Shown here: in pieces, positions 1 to 32,000 of the stretch | Layout: every line of letters starts with the position of its first letter | Position numbering within the stretch: the first letter of the stretch is position 1 | DNA from: Candidatus Electrothrix sp. GW3-4 | GTDB taxonomy: Bacteria; Desulfobacterota; Desulfobulbia; Desulfobulbales; Desulfobulbaceae | Reading direction: 5' to 3' | NCBI RefSeq assembly: GCF_037902255.1 | Contig: NZ_CP147990.1 | Span: 2,880,001 to 2,912,000, forward strand | Length of the DNA stretch: 32,000 nucleotides | The notes under the pieces: model-generated | The model's input: the letters and a program-made list of their open reading frames with translations, nothing else | What the model was told of the DNA's origin: nothing | Databases searched by the model: none | Translations under genes and position numbers: made by a program

Positions 1-2
1 GG

Positions 3-434
3 GTGAGTCGGGTAGTGGCAGCTGCTATTGAGCAGAATCATGATAAAAACGGGATCATCTTTCCCCTTCCCCTGGCGCCGTTTCAGGTCATTGTCCTGAA
101 CCTGGGCATGAATAATGAAGAGACCACCGCAGCGGCAGAGAAACTCTATCAGGATCTTCGCGCCGCAGGCCTGGAAGTCCTCCTGGATGATCGGGATGAG
201 CGTCCAGGATCAAAATTCAAAGATGCTGACCTCATCGGTATTCCCTATCGGGTGACAATAGGAAAGACCTGGGAAAAAGAAGGGCAGATAGAAGTACGGA
301 CACGACGCGACGGCACAACGACCCTGCTGGCCTATGAGCAGGCAGCATCCACCATAACCACTATGATCCGAAAGGAACTCAACGCCCTGGAGCAACGCGC
401 CTTTGCTGCCCAAGAGCAAGAGGACGCCTGTTAA
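3..434 (+). CDS. proS: Prolyl-tRNA synthetase, C-terminal part (class IIa anticodon-binding domain); 5' end outside the window
   Basis: The ORF is open to the left window edge. The translation (APFQVIVLNLG...LLDDRDERPGSKFKDADLIGIPYRVTIG...) matches the conserved C-terminal region of bacterial ProRS as I recall it from E. coli ProS. Stop TAA at 432-434. Confidence 0.85.
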   Translation: MSRVVAAAIEQNHDKNGIIFPLPLAPFQVIVLNLGMNNEETTAAAEKLYQDLRAAGLEVLLDDRDERPGSKFKDADLIGIPYRVTIGKTWEKEGQIEVRTRRDGTTTLLAYEQAASTITTMIRKELNALEQRAFAAQEQEDAC

Positions 435-471
435 CGAGCCACGGATAAAAGCTTTTCCGTTTCCTGAAAAA

Positions 472-2634
472 ATGGCCGATTTTGACGAACTAAAAAACAC
501 GGCAAGCGAATATCTTTCCGAGGATGAGCTGCGCACTCTTGAGGAGGCCCATGCCCTTGCTTCTGAACGACATAGAGACTTGCTCCATTCCTCTGGCAAG
601 TCCTATATCAGCCATTTGGAGGAAGTGGCCAACACTGTGGCCTCCATGCACCTGGACCTGGACACGATCATAGCAAGCCTCCTCCACGGCGTCCTCAAGG
701 AAGGCGTTGCCACACTTGAGGAGCTGGAAGAACTATTCGGCGCTGGTGTGGCAAATATCGTCAACGGGACAACCAAGATAACCAATGTCCGCTATGATTC
801 CAAAATGGCCTATCAGGCGGAAAATATTCGTAAACTTTTCCTGGCCATGGGCTCGGATATCCGGGTGTTGCTGGTCAAACTCGCTGATCGCCTCCACGAC
901 ATGCTCCTCCTGCGCCGGGAGAACGAAGAAAAGCAGCGACAACTCTCTCGGGAAACCATGGATCTCTATGCGCCACTGGCCAGCCGACTGGGTATCGACT
1001 GGTTAAAGCGTGAGCTTGAGGACCTCTCGTTTCAATATCTTTTTCCGGCAGAGTATAAGGAGCTGATAGGGCATCTGGTCAGTACCTTAGGGGAAAGGGA
1101 AAAATATGTTGACGAGGTTATTGGTATTCTCCGGGAAAAATTAAAGAAAAACAGCGTGTTTCCAATCAGGGTCATCGGGCGGCCCAAGCATCTCTATTCT
1201 ATCTATAAAAAACTGGTTGTCCAGAATATCCCGATTGAACAGGTCTACGATAAGGTGGCCTTTCGTATTATCGTCAACACCGTCAAAGAGTGCTACGAGG
1301 CCTTGGGCACTATTCACGGCAGCTGGACACCTGTTCCTGGCCGGATCAAGGATTTTATTTCCGCCCCCAAATCAAATAATTACCAATCGCTCCATACCAC
1401 AGTGGCTGGCCCGGGCGGCCATTTTATAGAGATCCAGATCCGGACTGAGGAAATGGATCGGGTAGCCCAGGAAGGTGTGGCAGCACATTGGGCCTATAAG
1501 GAAGGACAGAAGATCAACTCCCGGGACGCCCGCCTCTTCAAGGAACTCAAAAAACTGGTTCAAACCCTGCAGGAGGTTGAAGATCCAGGGGAATTTCTTG
1601 ATTCTGTGCGAGGGGAACTCTTTGATCCAGATGTATACGCCCTGACCCCGACAGGCGAAGTTCGGGAGATGCCAAGGGGATCCACCCCTATTGATTTTGC
1701 CTATGCCATCCATACCGCTGTTGGCGATAGATGCACCGGTGCCAGGGTCAACGGTCGCCTGGTACAGCTGAAGTGTGAATTACAGAACGGCGACATCGTT
1801 GAGATCATCACCTCAAAGAATCAGCATCCCAAACAGGCCTGGCTGCAACTGGTCAAGACCAGTCGAGCCCGGGCAAAGATCCGGCAATGGTTGCGGCGGG
1901 AGGAAAAAGAAAAAACACTCCAGGAAGGGCGTGAGATCTGTGAGCGGGAGCTGAAACAGCTTGATACCAGTTTAAAGAAACTGATCAAGAGCGGCCATAT
2001 TCGCCTGCTCCTCAAAGAGCTGCGCTGTAATTCTCTTGACGACCTGCTGGCCAAGGTGGGAACAGGGGCAATTACTGTCCTTCATCTTGAACGAGCCCTG
2101 CTACCCAAGGAGGTCCAACAACAGGAAGAGCAAAGCCAGGAAGACGAACTGTTGGAGCAGCTCGTCGAGGTCGGGCCACAAAAGCCAGCGCCGAGTGCCA
2201 GAGGTGTGGTCCGGATTGACGGCGTGGACGACATGCTGATTAAAATCAGCCAATGCTGCAAACCGGTGCCGGGTGACGAGGTTATCGGGTTTATTACCAC
2301 AGGGGTAGGCATCTCTGTACATAAGGCCAACTGCCCCAGCCTGCTGGCCACGGACCCCATTCGCTGGGTCGAGGTCAACTGGTCTGGTGATGTGCAGGGC
2401 AAACACCGGACCGAGCTCTTTTTACGGGCTGAAAACAGAAAAAATCTACTTGCAGATATCAGCTCATTGATCTCCAGTGATCATGCCGATGTTATTGAAT
2501 TCAGTTCCCGAACCACCTCGGAGAATATTGCTGAGTTCCGCGTTGTTCTGGAAATTACCGACAAAGACCATCTGCAAAAGTTGTTGACCCATTTGCAGCA
2601 GATGCCAGATATGATCGAAGTGCGCAGGCAGTAA
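472..2634 (+). CDS. relA: Long RelA/SpoT-homologue (p)ppGpp synthetase with a degenerate HD hydrolase domain
   Basis: Synthetase motifs are present: RPKHLYSIYKKL, AFRIIV, YQSLHTTV, EIQIRTEEM. TGS and ACT-like C-terminal regions follow. I prefer the ATG at 472 (MADFDELKNTASEYL...) over the ATG at 403, which overlaps proS. The HD motif reads LLHGVLKEG instead of LLHDxxEDT. Confidence 0.85.
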   Translation: MADFDELKNTASEYLSEDELRTLEEAHALASERHRDLLHSSGKSYISHLEEVANTVASMHLDLDTIIASLLHGVLKEGVATLEELEELFGAGVANIVNGTTKITNVRYDSKMAYQAENIRKLFLAMGSDIRVLLVKLADRLHDMLLLRRENEEKQRQLSRETMDLYAPLASRLGIDWLKRELEDLSFQYLFPAEYKELIGHLVSTLGEREKYVDEVIGILREKLKKNSVFPIRVIGRPKHLYSIYKKLVVQNIPIEQVYDKVAFRIIVNTVKECYEALGTIHGSWTPVPGRIKDFISAPKSNNYQSLHTTVAGPGGHFIEIQIRTEEMDRVAQEGVAAHWAYKEGQKINSRDARLFKELKKLVQTLQEVEDPGEFLDSVRGELFDPDVYALTPTGEVREMPRGSTPIDFAYAIHTAVGDRCTGARVNGRLVQLKCELQNGDIVEIITSKNQHPKQAWLQLVKTSRARAKIRQWLRREEKEKTLQEGREICERELKQLDTSLKKLIKSGHIRLLLKELRCNSLDDLLAKVGTGAITVLHLERALLPKEVQQQEEQSQEDELLEQLVEVGPQKPAPSARGVVRIDGVDDMLIKISQCCKPVPGDEVIGFITTGVGISVHKANCPSLLATDPIRWVEVNWSGDVQGKHRTELFLRAENRKNLLADISSLISSDHADVIEFSSRTTSENIAEFRVVLEITDKDHLQKLLTHLQQMPDMIEVRRQ

Positions 2635-2638
2635 GGAG

Positions 2639-3082
2639 ATGCAGCTTTTCTGTGAGGTTTGCGGTAACGAGGTGGACTCGGGCAGCAGCCACTGCCCTTT
2701 TTGTGAGTCCGAGCTCAAATTTTCTCTTCCTGGGCAGGGGGTGCCGCACCAGGCAGTCAAATTGAAACGGGGCATGCCCACCGTGGAGCAAGCCCTGGGC
2801 CGGCTTGATCGTGAACTGGAACAGGCCAAAAAGGAAGGCTGCCGAGTCCTCACCCTGATTCATGGCTACGGCTCCTCAGGACAAGGAGGAGCCATCAGAG
2901 AAGAAATTCGGGCCAAATTGCAATATCTCAAATATCGTGGTGAGATTAACGATGTCTTTACCGGAGAGCAGTTTAGTACCGGTAACGGGCCAGGGCGCAA
3001 TCTCCTGCGTCGCTTTCCCTTTCTTCGTCAACACCGTGACCTGAACAGGGGGAATCGCGGAATCACCTTAGTGGTGCTCTAA
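2639..3082 (+). CDS. Smr (small MutS-related) domain protein with an N-terminal zinc-ribbon
   Basis: N-terminal CxxC...CxxC (CEVCGNEVDSGSSHCPFC). C-terminal Smr-like block (KLKRGMPTVEQALGRLDRELEQAKKEGCRVLTLIHGYGSSG). It starts 4 nt after the relA stop. Confidence 0.7.
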   Translation: MQLFCEVCGNEVDSGSSHCPFCESELKFSLPGQGVPHQAVKLKRGMPTVEQALGRLDRELEQAKKEGCRVLTLIHGYGSSGQGGAIREEIRAKLQYLKYRGEINDVFTGEQFSTGNGPGRNLLRRFPFLRQHRDLNRGNRGITLVVL

Positions 3083-3478
3083 TATCTTACCTGACGTGCC
3101 CTGTTTTTTTTTATGGGTAAACTCAGAAAATATATGGAATGATTTTAATACCAATGGGTTCTCACCAACGGCATTGGTCGGGGTCTTAATTGACGAGACG
3201 AGCCCTTCCCCACCTGATGCCTGGGAACCGTCAGATGACACCTTATGCAATTATCTGCAAACCGTTGACGCTTCCCGTCAAGGTTGGCCTGTGTATACCT
3301 TGACATTTACCCAATCCACCACGACTCCTTCTCTATTGACATTGACACGCATTTTGCAATGCCAATAGAGCCTCATGTGAATCCATGATAGGAGTTTTAT
3401 GGAAGGGCTGTGACTATTGCGTTCCTCGGATTTATGAGCGTGGTGCTGGAGAGGTGGCTGACAGGAGGATTAATCCGA

Positions 3479-3808
3479 TCAGAACGAAAAAAGCTCCTGC
3501 AGGCAGTTGATTATTTTACCCTGTGTGCTCTTGGTAATCATGCCCAATTTTTTTATGAGCCTGGTTTTATCTACAGCTCTCATTTGGTCTAACAAAATCA
3601 ATCCTTCTTTCCCTTGAAATGTGCATTGAATTCTGGTCGGGAAGTTGAATCCCTTTGACGTCATGGGAGCAATAATGGCTGTTTTTAATGCCGACATTTC
3701 ATCTGGAGAAAGAACAACACAGGGTCTGGTTTTCCTGATCTCCGAACCTTGAGTCGGATCTAATTGAACCAACCAGATCTCAAATCGGTGAACGCTTTTT
3801 TTCACCAT
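3479..3808 (-). CDS. mazF: MazF/PemK-family type II toxin (endoribonuclease)
   Basis: FEIWLVQLDPTQGSEIRKTRPCVVLSPDEM...IIAPMTS is the typical PemK/MazF N-terminal signature. Its ATG overlaps the upstream antitoxin stop (ATGGTGA). Confidence 0.85.
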   Translation of the reverse strand: MVKKSVHRFEIWLVQLDPTQGSEIRKTRPCVVLSPDEMSALKTAIIAPMTSKGFNFPTRIQCTFQGKEGLILLDQMRAVDKTRLIKKLGMITKSTQGKIINCLQELFSF

Positions 3809-4056
3809 TCCCAGTCCTCGTCAGCCGACAGAGGGGCGTCCAACCACTCCTGTTCAGCACTGTCCAGTTCTCTGGATAGAAGAGCACTGTCAAATTGTTC
3901 TTTCCACCCCTGCCGTGGTCGTTTCACCGGTCGAATTAACAACCCGTCATCGACCACCTGAAAGACCAGCTCTTTATTGCTTAAATGCGCCTGTTCGATA
4001 AGAGCCTTCGGAATCCGCACTCCTTGGGAGTTTCCTACTCTGATTAATGTTGTCAT
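3802..4056 (-). CDS. mazE: MazE/AbrB (SpoVT-AbrB fold) antitoxin
   Basis: MTTLIRVGNSQGVRIPKALIEQ is the AbrB/MazE swapped-hairpin motif. The start is set at 4056 because GGAGG lies 5 nt upstream. The ORF-track start at 4074 lacks an RBS. Confidence 0.8.
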   Translation of the reverse strand: MTTLIRVGNSQGVRIPKALIEQAHLSNKELVFQVVDDGLLIRPVKRPRQGWKEQFDSALLSRELDSAEQEWLDAPLSADEDWEW

Positions 4057-4075
4057 ACTGTCCTCCATCTGCAAT

Positions 4076-4091
4076 TAATGTAATTACATTA
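4076..4091. promoter_or_regulatory. Perfect 16-bp palindrome TAATGTAATTACATTA upstream of mazE; probable MazE/MazEF operator overlapping the promoter
   Basis: Read directly from the sequence. It is followed by a further ATAATTAC half-site, and a TATAAT hexamer is present on the minus strand (TTGTAATTATAATG). It lies 20 nt upstream of the mazE ATG. Confidence 0.55.
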
Positions 4092-4268
4092 TAATTACAA
4101 ACTATCTGACTGTCAAAAGGAAAAAAGCAAAAGAGGAGGCATTGGTCATGGAGGTCCCCTTTTTCCCAGTATACGGAACGGGTCGGTGCTGAGGAGGTTG
4201 CGGCCTATGAGCGACGGTGGTTTGGCTGGGTACGTGGCTGGTTGTGGGGCAATTGAGTAAAATAGTGG

Positions 4269-4290
4269 CAGCCCTTCCGGGGAAGGGCTG
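4269..4290 (-). terminator. GC-rich hairpin downstream of the 299-aa gene (possible intrinsic terminator)
   Basis: CAGCCCTTCC..GGAAGGGCTG stem. On the minus strand it is followed by CCACTATTTTAC, an interrupted T tract. It lies about 50 nt after the stop at 4342. Confidence 0.35.
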
Positions 4291-4341
4291 GGCTGGTTGC
4301 TTTCCTAGGCTTTATGAACGCGGCGCTGGGTGGTGTCGGGA

Positions 4342-5241
4342 TTAATCGGGGTCTGTCCTCGATTTATCGGCCAGAGGCAAACAGGCCTCGATTAAACTAC
4401 CATCGATGTTTTTCGTGTAGATAAAATTACAATATGCTTGAGCGACCGGTATATCGACGCCCCCCGGAGGCGAATCATTGCTGGGCGGAGCGGAATTAGC
4501 CGCAGTCTGAGCTTGGGTAAGGGTATAGGGAACACCGTTTGTAGATGGAAGTTTCATACCACTCACATTCGTGCCATAGGTCATCAAATATCCCGCGACC
4601 GCCGCGCCTGTGCGATTTACTCCTGAATCGCAATGTATATAGATAATGGCATCCTTGATTGAAGCCAGACCTGCGGGAGCATTTGGCAAATTGGCGACTT
4701 GATTCTGGAGTGCGTTCCAAATGGCGGAAATCAGGCCAGTATAATCAAAGCCATCGTTATTGCTTCCCTGCCCAATGGAATTGGCGGGAGATGAACTCCA
4801 AGTGTCACAGACGGCGGTCAATAATTTAGTGTCAAGCGATTGAATAGGCCAGTAAACCATCGTGGTACCACTGGCAATTCCTGAGTTTGTTGCTGAAATA
4901 TAGGTTGGATATGGACCGGAGTTACCATTAATGGAAGTCTTATCACTGGTAAACCAGCTTATTTCGGCATGCACTATTTTCTCGTCTTTGCTACCGATAC
5001 CAAAGCCAATAAGACAGAAATCCACAATTTGGGGGTTGTCGCTTAGGGTAATCTTTCCGCTTGGAAAATTGTGATCATTTTTAATGTCCTTCAGAAAACG
5101 CTCCATCGTAAAATTCGTCGCACCGAAGGCTGAGCTGCCACGTACTAACAGGTTGTTGTCGGTCTCGTCGTAGTCTACAACTCGTACTGAACCGTCCACG
5201 AGAGTCCCATCTCCATGAACCTTAGCCACGTCCTCATTCAT
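4342..5241 (-). CDS. Cys-based protein phosphatase-like protein (CX5R P-loop; atypical DSP/PTP)
   Basis: IYIHCDSGVNRTGAAVAGYLM is an HCxxGxxR(S/T)G signature followed by the AYLM-like helix. Strong RBS AGGAGGA 7 nt upstream of the ATG. I recognise nothing in the rest of the protein. Confidence 0.55.
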   Translation of the reverse strand: MNEDVAKVHGDGTLVDGSVRVVDYDETDNNLLVRGSSAFGATNFTMERFLKDIKNDHNFPSGKITLSDNPQIVDFCLIGFGIGSKDEKIVHAEISWFTSDKTSINGNSGPYPTYISATNSGIASGTTMVYWPIQSLDTKLLTAVCDTWSSSPANSIGQGSNNDGFDYTGLISAIWNALQNQVANLPNAPAGLASIKDAIIYIHCDSGVNRTGAAVAGYLMTYGTNVSGMKLPSTNGVPYTLTQAQTAANSAPPSNDSPPGGVDIPVAQAYCNFIYTKNIDGSLIEACLPLADKSRTDPD

Positions 5242-5477
5242 CGTTAAATCCTCCTGTAATTAAAGAGTACAGGGGTTTTATTTTTAATATTAGCTAGTAA
5301 CAGGTTGCCTTTAAAAGGTAACTGAAGAAATCAGCTACGAATATCCGCAGGTTCTCCGCCGCAGGCTACCGACGACCGAACTTCGTGCTGAAAAAAGGCA
5401 CTGTGGTAGTAAGGGATACAGGAAATCGCCTTTTTCCACTTGACATTACTCCTCATAGATGTCCCCTTTTTACACTT

Positions 5478-6752
5478 CTAGCTTAGCTGATCGCCGTATT
5501 TAAGGATTTGCGGATTTTTGTGTTTACCACGTAACTCGTTCGCCGCCTTTATTGCGTGCGCTACTGTCACTTTACTTGTTCCCGCATGTTTTAAAAGTGT
5601 TTTTTCTGCCATATCATTGTAATCAGGGTGGGCTATCCTGTTTTTGTACCCTACATGGATCACCCTACGTCCATGCATTATCGCTTGGGTATTTTTGCCC
5701 TGCTTATTGTATTTTTGCTTCATCATTTTGCGTTTGACGTACAATGGTCCGGGCATCGTATTACCGTGCCTACCACCAGTCAGCATCATAAGGTTGTCTC
5801 GTGAATTGATGAATAAATCTGGGAGTTGATTTTTCATGCCTACTGATGCTGGTATGATATGCTGGGCTTCTCTTTTTCGTTTCCAATCGGGATAGGATAT
5901 TCCTGTATGCTTTTTTACATCCGCTGATAGCTTGCGCCATGTTGCCGTGCCTGAAGACACCTGGGATTGTTTTGGATGCTTTCTTAAGTAACGCTCTCGC
6001 GCTCCATGCTCCGCATCCCTTGCATGGCGAACACGTTTGCCCCCTTGAAGAATCCTATTAGTCTGCATTTCCTTCCGCACGTCGTTGAATGCTCTTGCTT
6101 TAACTAATTGGGTGGTCCGATCGTTACTATTTTTATAGTATGCTACGCTCTTTCGTTGGTGAATTTGGTGCTGAGCCCGCGCGCACGTACCGTTATGAAC
6201 ATTAACCGATAGCCGTCCCATCTGGTCCGCCTCCTTCTCCAACAGCCTGTTACCGTTCATAGCTTTCCCTCCTACCCACCCCGTCGGCTGCACCCGCCCT
6301 TCCTTCTGCTGCACCACATGCCAAGCCTCATGCGGCAGGTGCTTTTCCTGCCCTGGCGCAATATGAATATTCGTCCCCTGAGTGTAGGCGTGTGCTTGCA
6401 ACTGCGCGGGCTTATCAGAATTATAATGCACCCGCACATCATCCATTGCCATGCCGGAAAGATTCTCCACCCCCGCCTTCAAATTATCCGGCAGCCCCGT
6501 CCGGTTTGCCTGCTTCTGCACCGGCTCTTCCGCTTTGAGTTGCCTGCCCCCATGAAAATCCTTGGCCTGCAAAACTTTCCGCTCCGGTTGGCTCCCTGCC
6601 TTTGTCGGCATCCTCTCCCGCAGCTGCGCTGTGGACTCCCTGTTGTCCACGAAAGAAAAGCCCCGTGCCCTGCCACCCTTTTTCCTCTGCCTTACCGCAG
6701 TGGCAGCCGGAGTCAGGCCGGTCCTCTGATCTTTCCCTTTATATTCCCGCAT
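5478..6752 (-). CDS. DUF4157 (eCIS-core, HExxH) N-terminal domain protein with a divergent C-terminal AHH/HNH-EndoVII-like putative nuclease toxin domain
   Basis: LPDNLKAGVENLSGMAMDDVRVHYNSDKPAQLQAHAYTQGTNIHIAPG...LPHEAWHVVQQ is the DUF4157 pattern. The C-terminus (AQHIIPASVG...INSRDNLMML...HVGYKNRIAHPDYNDM) resembles the AHH-family layout (xHHIIP ... N..LP ... H.G.H..Y). Confidence 0.6.
   Translation of the reverse strand: MREYKGKDQRTGLTPAATAVRQRKKGGRARGFSFVDNRESTAQLRERMPTKAGSQPERKVLQAKDFHGGRQLKAEEPVQKQANRTGLPDNLKAGVENLSGMAMDDVRVHYNSDKPAQLQAHAYTQGTNIHIAPGQEKHLPHEAWHVVQQKEGRVQPTGWVGGKAMNGNRLLEKEADQMGRLSVNVHNGTCARAQHQIHQRKSVAYYKNSNDRTTQLVKARAFNDVRKEMQTNRILQGGKRVRHARDAEHGARERYLRKHPKQSQVSSGTATWRKLSADVKKHTGISYPDWKRKREAQHIIPASVGMKNQLPDLFINSRDNLMMLTGGRHGNTMPGPLYVKRKMMKQKYNKQGKNTQAIMHGRRVIHVGYKNRIAHPDYNDMAEKTLLKHAGTSKVTVAHAIKAANELRGKHKNPQILKYGDQLS
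6282..6752. repeat. Paralogous ~471-bp DUF4157 module, copy 1 (dispersed direct repeat with 10885..11355)
   Basis: The encoded residues 1-157 of the 424-aa and 215-aa proteins align without gaps at high identity. The DNA is visibly similar, for example CATGCGGCAGGTGCTTTTC and GCAATATGAATAT in both. Confidence 0.8.
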
Positions 6753-6782
6753 AAGGTGTCCCTCCTCGACTCTCTGTAATCC

Positions 6783-8161
6783 CTAAATCGTCTTGTTTTC
6801 CTTGCGGAATTCCCGACGAATCGCCAGCAATAATTCCTCTTTGGTCACATGCCGCCGCTCCTGACTGATTGCCGTTAAAGCACAGGTCCTCAACACATTG
6901 ATAATCGCGCCACCAGCCAGTTTATACTCCTCCGCCACTTGCACCAAATCAATATCACCTGCCAACTCGCATGTATCACGGAAGGCGTTTTGCCAGAGTT
7001 GCAAGCGTAGGTCGGCAGAAGGTATGGTAAAATGGATCATGGCCTGGAAGCGGCGGGTAAAGGCCTCATCCATATTGGCCTTTAAGTTAGTGGCCAGGAT
7101 CACAGTACCAGGAAAGTCCTCGATCTTTTGCAGCAAATAGCCGGTCTGCTGATTGGCATGTCGATCATTGGCCGTGGACGCGACCGTTCGCTTGCCAAAC
7201 AGGGCATCCGCCTCATCAAAAAATAAAATCCAATCCTTATAGGCCGCCGCATCAAAGACCCTGGACAGGTTTTTTCGGTCTCGCCAATATATTTGGACAC
7301 GATCATGGACAAATCTACCCTATACACGTCTCTGCCGGTTGATTTTGCCAACAGGGCTGCGGTTAAGGTCTTCCCCGTGCCGGGCGGACCGTAAAAGGCG
7401 GCTCGATAGCCTGGTTTGACCTTATTAGCCAGTCCCCAATCCTCCATCAGAGTATGGTTGTGGGCCAACCAGGCCCGAATCTCTTCCACCTGGGTCATCA
7501 CCCGGTAATCCAGGACCAAGTCGGACCAATTCAAGGGCGTGGTCAGGGCGTGGGCCGGAAATGAGGTGGATAGCTCCGGTTTGACCTCTTCACCGCTGAG
7601 GAAATAATGGAGCCACTGCTCAGAGAGCTTGAGTGCCCCGCTGAGCATGGGCAGGTTCGGGTCCGTGCTTTCCAGACTGATCACCTGCTCAGCCATCAAA
7701 CGGTGCTGGGGACTGAACAGCTCCCTTGCTGGCACATGCCAGGCCGGTTCATTGGCTGCGAGGAGAAAGAGCACGGTCTGGCCAGTGGGCAAAAAGCCGC
7801 TAAAGGCCTTGTCCGTGATCCCGCCAAACTCGCTGAAGCCGCGATCAATCAGTTGGTTGATACCGAAGAGCACATCCAATTGTTCCGGCTTTAAATGGGG
7901 GGCCATGGCCAGGGCAAGCAGCAACCGTTCAAATTGGCGCAGGTCCCAATCCCGGACAATGCCTGCGTACACGCTGTCGCTCTCATCCAAATCGGGCATG
8001 GGGATCTGCCACCAATAGGCTTCATGACCTTCGTGTTTGAGGTAGCTGCAAATGACCTGATGGATCACGGCACCCAACCAGGCTATTTCCCGTAGCAGGA
8101 CCGCCAAATTCTCATCCATAGCCGGGCCTAGCTGTTCAGACTGATAATCGTTCAACATCAT
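6783..8161 (-). pseudogene. AAA+ ATPase (DUF4157/eCIS-associated type) interrupted by a -1 frameshift in a homopolymer
   Basis: Walker A GPPGTGKT lies in the upstream frame. After GETEK the frame is lost at a T6 run (7270-7275, A6 on the coding strand). The next frame reads [28 protein letters not shown]...(Walker B)...QKIEDFPGTVILATN...TRRF. The start codon is uncertain: ATG at 8161, 8158 or 8119; the ORF-track start at 8185 is TTG. Confidence 0.8.
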
Positions 8162-8409
8162 CCAGAGAAATATCCACCCAGTCAAAGAGATCTATGGCTG
8201 TGGTGAGGTTCAGCTCATTACTTTTCATCAAGTTTTGCATATCCCCATTGAGCCAATGAGCAAGATGTTGACTCCCTAAGATTTCTTGACTGGCCAATAA
8301 TTGCTGCAAATAGTGATCATAGGCTGTATCGCTGAAAATCAATTTTTTCGCTTTAAAAAAATAGGCTGTTCTCCTGGCCGGAGTCGACCATTCATACGTC
8401 GCTATATTA
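8136..8409 (-). pseudogene. 3' fragment of a ~282-aa gene of unknown function split by the IS insertion
   Basis: The frame is open from the IS boundary (8409) down to the stop at 8136. It continues the frame of ORF 10056..10649 exactly once the IS and one TSD copy are removed. Confidence 0.75.
8402..8409. repeat. 8-bp target-site duplication CTATATTA (low-coordinate copy)
   Basis: An identical octamer is at 10067-10074, immediately outside the imperfect terminal inverted repeats. Confidence 0.8.
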
Positions 8410-10066
8410 GAGCATCCTCAAAAAGCTAACCTCTCATACAGGCAATACTGCAAGACTTGCCTTGGCATTTGTTCAAAGAACGCCAAAAATCGAGCGATAA
8501 TATGATTCAGCTGGCTGCGTAAAAGTAAAAACCGTGAAAGATATAAATTTTCAAGCTGTTCCTGCAACTTCCTGAGCAGAACCATCAGATTCATGACCAG
8601 GAAGATACAGTTGATCCATGCTTCAGAGGTTCTCTGAAGTTTTGCCCGGATGTAGTTGAGTCGGTAGCCGTTTTTTCCTTGGCCAAATTTCCCCTCAATG
8701 GGGATCCGTTCTCGACTATCCCGAATTCGTTGTGCTTTCAGTTCCCGAAGACGTTCTTTGTTTTCTTCTGTCTCTTTCGGGGACCTGCCCAATCGTTTAC
8801 CACCAAATCGAATACCTTTCTCTTTGAGATATTTACGGTTTTCTCTTGTTCCGTAAATCTGATCAGCCAGTACGACTGCCGGATAGTAACCATTCCGGCG
8901 CTTGTAACTCTCCACTTGCTCACGCAAATCCGTGCCTTCGTTGAAGGCATCCCAACCAATATGATCGACAAAAGCCAAACCATCGACCATGCTCACGCTG
9001 AGTTTGGCACCGAACTCCACATTTTTACCTGCTTTCCCACGAACTATCGGTCGTACATGAGGTTGGGCAATGGAAACAATTCGGTCATCGCAGCGTCGTT
9101 TTCGTTTTTTATACATCTCATCCTGCTGGCGATACACATGCTGAATGATCCAATACTGTCGTTGTTGCTGATGGGGAAGTGGAAAAGGTGCCGTTTCAAC
9201 ATTGTCAAGCAACTCATCAATATATCGCAGATTTCTTCGGATGTACTGTAATTGCTGCCGAAGTCCGCGCCGCAGAATTTTTCGGCCTGGTTTCTTTTTC
9301 TTAGCCAGATTCAGGTAGTTTTTACGGGCAAGTCTCCGATATGTTCTGGGCTTTTTGGCGTAGTCACTCTGTTTGTACAGATCATCAATCAGCTGCTCGG
9401 AAATCTCACGAGCTTCGTTGAGTAAACTCAGATCAGTCGGGTAACGAATCGCTTGCTCAGCAACCGTTGCATCGACAAGCATTTTTCCCTTATTTTCAAC
9501 GGGCTCTTCCTGACTCTCATCCTCTTTTTCGTCTTCATTTGCCGTACTTTTCTTTGAGAGAGCAAGTTTTTCCAAAATCACTTCTTCAAAAGCAGAAAAA
9601 ACATCTTTTCCCATGCGCTTGCGAATTTCAACAAACAGGCTGGGAGCTAGAGGTCGCTTGTCTTGAAAACAAGAAAATCCAACAAAATATTGAAGATAGG
9701 GATTCTCCTGGATCTGAAGTACGGTTTCTTCATCACTGAGCGTCAACTTGTGCTTAATGATTAACGCGCCGATCACCAATCTGGCATCTTTGGCTGGTCG
9801 TCCTTGATGCGGGTCCAAAGTTCGATAATATCTGATGGCGAACTCATCCCACGGAATAACTTTATGCCATTTGATCCATCTGTTTTCAGGGTTCAGTTTA
9901 CCTCCAAACGGAAGGCTGAATCCTTCAAGTGTAAGCTGTCTGTCACTGGTGTACCTGATCATGTGCATGCCTTATGAGGGGGTGAACGTCAAAAACATGC
10001 ATATTTTACAATATTTTTACAACTTTTTCATTTAAAATCAGTGCACTGAGGCTTTTTAAGGGCAAT
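8410..10066 (-). mobile_element. Insertion sequence, 1657 bp, IS5/IS1182-superfamily-like, single DDE transposase
   Basis: It is bounded by the 8-bp direct repeat CTATATTA. The ends GAGCATCCTCAAAAAGC and (reverse complement) ATTGCCCTTAAAAAGC form imperfect IRs sharing CCTYAAAAAGC. It contains one 516-aa transposase ORF. Confidence 0.85.
8418..9968 (-). CDS. DDE transposase (InsH-type N-terminal domain, IS5/IS1182 family-like)
   Basis: The N-terminus (QLTLEGFSLPFGGKLNPENRWIKWHKVIPWDEF...GRPAKDARLVIGALIIKHKLTLSDEETV..IQENPYLQYFVGF) is the pattern I associate with IS5/IS1182-type transposases. The 516-aa length fits. Confidence 0.8.
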   Translation of the reverse strand: MHMIRYTSDRQLTLEGFSLPFGGKLNPENRWIKWHKVIPWDEFAIRYYRTLDPHQGRPAKDARLVIGALIIKHKLTLSDEETVLQIQENPYLQYFVGFSCFQDKRPLAPSLFVEIRKRMGKDVFSAFEEVILEKLALSKKSTANEDEKEDESQEEPVENKGKMLVDATVAEQAIRYPTDLSLLNEAREISEQLIDDLYKQSDYAKKPRTYRRLARKNYLNLAKKKKPGRKILRRGLRQQLQYIRRNLRYIDELLDNVETAPFPLPHQQQRQYWIIQHVYRQQDEMYKKRKRRCDDRIVSIAQPHVRPIVRGKAGKNVEFGAKLSVSMVDGLAFVDHIGWDAFNEGTDLREQVESYKRRNGYYPAVVLADQIYGTRENRKYLKEKGIRFGGKRLGRSPKETEENKERLRELKAQRIRDSRERIPIEGKFGQGKNGYRLNYIRAKLQRTSEAWINCIFLVMNLMVLLRKLQEQLENLYLSRFLLLRSQLNHIIARFLAFFEQMPRQVLQYCLYERLAF

Positions 10067-10649
10067 CTATATTATGGCATTGCTCGATTTTCGCACTTTC
10101 ATGACTGAGCAGCAGAAAGGAATCGGTTTCTGAAGTGGCTGCCGTCATTTCAAGCCGGGCCCGCTTGCCGCCAGCAATGGCCAAGCCCCACCGCTCCACT
10201 TTGGCCACCGCCGTGATACAATACACCTCCCGAAAACTGTAACGACCTTGGGTAACCTGCAAGGTGATATCCTCTTTTAACGCGCTCCAATTGGTAATGA
10301 GGCGACAACGTGGTTCATGACCATGAAAGATAAAACTCCCTGGACGCTTAAGGCTGACCACCTGTTTGCTCCAATAATCAATATGTCCCTCGTCGTTCTG
10401 TTCCTGCCCTGTGCCCGAATAGATTTGTTGAACATCCTGATCTAAACACCATCCCAAGGGATTTAAGGGCAGTGAAGGACTGTGCTCTACGTCCACTTCG
10501 AGGTGGAGGTCTGTCAGAGTTAATAAGGGTTGCAGGTAACCATTTTGGATTTGACAAAGTTCGCCCGGATGAATCTTCCGGGTGAGGGGCTGCATGGGCA
10601 GCCAGCCGGTCTGTAGATAGCAACGCCGGTAAAAAGCGTGATTCAGCAT
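10056..10649 (-). pseudogene. 5' fragment (194 native codons + 3 IS-derived codons) of the IS-disrupted ~282-aa gene of unknown function
   Basis: Good RBS (AGGAGAG) upstream of the ATG at 10649. The last codons D-C-P-stop are read from the IS terminal repeat. Confidence 0.75.
10067..10074. repeat. 8-bp target-site duplication CTATATTA (high-coordinate copy)
   Basis: See 8402-8409. Confidence 0.8.
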
Positions 10650-10707
10650 ATACGTCTCTCCTGGCTTTTATGCGCCCGGGATGAAGCGCGTTCTCGTTTG
10701 CACAGCA

Positions 10708-11355
10708 TTATGCAGCAAAAGCAGCAGCTTTTTCCGCAGCTAAACCGGCTTTCAGTGAGTTGAGGTTGTTTTGGGCATTGGTGAGTTGTTTCTGAGCATA
10801 ATCTAATACCTTCCCCCCCATCACATCCGCTTCCCTCTCCAACCCCGCATCATCATTCACATTCACGCCCCCTTTCATCTGCATGGTGGGCTGCACTCTG
10901 CCTTGCTTCTGCTGTACCACATGCCATGCCTCATGCGGCAGGTGCTTTTCTTGCCCAGGGGCAATATGAATATCAGTCCCTTGCGTATAGGCATGGGCTT
11001 GCAGTTGCGCAGGCTTATCAGAATGATAATGCACATTAACGTCATCCATCGAATAGCCAGACAGATTCTCAATGCCAGACTTTAAGTTGTCCGGCAAACC
11101 TGTGTTGTTCGCCTGCTTCTGCACCAGCTCTTCCGCTCTGCGCTGCCTGACACCATGAAAGTTCTTCGCCTGCAAAACTTTCCGCTCCGACTGTTCCCCA
11201 GCCTTTGTAGGCATCTTCGCCCGCAACTGTACTGTGGACTGCCGGTTGTCCACGAAAGAGAAGCCCCGTGCCCGGCCATTCTTTTTTCTCTGCGCAACAG
11301 CATGAGCGACCGAAGTGTAGTTGTTCTTATTTTCTTTTTCCTGGTATTCCTGCAT
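10708..11355 (-). CDS. Short DUF4157 (eCIS-core, HExxH) domain protein without an obvious toxin domain
   Basis: Residues 1-157 are paralogous to the 424-aa protein (LPDNLKSGIENLSGYSMDDVNVHYHSDKPAQLQAHAYTQGTDIHIAPG..LPHEAWHVVQQ). A short Ala/Asn-rich tail follows. RBS GGGGAGGA lies upstream. Confidence 0.7.
   Translation of the reverse strand: MQEYQEKENKNNYTSVAHAVAQRKKNGRARGFSFVDNRQSTVQLRAKMPTKAGEQSERKVLQAKNFHGVRQRRAEELVQKQANNTGLPDNLKSGIENLSGYSMDDVNVHYHSDKPAQLQAHAYTQGTDIHIAPGQEKHLPHEAWHVVQQKQGRVQPTMQMKGGVNVNDDAGLEREADVMGGKVLDYAQKQLTNAQNNLNSLKAGLAAEKAAAFAA
10885..11355. repeat. Paralogous ~471-bp DUF4157 module, copy 2
   Basis: See 6282..6752. Confidence 0.8.
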
Positions 11356-11509
11356 CCCTCGTCCTCCCCTTTTTTTGTTGCTGCCAGCAGAACCTGCGTG
11401 CGACTTCCCGCTGCCAATAACCGCTAAAAATATCTACATTTTTTCATCAAACCCCGTCCATTCCAATTTTTTTTGGCACCGAGTTTCGATAATGCCCTTC
11501 ACCTCCAGC

Positions 11510-12637
11510 TTACTCCGTCCCTCCCCCTAGCGCACAGACCTTCTGTTCTTCTTCTATGGCTTCATTCTCATCGATACGGCGGAGGCCCTCCATGATCAGC
11601 CCCATAAAGCCTCCCAGGACCGGAAGTTGTCTTTCCTCCTCAGAGAGCCCCTTGCTATAGAAGAACTGACCATCCTGTTTCGCAAGTATATGAAACACAG
11701 CATTTTTCCCTTCATACCTATCGCACTTGCAAAAAACTATTTCTCCTGCATTGAAGAGAACGCCCCCCTTACATCCATCAAAGATAAAATCAACCTTTCC
11801 GGTTTTTCCGCCGGAATTGATCAATTGAAACAGTTCCACTGTATTGATATCCGAGAGCTCGCCATTCATACCGGACGTGATGTTTCCCGCCCGAAGCGTA
11901 TTCTTCTGGACGCGATCCACCAGCACCCTATAGAAAAAAACCTGCAAAACAGGATGGGTGGAAAGAGTAGATTTAAAGTCCGTGGCCTTTAATGAGGCCA
12001 ATTCCACCGGCGTCTTTGAATGCACCGCAGAAGAAGTCAATTCGCCGGAGAGCAGACTCATCTCGCCAAAGATATCTCCCGGTCCGAGTTCGGCTATCAC
12101 ACCGGTATCATCCCGCACCACAGCCACTTCTCCGGCTAAAACGACATAAAAATGCGTCCCCATAGCGCCAGACTCAATAATGATGGTATTGGCCGGATGT
12201 TTTTCCAGCTTCATCAGGAGAGCCAGATCCTGCAGATCGAAATCATCAAGAGGTTCAAAAAGTTCCATCCCCCGGAGGAGCTCAAAAAACTTTCCGACGA
12301 GCTGATTCTTTGCCCGTTTTTTCGAGAGCTCAAGAAGATTCATCTGTAAGGTGGAATAAGCAACCTCCTTTTTGTATTCAAAGCGAATGAGCCCTGTACA
12401 CCCGCCGCACTCAAATTTCTTTTGCCTTACCCCTGGCTGGGAGGGGACGGCAAGACGATGCTTAAGGAGATTGCTTTCGTCCAGTGCTGTGAGGAGTTCC
12501 TGCACCAGCCACACGCAGAGTTCCTTATTTCCTCCTGCAGAGATGGTTGAATCACGGATGATAAATTCATCTCCTACCCGATACACAGGACAGGTATGTT
12601 CTTCTGTAACAACAAAGACGGCATTACGACGATACAC
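11510..12637 (-). CDS. Cyclic-nucleotide-binding (CAP-effector) domain protein with a C-terminal DUF4388-like domain
   Basis: Central block FYVVLAGEVAVV...LGPGDIFGEMSLL...SAVHSKTPVELASL is a cNMP-binding beta-roll with the FGE motif. The C-terminus (LFQLINSGGKTGKVDF...GGVLFNAGEIVFC...GKNAVFHIL) resembles DUF4388. Confidence 0.7.
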   Translation of the reverse strand: MYRRNAVFVVTEEHTCPVYRVGDEFIIRDSTISAGGNKELCVWLVQELLTALDESNLLKHRLAVPSQPGVRQKKFECGGCTGLIRFEYKKEVAYSTLQMNLLELSKKRAKNQLVGKFFELLRGMELFEPLDDFDLQDLALLMKLEKHPANTIIIESGAMGTHFYVVLAGEVAVVRDDTGVIAELGPGDIFGEMSLLSGELTSSAVHSKTPVELASLKATDFKSTLSTHPVLQVFFYRVLVDRVQKNTLRAGNITSGMNGELSDINTVELFQLINSGGKTGKVDFIFDGCKGGVLFNAGEIVFCKCDRYEGKNAVFHILAKQDGQFFYSKGLSEEERQLPVLGGFMGLIMEGLRRIDENEAIEEEQKVCALGGGTE

Positions 12638-12988
12638 GATTATACACCGATTAAATTTTATTCAGGTGGAATTGCGAGAGGAGGGCAGACAAATACAAGG
12701 ACTCTTATTTTATTCAAGGTCTTATTTTTCCGGTTATTTGCTCTTATCAGTTTAACTGATTTGGAGAAAGGAACAAGTCTAATATCGTCGCAGCTCAGAT
12801 TATCCTTGGTGACAATTGAGGACAGAATAATTATCGGGATAAAACCTGTGGTGCAGACGTGTCCTGTATCATTTTTTTACCCATAGAAGCAACGAGATAA
12901 GGCGAATCAAAGAGAGCTGGCGGAAGGGAAGAACAAGGGGCAAGAAAAACCAGGCAAGTTAGGGCAGCTTCGAGTCGTCTTATTCATC

Positions 12989-13873
12989 TTATTCATTAAG
13001 GCCTCCTTGCAAGCTATCATCCTGCTGCTGAACAGAGACGATCCACGGCTCAAGACGACGACCATAGGCCAGCTTGACCTGATAACGGGGTGGCCTCAGG
13101 TCACCGCTCGTTGGTTTATTCCGGGCAAGAGCGGCCTCAAGTTGCTTCCGATACTTGAGGGGGACATGAATACGTTCTATGCTTAACGCTTTGATCTGCC
13201 CGAAAACTTCTTCCCTCTTCTTTTTGTACATATATCCAGGTTTGACCAATCCCTTGGTAATGATGAACCGGGTTCGGTCCTGATATTTTTCTCGTAATTG
13301 TACGGGATCAAGTCCTGCATCAAGGACAAAGAGACGGGACGCACTTATGCGCTCCCGCTGCAACTCATCTTTAGCCCGTTCAACCTCATCGCGCAGGTTT
13401 TTGTCTCCACTGTTGAGCCGAGCGGCCTCTTTCTTCATTTCCAAGACACGTTCTGCTCTCCTGGCAGCTTCCTGATAGAGTTCCCCATCATTTTCCAGGA
13501 CAAGAAAGACCTCTTTGCTCACGAATCGGTCGGAACGCCACCCTGTATTCTTTGCCTGAAGATACTGTTCTATCTGAAAGCCTACCTCCTCTAATTTATC
13601 GGCATTGAACCAGACAGGCGTTCCCCAATGGCCATAATGGATAGACTCTTCATCCTGGCTCAAGGTTCGCCAGGCAAGTTGCAGAGAGATCCCGCTATTC
13701 TCTTTCACCCATTGTCGCGAGAGCGGCAGCTCTCTTTCAGTAAGGAAAATCTCTGCCTCCGGGGTTCCAGATCTATTGAAAGCAACGCCAGAGAGCACCG
13801 CAATATTAACGCCTATGATGAGGACAAAACCGAGGGTAAATAAGGCACGGGAAGAGAGACGGAGTTTCATCAT
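12989..13873 (-). CDS. Membrane-anchored protein of unknown function (possibly DUF4824-like partner of the upstream DUF2157-like gene)
   Basis: There is an N-terminal TM/signal anchor (RALFTLGFVLIIGVNIAVLSGVAF). The start overlaps the upstream stop (ATGATGA). The family name is a weak recollection only. Confidence 0.45.
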   Translation of the reverse strand: MMKLRLSSRALFTLGFVLIIGVNIAVLSGVAFNRSGTPEAEIFLTERELPLSRQWVKENSGISLQLAWRTLSQDEESIHYGHWGTPVWFNADKLEEVGFQIEQYLQAKNTGWRSDRFVSKEVFLVLENDGELYQEAARRAERVLEMKKEAARLNSGDKNLRDEVERAKDELQRERISASRLFVLDAGLDPVQLREKYQDRTRFIITKGLVKPGYMYKKKREEVFGQIKALSIERIHVPLKYRKQLEAALARNKPTSGDLRPPRYQVKLAYGRRLEPWIVSVQQQDDSLQGGLNE

Positions 13874-14942
13874 GCTTCCTCCTGTACGTTGTTGCTGTAT
13901 GATCTTCGCAGCCGTTTAAAAATCAAGAGGATACCGATGGCGGTCAGGCCGACAAGCAGAAAGAAGAGATACTTGGGCAGCCACTCCCACCACCAGTCAT
14001 AAAATTTTGTATAGAGGAAGATGGTAAAAAAGGTGTTGCCGGTATTGACGACCTCGGGCCAGCCATTCCGTATCCCGAGCCAGATAGCTGCTGCGCTGAA
14101 GACAAAGCCGACAATCTGATAGAGAACCTCAATTGAATCTGCGTCAAAATCCAGATAGCTGATCGCTCCCCAATTCGAGAGGATGAGCACCGGGATAAAA
14201 AAAGGAGCAGGGCAAAAACGCGATAGATGACCGTGAAACCCGAGAACTTATGATGGGGAAGGAAAGAGATCAGGAAAAGAATCAGGGCTGCCGGAAAAAA
14301 ATTCTCTGGTCGTTCACCAAAGGAAATCCAATAGCAGCCGCTCCAGGTCCCGGTCTTGGCAGAGAGAAAGGAGGTCAGACAGATGATGCCTGCTGCCAGG
14401 AGCAAGCGCGCGTCAGCGGCATAGGCAAGAAGAAAGGCAAAGAGCGCCCAGACCAGAAAGGCATTGGGCGTGGGGGTAATATTGAAGATCTGGCCGAACA
14501 TGGAAAGGTTGAGGACAAAACAGGCAAGGCTGACCAGACCGAGGAGCTTGGAGAAATAGCCGGTCTTTTCCCTCTGCGAGGCGTAGAGAGTGCCTGTCAG
14601 ACCAAGCAAGGGGGCTGTGATGAGGATAATAACCTGAATGGTGGTCGTGAATCTGCCCCAGAATTGATAGAAGAGGAAAAAGACACTGGCCGCAAGTCCG
14701 AGCGCACCCAGGAAGGAGGCGATTTTCATCCCCAAGCTGAGCTGCTTTTCCCGTCGGTTGACATCAATATCAAAGGCAGAGGCCAGTTGGGTCAGGAGAT
14801 CCTGGTGGTAATCGGCAATGGCGGAGCGTTGGTTGTCCTGAAGGGAGAAAATATTTTCCTGTTCAAGGAGAGCTACTTCAGCCTGAAAATGTCCGATTTG
14901 ATCAGCCCGGCGCTGGGCCTCGGCTTTTGATTTTATTTGCAT
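13870..14942 (-). pseudogene. Polytopic membrane protein (DUF2157-like) with a -1 frameshift in a homopolymer
   Basis: The 332-aa frame is TM-rich up to ...VIYRVFALLLF, then becomes a hydrophilic S/R/G-rich out-of-frame-looking tail. The overlapping frame (13870..14190) continues with TM-like sequence (IPVLILSNWGAISYL...WWWEWLPKYLFFLLVGLTAIGILLIF). The switch point is the A7 run at 14197-14203. Confidence 0.7.
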
Positions 14943-15051
14943 GGAAACGACCTTACCTATTTAAAGAGTATGTTCCCCTTTTCCAGCAGCTCTCTGGTGA
15001 AAGAATTAGCGGACTGAATGAATCTGTTTAATTCTGATCAGAATATTTTCC

Positions 15052-15387
15052 CTAATCAAGTAACAAGTTGGTATCAATCACATGATATTTTTCTTTCCAT
15101 TCCGACAATCCTAGGCCGCAGTTAAAGTTTTCTCCTGGAATTACGAACTGCTTACATTCTTCAGGATATTCATCAGTATCATGTATTTTACAAAAAGCCT
15201 TATGCCAACCTTTCTTTTTTTCATCATAAGTTGGAGGGATTAAATGAATGCAGGGCTTTCCCTCCGGTTTAATTCCTTCGGGATATCCAACAACTCCCCT
15301 CACTTCATATTTTGCACAACAAGCTCCAGATCTTAAACATTTAAACATATTGACACACCCTGTCTGACAATATTTTATTGTCCCCAT
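15052..15387 (-). CDS. Cys-rich protein, YkgJ/CxxCxxCC-type putative zinc- or Fe-S-cluster domain
   Basis: CQTGCVNMFKCLRSGACC ... PCIHL ... FCKIHDTDEYPEECKQF follows the YkgJ-family cysteine pattern. It overlaps the mCpol gene by 13 nt and lies in the AT-rich block. Confidence 0.5.
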   Translation of the reverse strand: MGTIKYCQTGCVNMFKCLRSGACCAKYEVRGVVGYPEGIKPEGKPCIHLIPPTYDEKKKGWHKAFCKIHDTDEYPEECKQFVIPGENFNCGLGLSEWKEKYHVIDTNLLLD

Positions 15388-15758
15388 ATTTTTATTGTAG
15401 TTGCTTCTGCATTTGTTAGAGTAACAACCTGAGCTTTACCCCTAGCTTTAGCTAATTGCAGTGCCAAATATGCTTTTTCAGCAGAATTGCTAATACCCAC
15501 TGAAATAGTGCATACCCCTACAGGTAACAACTCAATAACATTACCCATTTTATCTTTTTCAATATATGCTAGCACACTATCGCCACCACAAAAAACTATG
15601 TTATAACCATTCAACGATAATAATCTACTGATTTTTTTAAAATATATATCAAGTTCATTACTAAAGTTCGAAACATTTTCAATTTCTTCATTAATTATAA
15701 AGGTGCGCAGATGAAGCCCAACATCATCTCCATCAATAGCAATATATGATTTATTCAT
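15375..15758 (-). CDS. Minimal CRISPR-polymerase-like (mCpol) palm-domain nucleotide cyclase, OptS-like
   Basis: It is 127 aa. YIAIDGDDVG is the N-terminal metal-binding strand and FCGGDSVLAY is the GGDEF/GGDD-equivalent. No other domain is present. It sits directly downstream of a TM-SAVED gene. Confidence 0.7.
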   Translation of the reverse strand: MNKSYIAIDGDDVGLHLRTFIINEEIENVSNFSNELDIYFKKISRLLSLNGYNIVFCGGDSVLAYIEKDKMGNVIELLPVGVCTISVGISNSAEKAYLALQLAKARGKAQVVTLTNAEATTIKIWGQ

Positions 15759-15773
15759 AGTAAGTTGCCATAG

Positions 15774-16787
15774 TTAAATATCCAAATTTTGAATGTCTAT
15801 TACACGTTCCCATACTGGTTCAGTATCATTTGGATTGTAAATAATGATATTCGAATTTTCATGCAGTAGTTTTCCAAGAATAAAGGCCAGCGTACAAGGA
15901 AGTCCAGGAAATAAATGTATAGTTCGCCCCTCCATAGTATATCTCGTCAGCACTTCATTAATTTCATAAGAAATTTGAGACATATCCTCTATCTCAATAT
16001 ATTTATTCCTACCCTTAGGAAAGACTTCTACCTTATTATTTGTAATATCTGGGAAAGGTATACGTGACGCGCTAGTGAATGATAAAATTACAGTAATATC
16101 ACCATATTCATTTATTATCTTCTCATTAAATTTTATTTTCTTAACAGAACTTCGACTCTGCGTTCCTTTCAAATTTGGAGCCATAACATATGATGACGTC
16201 GAGTCACAATAATGATATACAACCCAATCTCTTTCTTTTCCTATAGCATACCCAACTCCTATCAATACTGCTGGTTGCGCTATCGTGAATAAATGTAATT
16301 TTGTTTCTATAGGTATTCTCTTAGCATATCTAAAAAAATGATCTGATATATTCTCTACACTATCCTGCCATGATTTAGTTTCTCTAATTGGTTCATCATA
16401 ATATTGCCAATCAATATCAATTATTTTAAATTCTTTTTCTATAAGAAACAAATCGACCTTGTTTCTTTTCAAGACATTTCGTTGTTTTCTAACACTATCT
16501 TTAAAATAATTACTTTTCTTACCAAGACATATTGAATAACCTGAGCTTACATTATATATTGTTATATATACAATTTTCATTGTGTCTATAATAACATATA
16601 ACAAATAAGATACCAAAAGGGTGATTGAAGCATAATCAAGCCAGATAAACCTATTATTGTTTATCGAGTTAGTAATTATTGTCAATACCGTAACTGGAAA
16701 AATAACAATAACTTCGCCATGCAAACCCCATAGCTGATCTATAAATACACAAAGAAAGTTTTTATTATTATCAGGTTGATTCATCAT
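15774..16787 (-). CDS. Transmembrane-SAVED effector (N-terminal TM helices + SAVED nucleotide sensor), OptE/Cap14-like
   Basis: Hydrophobic helices lie within residues ~20-80. Two CARF-like pseudo-repeat signatures are present: LHLFTIAQPAVLIGVGYAIG and IHLFPGLPCTLAFILGKLL. Confidence 0.7.
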   Translation of the reverse strand: MMNQPDNNKNFLCVFIDQLWGLHGEVIVIFPVTVLTIITNSINNNRFIWLDYASITLLVSYLLYVIIDTMKIVYITIYNVSSGYSICLGKKSNYFKDSVRKQRNVLKRNKVDLFLIEKEFKIIDIDWQYYDEPIRETKSWQDSVENISDHFFRYAKRIPIETKLHLFTIAQPAVLIGVGYAIGKERDWVVYHYCDSTSSYVMAPNLKGTQSRSSVKKIKFNEKIINEYGDITVILSFTSASRIPFPDITNNKVEVFPKGRNKYIEIEDMSQISYEINEVLTRYTMEGRTIHLFPGLPCTLAFILGKLLHENSNIIIYNPNDTEPVWERVIDIQNLDI

Positions 16788-17012
16788 TAATAGCTACTCT
16801 GGCACCAGATACATATCAAATAATTTCAAAAAAGGGTCATAGCTATATAATCTACTTACTAATGCTTCACTAGCAGAGCCCTTTTATTTCAACAATGCAA
16901 TCAATCTCAATCACCAGCCCTTCAACTATCTCAACAAAAAAATCAAAAACTCCGATGTCCAGATCTCCAGATCAAACCCTCAGATAACCTGATCTAAAAT
17001 TTAGGTGAGTTT

Positions 17013-17117
17013 ATCCAAATTTTGGATAAAAAGATCCACCTTGTGAGCTTTTTTGTCCAACCACTGGGCTTTTTAATCCACCCAGTGGACTTTTAAATCC
17101 AATTCGTGGACCTTTTT
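17013..17117. repeat. Five tandem 21-bp iteron-like repeats, each with an internal dyad TCCA-N5-TGGA followed by a T tract
   Basis: (A/G)TCCA starts at 17013, 17034, 17055, 17076 and 17097, an exact 21-bp phasing. The units are ATCCAAATTTTGGATAAAAAG, ATCCACCTTGTGAGCTTTTTT, GTCCAACCACTGGGCTTTTTA, ATCCACCCAGTGGACTTTTAA and ATCCAATTCGTGGACCTTTTT. Confidence 0.8.
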
Positions 17118-17167
17118 GCCCCCAAAATAGATCTCGAAACAGCCGGGACAAATCTTCTCACCCATCA

Positions 17168-17302
17168 CCTAACTCCCCTCAAACTTCCTCCGAAAATGAT
17201 CATACGCCGCATTGATCTCCTTCATCTTCTCCTCAGCAACCCCCTTAAACTCATCACCTAAATGGGCCACCTTATCCGGTTGATACTGCATGGAAAGCTT
17301 AC
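17168..17302 (-). pseudogene. Displaced duplicate of the last 40 codons + stop of the djlA-like gene (J-domain remnant, HPD -> QPD); left copy of a 135-bp direct repeat
   Basis: 128 of 135 nt are identical to 20412..20546 in my hand alignment. It translates to [40 protein letters not shown]. Confidence 0.85.
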
Positions 17303-17332
17303 CTCTCCTTTCCCAAAAAAACACCGTGCAGA

Positions 17333-19948
17333 TCACGCCTGTCCTTTACGGGTCATCTCAAGAGCATGTCGATAAATATCAGGAATTTTATAACGAGAGG
17401 CCTTATCATCGCGTTCTTCATATACAGACAAAATGCCTACTTCCTGAGCAAGAGGGATAAGCTCCTGATTTTTTCCTAAGTCACTTGCTGCAACCGGAGT
17501 ACGCCCAACTCTTTTGAGATTATCCAAGAGGGGTTCCAGTTCTTTAAATTCCTCTTTGAGGGCCTCCAAGGCCTGTACAGAAACTTCAGGGAGACATTTA
17601 ATCAATGCCCGTGGACGCATGAGAGCACGCGGGTAACGTGAACGATTATTTTCTTTTCGTTCCCATGGCACCGCCTCATGAAAAAGCTGGAGAAGATAAC
17701 GCGGGGTGTGATCATTATTGCTGTCAGCCAGTCGGGTCCAAACCCAGTTTCTTGTGAAAGCTGTCCTTCCTCCCTGCATACGCTCGCCGACAAGGATATT
17801 CCAGACAGCAAACACATCTTTTTCTGTCCAGGAGTCTACAGGCCTTTTTTCAGGATCAGGGAGCTCAGATTTTTTTTGCAAAAACTCACGAAAGGGCTTA
17901 CAGCGCAGGGCCTGCTTCAGGATAACTTTGAGAAAAGTGGCCTGCTCTTTCCATTTAAGCTCAACGCTTCTCCCGTACAGATGGCTTTTGTTTTCAAAAT
18001 GCAGCTTCCGCCAGATGTCTTCCCGCAGAAGTATTTTAAAATAAAAGTGCTGTAGATTTTGCCCCTGATTCATCAACAAATCGAACAATCCTTCTATGGC
18101 CGCTGACCGGCGGGTTCTGTCCTGCGGAGTGCTGCCAAAGCCTGTATCCAACCCGTCAAGCAGCAGGAACGTATCTCTTGTTGTCTTGCCATCCAAACGA
18201 AGAAGCCAGTCATTGAGTTCCAGAGATGCTCCCGGTATTTCAGCTGTTCTTTTAAATGCAACTGAGATTTCCCGTTCAGATTGCAAAGGAACCTCTTTCA
18301 GATATTCCGGCATATCAACATCAAGGTCCAAAGAATTCATTATGGCTGTATTGACATAAAGAATCCAAAAATGCCTCCAGGACAATTCACTATCATTGAT
18401 AATTTTCTCAATATACTGAAAGCCGTCCACGCTGATTATCCAGCTTTTTCCCTGCTTCAGAGAAGCCGGGGCATGGACGACCACTGTACTGTATCCCTTA
18501 TCGTCCTCTGATATTCTTCTGAATATCGCCGTTTTCCCAGAGCCTTTTCTTCCAAGAACAAGGGGAATACGGGCAGAAAGGGCATCTTTAACAATCGTCG
18601 TTTCCACAAAGCTGTCTAAAAACGCCCCCTGACTTTCAGCCGTACCCGGTGCAAAGGTCAAGGTCCGTAAAATTTCATCCTTTGCCCGTTCCAGAGATTC
18701 TGCCTGTTGAACTTCATTTTCAGAGGGGAGAAAACGTTCTATCCAATTGACAACCGGTTCAAATTCTTTCCAGATGACAGGATCTTGCAGAATGGCATTG
18801 GATGAGGCGATATCATCCCGATAGCGAATAAAATGGGTGAGTTCATTTTCATCAGAGGATAATTCCTCCCTCTCGCTATTGACTCTATGCATCCATTCTG
18901 CAATCCATCGAAGTGATTTTTCTTTATACCTATTGATAAGTTCCGGGATATTGGGCAGAGGAGATATTAAAAAACGCGGTTCCGGAGTTAATCGCTGACC
19001 AGCTGTCTTCCTTTCTGTAGAGGAGGCAAGCAGCCCCTGGGTCAGCAGTTGCGTACCTAACCGAGCCTGAGGATGGGGGAAAAAGGTGATGATTGCAATA
19101 TCAGCCAGATCAAAAAGAAGGGGTCCGTTAATATCGGTGATGCCTGTCCTGGCATCAAGCAGAACGACATCAGGCGTGAACGGCAATTTTTCTTTTATAC
19201 CAGCCAGCAGAAGTTTTAAGGGGTTATGTTCCTCTCTGTACCAGGCATCAGGAAGAATAAAGCGTAATTTCCGGGCATAATCAGGGGAAATTTGTCCTGC
19301 TGGAATTAAATAAATATTGTCCGCATCCGGCACAGGGATCAGGTGGGAAGAAAAATCCGGTTCTTCTCCCTGATCAAGTTCCATAAGTAAAGAGACAACA
19401 CCTTTATCAGGGCGAACTTCGTTTTCGCAGGCAAATAATGAAGCGAGGCCCGGAGCCTCCAAGTCCATGTCAATACAGACAACCTTGCGCCGGTTTGCTG
19501 ACAGAATATGTGCGGTGTAGGCAAGTGCGGTTGAGCGCCCGACTCCTCCGCGAAGCGAATAGAATGTTGTTACAATCGGAGGGGGGATATCATCGTCAAG
19601 ATCAGAAGGAAAAATGACTTCCGCAGAATTTTCCGCAGAATTTTCAAGAGCACCTTTGGCAAGTTTTTCCGGCCACAGCGGCAGGTCTTCAAGCTGAATA
19701 TCACCGGGCAGGACCCCTATCCATTCCCGCTCTTCTGGAGTAACCAGCTCAATCCATTCTATGGTTTCTTCAATTTCTTCAAGAACAATCTGCCGTCTTT
19801 TTTTTTGCGGTATATCGCGGAACCCTTCCGCGACAACAGCAATCTGCCAGCCGCCATAGGGATCTTGCCGAACAATAATGCGTTCAGTATCAATGCTTGC
19901 CCGCTTTAAATTATTTTCAATTATGAACTGCAGCTCGTCTTTATTCAT
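17333..19948 (-). CDS. 871-aa two-NTPase protein: ParA/MinD-like domain with a variant deviant Walker A (RGGVGRST) fused to a second P-loop ATPase (GRKGSGKT)
   Basis: FYSLRGGVGRSTALAYTA...VVCIDMDLEAPGL...VVLLDARTG fits a ParA/MinD fold (the KGGVGR-variant family as I recall the NCBI naming). The second half has IPLVLGRKGSGKTAIFRRI and FLLLDGLD (Walker B-like). The ATG overlaps the HEPN stop (TAATG). Confidence 0.7.
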   Translation of the reverse strand: MNKDELQFIIENNLKRASIDTERIIVRQDPYGGWQIAVVAEGFRDIPQKKRRQIVLEEIEETIEWIELVTPEEREWIGVLPGDIQLEDLPLWPEKLAKGALENSAENSAEVIFPSDLDDDIPPPIVTTFYSLRGGVGRSTALAYTAHILSANRRKVVCIDMDLEAPGLASLFACENEVRPDKGVVSLLMELDQGEEPDFSSHLIPVPDADNIYLIPAGQISPDYARKLRFILPDAWYREEHNPLKLLLAGIKEKLPFTPDVVLLDARTGITDINGPLLFDLADIAIITFFPHPQARLGTQLLTQGLLASSTERKTAGQRLTPEPRFLISPLPNIPELINRYKEKSLRWIAEWMHRVNSEREELSSDENELTHFIRYRDDIASSNAILQDPVIWKEFEPVVNWIERFLPSENEVQQAESLERAKDEILRTLTFAPGTAESQGAFLDSFVETTIVKDALSARIPLVLGRKGSGKTAIFRRISEDDKGYSTVVVHAPASLKQGKSWIISVDGFQYIEKIINDSELSWRHFWILYVNTAIMNSLDLDVDMPEYLKEVPLQSEREISVAFKRTAEIPGASLELNDWLLRLDGKTTRDTFLLLDGLDTGFGSTPQDRTRRSAAIEGLFDLLMNQGQNLQHFYFKILLREDIWRKLHFENKSHLYGRSVELKWKEQATFLKVILKQALRCKPFREFLQKKSELPDPEKRPVDSWTEKDVFAVWNILVGERMQGGRTAFTRNWVWTRLADSNNDHTPRYLLQLFHEAVPWERKENNRSRYPRALMRPRALIKCLPEVSVQALEALKEEFKELEPLLDNLKRVGRTPVAASDLGKNQELIPLAQEVGILSVYEERDDKASRYKIPDIYRHALEMTRKGQA

Positions 19949-20361
19949 TACAACATCCTTCGACTCCGATGGATATTTTTGTTAATCCAGCCTGTGAGCT
20001 GCTTAGCGGCAGTCACCAGTTCCTCTGCCGAATGAGTCAACACATCGATATTGCTCTGATACCGCAGGGCGGTGTCCCAATCTTCAAGGAAAAACGTCTT
20101 TGCACCAGTGCGATCGTTAAGATCGGAACTTCGAAAACCAGCTGCCCGCCAGAAGCCCCGAAGATTGTGCCCTTCTTTACCTTTAGTTGGGAATCGCCTG
20201 TTCGTTTTTTTCAAATATGCCTTGAGCATACACTCAACAGCATACCCGGCCATATACGCCGGTCCGACAGAGTTATTTCTTGTCGGAAGCATAGCGTCGG
20301 CATCGCCAGCACGTTCCTTGGCTGTGTCAATCCAGTCTTGAAATGATTGCGGATCGTTCAT
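19948..20361 (-). CDS. HEPN-domain protein (classical PF05168-like four-helix type)
   Basis: AKERAGDADAML...GPAYMAGYAVECMLKAYL ... GHNLRGFW ... ALRYQ follows the HEPN helix pattern (A..DL..A..L...A.F.A.QA.E..LKA.L ... H.L..L ... RY). No clear Rx4-6H is seen. Confidence 0.55.
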   Translation of the reverse strand: MNDPQSFQDWIDTAKERAGDADAMLPTRNNSVGPAYMAGYAVECMLKAYLKKTNRRFPTKGKEGHNLRGFWRAAGFRSSDLNDRTGAKTFFLEDWDTALRYQSNIDVLTHSAEELVTAAKQLTGWINKNIHRSRRML

Positions 20362-20411
20362 ATTTTTTTATTTTACGCCTCGACACAACTAACCTTCATC
20401 TTTAAATCCCC

Positions 20412-20546
20412 CCTAACTTCCCTCAAACTTCCTCCGAAAATGATCATAGGCCGCATTGATCTCCTTCATCTTCTCCTCAGCCACCCCCTTAAACTCATCA
20501 CCTAAATGAGCCACCTTATCCGGGTGATACTGCATAGAGAGCTTAC
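20412..20546. repeat. Right copy of the 135-bp direct repeat (functional 3' end of the djlA-like gene)
   Basis: See 17168..17302. The two copies bracket 17303..20411. Confidence 0.85.
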
Positions 20547-21273
20547 GGTAGGCCTTTTTGATGGCAGCAAAATCTGCCCCCTGCTCCACCCCGAGCACGG
20601 CATAATACTGCTGCTCAGCCGGAGCACCGCCGCCAACACCGCCGGACCTCTGCTTTTGATGCCCGTACCGGTATTTATTCTCCATGGTCCGGCGCTCATA
20701 TTCACTAATGCTCAAAAATTGCCCGATCTTGCGGGCCAGATTAAGCTCTGCCTCTTCTGCAGGGCTCTTGGTAAAGATGAGTTGATAGATCAGCTCCAAC
20801 AGGATCAGGCGGGGCTCATAGGCAAAGCGGTTGCGGAACTCGGTGAGCAGGGCATCCAGGTCCTGCTCTTCATCACGGGCCTCCTTGATCAGCTGCTTGA
20901 CCCAGTACATCTGCTCCTGGTTATAATGGAGCGAGTGCTGGAAGAAGTTGAGCATGGTCCGCAACTCGGACTTGGTGAAATGGCCGTCTGCCTTGGCAAT
21001 GCAGACCAGGATATTGACCAGAAGAAAGACAAAACGATTATGGGTCTCGCTCTGGGATTGCTCGTAGGCTGTGGCCCGGCTCTGGATATATTTGGTAAAG
21101 CCAAAAAAGGCCGCAAAGAGAACGATTACCCCGAACAGACCAGAGTAAATAAGGACAGAGACAAAATTCCCCACAGCCTGCCAGCCACCAGTGGCCAACA
21201 GGAGGAGGATCACAATCAAAAGACAACCGCCGCAGCCCGGCTGGTTGCTGTTATAGCTGTACTGGCGTTGCAT
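20413..21273 (-). CDS. djlA: DjlA-like co-chaperone: N-terminal TM segments, TerB-like domain, C-terminal J domain
   Basis: TM region ([15 protein letters not shown].., [15 protein letters not shown]). TerB-like block ([20 protein letters not shown]). J domain ([31 protein letters not shown]). Confidence 0.75.
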
Positions 21274-21315
21274 GGGGAAGGAGGGGAAAAAGGTTGCAGG
21301 GATTGAGAAGGGGGA

Positions 21316-22449
21316 TCAGGGGGCCTGATCAGCGGATGCACTCCCCTCCCCTACGCTGAATAGGGCATCAACAAACTCTTCAGGATCAAAATCCCGCAGG
21401 TCATCGACCTGCTCGCCAATGCCAATAAAACGAACCGGGATTTGTAATTCATGACAGATATGGGCGACAATACCGCCCTTGGCAGTACCGTCCAGCTTAG
21501 TCAAGGTCACGCCGGTAATGCCCACGGCCTCGTTAAACAGCTTGGCCTGGGAAACCGCGTTCTGGCCAGTGGTGGCATCCACCACCAACATCACCTCATG
21601 GGGAGCCGTGGACAGGTTCTTGCCGATCACCCGCTTGATCTTTTTCAGCTCCTCCATCAGGTTAACAGAGGTATGGAGACGACCAGCCGTGTCGATAATG
21701 ACTACGTCATAATCTTTGGCAACGCCCTTGGCCACTCCATCAAAAACCACAGAGGAGGGATCGGACTTGGGTGGTCCGGCAACCACCTCCACTCCAATCC
21801 GGTCGCCCCAGATCTTGAGTTGGTCAATAGCTGCAGCCCGGAAGGTATCACCGGCCACCAGGAGGACGGATTGGCCTGCCTTGGCAAACTTGGAGGCAAT
21901 CTTACCGATGGAGGTGGTCTTGCCCACCCCGTTCACCCCGACCACCATAATAACAAAGGGGCCAGAGTCGGGCAGAACCAGTTCCGCTGCTTGGTCTGAT
22001 TCCTGGAGAAAAGAAAGGATCTTATCGCGCAGGACCCTTTTCAGGGCCTGGGGATCACTAAGGTCCTGGCGCTGGACACTGCTCTTGGCCGCATCCAGCA
22101 GCTCCATTGCTGTGGACACCCCGAGGTCCGCCGTGATCAGGATCTCTTCCAATTCATCAAAGAGCTCCTGGTCAATCTTCTTCCTGCCGCGAAAGAGGGT
22201 GTCCAGACGATGGACAAAGTGATTGCGACTTTTTCCCAGCCGCTCCTGCAGGCGCTGAAACATAGAGCGCTGCGGCTTTTCCTGCTCCTTGCCACCGGCA
22301 TGTCCTGCAAGCGGCGTTGCCTGAGAAACAGGTTCGGCAACAGGGGGTGCCAGCTCCTCAGCTGCCTTGACCTGGGCAGCACCCTTGTCGGGCGCTGCCT
22401 GCTCTTTCTTCTTCTTTCCTGAAAGTTTTTTCTTAAACCAACCAAGCAT
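21316..22449 (-). CDS. ftsY: Signal recognition particle receptor FtsY
   Basis: SRP-GTPase motifs: [45 protein letters not shown]. The acidic/basic N-terminal region fits. The ATG overlaps the lon stop (TAATG). Confidence 0.9.
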
Positions 22450-24830
22450 TATGCGTTATCCGTCTCTTTCTCCAGAACAAATTCCAGAGCTTCTTCAATG
22501 GTGTGCGGATAATGGAAAATAATCCCTTCGCGGACCTCTTCCGGGATCTCCAGCACATCCTTTTCATTGAGAACTGGTAAAACCAGTTCCGTAATTCCGG
22601 CTCGTAAGGCAGCCAGGACCTTTTCCGCAATACCACCCACAGGCAGGACATCGCCCCGCAGAGTGATCTCACCGGTCATGGCCACATCCTGGCGGACTGT
22701 CCGGTCACTGATCACCGAGATCAGGGAGCTGACCATTGCCACCCCGGCAGAAGGGCCGTCCTTGGGGGTGGCCCCGTCCGGCACATGGACATGGAGATCA
22801 ATCTGGGAAAAGACATCCTCATCAATCCCCAAGGATTCCGCGTTGGAGCGGATATAGGTCAGGGCCGCAGAAGCGGATTCCTTCATCACATCGCCGAGCT
22901 TACCGGTCAGGGCAAGACCACCCTTGCCCTTCATCTTCGAGGTCTCGATAAAGAGGATCTGGCCACCCACCGGGGTCCAGGCCAGACCGGTGGAGAGTCC
23001 CGGTCCCCAGGTACGGGCCTTCATTTCAGAGGTATAATTTACTACTCCGAGAAAATCGTAGAGATTATCCGCTGTGACCACAGTCTTCTCAGTCCAGCCA
23101 CGGGCGAGATTGGCAGCAACGCCGCGACAGATGGCTGCCAGCTGACGCTCCAAATTACGCACGCCCGCCTCTCTGGTGTAGGAACGGATAACGGCCAGCA
23201 GGGCCTCATCGTCCATCTCCAGATTCGCCTCAGTGAGCGCATGCTCTCTCAACTGTTTTTTCAACAGATATTTGCGGGCAATGGCCAGTTTTTCATTTTC
23301 CGTATAACTGGATAATTGCACCACCTCCATCCTGTCCCGCAGGGGACCGGGGATGGTCTCCAACATATTAGCGGTGGCGATGAACATGACCTTGGACAAA
23401 TCAAATTCTATATCCAGGTAATGATCAGTAAAGGTCGCGTTCTGCTCCGGGTCCAGGACCTCCAGCAGGGCAGAAGCAGGATCGCCGCGAAAATCATTGC
23501 CCAGCTTGTCGATCTCATCCAGGAGGACAACGGGATTATTGGCCCCCACCTTTTTCAGATTCTGGATAATACGCCCGGGCAGGGCGCCAATATAGGTTCG
23601 CCTATGCCCGCGAATCTCGGCCTCGTCCCGCATACCACCCAAAGCAATACGGGAAAACTTCCGCCCCATGGTCCGGGCGATGGATTGGCCCAGGGAGGTC
23701 TTACCCACCCCTGGAGGACCGGCCAGACAGAGGATCGGACCGTGGATATCGTTTTTCAGCTTACGGACAGCCAGGAATTCCAGGATCCGCCGCTTGATCT
23801 TGTCCAGGCCGTAATGTTCCTCTTCCAGATCACTCTCTGCCTTATTAAAATCCAGAGTATCCTCGGTAGAGACGTTCCAGGGCAGATCCAGGACCCAGTC
23901 AATATAATTGCGGGAAACAGAATATTCCGGGGAAGAAGGAGAAATCCGCTCCAGACGGGTCAGCTCTTTTTCCACCGCCTGATGTGCTTCTTCGCTCAAA
24001 CCGGCCTCAGCAGCCCGTTCCCGCAATTCTTGCAGCTCCACCTTGCCATCAGACTCTTCACCCAATTCCTTGCGGATGGCCTGCATCTGCTGACGGAGAA
24101 AGAATTCCCGCTGTTTGCTGTCAATATCCTTCTTGATATCCTCTTGCAGCTTATTGCTCATCTCAGCGGTGTTGACCCGCCTGTTCAGTTCCCGGGCCAC
24201 CCGATGCAGCATCAGGTTGACCTCAACGATCTCCAGGATCTCCTGTTCCTTATTGACCCGGAGGTTCAACTGCGAGGTCACCAGATAGCCAACATGGAAG
24301 GGATCGGTGATGGCATCCATGGTGGCCATAATCTCCGCAGGCAGATTGATCAGCCCACCGAGCTTTTTAAACTCCTTCCGAATCCCGAGCACCAGGGCCT
24401 CGGTCTCGCCGTCCCTGTCGTTGACCTGCATGGGGAGGATGGTGATCTCGCCTCTGATATAGGGCTGATCCTGGGTGAACTGATCAACGCTGAGCTTATG
24501 GATTCCGCTCACCAGGACCTGATAATAGCCCTCTTCGGTCTTGGAGACCTTATGAAGATATCCCACAGCCCCAACGCGGTGCAGGTCATCACTGGTGATG
24601 GTGTCGTTGTCATCAACCTGTTTTTTATGGCAAAGCACCAGACCGATCATCCGGTCCCCTTCCATAGCCTCATCCACTAACTGCTTAGAGGTGGCGCTGG
24701 CAACCTGGAGGGGAAACCCCATGCCCGGAAAAAAGACAAAGCCGTGCAGGGGAAGCAGGGGTAATTCTTTGGGGATTGGCAGCAAGGTCGGATCTTGCGA
24801 TGTATTCTTTTTTTGTGATTGATCGTCCAT
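22449..24830 (-). CDS. lon: ATP-dependent Lon protease (LonA)
   Basis: LON N-domain (LPLLPLHGFVFFPGM). Walker A GPPGVGKTSLG. Protease site PKDGPSAGVAM. Start is set at 24830 (MDDQSQ..) with GGAG 8 nt upstream, rather than at the ORF-track start 24944. Confidence 0.9.
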   Translation of the reverse strand: MDDQSQKKNTSQDPTLLPIPKELPLLPLHGFVFFPGMGFPLQVASATSKQLVDEAMEGDRMIGLVLCHKKQVDDNDTITSDDLHRVGAVGYLHKVSKTEEGYYQVLVSGIHKLSVDQFTQDQPYIRGEITILPMQVNDRDGETEALVLGIRKEFKKLGGLINLPAEIMATMDAITDPFHVGYLVTSQLNLRVNKEQEILEIVEVNLMLHRVARELNRRVNTAEMSNKLQEDIKKDIDSKQREFFLRQQMQAIRKELGEESDGKVELQELRERAAEAGLSEEAHQAVEKELTRLERISPSSPEYSVSRNYIDWVLDLPWNVSTEDTLDFNKAESDLEEEHYGLDKIKRRILEFLAVRKLKNDIHGPILCLAGPPGVGKTSLGQSIARTMGRKFSRIALGGMRDEAEIRGHRRTYIGALPGRIIQNLKKVGANNPVVLLDEIDKLGNDFRGDPASALLEVLDPEQNATFTDHYLDIEFDLSKVMFIATANMLETIPGPLRDRMEVVQLSSYTENEKLAIARKYLLKKQLREHALTEANLEMDDEALLAVIRSYTREAGVRNLERQLAAICRGVAANLARGWTEKTVVTADNLYDFLGVVNYTSEMKARTWGPGLSTGLAWTPVGGQILFIETSKMKGKGGLALTGKLGDVMKESASAALTYIRSNAESLGIDEDVFSQIDLHVHVPDGATPKDGPSAGVAMVSSLISVISDRTVRQDVAMTGEITLRGDVLPVGGIAEKVLAALRAGITELVLPVLNEKDVLEIPEEVREGIIFHYPHTIEEALEFVLEKETDNA

Positions 24831-24997
24831 ATATTTTCTCCAGAAATTCCTTTTTATCGTTTGATGGAACCACTCTGTTCGTTCATCCCTTTCATATGTC
24901 TCATCAGTATACCGCTTCTGAAGAGAAGAAATCAACAAAAACACCGAATAACCGCATCTGCCTGAAACTCAATCGCTCTTTCAGGATATTTTTTCAC

Positions 24998-25036
24998 CAG
25001 CTGTTCGCCTCCTTGTCTGGAGCAGAAGAACAGCTG
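24998..25036. other. Inverted repeat CAGCTGTTC-N21-GAACAGCTG (with an inner CTCC/GGAG pairing) between lolD and lon
   Basis: Read directly from the sequence. No T tract follows it on the minus strand, so it is not a canonical intrinsic terminator. Confidence 0.3.
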
Positions 25037-25060
25037 AAAAGCAACAGGTAGCCGTTGCCC

Positions 25061-25774
25061 TCACGAGGCCATCATCCCTTGTAAGCACCCGTCTTTCAGG
25101 GTCAAACAACGATCCATGGACCTGGCCAATTCCATATTATGGGTCACCATGGCCACGGACATGGAGCGGGTCTGACAGAGCTCGGTCAGCAGCTCAAAGA
25201 CCTGTTGGCCGCTGGCCGAATCCAGGTTGCCGGTGGGCTCATCAGCCAGCAAGAGAGCAGGCTGCCTGATCAGGGCCCTGGCCAGGGCCACCCGCTGCTG
25301 TTCCCCGCCGGACAACTCCCCACTGCGGTGGGTGACCCGATGCTCCAGCCCGACCTGCTTCAGGAGCTGATGCGCATCTTCCTGAAGTTTCTCGCCAGCC
25401 AGACCAGCGATCAGACCAGGCATCATCACATTCTCCAGGGCCGAAAATTCCGGGAGCAGATAGTGAAACTGAAAGATAAAGCCGATATTTTTGTTCCGAT
25501 GGGCTGCCAATCGATTCTCTGAAAGTTCGGTCAAGCCCTGGCCCGCAAACCAGAGGCTCCCCTTATCCGGGACGTCCAGGCAGCCGAGAAGCTGCAACAA
25601 GGTGGTTTTACCCGAGCCAGAGGCGCCAACAATCGCCAGCATCTCCCCAGGCGAAATCTCCAGGTTTACCCGCCGCAGGACCTGGACAGGATTCGCCTTT
25701 GTTCCATAACTTTTGTGAATATTAACCGCCTGAAGAAGGTTATTCCCTTCTTGTTGTTTTATGTGCTTACTCAT
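25061..25774 (-). CDS. lolD: Lipoprotein-releasing ABC transporter ATP-binding protein LolD
   Basis: Walker [11 protein letters not shown], signature [15 protein letters not shown], Walker [13 protein letters not shown]. It overlaps the upstream FtsX-type permease gene by 8 nt. Confidence 0.8.
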
Positions 25775-26993
25775 AGGTCAGGGCATCGGCAGGTCGGACC
25801 CTGGAGGCCTTCCAGGAGGGGTAAAGGGTTGCAAGCAGGGTGATCAGGACAGCAACAATGGCGACCACCGCTATATCCTCAGGCACCACCTTGATCGGCA
25901 GGGTGGACATGGGATAAACATTACGGGGCAATTCAATAATCTTATAGCGTTTCAGCAGGGAACAAAGGCTCAGACCGGCTCCGACCCCGAGCACGGTACC
26001 AGTAATACCAATTACTGCTCCCTGATAGAAAAAAATACGCATAATGGAACCGGTCTTGGCCCCCATAGACTTAAGGATAGCAATATCCTTATTCTTTTCC
26101 ATCACCACCATGACCAGGGCACTGATGATATTCAGAGAGGCCACCAGAATAATAAGCGCCAAGGCGATAAAGATACCGATCTTTTCCAGCTTTAGGGCGG
26201 CAAAAAGATTCTGATTAGCCTGTTTCCAGTCCCGCACCAGATAGGAAGGGCCAATATGCTGCCGCACGGCCTTTGCCACGACATCGGCCTTATCAATATC
26301 GCGTACCCGCAGCTCAAGGCTTTGTACCCCCTTGTCGTCAATCCCGACAAGGAGGCGTGCTGTCTCTAAATTGACAAAACCGATGGTGGAATCGTACTCA
26401 TACATGCCTGTGGCGAAGATCCCGCCGACCACACAGGTCTGCACCTTGGGGAGCACCCCCATGGGGGTCAGGGTCCCGTTAGGAGACAGCAGCCTGATCT
26501 TCCAGCCCAAATCCACTCGCAACTGGATTGCCAGTTCCCGACCGAGAAAGATCAGGGGCAATCCAGAGTCATTTGCTAAGTCGCTCAATCGCCCACTGAC
26601 CATCTTGGCTTCCAGATTGAGAACCTGGCCCGCAGTGGCAGGATCAATCCCGCGCACCGCGATCCCTGATGAGTACTGGCCCGAGGTGATCAAGGCCTGG
26701 CCGTAGATATTCGGCGTTGCGGCCTCCACGCCCTTTACGGCCTCCACCTCCTGTTTCAGCTGTTCAGGATCAGCTATTCCGTTTCCCGGACCATGAACCA
26801 TCACATGCGAATTAATGCCGATAATCTGGTCCCGCAGGCCCTCAGTAAAGCCGGTATAGACGGAAAGCACCACGATCAGGGCCATTACCCCGACAGCGAC
26901 TCCGAGCACGGAGATAACCGAGATGAGGGAAATAAATTTTTGTTTGCGCTTGGCTCGTAAATAGCGGAAGCTGACAAAACGTTCAAAGGACAT
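25767..26993 (-). CDS. Lipoprotein-releasing system permease, LolC/LolE family (FtsX-like)
   Basis: The N-terminus (FERFVSFRYLRAKRKQKFISLISVISVLGVAVGVMALIVVLSV) is the LolC/E family start. A large periplasmic loop and a C-terminal FtsX 3-TM bundle follow. Confidence 0.8.
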   Translation of the reverse strand: MSFERFVSFRYLRAKRKQKFISLISVISVLGVAVGVMALIVVLSVYTGFTEGLRDQIIGINSHVMVHGPGNGIADPEQLKQEVEAVKGVEAATPNIYGQALITSGQYSSGIAVRGIDPATAGQVLNLEAKMVSGRLSDLANDSGLPLIFLGRELAIQLRVDLGWKIRLLSPNGTLTPMGVLPKVQTCVVGGIFATGMYEYDSTIGFVNLETARLLVGIDDKGVQSLELRVRDIDKADVVAKAVRQHIGPSYLVRDWKQANQNLFAALKLEKIGIFIALALIILVASLNIISALVMVVMEKNKDIAILKSMGAKTGSIMRIFFYQGAVIGITGTVLGVGAGLSLCSLLKRYKIIELPRNVYPMSTLPIKVVPEDIAVVAIVAVLITLLATLYPSWKASRVRPADALTYE

Positions 26994-27005
26994 GAATAAT
27001 GGCCC

Positions 27006-27983
27006 TCATATATTTTCCTCTTTATTTTTCAATGCGTTTACCTCTTCTTCACTCAACTCTGTCATAGCTGCGATACTCTGGACATCCAACTCACCTGTTG
27101 TAAGAAGTTTGCGGGCAATCTGCATGGCCTTCTTCTTCTCGCCTTCCTTTATACCTTCTTGCTTCCCTTCCTTGATTCCTTCCAGCTTACCTTCCTTCAG
27201 GCCTTCAAGCTTTCCTTCTTTCAGACCTTCTCTCCTTCCTTCCAGAATAGCAGCCGTATAAGACGTCTCAAACATACTGGCCTGATAATGGAGGTTATCC
27301 CGATAGCGTTCATAGGCCCGCTGTTCCTTTTCAGGGAGCTTCATAATGTCCAGTTCATGCTTGGCCTTTTCCAGCCCCTTGGCCCGAAACTCCTCTTTAA
27401 TCTCCTCATTCTTGAGAAAATAGATCCACTCGTCCAGGCTGTCCTTGGCAATATCATCAAAGCTATTGATCTTGATGAGGTAGTATTCTGGAAAGACCTG
27501 ATGCACCTCTTTTTTCCGGTACAAATTTTTCTGACTTTCTGAGAGCTGAAGGATATCCTGATTATGAATACCCTGAAAAGAGGTTGAGCCATGATAGACA
27601 TAATCTGTGCCCTGGCCGAGATCGAAATAGAGAATATTAACCGAAATCACCTTAGACACAGAGGAATACGGATCGCCCTCGCTGAGGTGCTCAGTGATGA
27701 CCTTGGCAGTACTGAAGAGAATACGTTGGAGGTAATCAAGCTCCCGGTCATACTGCACCTCAATGATGACCAGCTCATTGTCCTGGTTTCTGACCTTCAG
27801 ATCCACCCGGTTGAACTTGTCCTGTTGTTCCTCCTTATTGCTTTCGCTTTCCAGGATCTCCAGGATGTGGATATCCTCTTTCAGGAGTTCGCTGAGAAAT
27901 CCTTCCAGGATGTCAAAGTTGGCCTTGCTCCGCAGGAGCTTTTTCATGGCCCAGTCAAAACTGACGAGTTTTCGGGTTGGCAT
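27006..27983 (-). CDS. PD-(D/E)XK nuclease family protein, Rpn-like recombination-promoting nuclease/putative transposase
   Basis: FDWAMKKLL...FLSELL...RVDLKVRNQDNELVIIEVQ...RILFSTAK...ISVNILYF matches the PDDEXK_2/Rpn pattern (D...ExQ). It has the C-terminal EGxx repeat typical of this family. Confidence 0.7.
   Translation of the reverse strand: MPTRKLVSFDWAMKKLLRSKANFDILEGFLSELLKEDIHILEILESESNKEEQQDKFNRVDLKVRNQDNELVIIEVQYDRELDYLQRILFSTAKVITEHLSEGDPYSSVSKVISVNILYFDLGQGTDYVYHGSTSFQGIHNQDILQLSESQKNLYRKKEVHQVFPEYYLIKINSFDDIAKDSLDEWIYFLKNEEIKEEFRAKGLEKAKHELDIMKLPEKEQRAYERYRDNLHYQASMFETSYTAAILEGRREGLKEGKLEGLKEGKLEGIKEGKQEGIKEGEKKKAMQIARKLLTTGELDVQSIAAMTELSEEEVNALKNKEENI
27135..27242. repeat. Nine tandem 12-bp units encoding (EGxx)9 in the Rpn-like protein
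   Basis: EGRR EGLK EGKL EGLK EGKL EGIK EGKQ EGIK EGEK. Coordinates were computed from the ORF end. Confidence 0.7.
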
Positions 27984-28001
27984 GTTCAGTCTCTCGCGCT
28001 G

Positions 28002-28373
28002 TTACTGCTGATCATCGTCATCCCCGGCCAGCAAGTCCATGATTTTGTCCACAGATTGTTTAGACAGATCAATAACCTTGCCACGAATCTTCAGGTAAAC
28101 AGGCTTTCCGCTGGACTGAATGACGGCCAGCAGCTTTTTAACCCGCTCCATCCGCTTTGCCCGCTCGGCAAACTGAAGCGAGCCTTCAATGGTGGCCGCA
28201 ATCACAACCAACTGCCAGGCTATATCTAACAAGCCTTTATCTTTATGCTCTCCATTCGGCTGTGGTTCCGGGGCGAACTGCGCGGTCTGCTGAAATTCTG
28301 CCTGGATGAATTCTGCCACTGCGGCCTCAAGTGTCGGGTCGTCTTTTAGGAGACGAAATTCTATTTCAGTCAT
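28002..28373 (-). CDS. Small acidic-tailed protein of unknown function, translationally coupled to the STAND/TPR gene
   Basis: The ATG at 28373 overlaps the upstream stop (ATGACTGA). I prefer it to the ORF-track start at 28403. I recognise no motif. Confidence 0.5.
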   Translation of the reverse strand: MTEIEFRLLKDDPTLEAAVAEFIQAEFQQTAQFAPEPQPNGEHKDKGLLDIAWQLVVIAATIEGSLQFAERAKRMERVKKLLAVIQSSGKPVYLKIRGKVIDLSKQSVDKIMDLLAGDDDDQQ

Positions 28374-31300
28374 GGGCTTCACTCCATTCCGGGAATTGCT
28401 CAAGGGTTTCTATTGGGTCATCATCGCTGATGACCTTGGCAAGGGCAGTCAGCAACGCAGGGTTTGGGTGGCCGTCCTGTTCAGCGCGGCGGACATTGTC
28501 TTCCAGATTCCAGCCGAGCGAACGCACATCGTCCAGCAAGAGCTGTTTCAGGGGGTTGATTGGCTGAGGCTGGCAGTGGGCGTAGCGATAGAAGGCCAGT
28601 TCCACGGATAAATCCGGTTCTTCGTTTTCCTGAAGCTGCTCTGCCCGTTCCAGCATTTTGATAGCCTTGCTTCTCTCTCCCCGAACGAAAAGCAATCTTG
28701 CATGGTTGCCGAGAAGATTTGCATCCTCCCGTGATACCTCTACAGCACGTTGATACATCTTTTCTGCTGCCGCATAATCATTTTTGTACACATCCAAAAA
28801 AATAGCGTAGTTGCCCAGATTACGCGCATGCTTCGGATCGGCCTCAACGGCCCGCTCGTACATTGCCTCCGCCGCCGCGTAATCCTGCTTCTGATTCACC
28901 AGAAAGACGGCGTAGTTGCCCAGATTACGCGCATGCTTCGGATCAGCCTCAACGGCCCGCTCGTACATTGCCTCCGCCGCCGCGTAATCCTGCTTCTGAT
29001 TCACCAGAAAGACGGCGTAGTTGCCCAGATTACGCGCATGCTTCGGATCAGCCTCAACGGCCCGCTCGTACATTGCCTCCGCCGCCGCGTAATCCTGCTT
29101 CTGATTCACCAGAAAGACGGCGTAGTTGCCCAGATTACGCGCATGCTTCGGATCAGCCTCAACGGCCCGCTCGTACATTGCCTCCGCCGCCGCGTAATCC
29201 TGCTTCTGATTCACCAGAAAGACGGCGTAGTTGCCCAGATTACGCGCATGCTTCGGATCAGCCTCAACGGCCCGCTCGTACATTGCCTCCGCCGCCGGGT
29301 AATCCTGCTTCTGATATGCCAGAAAATTGGCGTAGCTGCCCAGATTACGCGCATGCTTCGGATCGGCCTCAACGGCCCGCTCGTACATTGCTTCCGCCGC
29401 CGGGTAATCCTGCTTCTGATTCTTCAGAAAGACGGCGTAGTTGCCCAGATTGTCCGCATGCTTCGGATCGGCCTCTACAGCTCGTTCGTACATTGCTTCC
29501 GCAGCCGGGTAATCCTTCTTTTGATCAGCCAGAAAATTGGCGTAGTTGCCCAGATTGTCCGCATGCTTCGGGTCAGCCTCCACGGCCCGCTCGTACATCG
29601 CTTCCGCTGCCGCGTAGTCCTGCTTCTGATTCACCAGAAAGACGGCGTAGTTGCCCAGATTGTCCGCATGCTTCGGGTCAGCCTCCACGGCCCGCTCGTA
29701 CATTGCTTCCGCTGCCGCGTAGTCCTGCTTCTGATATGCCAGAAAATTGGCGTAGTTGCCCAGATTGTCCGCATGCTTCGGGTCAGCCTCCACGGCCCGC
29801 TCGTACATCGCTTCCGCTGCCGCGTAGTCCTGCTTCTGATTCTTCAGAAAGACGGCGTAGTTGCCCAGATTGTCCGCATGCTTCGGATCGGCCTCTACAG
29901 CTCGTTCGTACATTGCCTCCGCAGCCGGGTAATCCTGCTTCTGATATGCCAGAAAATTGGCGTAGTTGCCCAGATTACGCGCATGCTTCGGATCGGCCTC
30001 CACAGCCCGCTCAAACATCGTCTCCGCCGCCGGGTAATCCTGCTTCTGATTCTTCAGAAAGACGGCGTAGTTGCCCAGATTGTCCGCATGCTTCGGGTCA
30101 GCCTCCACGGCCCGCTCGTACATCGCTTCCGCTGCCGCGTAGTCCTTCTTTTGATCAGCCAGAAAATTGGCGTAGTTGCCCAGATTGTCCGCATGCTTCG
30201 GGTCAGCCTCCACGGCCCGCTCGTACATCGCTTCCGCTGCCGCGTAGTCCTGCTTCTGATTCTTCAGAAAGACGGCGTAGTTGCCCAGATTGTCCGCATG
30301 CTTCGGGTCAGCCTCCACGGCCCGCTCGTACATCGCTTCCGCTGCCGCGTAGTCCTTCTTTTGATCAGCCAGAAAATTGGCGTAGTTGCCGTAAGCATCT
30401 GCCCTTTCATTATCCGTCTTTGCCAGCTGAAGAGCTGTATTGAACCGATCTTCTTCACCTGCTAACTCAGCTTTCTTTAAAATATCCTCGGTAATCCTGT
30501 CCAGTTCTCCAAAAATAAGAAGATACGCCTGCCTGAGTAAATCGCTATTCCCGGCAAATTGCTTAAACATCAGACGAATGACATCTTGGGGATTCTCTTT
30601 TGCTATTTCTTGAAACTTGCCACGCTCTTCATCAAAAAGTTTATAAAATTCGCTAAACTGAAAAATAGATAGCTCTTCCAATGCCGAACTGCTCACCCGT
30701 AACTTTTCAAATACATTAAGCGAAAGCGATAACTCCAACAAATTGATAAAACTATCAGCATTAAAATCAATCTCATCCCGATCGACTAAGCTATCCTGAG
30801 CACTGACCCTATAAGAGAGAAAAACCAGTTCCCAATCCACCAAACTATTCCGAATGCAGAGTCGATGCAGGGCGGCAATCCGGCGTTGATCTGTTTCACC
30901 GGATAGCGGCAGTTCTCCTGAATAGCCAGTAGGAAAATGATTAGCATTAATAAAATCAGCACTCTCTCTGAGTGTCTCCGTCTCCGGCACTGCATACTCA
31001 GCCAAGAACTCCTGAAACCAAATCCGCCACAACAAGGGCGCACAAATCTTCGCCAGAAAGTTCCTATCTTCTTTACCCAGCGGCTCCACCACCTTCTCAG
31101 CCAAACCATAACAGGAAACATGCTCCTCCAGCCCTTTCTCCGACCAATGATTCAGCAACCCAAAATTATCCAACCGCTGCAGGGCCGTTGCCGGATCAGC
31201 AATCCCGGCCTTGGGGCCAGCCTGAAGCAACAGCTCTTCCGGCACAGGAAAATCAAACAGGGTCAGCAATCGCAACAACTGCAACTCCGTATCACTCAAG

Positions 31301-32000
31301 GCCCTGCTGTACACCTCCAAGGCAATACGCTGCAAATACTTGTCCAGATCATCGCCAGACGAGTCACTCTGCTCCGTTTGCGTGGCCCGGTAATCGCCAA
31401 TCCTTTCCAAAGCCCGGTCAAGCGCGACGGTTTCCCCTTTGAGCAAGGGCTGAAAAAGCAGATGCTGCAAACCAGGATTGCCTTTGCCTGCATCATAAAT
31501 CCGTTGCAAATACTGGCTATCCTGCTCACCTTCCTCTCTTTCCCCCTGAGCCGTCTCCTGCAAGGCCAGCCAGTGCATTTTCAGCTCAGTTTCTGTCATA
31601 TCCGGCACATTAATCGCCTTCAGCCTTGCGGCCACATCATCGCCACAACGATTCTGCACAACAAATTTATAACGGGAAGTGAGCAGTAGACGGGATTCGG
31701 TATCGGCCTCATCAAAGGCTTCAATAATGGCGGTCAAGGTTGCCTGATAATCCAGTTTCACTTTAGCTTCTTTCCGATCACCAGACAGCTCTTCCAGGAC
31801 ATGCTGCTCCAGATCATCCAGAACCAAAAGAATTGGCTGCTGATCAAACACTCCTTCCAGCAGGTCGACCAGAACGTCTTTGAAATCTTCAGGTTGTTCC
31901 TGCACCTGAGCAATGAGTTTCGGGAAATCAACCTTCTCTTTCGCCCCTCTTGCCGCAGCCCCCAGAGTTTGCAGCACATCAAAGGACTGATACTTCCTGT
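28366..32000 (-). CDS. STAND-type (NB-ARC/AAA_16-like) NTPase with a helical arm and a 17-unit TPR-like repeat array; N-terminus outside the window
   Basis: The frame is open to the right window edge (the ORF-track M is a GTG). It has a Walker B-like PILLVLDDLEQ and a GxP-like GKGNPGLQHLL. These are followed by repeats of DYAAAEAMYERAVEADPKHA(D/R)NLGNYA(V/N)FL.NQKQ and a conserved-looking tail (RSLGWNLEDNVRRAEQDGHPNPALLTALAKVI). Confidence 0.7.
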   Translation of the reverse strand, partial: RKYQSFDVLQTLGAAARGAKEKVDFPKLIAQVQEQPEDFKDVLVDLLEGVFDQQPILLVLDDLEQHVLEELSGDRKEAKVKLDYQATLTAIIEAFDEADTESRLLLTSRYKFVVQNRCGDDVAARLKAINVPDMTETELKMHWLALQETAQGEREEGEQDSQYLQRIYDAGKGNPGLQHLLFQPLLKGETVALDRALERIGDYRATQTEQSDSSGDDLDKYLQRIALEVYSRALSDTELQLLRLLTLFDFPVPEELLLQAGPKAGIADPATALQRLDNFGLLNHWSEKGLEEHVSCYGLAEKVVEPLGKEDRNFLAKICAPLLWRIWFQEFLAEYAVPETETLRESADFINANHFPTGYSGELPLSGETDQRRIAALHRLCIRNSLVDWELVFLSYRVSAQDSLVDRDEIDFNADSFINLLELSLSLNVFEKLRVSSSALEELSIFQFSEFYKLFDEERGKFQEIAKENPQDVIRLMFKQFAGNSDLLRQAYLLIFGELDRITEDILKKAELAGEEDRFNTALQLAKTDNERADAYGNYANFLADQKKDYAAAEAMYERAVEADPKHADNLGNYAVFLKNQKQDYAAAEAMYERAVEADPKHADNLGNYANFLADQKKDYAAAEAMYERAVEADPKHADNLGNYAVFLKNQKQDYPAAETMFERAVEADPKHARNLGNYANFLAYQKQDYPAAEAMYERAVEADPKHADNLGNYAVFLKNQKQDYAAAEAMYERAVEADPKHADNLGNYANFLAYQKQDYAAAEAMYERAVEADPKHADNLGNYAVFLVNQKQDYAAAEAMYERAVEADPKHADNLGNYANFLADQKKDYPAAEAMYERAVEADPKHADNLGNYAVFLKNQKQDYPAAEAMYERAVEADPKHARNLGSYANFLAYQKQDYPAAEAMYERAVEADPKHARNLGNYAVFLVNQKQDYAAAEAMYERAVEADPKHARNLGNYAVFLVNQKQDYAAAEAMYERAVEADPKHARNLGNYAVFLVNQKQDYAAAEAMYERAVEADPKHARNLGNYAVFLVNQKQDYAAAEAMYERAVEADPKHARNLGNYAIFLDVYKNDYAAAEKMYQRAVEVSREDANLLGNHARLLFVRGERSKAIKMLERAEQLQENEEPDLSVELAFYRYAHCQPQPINPLKQLLLDDVRSLGWNLEDNVRRAEQDGHPNPALLTALAKVISDDDPIETLEQFPEWSEAHD
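28675..30459. repeat. Tandem array of ~17 x 105 bp (35 aa) coding repeats, including four consecutive perfectly identical copies (28861..29280)
   Basis: CATTGCCTCC recurs at 28861, 28966, 29071 and 29176 (period 105), and the intervening sequence is identical. Unit boundaries were computed from the ORF stop. The terminal units are degenerate. Confidence 0.9.

What the first reader, a model, noticed from the sequence alone, without database searches (positions are those of the whole stretch)
15052..16787. AT-rich island with TM-SAVED + mCpol (Panoptes-like) plus an undescribed third gene, a YkgJ-type Cys-cluster protein
Three tightly packed minus-strand genes (a 15-nt gap, then a 13-nt overlap) sit in a block that is visibly far more AT-rich than its flanks. 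Hand counts of single 60-nt lines give roughly 20-35% G+C inside, versus over 50% at ~14.4 kb and ~17.4 kb. This suggests horizontal acquisition. Gene 1 (337 aa) has N-terminal hydrophobic helices followed by two SAVED-type pseudo-repeat signatures (LHLFTIAQPAVLIGVGYAIG and IHLFPGLPCTLAFILGKLL). Gene 2 (127 aa) is a bare palm-domain cyclase with YIAIDGDDVG and FCGGDSVL. That is the size and motif set of the minimal CRISPR polymerase (mCpol) family defined by Burroughs et al. 2015. To my recollection, mCpol + 2TM-SAVED pairs were recently characterised as the Panoptes anti-phage system. In that model a constitutive cyclic-nucleotide signal restrains the membrane effector, and phage nucleotide sponges release it. 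That two-gene model does not explain gene 3 (111 aa), which has C-x3-C-x6-C-x6-CC ... PCIHL ... FCKIHDTDEYPEECKQF, a YkgJ/CxxCxxCC-like metal- or Fe-S-cluster pattern. It is translationally coupled to the cyclase. It could be a redox or metal input, or a regulator of signal synthesis. The gene order is also effector first, cyclase second.
Basis: partly seen in the sequence, partly recalled or inferred. Interest (0 to 1): 0.85.

Follow-up and report, generated by a model that had tools for sequence, protein, structure and literature searches.

The report
Three-gene mCpol–SAVED defence cassette
A cable bacterium carries a small, foreign-looking anti-phage signalling cassette of a known general type, and it includes a previously unremarked metal-binding mini-protein that travels with the signal-making enzyme in several unrelated genomes, so it is probably a missing regulatory part.

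Summary
Three packed minus-strand genes sit in a 33% G+C block within a 49% G+C window. The source is Candidatus Electrothrix sp. GW3-4.

- **Gene 1** is a 2TM-SAVED protein.
- **Gene 2** is an mCpol. Its model superposes on solved Panoptes OptS (TM 0.8).
- **Gene 3** is real (dN/dS 0.08) but most likely 98 aa, not 111. That removes the 13-nt overlap and the first two cysteines.

Gene 3 belongs to a rare, divergent branch of the CxxCxxCC/YkgJ superfamily. It fails the Pfam threshold itself and reads CxxSxxCC.

The key result is conserved linkage. One gene-3 clade sits beside mCpol in at least six independent locus types. These span three effector designs (2TM-SAVED, separate CARF-HEPN, fused CARF-HEPN-mCpol) and two gene orders, sometimes with ATGA overlaps. 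More distant relatives are never linked to mCpol.

Characterised Panoptes effectors are 2TMβ and CARF-TM, not SAVED. The SAVED pairing, including this exact locus, is only catalogued, and as two genes.

Best reading: a Panoptes-related three-gene variant in which gene 3 acts on the synthase or its signal. Direction and chemistry are untested.

The parts
15774..16787 (-). Gene 1: 2TM-SAVED sensor/effector, 337 aa (WP_339133457.1)
   Evidence: PF18145 SAVED 6.4e-11 (residues 162-332). NCBIfam SAVED 1.4e-15 (residues 119-332). PADLOC SAVED4 models 3.5e-15. Two hydrophobic 19-residue windows with Kyte-Doolittle score above 1.5, at about residues 20-43 and 47-77.
15375..15758 (-). Gene 2: minimal CRISPR polymerase (mCpol), 127 aa (WP_339133456.1)
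   Evidence: PF18182 1.6e-22 and NF033576 8.5e-20. The clade profile hits solved OptS/mCpol chains 9mnr and 9nwn at about 6e-23. The AF2 model has pLDDT 94.8, and Foldseek gives TM 0.79-0.87 to OptS, followed by GGDEF and Cas10. The catalytic DGDD and GGD motifs are intact.
15052..15348 (-). Gene 3: 98-aa cysteine-cluster protein (WP_339133455.1). The alternative longest ORF starts at 15387 (111 aa).
   Evidence: The start at M14 is supported by clade relatives and by NCBI's call. dN/dS is 0.083. The AF2 model has pLDDT 94.5. The family motif is C-x2-[C/S]-x2-CC ... KP ... CxH ... CxIH ... YPxxC ... CxxG. The mCpol-linked clade is defined.
16788..17168 (-). Upstream non-coding region, presumed to hold the promoter and 5' leader of the cassette. 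It contains a 21-nt tandem repeat at 17047-17102.
   Evidence: Sequence. TRF finds 2.7 copies at 80% match. No Rfam family matches. Promoter-like hits do not exceed the shuffled expectation. Relative L001 has about 410 nt less here.
14950..17100 (.). AT-rich island that carries the cassette
   Evidence: 32.8% G+C against 49.2% for the window. The equivalent cassettes in L016 (38-43% against 56-58% flanks) and L055 (45-52% against 59% flanks) are also lower in G+C than their hosts.

Best explanation
This is a horizontally mobile, three-gene cyclic-oligonucleotide signalling cassette of the mCpol (Panoptes-related) kind.

**Proposed parts.** mCpol (gene 2) makes a cyclic nucleotide, probably a cyclic oligoadenylate. 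The 2TM-SAVED protein (gene 1) binds it and controls a membrane-damaging output. Gene 3 is a small metal-cluster protein (Fe-S or Zn) from a divergent CxxCxxCC lineage. It is a genuine third component that works at the level of the synthase or its signal, not of a particular effector.

**Most likely logic, by analogy with Panoptes types I and II.** Signal synthesis is constitutive and holds the effector off. Phage sponges or phosphodiesterases remove the signal and release the effector. Gene 3 modulates mCpol output, as a cofactor-bearing regulatory subunit.

**Shown here.** The domain identities, the fold of mCpol, purifying selection on gene 3, and the linkage of gene 3 to mCpol across different architectures.

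**Inferred only.** Metal binding, physical contact with mCpol, the identity of the ligand, and inhibitory versus activating logic.

**My sub-probabilities.**
- Gene 3 is a functional member of the system: about 0.85.
- It acts on mCpol or the signal: about 0.5.
- The system uses Panoptes-like inverse logic: about 0.5.
For: **Domain calls.**

**Linkage.** The gene-3 clade lies next to mCpol in these loci:
- The window and its relatives L001/L003/L004: 2TM-SAVED, then mCpol, then gene 3.
- L054: the same order, with an ATGA overlap.
- L016: gene 3, then 2TM-SAVED, then mCpol, with gaps of 16 and 13 nt, in a genome with 56-58% G+C flanks.
- L044: CARF-HEPN, then mCpol, then gene 3, with an ATGA overlap.
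- L055: CARF-HEPN, then mCpol, then gene 3, with a 17-nt overlap.
- L006: a CARF-HEPN-mCpol fusion (PADLOC 4e-110), then gene 3.

**Trees.** In a neighbour-joining tree the linked gene-3 proteins form one clade. The mCpols of the unfused loci fall in one 10-member clade. The fused L006 mCpol lies far away, yet its gene 3 is 68% identical to the window's. This points to shuffling of gene 3 between mCpol systems.

**Background rate.** None of about 58 mCpol loci in other clades has a gene-3 relative or any CxxCxxCC-type ORF within 2.5 kb.

**Family size.** It is tiny: 22 representatives at E<=1e-3 among 1.84 billion proteins. Chance adjacency is therefore negligible.

**Selection.** Gene 3 dN/dS is 0.083.

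**Defence context.** A PADLOC candidate system, PDC-M28, lies directly upstream.

**Metal chemistry.** In FliB, a related Cys motif (CX4CX3CC, likened by the authors to PF03692) binds an oxygen-sensitive [4Fe-4S] cluster (PMC8598068).

**Inverse logic.** It has been shown experimentally for mCpol with 2TMβ and with CARF-TM effectors (PMC12657218, PMC12657230, PMC13577387).
Against: - There is no experimental data for any 2TM-SAVED or CARF-HEPN mCpol system. The authors who catalogued these pairings say the sign of regulation is open (PMC12657218 section 12).
- Gene 3 is facultative. The close locus L018 (CARF-HEPN plus mCpol) lacks it. L017 and L057 show none in the sequence available.
- One clade member, L005 from Electrothrix ATG2, has no mCpol within 400 nt upstream, although its contig is only 1.2 kb.
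- The link to PF03692 is weak for this protein: no hit at E<=1, and hhalign to E. coli YkgJ gives 60% probability over 25 columns.
- Foldseek finds no PDB or viral match to the gene-3 model.
- No complex model could be computed.
- No CBASS or type III CRISPR genes were found among the larger ORFs (>=120 aa) of the 32-kb window that were scanned against Pfam, unlike many Panoptes loci.
Confidence: 0.55

Rival explanations
1. Conventional, activating signalling. mCpol is kept silent and gene 3 is the infection or stress sensor that switches it on or off. The cyclic nucleotide then activates 2TM-SAVED or CARF-HEPN, as in CBASS and type III CRISPR.
For: Canonical SAVED and CARF-HEPN effectors are ligand-activated (established knowledge for Cap4, CalpL and Csm6). 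mCpol has no sensor domain of its own, so an extra protein is a natural candidate for the input. Gene 3 tracks the synthase across effector types. The sign of regulation for these architectures is explicitly open (PMC12657218 section 12).
Against: Both mCpol systems tested so far are constitutive and inhibitory (PMC12657218, PMC12657230, PMC13577387). Gene 3 is absent from the close CARF-HEPN plus mCpol locus L018. That locus would then lack both its sensor and its brake.
Confidence: 0.27
2. Gene 3 is part of the system but does not act on the synthase. It could be an immunity or antitoxin-like partner, a signal-turnover factor, or a small regulator of expression of the cassette.
For: The protein is small and facultative, and its position varies between first and last in the operon. 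Ring nucleases and other small accessory genes are similarly optional in type III CRISPR loci (PMC12409355, title and abstract only, listed).
Against: It accompanies chemically unrelated effectors, a membrane protein and an RNase, which argues against effector-specific immunity. It has no nuclease-like or DNA-binding family hit. More distant relatives sit in unrelated housekeeping contexts.
Confidence: 0.1
3. Gene 3 is an incidental or hitch-hiking neighbour with no role in the mCpol system.
For: The wider family occurs without mCpol. L005 shows no adjacent mCpol. The published catalogue lists the locus as two genes.
Against: There are at least six independent linked locus types with three effector designs and two gene orders, some with start/stop overlaps. 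The linked proteins form a single clade in a family of about two dozen representatives. Gene 3 is under strong purifying selection.
Confidence: 0.05

Closest known systems
Panoptes type I (OptS/mCpol plus OptE/2TMβ; PMC12657218, PMC12657230)
   Same: It has a stand-alone mCpol synthase. The fold matches OptS at TM about 0.8 with 32-33% identity. It sits in a compact operon with a two-TM nucleotide-sensing membrane effector, and the context is defence-related.
   Different: The effector's sensor is SAVED, not the Cap15-like β-barrel. The active-site motif is GGDS rather than the AADG of OptS. There is a third conserved gene. No CBASS lies within the window. The signalling logic is untested.
Panoptes type II (mCpol plus CARF-TM, cA3; PMC13577387)
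   Same: mCpol is paired with a Rossmannoid-sensor membrane effector. SAVED and CARF are related sensor folds (PMC12657218 section 12).
   Different: The sensor here is SAVED, fused N-terminally to 2 TM helices. The ligand is unknown. A third gene is present.
Predicted 'TM+TM+SAVED->mCpol' and 'CARF+HEPN(+)mCpol' neighbourhoods (Supplementary Table 3 of PMC12657218; PADLOC model CARF_HEPN_mCpol)
   Same: This very locus (WP_339133456.1, Ca. Electrothrix sp. GW3-4) is one of the catalogued entries.
   Different: The catalogue shows two genes. The cysteine-cluster gene is not listed there or in any related entry searched.
CxxCxxCC / YkgJ family (PF03692), and the related CX4CX3CC [4Fe-4S] motif of FliB (PMC8598068)
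   Same: The order of cysteine motifs matches: an N-terminal C-x2-C-x2-CC-like motif, then C-x-[HA]-L, then C-x-I-[HY], then C-x-x-F. One family member, P0033, passes the Pfam threshold and is hit by the gene-3 profile at 8.6e-22.
   Different: The window protein itself gives no PF03692 hit. The second cysteine is replaced by serine in the whole mCpol-linked clade. The protein is much smaller than FliB, and no methyltransferase context is present.

Membership tests
mCpol (PF18182 / NF033576) | Profile score above the curated cut-off, covering the whole domain | tested here: met
   80.5 bits against a cut-off of 26.4, profile positions 1-113 of 114. NCBIfam gives 71.5 bits against 40.
mCpol (PF18182 / NF033576) | Single Cas10-type palm fold with catalytic acidic motifs | tested here: met
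   AF2 pLDDT is 94.8. The best PDB matches are OptS/mCpol 9pd0, 9mnr and 9nwn (E 1e-10 to 1e-8, TM 0.75-0.87). The DGDD and GGD motifs are present.
SAVED (PF18145) | Profile score above the curated cut-off | tested here: met
   42.7 bits against 26.2. NCBIfam gives 57.6 bits against 33.
2TM-SAVED effector class | Two N-terminal transmembrane helices preceding the sensor domain | tested here: met
   Hydropathy windows at about residues 20-43 and 47-77. No dedicated TM predictor was available.
Panoptes type I | Effector is S-2TMβ (Cap15-like β-barrel) | tested here: not met
   The effector hits SAVED models only. The definition comes from PMC12657218 and PMC12657230.
Panoptes type II | Effector is CARF-TM | tested here: not met
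   The best hits are SAVED and the SAVED4 family. The definition comes from PMC13577387.
Panoptes (any type) | Constitutive synthesis of a cyclic nucleotide that inhibits the effector, with activation by phage sponges or phosphodiesterases | not testable with these tools
   This needs expression, LC-MS and challenge with phage or Acb proteins.
Panoptes (any type) | Two-gene operon | tested here: not met
   A third conserved gene is present here and in at least five other locus types.
Panoptes (frequent, not defining) | CBASS or type III CRISPR in the neighbourhood | tested here: not met
   Pfam scans of 20 of the larger ORFs (>=120 aa) flanking the cassette in the 32-kb window found no CD-NTase or Cas10. 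The rest of the genome was not examined.
CxxCxxCC / YkgJ (PF03692) | Profile score above the gathering cut-off (23 bits) | tested here: not met
   The window protein has no hit at E<=1. Only 3 of 26 family members hit, with a best E of 0.092.
CxxCxxCC / YkgJ (PF03692) | Literal C-x2-C-x2-CC motif | tested here: not met
   The window reads CLRSGACC. All members of the mCpol-linked clade whose N-terminus is present have Ser at the second position.
CxxCxxCC / YkgJ (PF03692) | Superfamily relationship through intermediate sequences or profile comparison | tested here: inconclusive
   P0033 scores 26.6 bits on PF03692 and is hit by the gene-3 profile at 8.6e-22. hhalign against E. coli YkgJ gives 60% probability over 25 columns. 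The top viral Foldseek hit is annotated YkgJ family, but at E=2.1.
CxxCxxCC / YkgJ (PF03692) | Binds Fe-S or Zn | not testable with these tools
   The only support is analogy with the [4Fe-4S] cluster of FliB (PMC8598068).

The most novel reading that the evidence does not exclude
Gene 3 is a metal-cluster (Fe-S) sensor subunit that binds mCpol and gates its output. That would give a subset of mCpol systems a second trigger, independent of phage sponges (redox state, iron status or a phage protein). It would be the first regulatory input known for the otherwise 'minimal', constitutively active CRISPR polymerase. It would also define a third, three-component Panoptes type that works with either SAVED-TM or CARF-HEPN effectors.
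Probability: 0.3. Interest if true: 0.8.

Novelty: new variant of a known kind. Interest (0 to 1): 0.6.

Why it matters
mCpol systems are currently understood as two-gene guards with an unregulated synthase. A conserved third protein that follows the synthase across different effectors would mean that signal production can be tuned or sensed in at least one lineage.

That bears on an open question stated in the Panoptes papers: whether mCpol nucleotides act negatively or positively on SAVED and HEPN effectors.

It also gives a first functional context to a branch of the poorly understood YkgJ/CxxCxxCC proteins. The cassette is only about 1.8 kb, so it is easy to synthesise and test with and without gene 3.

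Tried and rejected
- **PF03692 membership.** Tested directly and not met for this protein.
- **Solved structures for gene 3.** The PDB sequence search and Foldseek against PDB and the viral library gave nothing significant.
- **Locus scans with the broad gene-3 alignments.** The tool rejected them as too divergent.
- **Mobile-element hosts.** Gene 3 was not found in IMG/VR viral contigs, phage records or plasmid records.
- **Island boundaries.** No tRNA, flanking direct repeats or integrase marks the edges.
- **Upstream leader.** No Rfam riboswitch or other RNA family matches.
- **Promoter and terminator scans.** No better than shuffled sequence for promoters.
- **Burroughs et al. 2015.** Not in the paper library, so its text could not be checked for a Cys-rich mCpol neighbour.
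- **Other Cys-motif ORFs near distant mCpol loci.** Only spurious short ORFs were found.
Full report
**1. The observation**

The three minus-strand ORFs exist at the stated coordinates. They are 15774-16787 (337 aa), 15375-15758 (127 aa) and 15052-15387 (111 aa). The gap between genes 1 and 2 is 15 nt. The longest ORF of gene 3 overlaps gene 2 by 13 nt.

The block 14950-17100 is 32.8% G+C against 49.2% for the window. GC3 of the three genes is 20-28%, against 58% and 42% for the flanking genes.

**2. Source of the window**

The mCpol, SAVED and gene-3 proteins are identical to WP_339133456.1, WP_339133457.1 and WP_339133455.1. These come from Candidatus Electrothrix sp. GW3-4, a cable bacterium with a 4.64-Mb contig.

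**3. Genes 1 and 2**

Gene 1 hits SAVED above curated thresholds (PF18145 6.4e-11; NCBIfam 1.4e-15). Its best PADLOC models are of the SAVED4 group. Hydropathy shows two N-terminal membrane helices.

Gene 2 hits mCpol (PF18182 1.6e-22; NF033576 8.5e-20). A profile of its clade matches the solved OptS/mCpol chains at about 6e-23. Its AF2 model (pLDDT 94.8) superposes on OptS with TM 0.75-0.87, ahead of GGDEF and Cas10 palms. The acidic motifs are intact (DGDD; GGDS where OptS has AADG).

**4. Gene 3: start codon and reality**

The four closest relatives (89%, 78%, 68% and 45% identical) are 98-99 aa, three of them starting MFKCLRSG. The more distant clade members L016, L054 and L055 also lack the 13-aa extension. 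NCBI also aa. In L001 the frame is closed upstream of that ATG.

The probable gene is therefore 15052-15348, 26 nt downstream of mCpol. The N-terminal C-x3-C is probably not part of the protein.

The gene is real. dN/dS against the 80%-identical relative is 0.083, compared with 0.19 for mCpol. AF2 gives a confident compact fold (pLDDT 94.5).

**5. Gene 3: family**

An exhaustive profile search finds only 22 representatives at E<=1e-3 among 1.84 billion proteins. The family motif is C-L-R-[C/S]-G-x-C-C ... K-P ... C-x-H-L ... C-x-I-H ... Y-P-x-x-C ... C-x-x-G.

The evidence on PF03692 membership:
- The window protein has no PF03692 hit at E<=1.
- Only 3 of 26 relatives hit weakly.
- One relative, P0033, passes the Pfam cut-off (26.6 against 23 bits) and is found by the gene-3 profile at 8.6e-22.
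- hhalign against E. coli YkgJ aligns the C-x-I-[HY]...C-x-x-F segment at 60% probability.
- Foldseek finds nothing significant in the PDB or the viral library. The top viral hit (E=2.1) is annotated as YkgJ family.

I therefore call gene 3 a divergent branch of the CxxCxxCC superfamily, not a member of PF03692. The only biochemically studied relative of that motif type, FliB, binds an oxygen-sensitive [4Fe-4S] cluster through its N-terminal Cys motif (PMC8598068).

**6. Is gene 3 linked to mCpol?**

| Locus | Gene order | Junction detail |
|---|---|---|
| Window, L001/L003/L004, one Logan contig | 2TM-SAVED, mCpol, gene 3 | 26-nt gap in the window (M14 start); 62-nt gap in L001 |
| L054 | 2TM-SAVED, mCpol, gene 3 | ATGA overlap |
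| L016 (unrelated MAG) | gene 3, 2TM-SAVED, mCpol | gaps of 16 and 13 nt |
| L046 | gene 3, then a TM-SAVED-like N-terminus | contig fragment |
| L044 | CARF-HEPN, mCpol, gene 3 | ATGA overlap |
| L055 | CARF-HEPN, mCpol, gene 3 | 17-nt overlap |
| L006 | CARF-HEPN-mCpol fusion (PADLOC 4e-110), gene 3 | 70-nt gap |

In a neighbour-joining tree these gene-3 proteins form one clade. All members with an intact N-terminus have Ser in place of the second Cys.

Relatives outside the clade (26-52% identical) sit in other contexts. These include overlap with an RluA-type pseudouridine synthase gene, positions next to MscL or MraZ, and CPR genomes. None has mCpol nearby.

On the mCpol side, six of ten members of the window's mCpol clade carry gene 3. 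Of the four without it:
- L056 is too short to judge.
- L057 has only 272 nt upstream.
- L017 has an IS element directly after mCpol.
- L018 truly lacks gene 3.

None of about 58 mCpol loci in other clades has a gene-3 relative or any similar Cys-motif ORF. The exception is the fused L006. Its mCpol is very distant, yet its gene 3 is 68% identical to the window's. That suggests gene 3 is exchanged between mCpol systems.

**7. Mobility and context**

The cassette is lower in G+C than its host in three different backgrounds: the window, L016 and L055.

In Electrothrix relatives it occupies the same chromosomal position. However, it is 80% identical at the DNA level where the neighbouring gene is 92% identical. 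The surrounding region also varies by several kilobases between strains.

No tRNA, integrase or flanking repeats mark the edges. Gene 3 was not found in phage, plasmid or IMG/VR collections.

Directly upstream lies a PADLOC candidate defence system, PDC-M28. It consists of a HEPN-like 137-aa protein and an 871-aa protein matching both the B and C models. This looks like a small defence island. No CBASS or type III CRISPR genes were seen in Pfam scans of 20 larger ORFs flanking the cassette.

**8. What the literature says**

Panoptes type I is mCpol plus S-2TMβ (PMC12657218, PMC12657230). Type II is mCpol plus CARF-TM and signals with cA3 (PMC13577387). In both, synthesis is constitutive and the nucleotide keeps the effector off.

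mCpol with 2TM-SAVED, and with HEPN, are mentioned only as neighbourhood classes. The authors say it 'remains to be seen' whether the nucleotide acts negatively or positively in them (PMC12657218 section 12).

Supplementary Table 3 of that paper lists this exact protein as 'TM+TM+SAVED->mCpol*->', with no third gene. Searches of that table and of the held library found no Cys-cluster partner of mCpol. Burroughs et al. 2015 could not be read.

**9. Mechanism**

*Shown:* an intact synthase, a membrane-anchored SAVED sensor, and a conserved, selected third protein that follows the synthase whatever the effector.

*Inferred:* gene 3 binds a metal centre and acts on mCpol or on the signal. The system most likely uses the inverse, Panoptes-type logic.

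The main rival is an activating system in which gene 3 is the missing sensor. The facultative presence of gene 3 (L018) argues for a modulator rather than an essential brake. I could not compute a complex model.

**10. Verdict**

The locus is a new three-gene variant of a known kind. The two-gene core is already catalogued but uncharacterised. The recurrent Cys-cluster partner is, as far as the held literature shows, unreported. Interest is moderate to high for specialists, and the cassette is directly testable.

Noticed in passing
window 17333-20361 (-): A 137-aa HEPN-like protein matches PADLOC PDC-M28A (1.5e-6), with a weak Pfam HEPN hit. The adjacent 871-aa protein has two P-loop-like motifs (by eye), no Pfam hit at E<=1e-4, and matches both PDC-M28B (5e-28) and PDC-M28C (1e-14). 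Together they look like a candidate defence system with its B and C genes fused, directly upstream of the mCpol cassette.
   Followed up: partly
window 16788-17336: A 21-nt tandem repeat (2.7 copies, 17047-17102) and a 55-aa ORF (17169-17336) lie between the 871-aa gene and gene 1. Relative L001 has about 410 nt less in this interval. The function is unknown and no Rfam family matches.
   Followed up: partly
L001/L003/L004/L053, about 1930-1990: In a related Electrothrix population the 2TM-SAVED gene is frameshifted within TM2, in three independent assemblies. mCpol and gene 3 stay intact there. Another contig has an intact 336-aa copy. This may be inactivation of a toxic effector.
   Followed up: partly
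window 3100-14942, compared with L002: The relative L002 goes from gene 3 almost directly to the cNMP-binding/DUF4388 gene and then to the Smr-like gene. About 8.4 kb of the window is therefore strain-specific. It holds two eCIS_core/DUF4157 paralogues, an IS DDE transposase and an AAA/IetA-like ATPase. The DUF2157 plus DUF4824 pair is also strain-specific.
   Followed up: partly
L008-L011, about 5067-6378: Distant gene-3 relatives (P0034, P0036) overlap the 3' end of an RluA-type pseudouridine synthase gene by 17 nt. This is a second, unrelated conserved pairing for this Cys-cluster family.
   Followed up: no
L057 and L017: Two close mCpol relatives sit in other settings. L057 lies next to what look, by eye, like type III CRISPR genes, including a 607-aa protein with a GGDD motif. 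L017 lies downstream of a TIR-CARF-HEPN fusion and is followed at once by an IS element.
   Followed up: no
window 20413-21273 (-): A TerB-DnaJ fusion protein (286 aa) lies just upstream of the PDC-M28-like genes.
   Followed up: no
L005 (Ca. Electrothrix sp. ATG2, 1.2-kb contig): A gene-3 orthologue (78% identical) has about 400 nt of non-coding DNA and an unrelated gene fragment upstream, with no mCpol. It is either an orphan copy or an artefact of a fragmented MAG. That genome has two other mCpol loci, both listed with CARF-type TM effectors rather than SAVED in Supplementary Table 3 of PMC12657218.
   Followed up: partly

Follow-up and report, generated by a model that had tools for sequence, protein, structure and literature searches.

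Prophages and islands such as e14 and phage 21, which reside at icd in Escherichia coli, use protein-coding genes as targets: they integrate in the 3' end and supply a replacement for the stretch that they displace. The minimal mobile elements of Neisseria and defence-island hotspots hold varied whole-gene cassettes at one site, which are exchanged by homologous recombination in the conserved flanks. CIMEs are found at the end of a target gene, where they retain att-like repeats and have lost their integration and transfer genes (PMC5704250). For the C-terminal displacement arrays of Rhs, CDI and T6SS loci, a one-sided, homology-facilitated illegitimate recombination without any recombinase has been proposed (PMC5361080).

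The locus described here lies in Candidatus Electrothrix sp. GW3-4 (GCF_037902255.1, contig NZ_CP147990.1, positions 2,880,001-2,912,000); this 32-kb stretch is the window to which all positions refer. A two-gene cassette follows a djlA-like gene and is bracketed by two copies of the 3' end of that gene, termed S (on the intact gene) and S' (displaced). As at the sites of e14 and phage 21, the target gene is intact, its former 3' end is found on the opposite side of the insert, and the copies differ mostly at synonymous positions; those elements, however, possess their own integrase and one fixed crossover site, whereas no integrase was found here, the cargo measures 1.7-3.2 kb across the occupied djlA sites and the left edges vary. 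The preliminary description held that a protein-coding gene serving as an integration hotspot would itself be notable, a point that does not carry, 3'-end integration into such genes being already known. The locus shares with CIMEs the att-like flanking repeats at the end of a target gene and the lack of integration and transfer genes. CIMEs, in contrast, are decayed ICEs or IMEs that coexist with functional relatives using the same att site, and neither such descent nor such relatives were found in the seven annotated djlA loci and a scan of viral contigs. C-terminal displacement arrays likewise have, behind a full gene, a displaced 3' fragment in which part of the conserved region is retained along with the old downstream partner, and new DNA would in both cases enter through homology in the conserved part without a recombinase. 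In the arrays, a variable toxin forms the 3' end and has an immunity gene as its partner, whereas at djlA the 3' end is an invariant J domain that would act as a homology arm only, the variable part being an unrelated cassette; the retained downstream neighbour is present, and a polymorphic C-terminal domain with an immunity gene is not. The minimal mobile elements, finally, resemble the locus in placing strain-varying cassettes without mobility genes at one chromosomal site, but they are flanked by two different core genes instead of by one gene end present twice as a direct repeat. The djlA slot appears akin to C-terminal displacement or to minimal mobile elements.

The repeat pair and its target gene

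MAFFT and a repeat finder recover one gapless direct repeat of 135 nt with 128/135 identities, in agreement with the preliminary count, and the repeat finder returned no other repeat longer than 30 nt between positions 14000 and 24000 (Table 1). Of the gene, the repeat takes in 2 nt of codon 243 and all 43 codons that follow, and it extends 1 nt past the stop codon; the earlier count of 40 codons plus stop was too low. Homology ends at codon R243, where the base just upstream of the repeat also differs (CGT versus GGT). All genes around the repeats lie on the minus strand. The seven differences between S and S' all fall on third codon positions of the DjlA-like frame (P = 4.6e-4 under a null of changes spread evenly over the three codon positions); as had been noted, six are synonymous and one, CAC>CAA, converts HPD to QPD in S'. 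This substitution is restricted to the present genome; S' of the ~86% identical species at locus L162 retains the histidine. The two window copies share a single run of at least 31 identical bases. An open reading frame of 55 aa covering S' (17169-17336, with a GTG start overlapping the ATPase stop) was considered and rejected as a conserved gene: the ortholog carries a frameshift in L162 and has been deleted from L198, the locus of a third species.

Table 1. Features at the djlA-like locus, in window coordinates
Feature	Position	Strand	Basis or content
Second variable slot past S'	15052..16787	-	SAVED 337 aa, mCpol 127 aa, 111-aa protein
Native downstream flank of djlA	16969..17167	-	Collinear with empty-site allele
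S', displaced djlA 3' end, QPD for HPD	17168..17302	-	Contiguous with native downstream flank
Cargo tail, short hairpin and U-run, then GGGAAAGGAGAG; right cargo junction	17303..17332	-	Sequence; fold
ATPase, 871 aa, cargo gene 2	17333..19948	-	NCBIfam AAA_KGGVGR 2.1e-44 and ATPase_Sll1717 6.1e-35, both over cutoff
HEPN-domain protein, 137 aa, cargo gene 1	19948..20361	-	Pfam HEPN 5.6e-4 (under gathering score); PADLOC PDC-M28A 1.5e-6
Leader, 50 nt, djlA stop to HEPN start; left cargo junction	20362..20411	-	Sequence comparison
S, repeat copy joined to djlA-like gene	20412..20546	-	Last 43 codons, stop and 1 nt
DjlA-like gene, TM, TerB-like and J domain, 286 aa, intact	20413..21273	-	Pfam DnaJ 9.5e-16, TerB 3e-11

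The product of the target gene is DjlA-like only and not a PRK09430 equivalog, since it has the same order of TM, TerB and J domain as DjlA and scores 95.3 bits against the NCBIfam DjlA model PRK09430, below the curated cutoff of 162. An exact-protein look-up returned no exact match. The synteny of Lon, FtsY and DjlA is kept across Desulfobulbaceae, and the tails of the DjlA-like proteins, which hold the conserved J domain, are nearly identical between genera. Over the final 43 codons, cable bacteria show an excess of identical synonymous codons (p = 5e-6, 5e-5 and 0.017); the same test gave none in non-cable controls (p = 0.72 and 0.86).

Cargo and junctions

The repeats enclose only the HEPN and the ATPase open reading frames, within a cassette of 3.1 kb, so that they do bracket exactly two genes, as was first reported. 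The start of the ATPase gene overlaps the HEPN stop. The ATPase combines an N-terminal ParA/MinD-like part bearing the KGGVGR motif with a P-loop part of the Sll1717 family, and has 511 homologues at E<=1e-10. Models A, B and C of the candidate defence system PDC-M28 are all matched: the HEPN protein resembles PDC-M28A, and the ATPase, besides its two NCBIfam models above cutoff, resembles both PDC-M28B (5.2e-28) and PDC-M28C (9.8e-15). In contrast to PDC-M28, the B-like and C-like parts are here fused in one protein of 871 aa. By family membership, the cassette is a candidate anti-phage or abortive-infection module, in which the ATPase may be the sensor or switch and the HEPN protein the likely RNase effector. 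No djlA fragment was found beside homologues of the cassette outside cable bacteria.

On the left, homology to an empty-site allele (L002) and to the flank of S' ends 1 nt past the djlA stop. On the right, the cargo tail folds with -23.2 kcal/mol (z = -2.8); the terminator scan made no call there, and the tail is therefore described as a weak hairpin with a U-run and no more. A T-run followed by G(A/G)(A/G) directly precedes the displaced copy in 5/5 loci; it may be a terminator or could be a recognition site. The displaced copies begin at codon 243/244 in the window, at about codon 211 in Electronema and at codon 151 in L001, and each of these left edges may record a separate founding event. 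Loci L005 and L010 have the same left junction of S', TTTTGAAGACGGCCAG, and different cargo, which simple shuttling of circles does not predict and which could point to a specific site.

Occupied and empty sites in relatives

A second djlA fragment, placed behind varied cargo, was found at 4 of the 161 djlA loci surveyed, all four from cable bacteria; usable downstream sequence was available for only about 10 cable-bacterial loci. The cargo is an ABC-3C system in L010, VapBC with a DAC cyclase in L005, and a weakly beta-propeller-like protein in L001, whose Pfam matches all lie below cutoff. The proposal that the site would hold other cargo elsewhere is thus borne out by other cable bacteria; the site is a hotspot of conflict systems that is specific to this clade. 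In the literature, a search for their defence islands or genomic islands yielded nothing relevant; these organisms are uncultured, and their mobile-element biology is almost undescribed.

The same order of repeat, cassette and repeat occurs in L162. From 21336 to 17165, window and L162 are collinear at 86.4% identity, on a par with the flanking core genes (84.0-86.5%); their homology stops 3 nt after S', whose left edge is the same in both. Since a species of ~86% identity has this structure, the insertion is old. In L198, the cassette also follows djlA and S' is wholly lost; the structure is older than the divergence of at least three Electrothrix species. S' is a decaying relic in the relatives, as seen from a frameshifting 1-nt deletion in L162, from its loss in L198 and, in L005, from a stop codon together with an internal deletion.

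The original arrangement survives at S'. In L002, an unoccupied site, the djlA 3' end and the DNA downstream are collinear with S' and its flank in the window, and S' with the next 14 nt is 95.3% identical to the intact djlA 3' end and flank of that allele. The order in the empty allele is djlA, an intergenic stretch and a KAP NTPase gene, the latter matching the gene after S' of L162 at 88.9%. A second pair is formed by L087 (empty) and L005 (occupied), which are 86.8% identical over 1376 bp; S' of L005 is followed by an SBP gene as djlA is in L087. In both pairs the displaced copy keeps its original downstream neighbour, and the original claim of an insertion into the djlA-like 3' end is supported. 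The preliminary description was right that empty sites would exist, but not in the form that it foresaw: instead of DUF2157 directly behind djlA, there is the KAP NTPase gene, and djlA followed by DUF2157/DUF4824 is absent from the first 80 loci. An empty site in the window would read djlA directly followed by TGATGGGTGAG.

Exchange between the copies

When the S and S' copies of the window and L162 are compared, copies of one genome go together at 6 sites and copies of one position at 1 site, a pattern that indicates gene conversion of patches between S and S'; the intact tail of L198 carries a variant otherwise confined to a displaced copy. Because of this conversion, the synonymous bias in the window is no proof of foreign origin; with an old structure and copies that convert, it is no clean sign of the meeting of two lineages, as which it was first read. 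Divergence confined to synonymous sites can arise between repeat copies, or persist, via conversion from a selected copy and, taken alone, does not prove foreign origin. Conversion also renders ambiguous any decision, by comparison with relatives, on which window copy is native: S' differs from L002 at 6 positions and S at 10, with no spatial pattern.

The copies in L010 record an exchange between alleles. At 9/9 differences in their 5' part it is the displaced copy that agrees with other Electronema alleles, and at 6/6 in their 3' part it is the intact one (Fisher p = 2e-4), with an identical stretch of 85 nt in between; a resident and an incoming allele are combined reciprocally in the two copies, as a single crossover would give. 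The displaced copy in L010 moreover reaches into an upstream linker that matches djlA of L087 and L005 and not the gene of L010 itself. In L005, the displaced copy retains the native ERQQ tail and the intact copy ends in ERA-stop.

Mobility genes

Searches with Pfam, NCBIfam and PADLOC detected no recombinase domain in either cargo ORF of the window, in the tested ORFs of the whole window or in the cargo of L001, L005, L010 and L162. The absence of an integrase between the repeats is thereby corroborated, and none was found in any of the four cargo types or elsewhere in the window; a recombinase encoded in another part of the genome would escape a view of 32 kb. No ICE, IME or phage genes were seen at djlA in L001, L004, L005, L008, L010, L162 and L198; at the remaining djlA loci, the screen covered only genes of the window, another djlA fragment and downstream ORFs in common. 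A scan of viral contigs with the J-domain tail gave generic J proteins of at most 88% identity and nothing close to identical with the djlA 3' end. For the ATPase, the look-up had a sole match, a Logan unitig of 3272 bp (L081) that spans the cassette from repeat to repeat. Its interpretation as an excised circle was rejected, its length being close to the repeat spacing of 3244 nt plus the shared run of at least 31 identical bases; it is explained as an assembly unitig that breaks at this run. No intermediate of recombination was seen.

Origin of the repeat pair and proposed traffic through the slot

An assembly artefact, either a chimeric join or a collapsed repeat, has a negligible probability. 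The contigs of L003, L082 and L085 do end just past djlA, but L162 is an independent assembly with this arrangement, L198, from another sample, also has the cassette behind djlA, unitig L081 runs across the cassette, and the two copies differ at seven sites and have different flanks. It is also improbable that the cargo entered just past the stop codon and that the 135 bp were duplicated locally in the process, for instance by repair synthesis or replication slippage, with both copies native and identical at first. Such an origin would agree with the right edge of the repeat coinciding with the stop codon and with window copies that are 95% identical and exchange sequence. Neutral decay of one copy, however, predicts ~46% of differences at third positions, whereas 23/27 are observed when three loci are pooled (p = 3e-5), and neither the foreign linker and reciprocal mosaic of L010 nor the unlike tails of L005 fit copies of native origin; with the structure already present in L162, the initial judgement that this is no recent local duplication stands.

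A site-specific integrative element that enters the djlA 3' end and brings a replacement end (attL/attR), its integrase lost as in a CIME or supplied in trans, deserves more serious consideration, yet it is rather unlikely. The loci do present what such an element leaves behind: direct repeats at a 3' end, a restored intact gene of 286 aa, unoccupied sites in L002 and L087, and hybrid repeats in L010; the common junction of L005 and L010 despite their different cargo and the T-run motif at every right junction agree with it, and CIMEs by definition keep attL and attR after the loss of their integration and transfer genes (PMC5704250). Against it, no recombinase and no remnant of an integrase, ICE, IME or phage lies between or beside the repeats in the loci examined, the viral contigs scanned lack a near-identical djlA end, and cassette homologues elsewhere lack the djlA piece. 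Instead of one fixed crossover position there are three left edges, which would require three recombinase specificities and which weaken the site-specific claim without overturning it. An undiscovered trans-acting recombinase that recognizes djlA coding sequence would, for its part, be novel. From the attL/attR-like element of the preliminary description, the insertion as such remains, with the reciprocal hybrid copies of L010 in its support, while the missing integrase and the three left edges tell against the rest. Because no integrase was found and the left edges lie at three codons, homology-driven exchange is favoured, and a dedicated site-specific element is considered less likely.

With moderate confidence, the locus is thus interpreted as a long-lived cargo slot formed by two djlA-like 3' ends, at which cassettes are exchanged by homology and without an integrase. 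Cargo would arrive and be exchanged via homologous recombination of the host, with the strongly conserved coding sequence of the J domain as homology arm, and two routes can be envisaged, neither of which would need a dedicated integrase: (i) recombination between S and S' in a donor may release a circle with one S and the cargo, which would then enter the djlA 3' end of a recipient by a single crossover; (ii) a linear fragment may be acquired by one-sided homologous recombination, pushing the old 3' end downstream. A single crossover with a circle fits the reciprocal hybrid in L010 better than a one-sided linear event as proposed for displacement arrays, and unlike the two different flanking genes of minimal mobile elements, directly repeated copies of one gene end also allow loop-out and re-insertion of a circle. 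More tentatively, and with the odds rather against it, the duplicated djlA 3' end might be a self-sufficient, recombinase-free mobility device, in which recombination of S with S' frees the cargo and one repeat as a circle that can re-insert by a J-domain crossover in any cable bacterium. If so, defence cassettes would travel among cable bacteria attached to a fragment of a housekeeping gene, and their traffic would keep the djlA end unusually uniform at synonymous sites. Most defence islands occupy hotspots without visible mobility genes; the djlA slot offers a concrete and testable architecture for the entry and exit of cargo, with a duplicated housekeeping-gene end as two arms, empty and occupied alleles, cargo turnover, a hybrid junction and measurable conversion.

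Downstream flank and second slot

The native flank beyond S' contains a palindrome, TTTATCCAAA/TTTGGATAAA, at 17010-17030 and four iteron-like units with a spacing of 21 nt (17034-17121). It is followed by a second variable slot, beyond whose mCpol cassette a tblastn search with each locus's own DjlA detected no third, degraded repeat at E<=1e-3. The SAVED protein of this slot (Pfam SAVED 6.4e-11) has a predicted N-terminal membrane part, and its neighbour matches mCpol at 1.6e-22 (Pfam); in L162 and L002, a KAP NTPase gene takes the place of these genes. The GC content of the slot is ~30% (0.27-0.35) versus ~0.5 nearby. An IS5 transposase is located ~7 kb beyond the repeats.

The repeat and its cargo

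Genes of the region are all encoded on the minus strand. The DjlA-like protein matches the Pfam models DnaJ (9.5e-16) and TerB (3e-11), and it is named DjlA-like because it scores under the NCBI cutoff for DjlA proper. The true 3' end of its gene (intact copy) recurs downstream as a displaced copy. Computational alignment of the two is gap-free with 128/135 identities, as the preliminary description had claimed, and a repeat search returned this 135-nt pair as the only long repeat within 14000-24000. The repeat begins at the second base of codon 243, ends one base beyond the stop codon and thus comprises 43 codons plus stop, not the 40 previously stated. In the djlA frame all seven differences fall on third codon positions; six are synonymous and the remaining one (CAC>CAA) turns the HPD of the displaced copy into QPD, again as described before. 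Likewise, the space between the copies does hold only two genes and no recombinase: the HEPN-like protein and the ATPase, both devoid of a recombinase domain, which as a pair match models A, B and C of the PADLOC candidate defence system PDC-M28.

Features of the window, in descending coordinates
Feature	Position	Strand	Remarks
TPR protein, 1203 aa	28366-31977	minus	very regular, near-identical 34-aa TPR units (consensus DYAAAEAMYERAVEADPKHADNLGNYAVFLKNQKQ) after a non-TPR N-terminal region
Rpn-family recombination-promoting nuclease/putative transposase, 325 aa	27006-27983	minus	TIGR01784, 85 bits (cutoff 52); ~6 kb upstream of djlA, just past a LolE-like gene
DjlA-like gene, 286 aa	20413-21273	minus	N-terminal membrane segment, TerB-like domain, C-terminal J domain
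Intact copy	20412-20546		
HEPN-like protein, 137 aa	19948-20361	minus	cargo
ATPase, 871 aa	17333-19948	minus	cargo; NCBIfam AAA_KGGVGR and ATPase_Sll1717, both above cutoff
ORF, 55 aa	17169-17336	minus	reading of the displaced copy; J-domain fragment with QPD; starts with a GTG that overlaps the stop codon of the ATPase (GTGA)
Displaced copy	17168-17302		
Iteron-like units	17034-17121		four, at exactly 21-nt spacing, the first ~45 nt past the stop codon of the displaced copy
Palindrome	17010-17030		perfect, 10 nt, TTTATCCAAA/TTTGGATAAA; adjoins the iteron-like units
Three-gene cassette	15052-16787	minus	~30% GC (~50% around); 337-aa SAVED protein (predicted N-terminal membrane part), 127-aa minimal CRISPR polymerase (mCpol), overlapping 111-aa Cys-rich protein without family
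eCIS_core (DUF4157-type) paralogues	5478-6752, 10708-11355	minus	near-identical N-terminal regions
IS5-family transposase	8418-9968		between the paralogues
AAA ATPase in two ORFs	6783-7136, 7100-8185		between the paralogues
Phosphatase-like protein, 299 aa	4342-5241	minus	weak matches to polymorphic-toxin DSP-PTPase domains
MazF/PemK-type toxin	3479-3808	minus	1.1e-26; no called antitoxin ORF of at least 100 aa adjoining

Empty site and age of the insertion

Another Electrothrix genome, L162, encodes the ATPase's closest homologue (P0001, 90% identical), in the order Lon, FtsY, DjlA, HEPN, ATPase. Window positions 21336..17165 are collinear with L162 at 86.4% identity; since flanking core genes are 84.0-86.5% identical, the cassette has diverged as much as its neighbours. 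L162 possesses its own displaced copy with a left edge identical in position, and homology ends 3 nt beyond the displaced copy, where a KAP NTPase gene follows in L162 and the mCpol and SAVED cassette in the window. Judging from the shared repeat-cassette structure, the equal divergence and the common left edge, the duplication predates the split of the two species; the insertion event in the window is ancient and vertically inherited.

An empty site, which the preliminary description had proposed to look for, is preserved in a more distant Electrothrix-like genome, L002 (~81% identical), which lacks the cassette. Its djlA 3' end and downstream sequence match the window's displaced copy and flank with 95.3% identity over 149 bp, reaching 14 nt past the repeat, followed by a further 93 collinear bp at 80.6%, and its KAP gene is 88.9% identical over 1124 bp to that behind the L162 displaced copy. 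This also shows that it is the displaced copy that stayed with its original neighbours. In L198, a third genome (88% identical to the window), djlA, HEPN and ATPase are present and a displaced copy is absent; the cassette tail abuts TGATGG..., the sequence found elsewhere behind the displaced copy's stop codon. As the window and L162 both keep the copy and native contiguity is exact there, L198 most likely lost it secondarily.

Recurrence with other cargo

Scans with the DjlA-like protein yielded 161 loci (80 genomes and 81 metagenomes), the nearest from Candidatus Electrothrix and the next group from Candidatus Electronema, both cable bacteria. The order Lon-FtsY-DjlA is kept throughout the Desulfobulbaceae. 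Downstream of djlA, most non-cable members share two conserved genes, of ~394 and then ~450 aa, whereas the downstream content is different in every cable-bacterial locus. Queried each with its own DjlA protein, only four of the 161 loci, all from cable bacteria, revealed a second djlA fragment downstream: the window (displaced copy from codon 243/244 to stop), L010, L005 and L001. The search for other cargo at this site, suggested earlier, was therefore successful. L010 (Ca. Electronema nielsenii) carries an ABC-3C system (SMEK_N/CTD10 protein and DUF2326 ATPase) and a 184-nt repeat, 92% identical, with 13 of 16 differences in third position. The cargo of L005 (Ca. Electronema sp. JC) comprises VapB, a PIN toxin and a DACNG/DACNH/DAC cyclase, and its displaced copy is interrupted by an in-frame stop and has lost an internal segment. 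L001 (Ca. Electrothrix marina) encodes a 474-aa protein with weak, below-cutoff beta-propeller-like Pfam matches; its displaced copy is an internal fragment (codons 151-198), truncated where the contig ends in a hairpin repeat. When the window, L001 and L010 are pooled, third positions account for 23 of 27 differences between copies, compared with ~46% expected after local duplication and neutral decay of one copy (p = 3e-5), which bears out the earlier remark that local duplication fits poorly.

For L005, the djlA locus L087 is an empty-site allele: the L005 displaced copy and solute-binding-protein gene are collinear with the L087 intact end and its neighbour (86.8% over 1376 bp), and the displaced copy has the L087-type tail ERQQ, whereas the intact copy ends in ERA-stop. 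In L010, the displaced copy reaches upstream of the repeat into a linker that matches L087 and L005, not L010's own gene. Within the 5' part of the repeat, the displaced copy agrees with other Electronema alleles at 9/9 differences, and within the 3' part the intact copy does so at 6/6 (Fisher p = 2e-4); an 85-nt identical stretch separates the two blocks. A single reciprocal crossover would leave exactly this pattern; its partners would be L010's resident allele and a molecule that came in with an Electronema-consensus copy and the cargo. The hybrid is the strongest support for the attL/attR-like element envisaged in the preliminary description. Empty sites, cargo variation and the hybrid junction uphold in outline its view of insertion at a hotspot with a replacement 3' end; the lost integrase is not favoured.

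Exchange between the copies

When both copies from the window and both from L162 are aligned together, six variable sites pair the copies within a genome and one pairs them by position (intact/intact, displaced/displaced). The window copies differ at 7/135 positions, the intact orthologues of window and L162 at 15/135, and the single copy of L198 has a tail, CGG CGG AAG TTT GAG (RRKFE), otherwise seen only in the L162 displaced copy. Because of this within-genome grouping, the low divergence in the window and the L198 variant, gene conversion is seen to run between the repeats in both directions. The L162 displaced copy is a pseudogene, as it has lost 1 nt and has changed at first, second and third codon positions alike. 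Conversion keeps the repeats similar, and the clean look of the window's displaced copy is due to recent homogenisation; the synonymous bias in this window, previously read as the meeting of two lineages, is therefore no proof of it by itself.

Where two loci encode the same amino acid, they share the identical codon more often over the final 43 codons than elsewhere in djlA, but only in cable bacteria: 38/42 versus 85/160 for L005-L010 (p = 5e-6), with p = 5e-5 for L010-L087 and p = 0.017 for L002-L004; non-cable control pairs show no enrichment (p = 0.72 and 0.86). The enrichment fits repeated lateral exchange or conversion of the djlA end.

Homologous recombination or a dedicated integrase

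The engine of these insertions is most likely, with moderate confidence, host homologous recombination rather than a lost integrase. As is well established, RecA-type recombination can act on stretches of 85-135 nt with 92-95% identity. A dedicated site-specific system at the djlA end is made less likely by the absence of a recombinase domain from any cargo, from the flanks seen in the loci L162, L198, L004 and L008 and from the 32-kb window, and by displaced copies starting at three codons (243/244, ~211 and 151); their right edge always lies within a few bases of the stop codon, which is simply the point at which conservation between donor and recipient ends. Moreover, homologues of the cassette from organisms other than cable bacteria (L163/L164, in a Desulfobulbus defence island, L199 and L200) share with the window cassette only the stretch from HEPN start to ATPase stop and carry no djlA piece; the cassette family therefore owns no attP. 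A viral-contig scan returned no phage with a near-identical djlA tail.

Such a dedicated system is nevertheless kept alive by unexplained points. The displaced copies of L005 (3229-3347) and L010 (8102-8315) have an identical left junction, TTTTGAAGACGGCCAG, and the same L087-type linker with entirely different cargo, so that cargo has turned over with the junction undisturbed. In addition, a T-run followed by G(A/G)(A/G) adjoins the displaced copy upstream in 5/5 loci. This motif may be no more than the last cargo gene's terminator; folding of the window sequence gives a weak hairpin and U-run, and a terminator scan called none there.

Phage e14 at icd resembles the djlA structure, but no integrase was found at the djlA locus. 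Minimal mobile elements and defence hotspots behave alike functionally; here, however, both homology arms are copies of one gene end. The closest likeness is C-terminal displacement in Rhs, CDI and T6SS loci, where a new 3' end and partner gene enter via homology of the conserved body, pushing the old 3' end downstream without a recombinase (PMC5361080); at djlA, in contrast, the 3' end does not vary, and what changes is a cassette standing on its own. CIMEs (PMC5704250) are alike in structure, but no remnant of a mobile element was found at the djlA loci whose cargo or flanks were annotated.

Other features

The 55-aa ORF was rejected as a conserved gene, its orthologous copy being frameshifted in L162 and deleted in L198. 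Directly behind the displaced copy is a second slot of variable content: it is filled by the KAP NTPase gene in L162 and L002 and, in the window, by the three-gene cassette, which has the look of a self-contained defence module based on cyclic-nucleotide signalling. The iteron-like array could be a regulator-binding array for this downstream cassette; the palindrome and flanking units are kept in L002 and reduced to a degraded remnant in L198, and the four units of the window make up an 84-nt expansion.

In the L005 displaced copy, codons ~222-252 were lost by a deletion between two TCTCGGC microhomologies. The short hairpin repeats with GAAAG loops (CTATGGACTGAAAGTCCATAG, GGCGACTGAAAGTCGC) that cut the L001 fragment at the contig end (L001 12728-12782) may be of REP or MITE type and interrupt assemblies at the djlA hotspot. 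In L004 (Ca. Electrothrix sp. YB6, complete genome), translations inspected by eye place a group II intron reverse transcriptase/maturase-like gene, then TcmP-like and Gp37/Gp68-family (DUF5131-like) genes straight behind djlA (~10880-14900), where no djlA duplication is present.

The split AAA ATPase between the eCIS_core paralogues, which also enclose a 197-aa orphan ORF, is probably a frameshifted pseudogene, and 5478-11355, all on the minus strand, looks like a disrupted toxin/effector-type locus. The TPR repeat is so regular at the DNA level that it gives rise to long spurious ORFs on the opposite strand.

Follow-up and report, generated by a model that had tools for sequence, protein, structure and literature searches.

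What does a small gene of HEPN type do together with a large gene that carries two NTPase modules? The window analysed here, a stretch of 32,000 nucleotides from Candidatus Electrothrix sp. GW3-4, contains such a pair (Table 1), which the first-pass annotation had read as one operon encoding a candidate for an uncharacterised conflict system.

Table 1. Positions of the features of the locus, counted from the first nucleotide of the window
Feature	Position	Strand	Basis
HEPN gene, PDC-M28A-like, standalone, 137 aa, first in operon	19948..20361	-	ORF listing
HEPN helix-2 Ex3K motif, E43-C-M-L-K47	20221..20235	-	homologue conservation
HEPN H65	20167..20169	-	invariant (36 homologues), 99% (70 locus-derived sequences)
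HEPN R100-Y101, helix 3 end, R of Rx4-6H position	20059..20064	-	homologue conservation
Multidomain NTPase gene, 871 aa, fused PDC-M28B + PDC-M28C (by profile)	17333..19948	-	ORF listing
BolA-like N-terminal domain, aa 1-80	19709..19948	-	profile vs PDB
Conserved linker, aa 81-122, LPLWPExLA and PSDLDxD motifs	19583..19708	-	117 homologues
ParA/MinD-fold (SIMIBI) domain, KGGVGR-variant family	18944..19582	-	NCBIfam NF047398, Foldseek
Walker A RGGVGRST, aa 133-140	19529-19552	-	translation
Switch I D160xD162 (DMD, aa 160-162)	19463-19471	-	translation
Walker B-like LLDARTG, aa 263-269	19142-19162	-	translation
Helical connector, aa 336-430	18659..18943	-	AF2 helices H335-359, H390-404, H410-429
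P-loop NTPase core, Sll1717 family, putative AAA+/STAND class	17954..18658	-	NCBIfam, PADLOC, motifs
Walker A GRKGSGKT, aa 466-473	18530-18553	-	translation
Walker B LLLDGLD, aa 595-601	18146-18166	-	translation
LLRED motif	18017-18031	-	translation
Helical and winged-helix-like C-terminal region, aa 666-871	17336..17953	-	AF2
Direct repeat copy 1, orphan TerB-DnaJ 3'-end duplicate, far edge of 3.2-kb cassette	17168..17302	.	
Direct repeat copy 2, functional 3' end of TerB-DnaJ gene 20413-21273	20412..20546	.	repeat comparison

Two genes inherited as one operon

The open reading frames 20361-19948 and 19948-17333 overlap by one nucleotide (TAATG), as had been claimed: the minus strand reads ...GTTGTAATGAAT..., and the final A of the HEPN stop codon TAA doubles as the A of the ATG of the 871-aa gene. 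Neither frame is due to chance, given their length and the existence of about 120 full-length homologues at ~50% identity. At least 100 pattern-matched loci were found among 185,579 species genomes, with a patchy distribution across phyla. Whether homologues keep the two genes adjacent could be checked on 80 species-level loci, which come from about ten phyla. In 73 of them the gene directly upstream of the 871-aa-type gene is the HEPN gene, while HEPN remnants are seen in two of the four other loci for which upstream DNA is available. The stop codon overlaps the start codon in 46 of 65 loci, and no more than 10 nt separate the two in 55 of 65. The divergence of one gene tracks that of the other (Mantel r 0.83, a value matched by 0 of 999 permutations), and no third gene is conserved across the 80 loci. 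We conclude that the HEPN gene and the 871-aa gene are translationally coupled within a single operon and are inherited together.

A compact, coupled and co-inherited unit of two genes, with a patchy, HGT-like distribution and heterogeneous neighbours, could also be a selfish module of the toxin-antitoxin or addiction type, not dedicated to defence against phages. The HEPN protein would then be the toxin and the NTPase would neutralise it, in the role that MNT has in type VII HepT/MntA systems, and the cassette would persist by post-segregational killing and stabilise its host islands. The pairing of a HEPN toxin with a partner that uses nucleotides is well established, and a split relative of the pair on an IncF plasmid adjoins a GNAT/DUF1778 toxin-antitoxin pair and an integrase. 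However, we hold this explanation to be unlikely: known antitoxins are far simpler than an 871-aa NTPase with three domains and a variable insert, plasmids seldom carry the pair (of 72,556 records 14 match, and only one of these covers most of the query), and the embedding of homologues in restriction-modification (R-M) and BREX operons, described below, points to defence. Moreover, truncated big genes deprived of the STAND half coexist with an intact HEPN gene, which argues against the simple picture of a lethal HEPN toxin that nothing but the C-terminal module keeps in check.

A HEPN fold with an alternative set of conserved residues

The 137-aa protein matches the Pfam HEPN family PF05168 with E 5.6e-4 and 20.5 bits, under the GA of 22, and the same family is precomputed in 21 of 40 homologues. 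The best five Foldseek matches of its AF2 model (pLDDT 91.9) in the PDB are all HEPN structures (1wol, 1ufb, 2hsb, 4nqf; prob 1.0, TM 0.58-0.68), the matches to HepT structures being weak (E 0.76-2.2). At the level of this model, the four-helix HEPN fold is confirmed, and the HEPN call of the first-pass annotation was right as far as the fold is concerned. The canonical Rx4-6H motif is nevertheless absent. R100 (96%) and Y101 (96-100%) are conserved in the alignments of HEPN homologues, but no conserved histidine follows R100, positions +4 to +6 being variable both in 36 homologues and in 70 locus-derived sequences. The pattern found instead, E43x3K47, H65 and R100, is of the AF0298/AbiV type, each element being at least 96% conserved; E43 and K47 are invariant in the 36 homologues and 96-99% conserved in the 70 locus-derived sequences, and H65 falls, in the AF2 model, within an insert between helix H33-52 and the later HEPN helices.

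The closest parallel is with the AF0298-like HEPN-T proteins (PF05168) and AbiV (Anantharaman et al. 2013, PMC3710099). The four-helix fold is common to both sides (2hsb is Foldseek match 3), and so are the helix 2 Ex3K, an instance of the Ex3[KR] motif described in that paper, the arginine kept at the end of helix 3 without the histidine of Rx4-6H, and a second conserved histidine within the insert between helices 2 and 3. Judged from the sequence, H65 corresponds to this alternative histidine. The differences are that the partner here is a double NTPase and not a minimal nucleotidyltransferase (profiles of Pfam, PADLOC and NCBIfam detect no nucleotidyltransferase domain in either protein), and that the arginine is followed by a tyrosine in place of the usual polar N/D/H. 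For the alternative-histidine arrangement RNase activity is a prediction, and HEPN domains without Rx4-6H are regarded as binding or regulatory modules (PMC3710099). The absence of Rx4-6H means that RNase activity of the 137-aa protein is not assured.

The subfamily is small and standalone, with 157 representatives at E<=1e-10. Like type VII HepT/MntA (HEPN-MNT), the pair is a two-gene mobile module in which a small HEPN gene stands beside a nucleotide-using partner, but here the HEPN gene comes first and not second, and Rx4H is missing. Toxin-antitoxin and abortive-infection functions can coexist.

A putative BolA-like domain and two NTPase modules in one chain

The 871-aa protein (AF2 model: pLDDT 89.2, pTM 0.81) is predicted to be a BolA-like domain, a ParA/MinD-like switch and a STAND-like ATPase in one chain. 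Its N-terminus, about 110 aa, had been left unrecognised. A profile of 27 homologues compared with the PDB now suggests that it is BolA-like: BolA-family structures account for nine of the 12 matches listed, including the top five (best 1v9j, E 0.0042); Pfam BolA gives no match to the 871-aa protein at E<=0.1. The topology in the AF2 model is alpha-beta-beta-alpha-beta-alpha, and JGI labels on homologues include "stress-induced morphogen" and "BolA-like IbaG/YrbA". In 117 homologues W34, F43, R51 and E73 are invariant and D29 is conserved in at least 90%. The conserved histidine of BolA is a ligand in Fe-S/glutaredoxin binding; in the printed profile alignment the histidines of the BolA HIH segment align with E/E in the 871-aa family. 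The linker that follows has P90, W92 and S115 invariant and E94 and D118 at 90% or more in the same homologues, and the AF2 confidence is low at aa 81-110 (pLDDT 55-63).

The next domain was said to have a ParA/MinD fold in which both Walker A lysines are arginines, and this description stands. The NCBIfam model NF047398, "KGGVGR-motif variant AAA ATPase", matches aa 125-305 with 152.2 bits against a cut-off of 90, the first K of the motif in its name being R here. The top 50 Foldseek matches of the domain are all ParA, MinD, BcsQ, Soj, FleN or Wzc (E 9e-8 to 1e-4, TM(target) up to 0.75). In phmmer alignments to the PDB, SLRGGVGRST corresponds column for column to SIKGGVGKST of a Borrelia ParA-like protein (3k9g) and to SGKGGVGKTT of MinD (3q9l); hence both lysines are replaced by arginine. 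Among 117 homologues G134-R138 are invariant and R133, S139 and T140 conserved in at least 90%, so that the replacement is a fixed trait of the family and not decay. The "loss of both Walker A lysines" is thus not a loss in one copy; the idea attached to it, that the domain acts as a switch or scaffold, fits this conservation and has a precedent in BcsQ. D160 and D162 of switch I and the Walker B aspartate D265 are also invariant, and this domain has the lowest entropy of all domains of the protein.

BcsQ, a SIMIBI NTPase of cellulose secretion, likewise combines a MinD/ParA fold with an arginine in place of the trans-acting Walker A lysine and a replaced cis lysine; it stays ATP-bound as a constitutive sandwich dimer, hydrolyses ATP weakly and serves as a scaffold (PMC7840130). 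BcsRQ structures rank among the best Foldseek matches of the domain. The cis residue, however, is T in BcsQ and R in the 871-aa family; BcsQ has C/S in place of the catalytic aspartate, whereas the family keeps both switch I aspartates, and the cellular context of BcsQ is unrelated.

The second P-loop and the helical C-terminus are as previously described: GRKGSGKT and LLLDGLD can be read in the translation, and the AF2 model has helices from 669 to 837, then a beta-hairpin (E841-846/E849-854). NCBIfam NF047389, "P-loop ATPase, Sll1717 family", matches aa 435-816 with 121.2 bits against a cut-off of 75. In 117 homologues GRKGSGKT, LLLDGLD and LLRED are invariant or nearly so (at least 90%). 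A variable helical insert occupies aa ~481-592 of the core, with entropy peaks at aa 541-580, whereas the C-terminal motif GERMxGGxTAFTRNWVWxRL is very conserved (entropy 0.5 at aa 721-740). A Pfam scan of 32 members gave ORC-CDC6-like in 30, AAA_16 in 30, AAA_22 in 29 and NACHT in 21, all of them sub-threshold, as are the nSTAND matches. The module is therefore called STAND-like, an assignment that rests on these sub-threshold matches and on the motifs.

With STAND/NLR-like defence NTPases (Avs, bNACHT, AP-ATPases) it has in common the P-loop GxxGxGKT, the hhhhDGLD Walker B, an hhhRED that resembles hhhTTRD, and, as predicted by AF2, helical and winged-helix-like domains downstream of the NTPase; STANDs are also known to associate with HEPN effectors. 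Unlike in those proteins, the HEPN is a separate protein, the Pfam STAND/NACHT matches are sub-threshold, an extra ParA-like NTPase occupies the N-terminal (effector) position, and there is no C-terminal repeat sensor: we found no repeat families (TPR/WD40/LRR), and the protein ends ~200 aa past the NTPase core. The "AP-ATPase with inactive MinD/ParA-like domain" of Kaur et al. 2020 (PMC7159879) may be likened to the 871-aa family but not equated with it.

One could imagine an NLR-like protein whose own BolA-like and ParA-like N-terminus is the effector, for example by interfering with the division site, the nucleoid or segregation, the HEPN being a non-catalytic sensor or adaptor that binds RNA or nucleotides. 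As in STAND proteins, an N-terminal module precedes a central NTPase, here without C-terminal repeats; Kaur et al. (PMC7159879) count MinD/ParA-like domains among conflict-system effectors, no part of the protein is more constrained than the ParA-like domain, and a HEPN of the binding or regulatory kind would fit the absence of Rx4-6H. Nonetheless this seems quite unlikely to us, as the conserved E43x3K47/H65/R100 agrees with the alternative arrangement of catalytic residues that has been proposed for AbiV and AF0298-like HEPN, and no membrane-targeting helix or DNA-binding surface has been demonstrated for the ParA-like domain.

A fused relative of PDC-M28

The first-pass annotation did not recognise the pair as a named system. 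Both NTPase modules exceed curated NCBIfam cut-offs (NF047398 and NF047389, see above), and the pair is matched by the PADLOC models of PDC-M28A, B and C: PDLC04558 (PDC-M28A) weakly matches aa 9-129 of the 137-aa protein (E 1.5e-6, 26.8 bits), PDLC04559 (PDC-M28B) matches aa 126-287 of the 871-aa protein (E 5.2e-28) and PDLC04561 (PDC-M28C) its aa 590-822 (E 9.8e-15). PDC-M28 is a phage-defence candidate, cassette CAS_00115 (Payne et al. bioRxiv 10.1101/2024.01.29.577857), one of 145 such candidates (PDCs) derived by guilt-by-embedding in BREX, DISARM and type I R-M systems. The matches are distant ones, 27, 96 and 52 bits against 415, 448 and 576 for a bona fide trio, whose PDC-M28A scores 415 bits with PDLC04557 and 107.9 bits with PDLC04558.

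A split PDC-M28 trio was verified on the Enterobacter bugandensis plasmid NZ_CP039454. There too, a small HEPN-like protein (A) comes first, an N-terminal domain joined to a KGGVGR ParA-like ATPase (B) second and an Sll1717-like P-loop ATPase (C) third, and stop and start codons overlap, so that gene and domain order are common to both. The differences are that B and C are separate genes in PDC-M28 (order A>>B>>C, FAM_01482>>FAM_02546>>FAM_01036) but one polypeptide of 871 aa here, B-C fusion being the rule in this subfamily, that the motif is RGGVGR here and KGGVGR there, and that the HEPN has 137 aa and not 179. As far as profile matches and gene order can tell, the pair is a fused, RGGVGR-type relative of PDC-M28. 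A literature search yielded no mention of PDC-M28 or Sll1717, and for KGGVGR only an unrelated match. As PDC-M28 is itself only a candidate, it lends the pair no mechanism.

Genomic context

As had been proposed, the cassette is an insertion bracketed by 135-bp direct repeats, which are identical at 128 of 135 positions; the same TerB-DnaJ repeat arrangement is found in a second Electrothrix genome (L001). The spot is a variable one, and the neighbouring defence system reported earlier is a Panoptes-type pair, consisting of mCpol (E 1.6e-22) and a TM-SAVED protein. Elsewhere, fused homologues lie inside hsdM-[pair]-hsdS-hsdR, inside a BREX operon, between hsdRMS and an AAA_15/21 ATPase gene, beside an MmeI-like R-M gene and, on a Nostoc plasmid, beside hsdR. 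The claimed association with defence islands is thus real but concerns a minority of loci. When the 80 loci were searched by BLAST with R-M seeds, only 3 had type I R-M or MmeI genes. The genes immediately next to the pair, 138 in number, are a mixed set in which glutamine synthetase and tRNA synthetases also occur, and three of the seven long contexts are essentially housekeeping.

Context also bears on a housekeeping function, that of a ParA-type positioning or partition ATPase or of an Fe-S trafficking factor (BolA-like domain plus a P-loop resembling Mrp/NBP35/NUBPL). For the middle domain PF10609 (NUBPL iron-transfer P-loop NTPase) is the top Pfam family and MrpORP and MinD match weakly, the N-terminus is BolA-like, and automated names of homologues include "ParA family protein" and "BcsQ". 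Yet the PF10609, MrpORP and MinD scores are far under the family cut-offs, both Walker A lysines are replaced, the BolA histidines have non-histidine counterparts, and C158 is the sole cysteine among the invariant or near-invariant residues, which leaves no conserved cysteine pair. No ParB-type Pfam family is among the top 25 families of the 138 neighbours, and together with the lack of a third-gene partner, the patchiness of the loci and the repeat-bracketed insertion this largely refutes a housekeeping function, which we consider highly improbable.

Proposed function

On balance we favour, with some reserve, the view that the pair is a conflict module which is complete in itself and moves horizontally, and which most likely acts in anti-phage abortive infection as a fused RGGVGR-type relative of PDC-M28. 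We hold this view because of the R-M and BREX embedding, the Panoptes neighbour, the linkage to HEPN, the co-divergence and the PDC-M28A, B and C matches. The KGGVGR domain also occurs fused to TIR, and the spread of the pair over cyanobacteria, actinomycetes, myxobacteria and cable bacteria fits the pattern of "inactive MinD/ParA-like" domains noted in conflict systems of multicellular bacteria (PMC7159879). Against this view weigh the small share of loci with defence genes nearby, the missing Rx4-6H and the truncated copies whose HEPN gene is intact although the STAND-like half is lost. The original interpretation is partly supported, and its overall reading as an uncharacterised conflict system was, in our judgement, correct.

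In such a module, the HEPN and the 871-aa protein would form a complex. By analogy with BcsQ and MinD, the ParA-like domain, having kept its switch I/II aspartates but carrying arginine at both Walker A lysine positions, probably binds nucleotide and may form a sandwich dimer that hydrolyses slowly or not at all and fixes how the complex is arranged. The motifs of the Sll1717 module (Walker A, DGLD Walker B, sensor-like LLRED) suggest a hydrolysis-competent switch of AAA+/STAND type, and the variable helical insert or the winged-helix region may sense an infection cue and drive oligomerisation. The BolA-like domain could bind nucleic acid or a partner. These NTPase switches would control the small HEPN protein, whose E43x3K47/H65/R100 matches the active site proposed for AF0298-like HEPN-T and AbiV, and activated HEPN dimers would cleave RNA, leading to growth arrest of the infected cell.

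A bolder version, which we offer as speculation and think somewhat unlikely, is that the RGGVGR domain is a new, arginine-based ParA/MinD switch that, together with the STAND-type ATPase, licenses an alternative-histidine HEPN RNase. This would make a two-switch immune sensor for which no characterised counterpart is known and which would be enriched among multicellular or filamentous bacteria; its BolA/ParA-like half may detect phage interference with the nucleoid or the division machinery.

Two genes in a repeat-bracketed cassette

The operon that the first-pass annotation had proposed is confirmed by the ORF coordinates and by the junction of the two ORFs, GTTGTAATGAAT, in which one base is common to the stop TAA of the HEPN gene and the start ATG of the double-NTPase gene. 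The cassette had also been described as an insertion flanked by a 135-bp repeat, and exactly these two genes do lie between the copies of a 135-nt direct repeat (128/135 identical), which is the duplicated 3' end of a TerB-DnaJ gene. There is no integrase inside the 3.2-kb cassette, and a consensus scan for promoters and terminators around it gave nothing exceeding shuffle expectation. At about 46%, the G+C content of the cassette lies between that of the following 2 kb (about 31%) and that of the flanks (51-56%). In a second Electrothrix genome (about 86% nucleotide identity), the cassette and its repeats occur at the same gene while the DNA beyond differs. This means that the insertion is older than the split of the two species, as both have the same structure, and that the spot is variable, as the DNA beyond the cassette is not the same.

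Positions of the features discussed (nt in the window unless a contig is named; aa in the 871-aa protein, from translation of the ORF)
Feature	Position	Strand	Remark
HEPN ORF, 137 aa	20361-19948	minus	ORF listing
double-NTPase ORF, 871 aa	19948-17333	minus	ORF listing
direct repeat, two copies	17168-17302, 20412-20546
TerB-DnaJ gene	20413-21273
mCpol gene	15375-15758	minus	PF18182, E 1.6e-22; with the next gene, OptS/OptE-like Panoptes-type anti-phage pair
TM + SAVED gene	15774-16787	minus
cysteine-rich ORF, 111 aa	15052-15387	minus	13-nt overlap with mCpol 3' end
eCIS_core ORFs	5478-6752, 10708-11355
DDE transposase	8418-9968
AAA+ ATPase	7100-8185
DSP-phosphatase-like ORF	4342-5241
RGGVGRST	aa 133-140		Walker A of ParA-like domain
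DMD	aa 160-162		switch I
LLDARTG	aa 263-269		Walker B-like
GRKGSGKT	aa 466-473		second Walker A
LLLDGLD	aa 595-601		second Walker B
LLRED	aa 640-644
locus with shortened large gene (413 aa)	L077 1348-2996		cyanobacterial MAG
locus with shortened large gene (427 aa)	L080 4997-6807		cyanobacterial MAG
ORF of 55 aa	L084 9818-9985		Gloeothece verrucosa CP002198
fused pair	L003 10982-14219	minus	Syntrophobacteraceae MAG
split trio	L003 7585-10619	plus	Syntrophobacteraceae MAG
734-aa protein	L083 3989-6193		Sinorhizobium plasmid NZ_CP133151

Distribution and co-inheritance

Scanning one genome for each species gave at least 100 loci; we retained 80. About ten phyla are represented overall, with loci from Desulfobacterota, Chromatiaceae and other Gammaproteobacteria, Cyanobacteria, Myxococcota, Actinomycetota (Streptomyces, Frankia), Chloroflexota, Planctomycetota, Bacteroidota, Magnetococcales and Dormibacterota; the phage collection contained no homologue and the plasmids almost none. 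As to whether HEPN always adjoins the large gene, the HEPN HMM matched directly upstream and on the same strand in 73 of the 80 loci and failed in seven, three of which have no upstream DNA and two more of which carry remnants. Of the 65 loci that could be scored, 46 have overlapping stop and start (by 4 nt in 38, by 1 nt in 8), and in 55 the two stand at most 10 nt apart. The two proteins co-diverge (Mantel r 0.83 between their pairwise distances, a value reached by 0 of 999 permutations), and clustering of all flanking ORFs revealed no third conserved gene. With 157 representatives at E<=1e-10, the HEPN subfamily is small; its members are practically always standalone proteins of 130-145 aa. 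Hence, we concluded that the two genes are a self-contained, co-inherited module.

In two cyanobacterial MAGs the large gene ends after its ParA-like half, no C-terminal module is found nearby and the HEPN gene is intact. Such copies represent either an intermediate stage of decay or a minimal form that is viable. Since they keep HEPN intact without the STAND-like half, HEPN is unlikely to be a constitutive toxin restrained solely by that half. That the pair is a plain addiction (TA) module seems to us rather doubtful. In the complete genome of Gloeothece verrucosa, the ORF upstream of the 871-aa homologue has just 55 aa, and HEPN may there be degenerate or mis-called; argG, groES/EL and a Prok-JAB gene lie around it.

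A fused relative of PDC-M28

We ran PADLOC, as had been advised, and its three models PDC-M28A, B and C all match the pair: A the HEPN protein (E 1.5e-6), B (E 5e-28, aa 126-287) and C (E 1e-14, aa 590-822) one and the same polypeptide. As one protein carries both the B and the C match, the fused form probably escapes PADLOC's present rules. PDC-M28, the cassette FAM_01482>>FAM_02546>>FAM_01036 with 121 RefSeq instances, is one of 145 candidates found through genes that lie within BREX, DISARM and type I R-M systems (Payne et al., 10.1101/2024.01.29.577857). A genuine three-gene PDC-M28, on an IncF plasmid from Enterobacter bugandensis, has overlapping stops and starts and consists of a 179-aa A, a 438-aa B carrying GLKGGVGRST and a 491-aa C (415, 448 and 576 bits). 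Compared with PDC-M28, the pair in the window is a distant, fused (B plus C), RGGVGR-type relative; another fused version (29% identity) adjoins hsdR on a Nostoc plasmid. In a Syntrophobacteraceae MAG, a fused pair is immediately followed downstream, on the other strand, by a split trio composed of a 143-aa ORF without any NCBIfam match, a 439-aa KGGVGR ATPase and a 497-aa Sll1717-like ATPase; these are therefore two paralogous systems side by side.

On a Sinorhizobium plasmid, the KGGVGR-variant ATPase domain (135 bits) forms the N-terminus of a 734-aa protein which NCBI annotates as TIR domain-containing, with a second TIR gene nearby. The ParA-variant domain thus also serves alongside other immune effectors. 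"Inactive MinD/ParA-like" domains have been described in conflict systems of multicellular bacteria (Kaur et al., PMC7159879). Our literature search found nothing on PDC-M28 or Sll1717, a sole and unrelated match for "KGGVGR", and nothing joining HEPN, MinD, P-loop and anti-phage. The first-pass annotation was right to call the pair uncharacterised; it did not recognise the pair as a named system, but PADLOC and NCBIfam already list the parts. The pair is a real, conserved, uncharacterised two-gene system, a fused variant of the catalogued defence candidate PDC-M28.

The HEPN protein

The assignment of the 137-aa protein to HEPN holds at the fold level. Its Pfam match is just below threshold (E 5.6e-4, 20.5 bits vs 22) and a profile search against PDB sequences gave nothing significant, so that HEPN was identified by the fold search alone: with the AlphaFold model (pLDDT 91.9), the best five PDB matches are all HEPN (ST0689, TT1696, AF0298 and two chains of 4nqf; prob 1.0, TM 0.58-0.68). 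Across 36-70 homologues, R17, D20, Y36, G39, Y40, E43, K47, H65, R100 and Y101 are conserved, and no conserved His lies 4-6 residues past R100, which means that the canonical Rx4-6H RNase motif is absent. In the model H65 falls in the insert between helices 2 and 3, and E43x3K47 in helix 2. This pattern exactly matches that of AbiV and the AF0298-like HEPN-T proteins, which keep R, have lost the motif H, carry a second conserved H in the helix 2-3 insert and Ex3[KR] in helix 2, an arrangement proposed as an alternative active site (Anantharaman et al., PMC3710099). With this pattern present and Rx4-6H absent, RNase activity of the predicted site is plausible but not assured. We find it doubtful that the large protein is instead NLR-like with its own BolA/ParA-like region as effector, HEPN being a non-catalytic adaptor.

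The double-NTPase protein

The AlphaFold model of the 871-aa protein (pLDDT 89.2, pTM 0.81) has four regions. The N-terminal part, previously set apart as an unrecognised domain of about 110 aa, appears BolA-like over its first 80 residues: with a 27-homologue profile, BolA proteins are 9 of the 12 listed PDB matches, the best five included (best E 0.0042, over residues 4-71), and several homologues bear the JGI label "stress-induced morphogen/BolA-like". At the histidines of the BolA HIH segment, the family has E/E in the alignment. A linker (aa 81-122) of conserved sequence (LPLWPE, PSDLDxD) and low model confidence follows.

Residues 123-335 score above the cut-off of NCBIfam NF047398, "KGGVGR-motif variant AAA ATPase" (152 bits vs 90), and the best 50 Foldseek matches are all ParA, MinD, BcsQ, Soj or FleN folds; the ParA/MinD fold is thereby established. 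Translation recovered the two P-loop motifs reported earlier. phmmer places SLRGGVGRST in register with SIKGGVGKST and SGKGGVGKTT, so the trans-acting signature Lys and the cis P-loop Lys are both Arg, as had been noticed, while neither the switch I DxD nor the Walker B Asp has been lost. Across 117 full-length homologues of roughly 50% identity, G134-R138 never vary, and at R133, S139 and T140 conservation is at least 90%. Column entropy is lowest in the ParA-like domain (1.07 bits). The corresponding figure for the C-terminal NTPase's helical insert is 2.48 bits, and it climbs to 2.5-2.9 at aa 541-580. We therefore rejected a decayed pseudo-ATPase, this domain being the most conserved region; the arginine site is under strong purifying selection. 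A published precedent is BcsQ, where the trans Lys is Arg and the cis Lys is Thr rather than the Arg seen here, and which works as a scaffold, a constitutive ATP-bound sandwich dimer of weak ATPase activity (PMC7840130). By this analogy, the switch or scaffold suggested for the module in the first-pass annotation would be the best-supported reading.

The second module, with its canonical P-loop, was likewise correctly recognised: aa 431-816 exceed the cut-off of NF047389, "P-loop ATPase, Sll1717 family" (121 bits vs 75). A profile of the C-terminal half matched PDB sequences at the P-loop level only. Pfam matches of 32 members to AAA_16, ORC-CDC6-like, AAA_22 and NACHT, all sub-threshold, together with DGLD, LLRED and the helical and hairpin C-terminal part of the model, suggest that the module may belong to the AAA+/STAND class.

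Proposed mechanism

In our best reading, the pair would be an NTP-gated HEPN module. The STAND-like half, canonical and presumably hydrolytic, would sense and oligomerise, its hypervariable insert being a candidate recognition surface, while the arginine ParA-like half would act as a nucleotide-locked dimer interface. The putative complex, upon some trigger, would control a dimeric HEPN that may cleave RNA through the alternative H65/R100/E43 site and so abort infection. Of this picture, the analysis demonstrates which domains are present, how well their motifs are conserved, the coupling of the operon, the co-inheritance of the genes and some cases of embedding; the complex, its trigger, the RNase activity and the outcome are inferences. 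A housekeeping ParA or Fe-S role is largely refuted by the genomic context and by the missing ligands and partners: we rejected an Fe-S/BolA-Mrp function (no conserved Cys pair or His; sub-threshold matches) and a partition ParA (no ParB or centromere partner; variable context).

If active, the NTP-gated module would give a first mechanistic handle on a defence family coupling a ParA/MinD-type dimerisation switch, a STAND-like ATPase and a HEPN effector, and a function to the KGGVGR-variant and Sll1717 ATPase families of NCBIfam, so far names without literature. The invariant Lys-to-Arg Walker A is unusual and offers a clean test case for SIMIBI NTPases turned into slow switches. As the roughly ten phyla include cyanobacteria, actinomycetes, myxobacteria and cable bacteria, the family bears on immunity in multicellular prokaryotes.

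Defence context

A defence system does stand beside the cassette, as had been claimed: the adjacent mCpol and TM-SAVED genes form a Panoptes-type system. This pair lies in the segment of about 31% G+C and is absent at the same position of the second Electrothrix genome. The Panoptes-like locus may have a third component in the overlapping 111-aa cysteine-rich ORF; this ORF matches no PADLOC or NCBIfam family, and Pfam DUF7531 below threshold (E 0.0034, 17.4 bits vs a cut-off of 27).

Among seven homologues examined on long contigs, one lies embedded in the order hsdM-[pair]-hsdS-hsdR, close to a SMODS gene, one sits in a BREX operon, one lies between hsdRMS and an AAA_15/21 ATPase, one abuts an MmeI-like enzyme, and three have housekeeping surroundings. 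Defence-island association thus stood in clear cases of embedding (R-M, BREX) and not as a pervasive trait: BLAST with R-M seeds found R-M genes in only 3 of the 80 species-level loci, and the 138 immediate neighbours are a mixed set, with 4 AAA_15/21 and 3 integrase cases as well as glutamine synthetase and tRNA synthetases. We tempered any strong defence-island claim for these two reasons.

Elsewhere in the window (4342-11355), a DDE transposase stands between two eCIS_core ORFs whose match covers the same region, and an AAA+ ATPase and a DSP-phosphatase-like ORF lie close by; the arrangement has the appearance of a contractile-injection-system effector region that was disrupted or duplicated.
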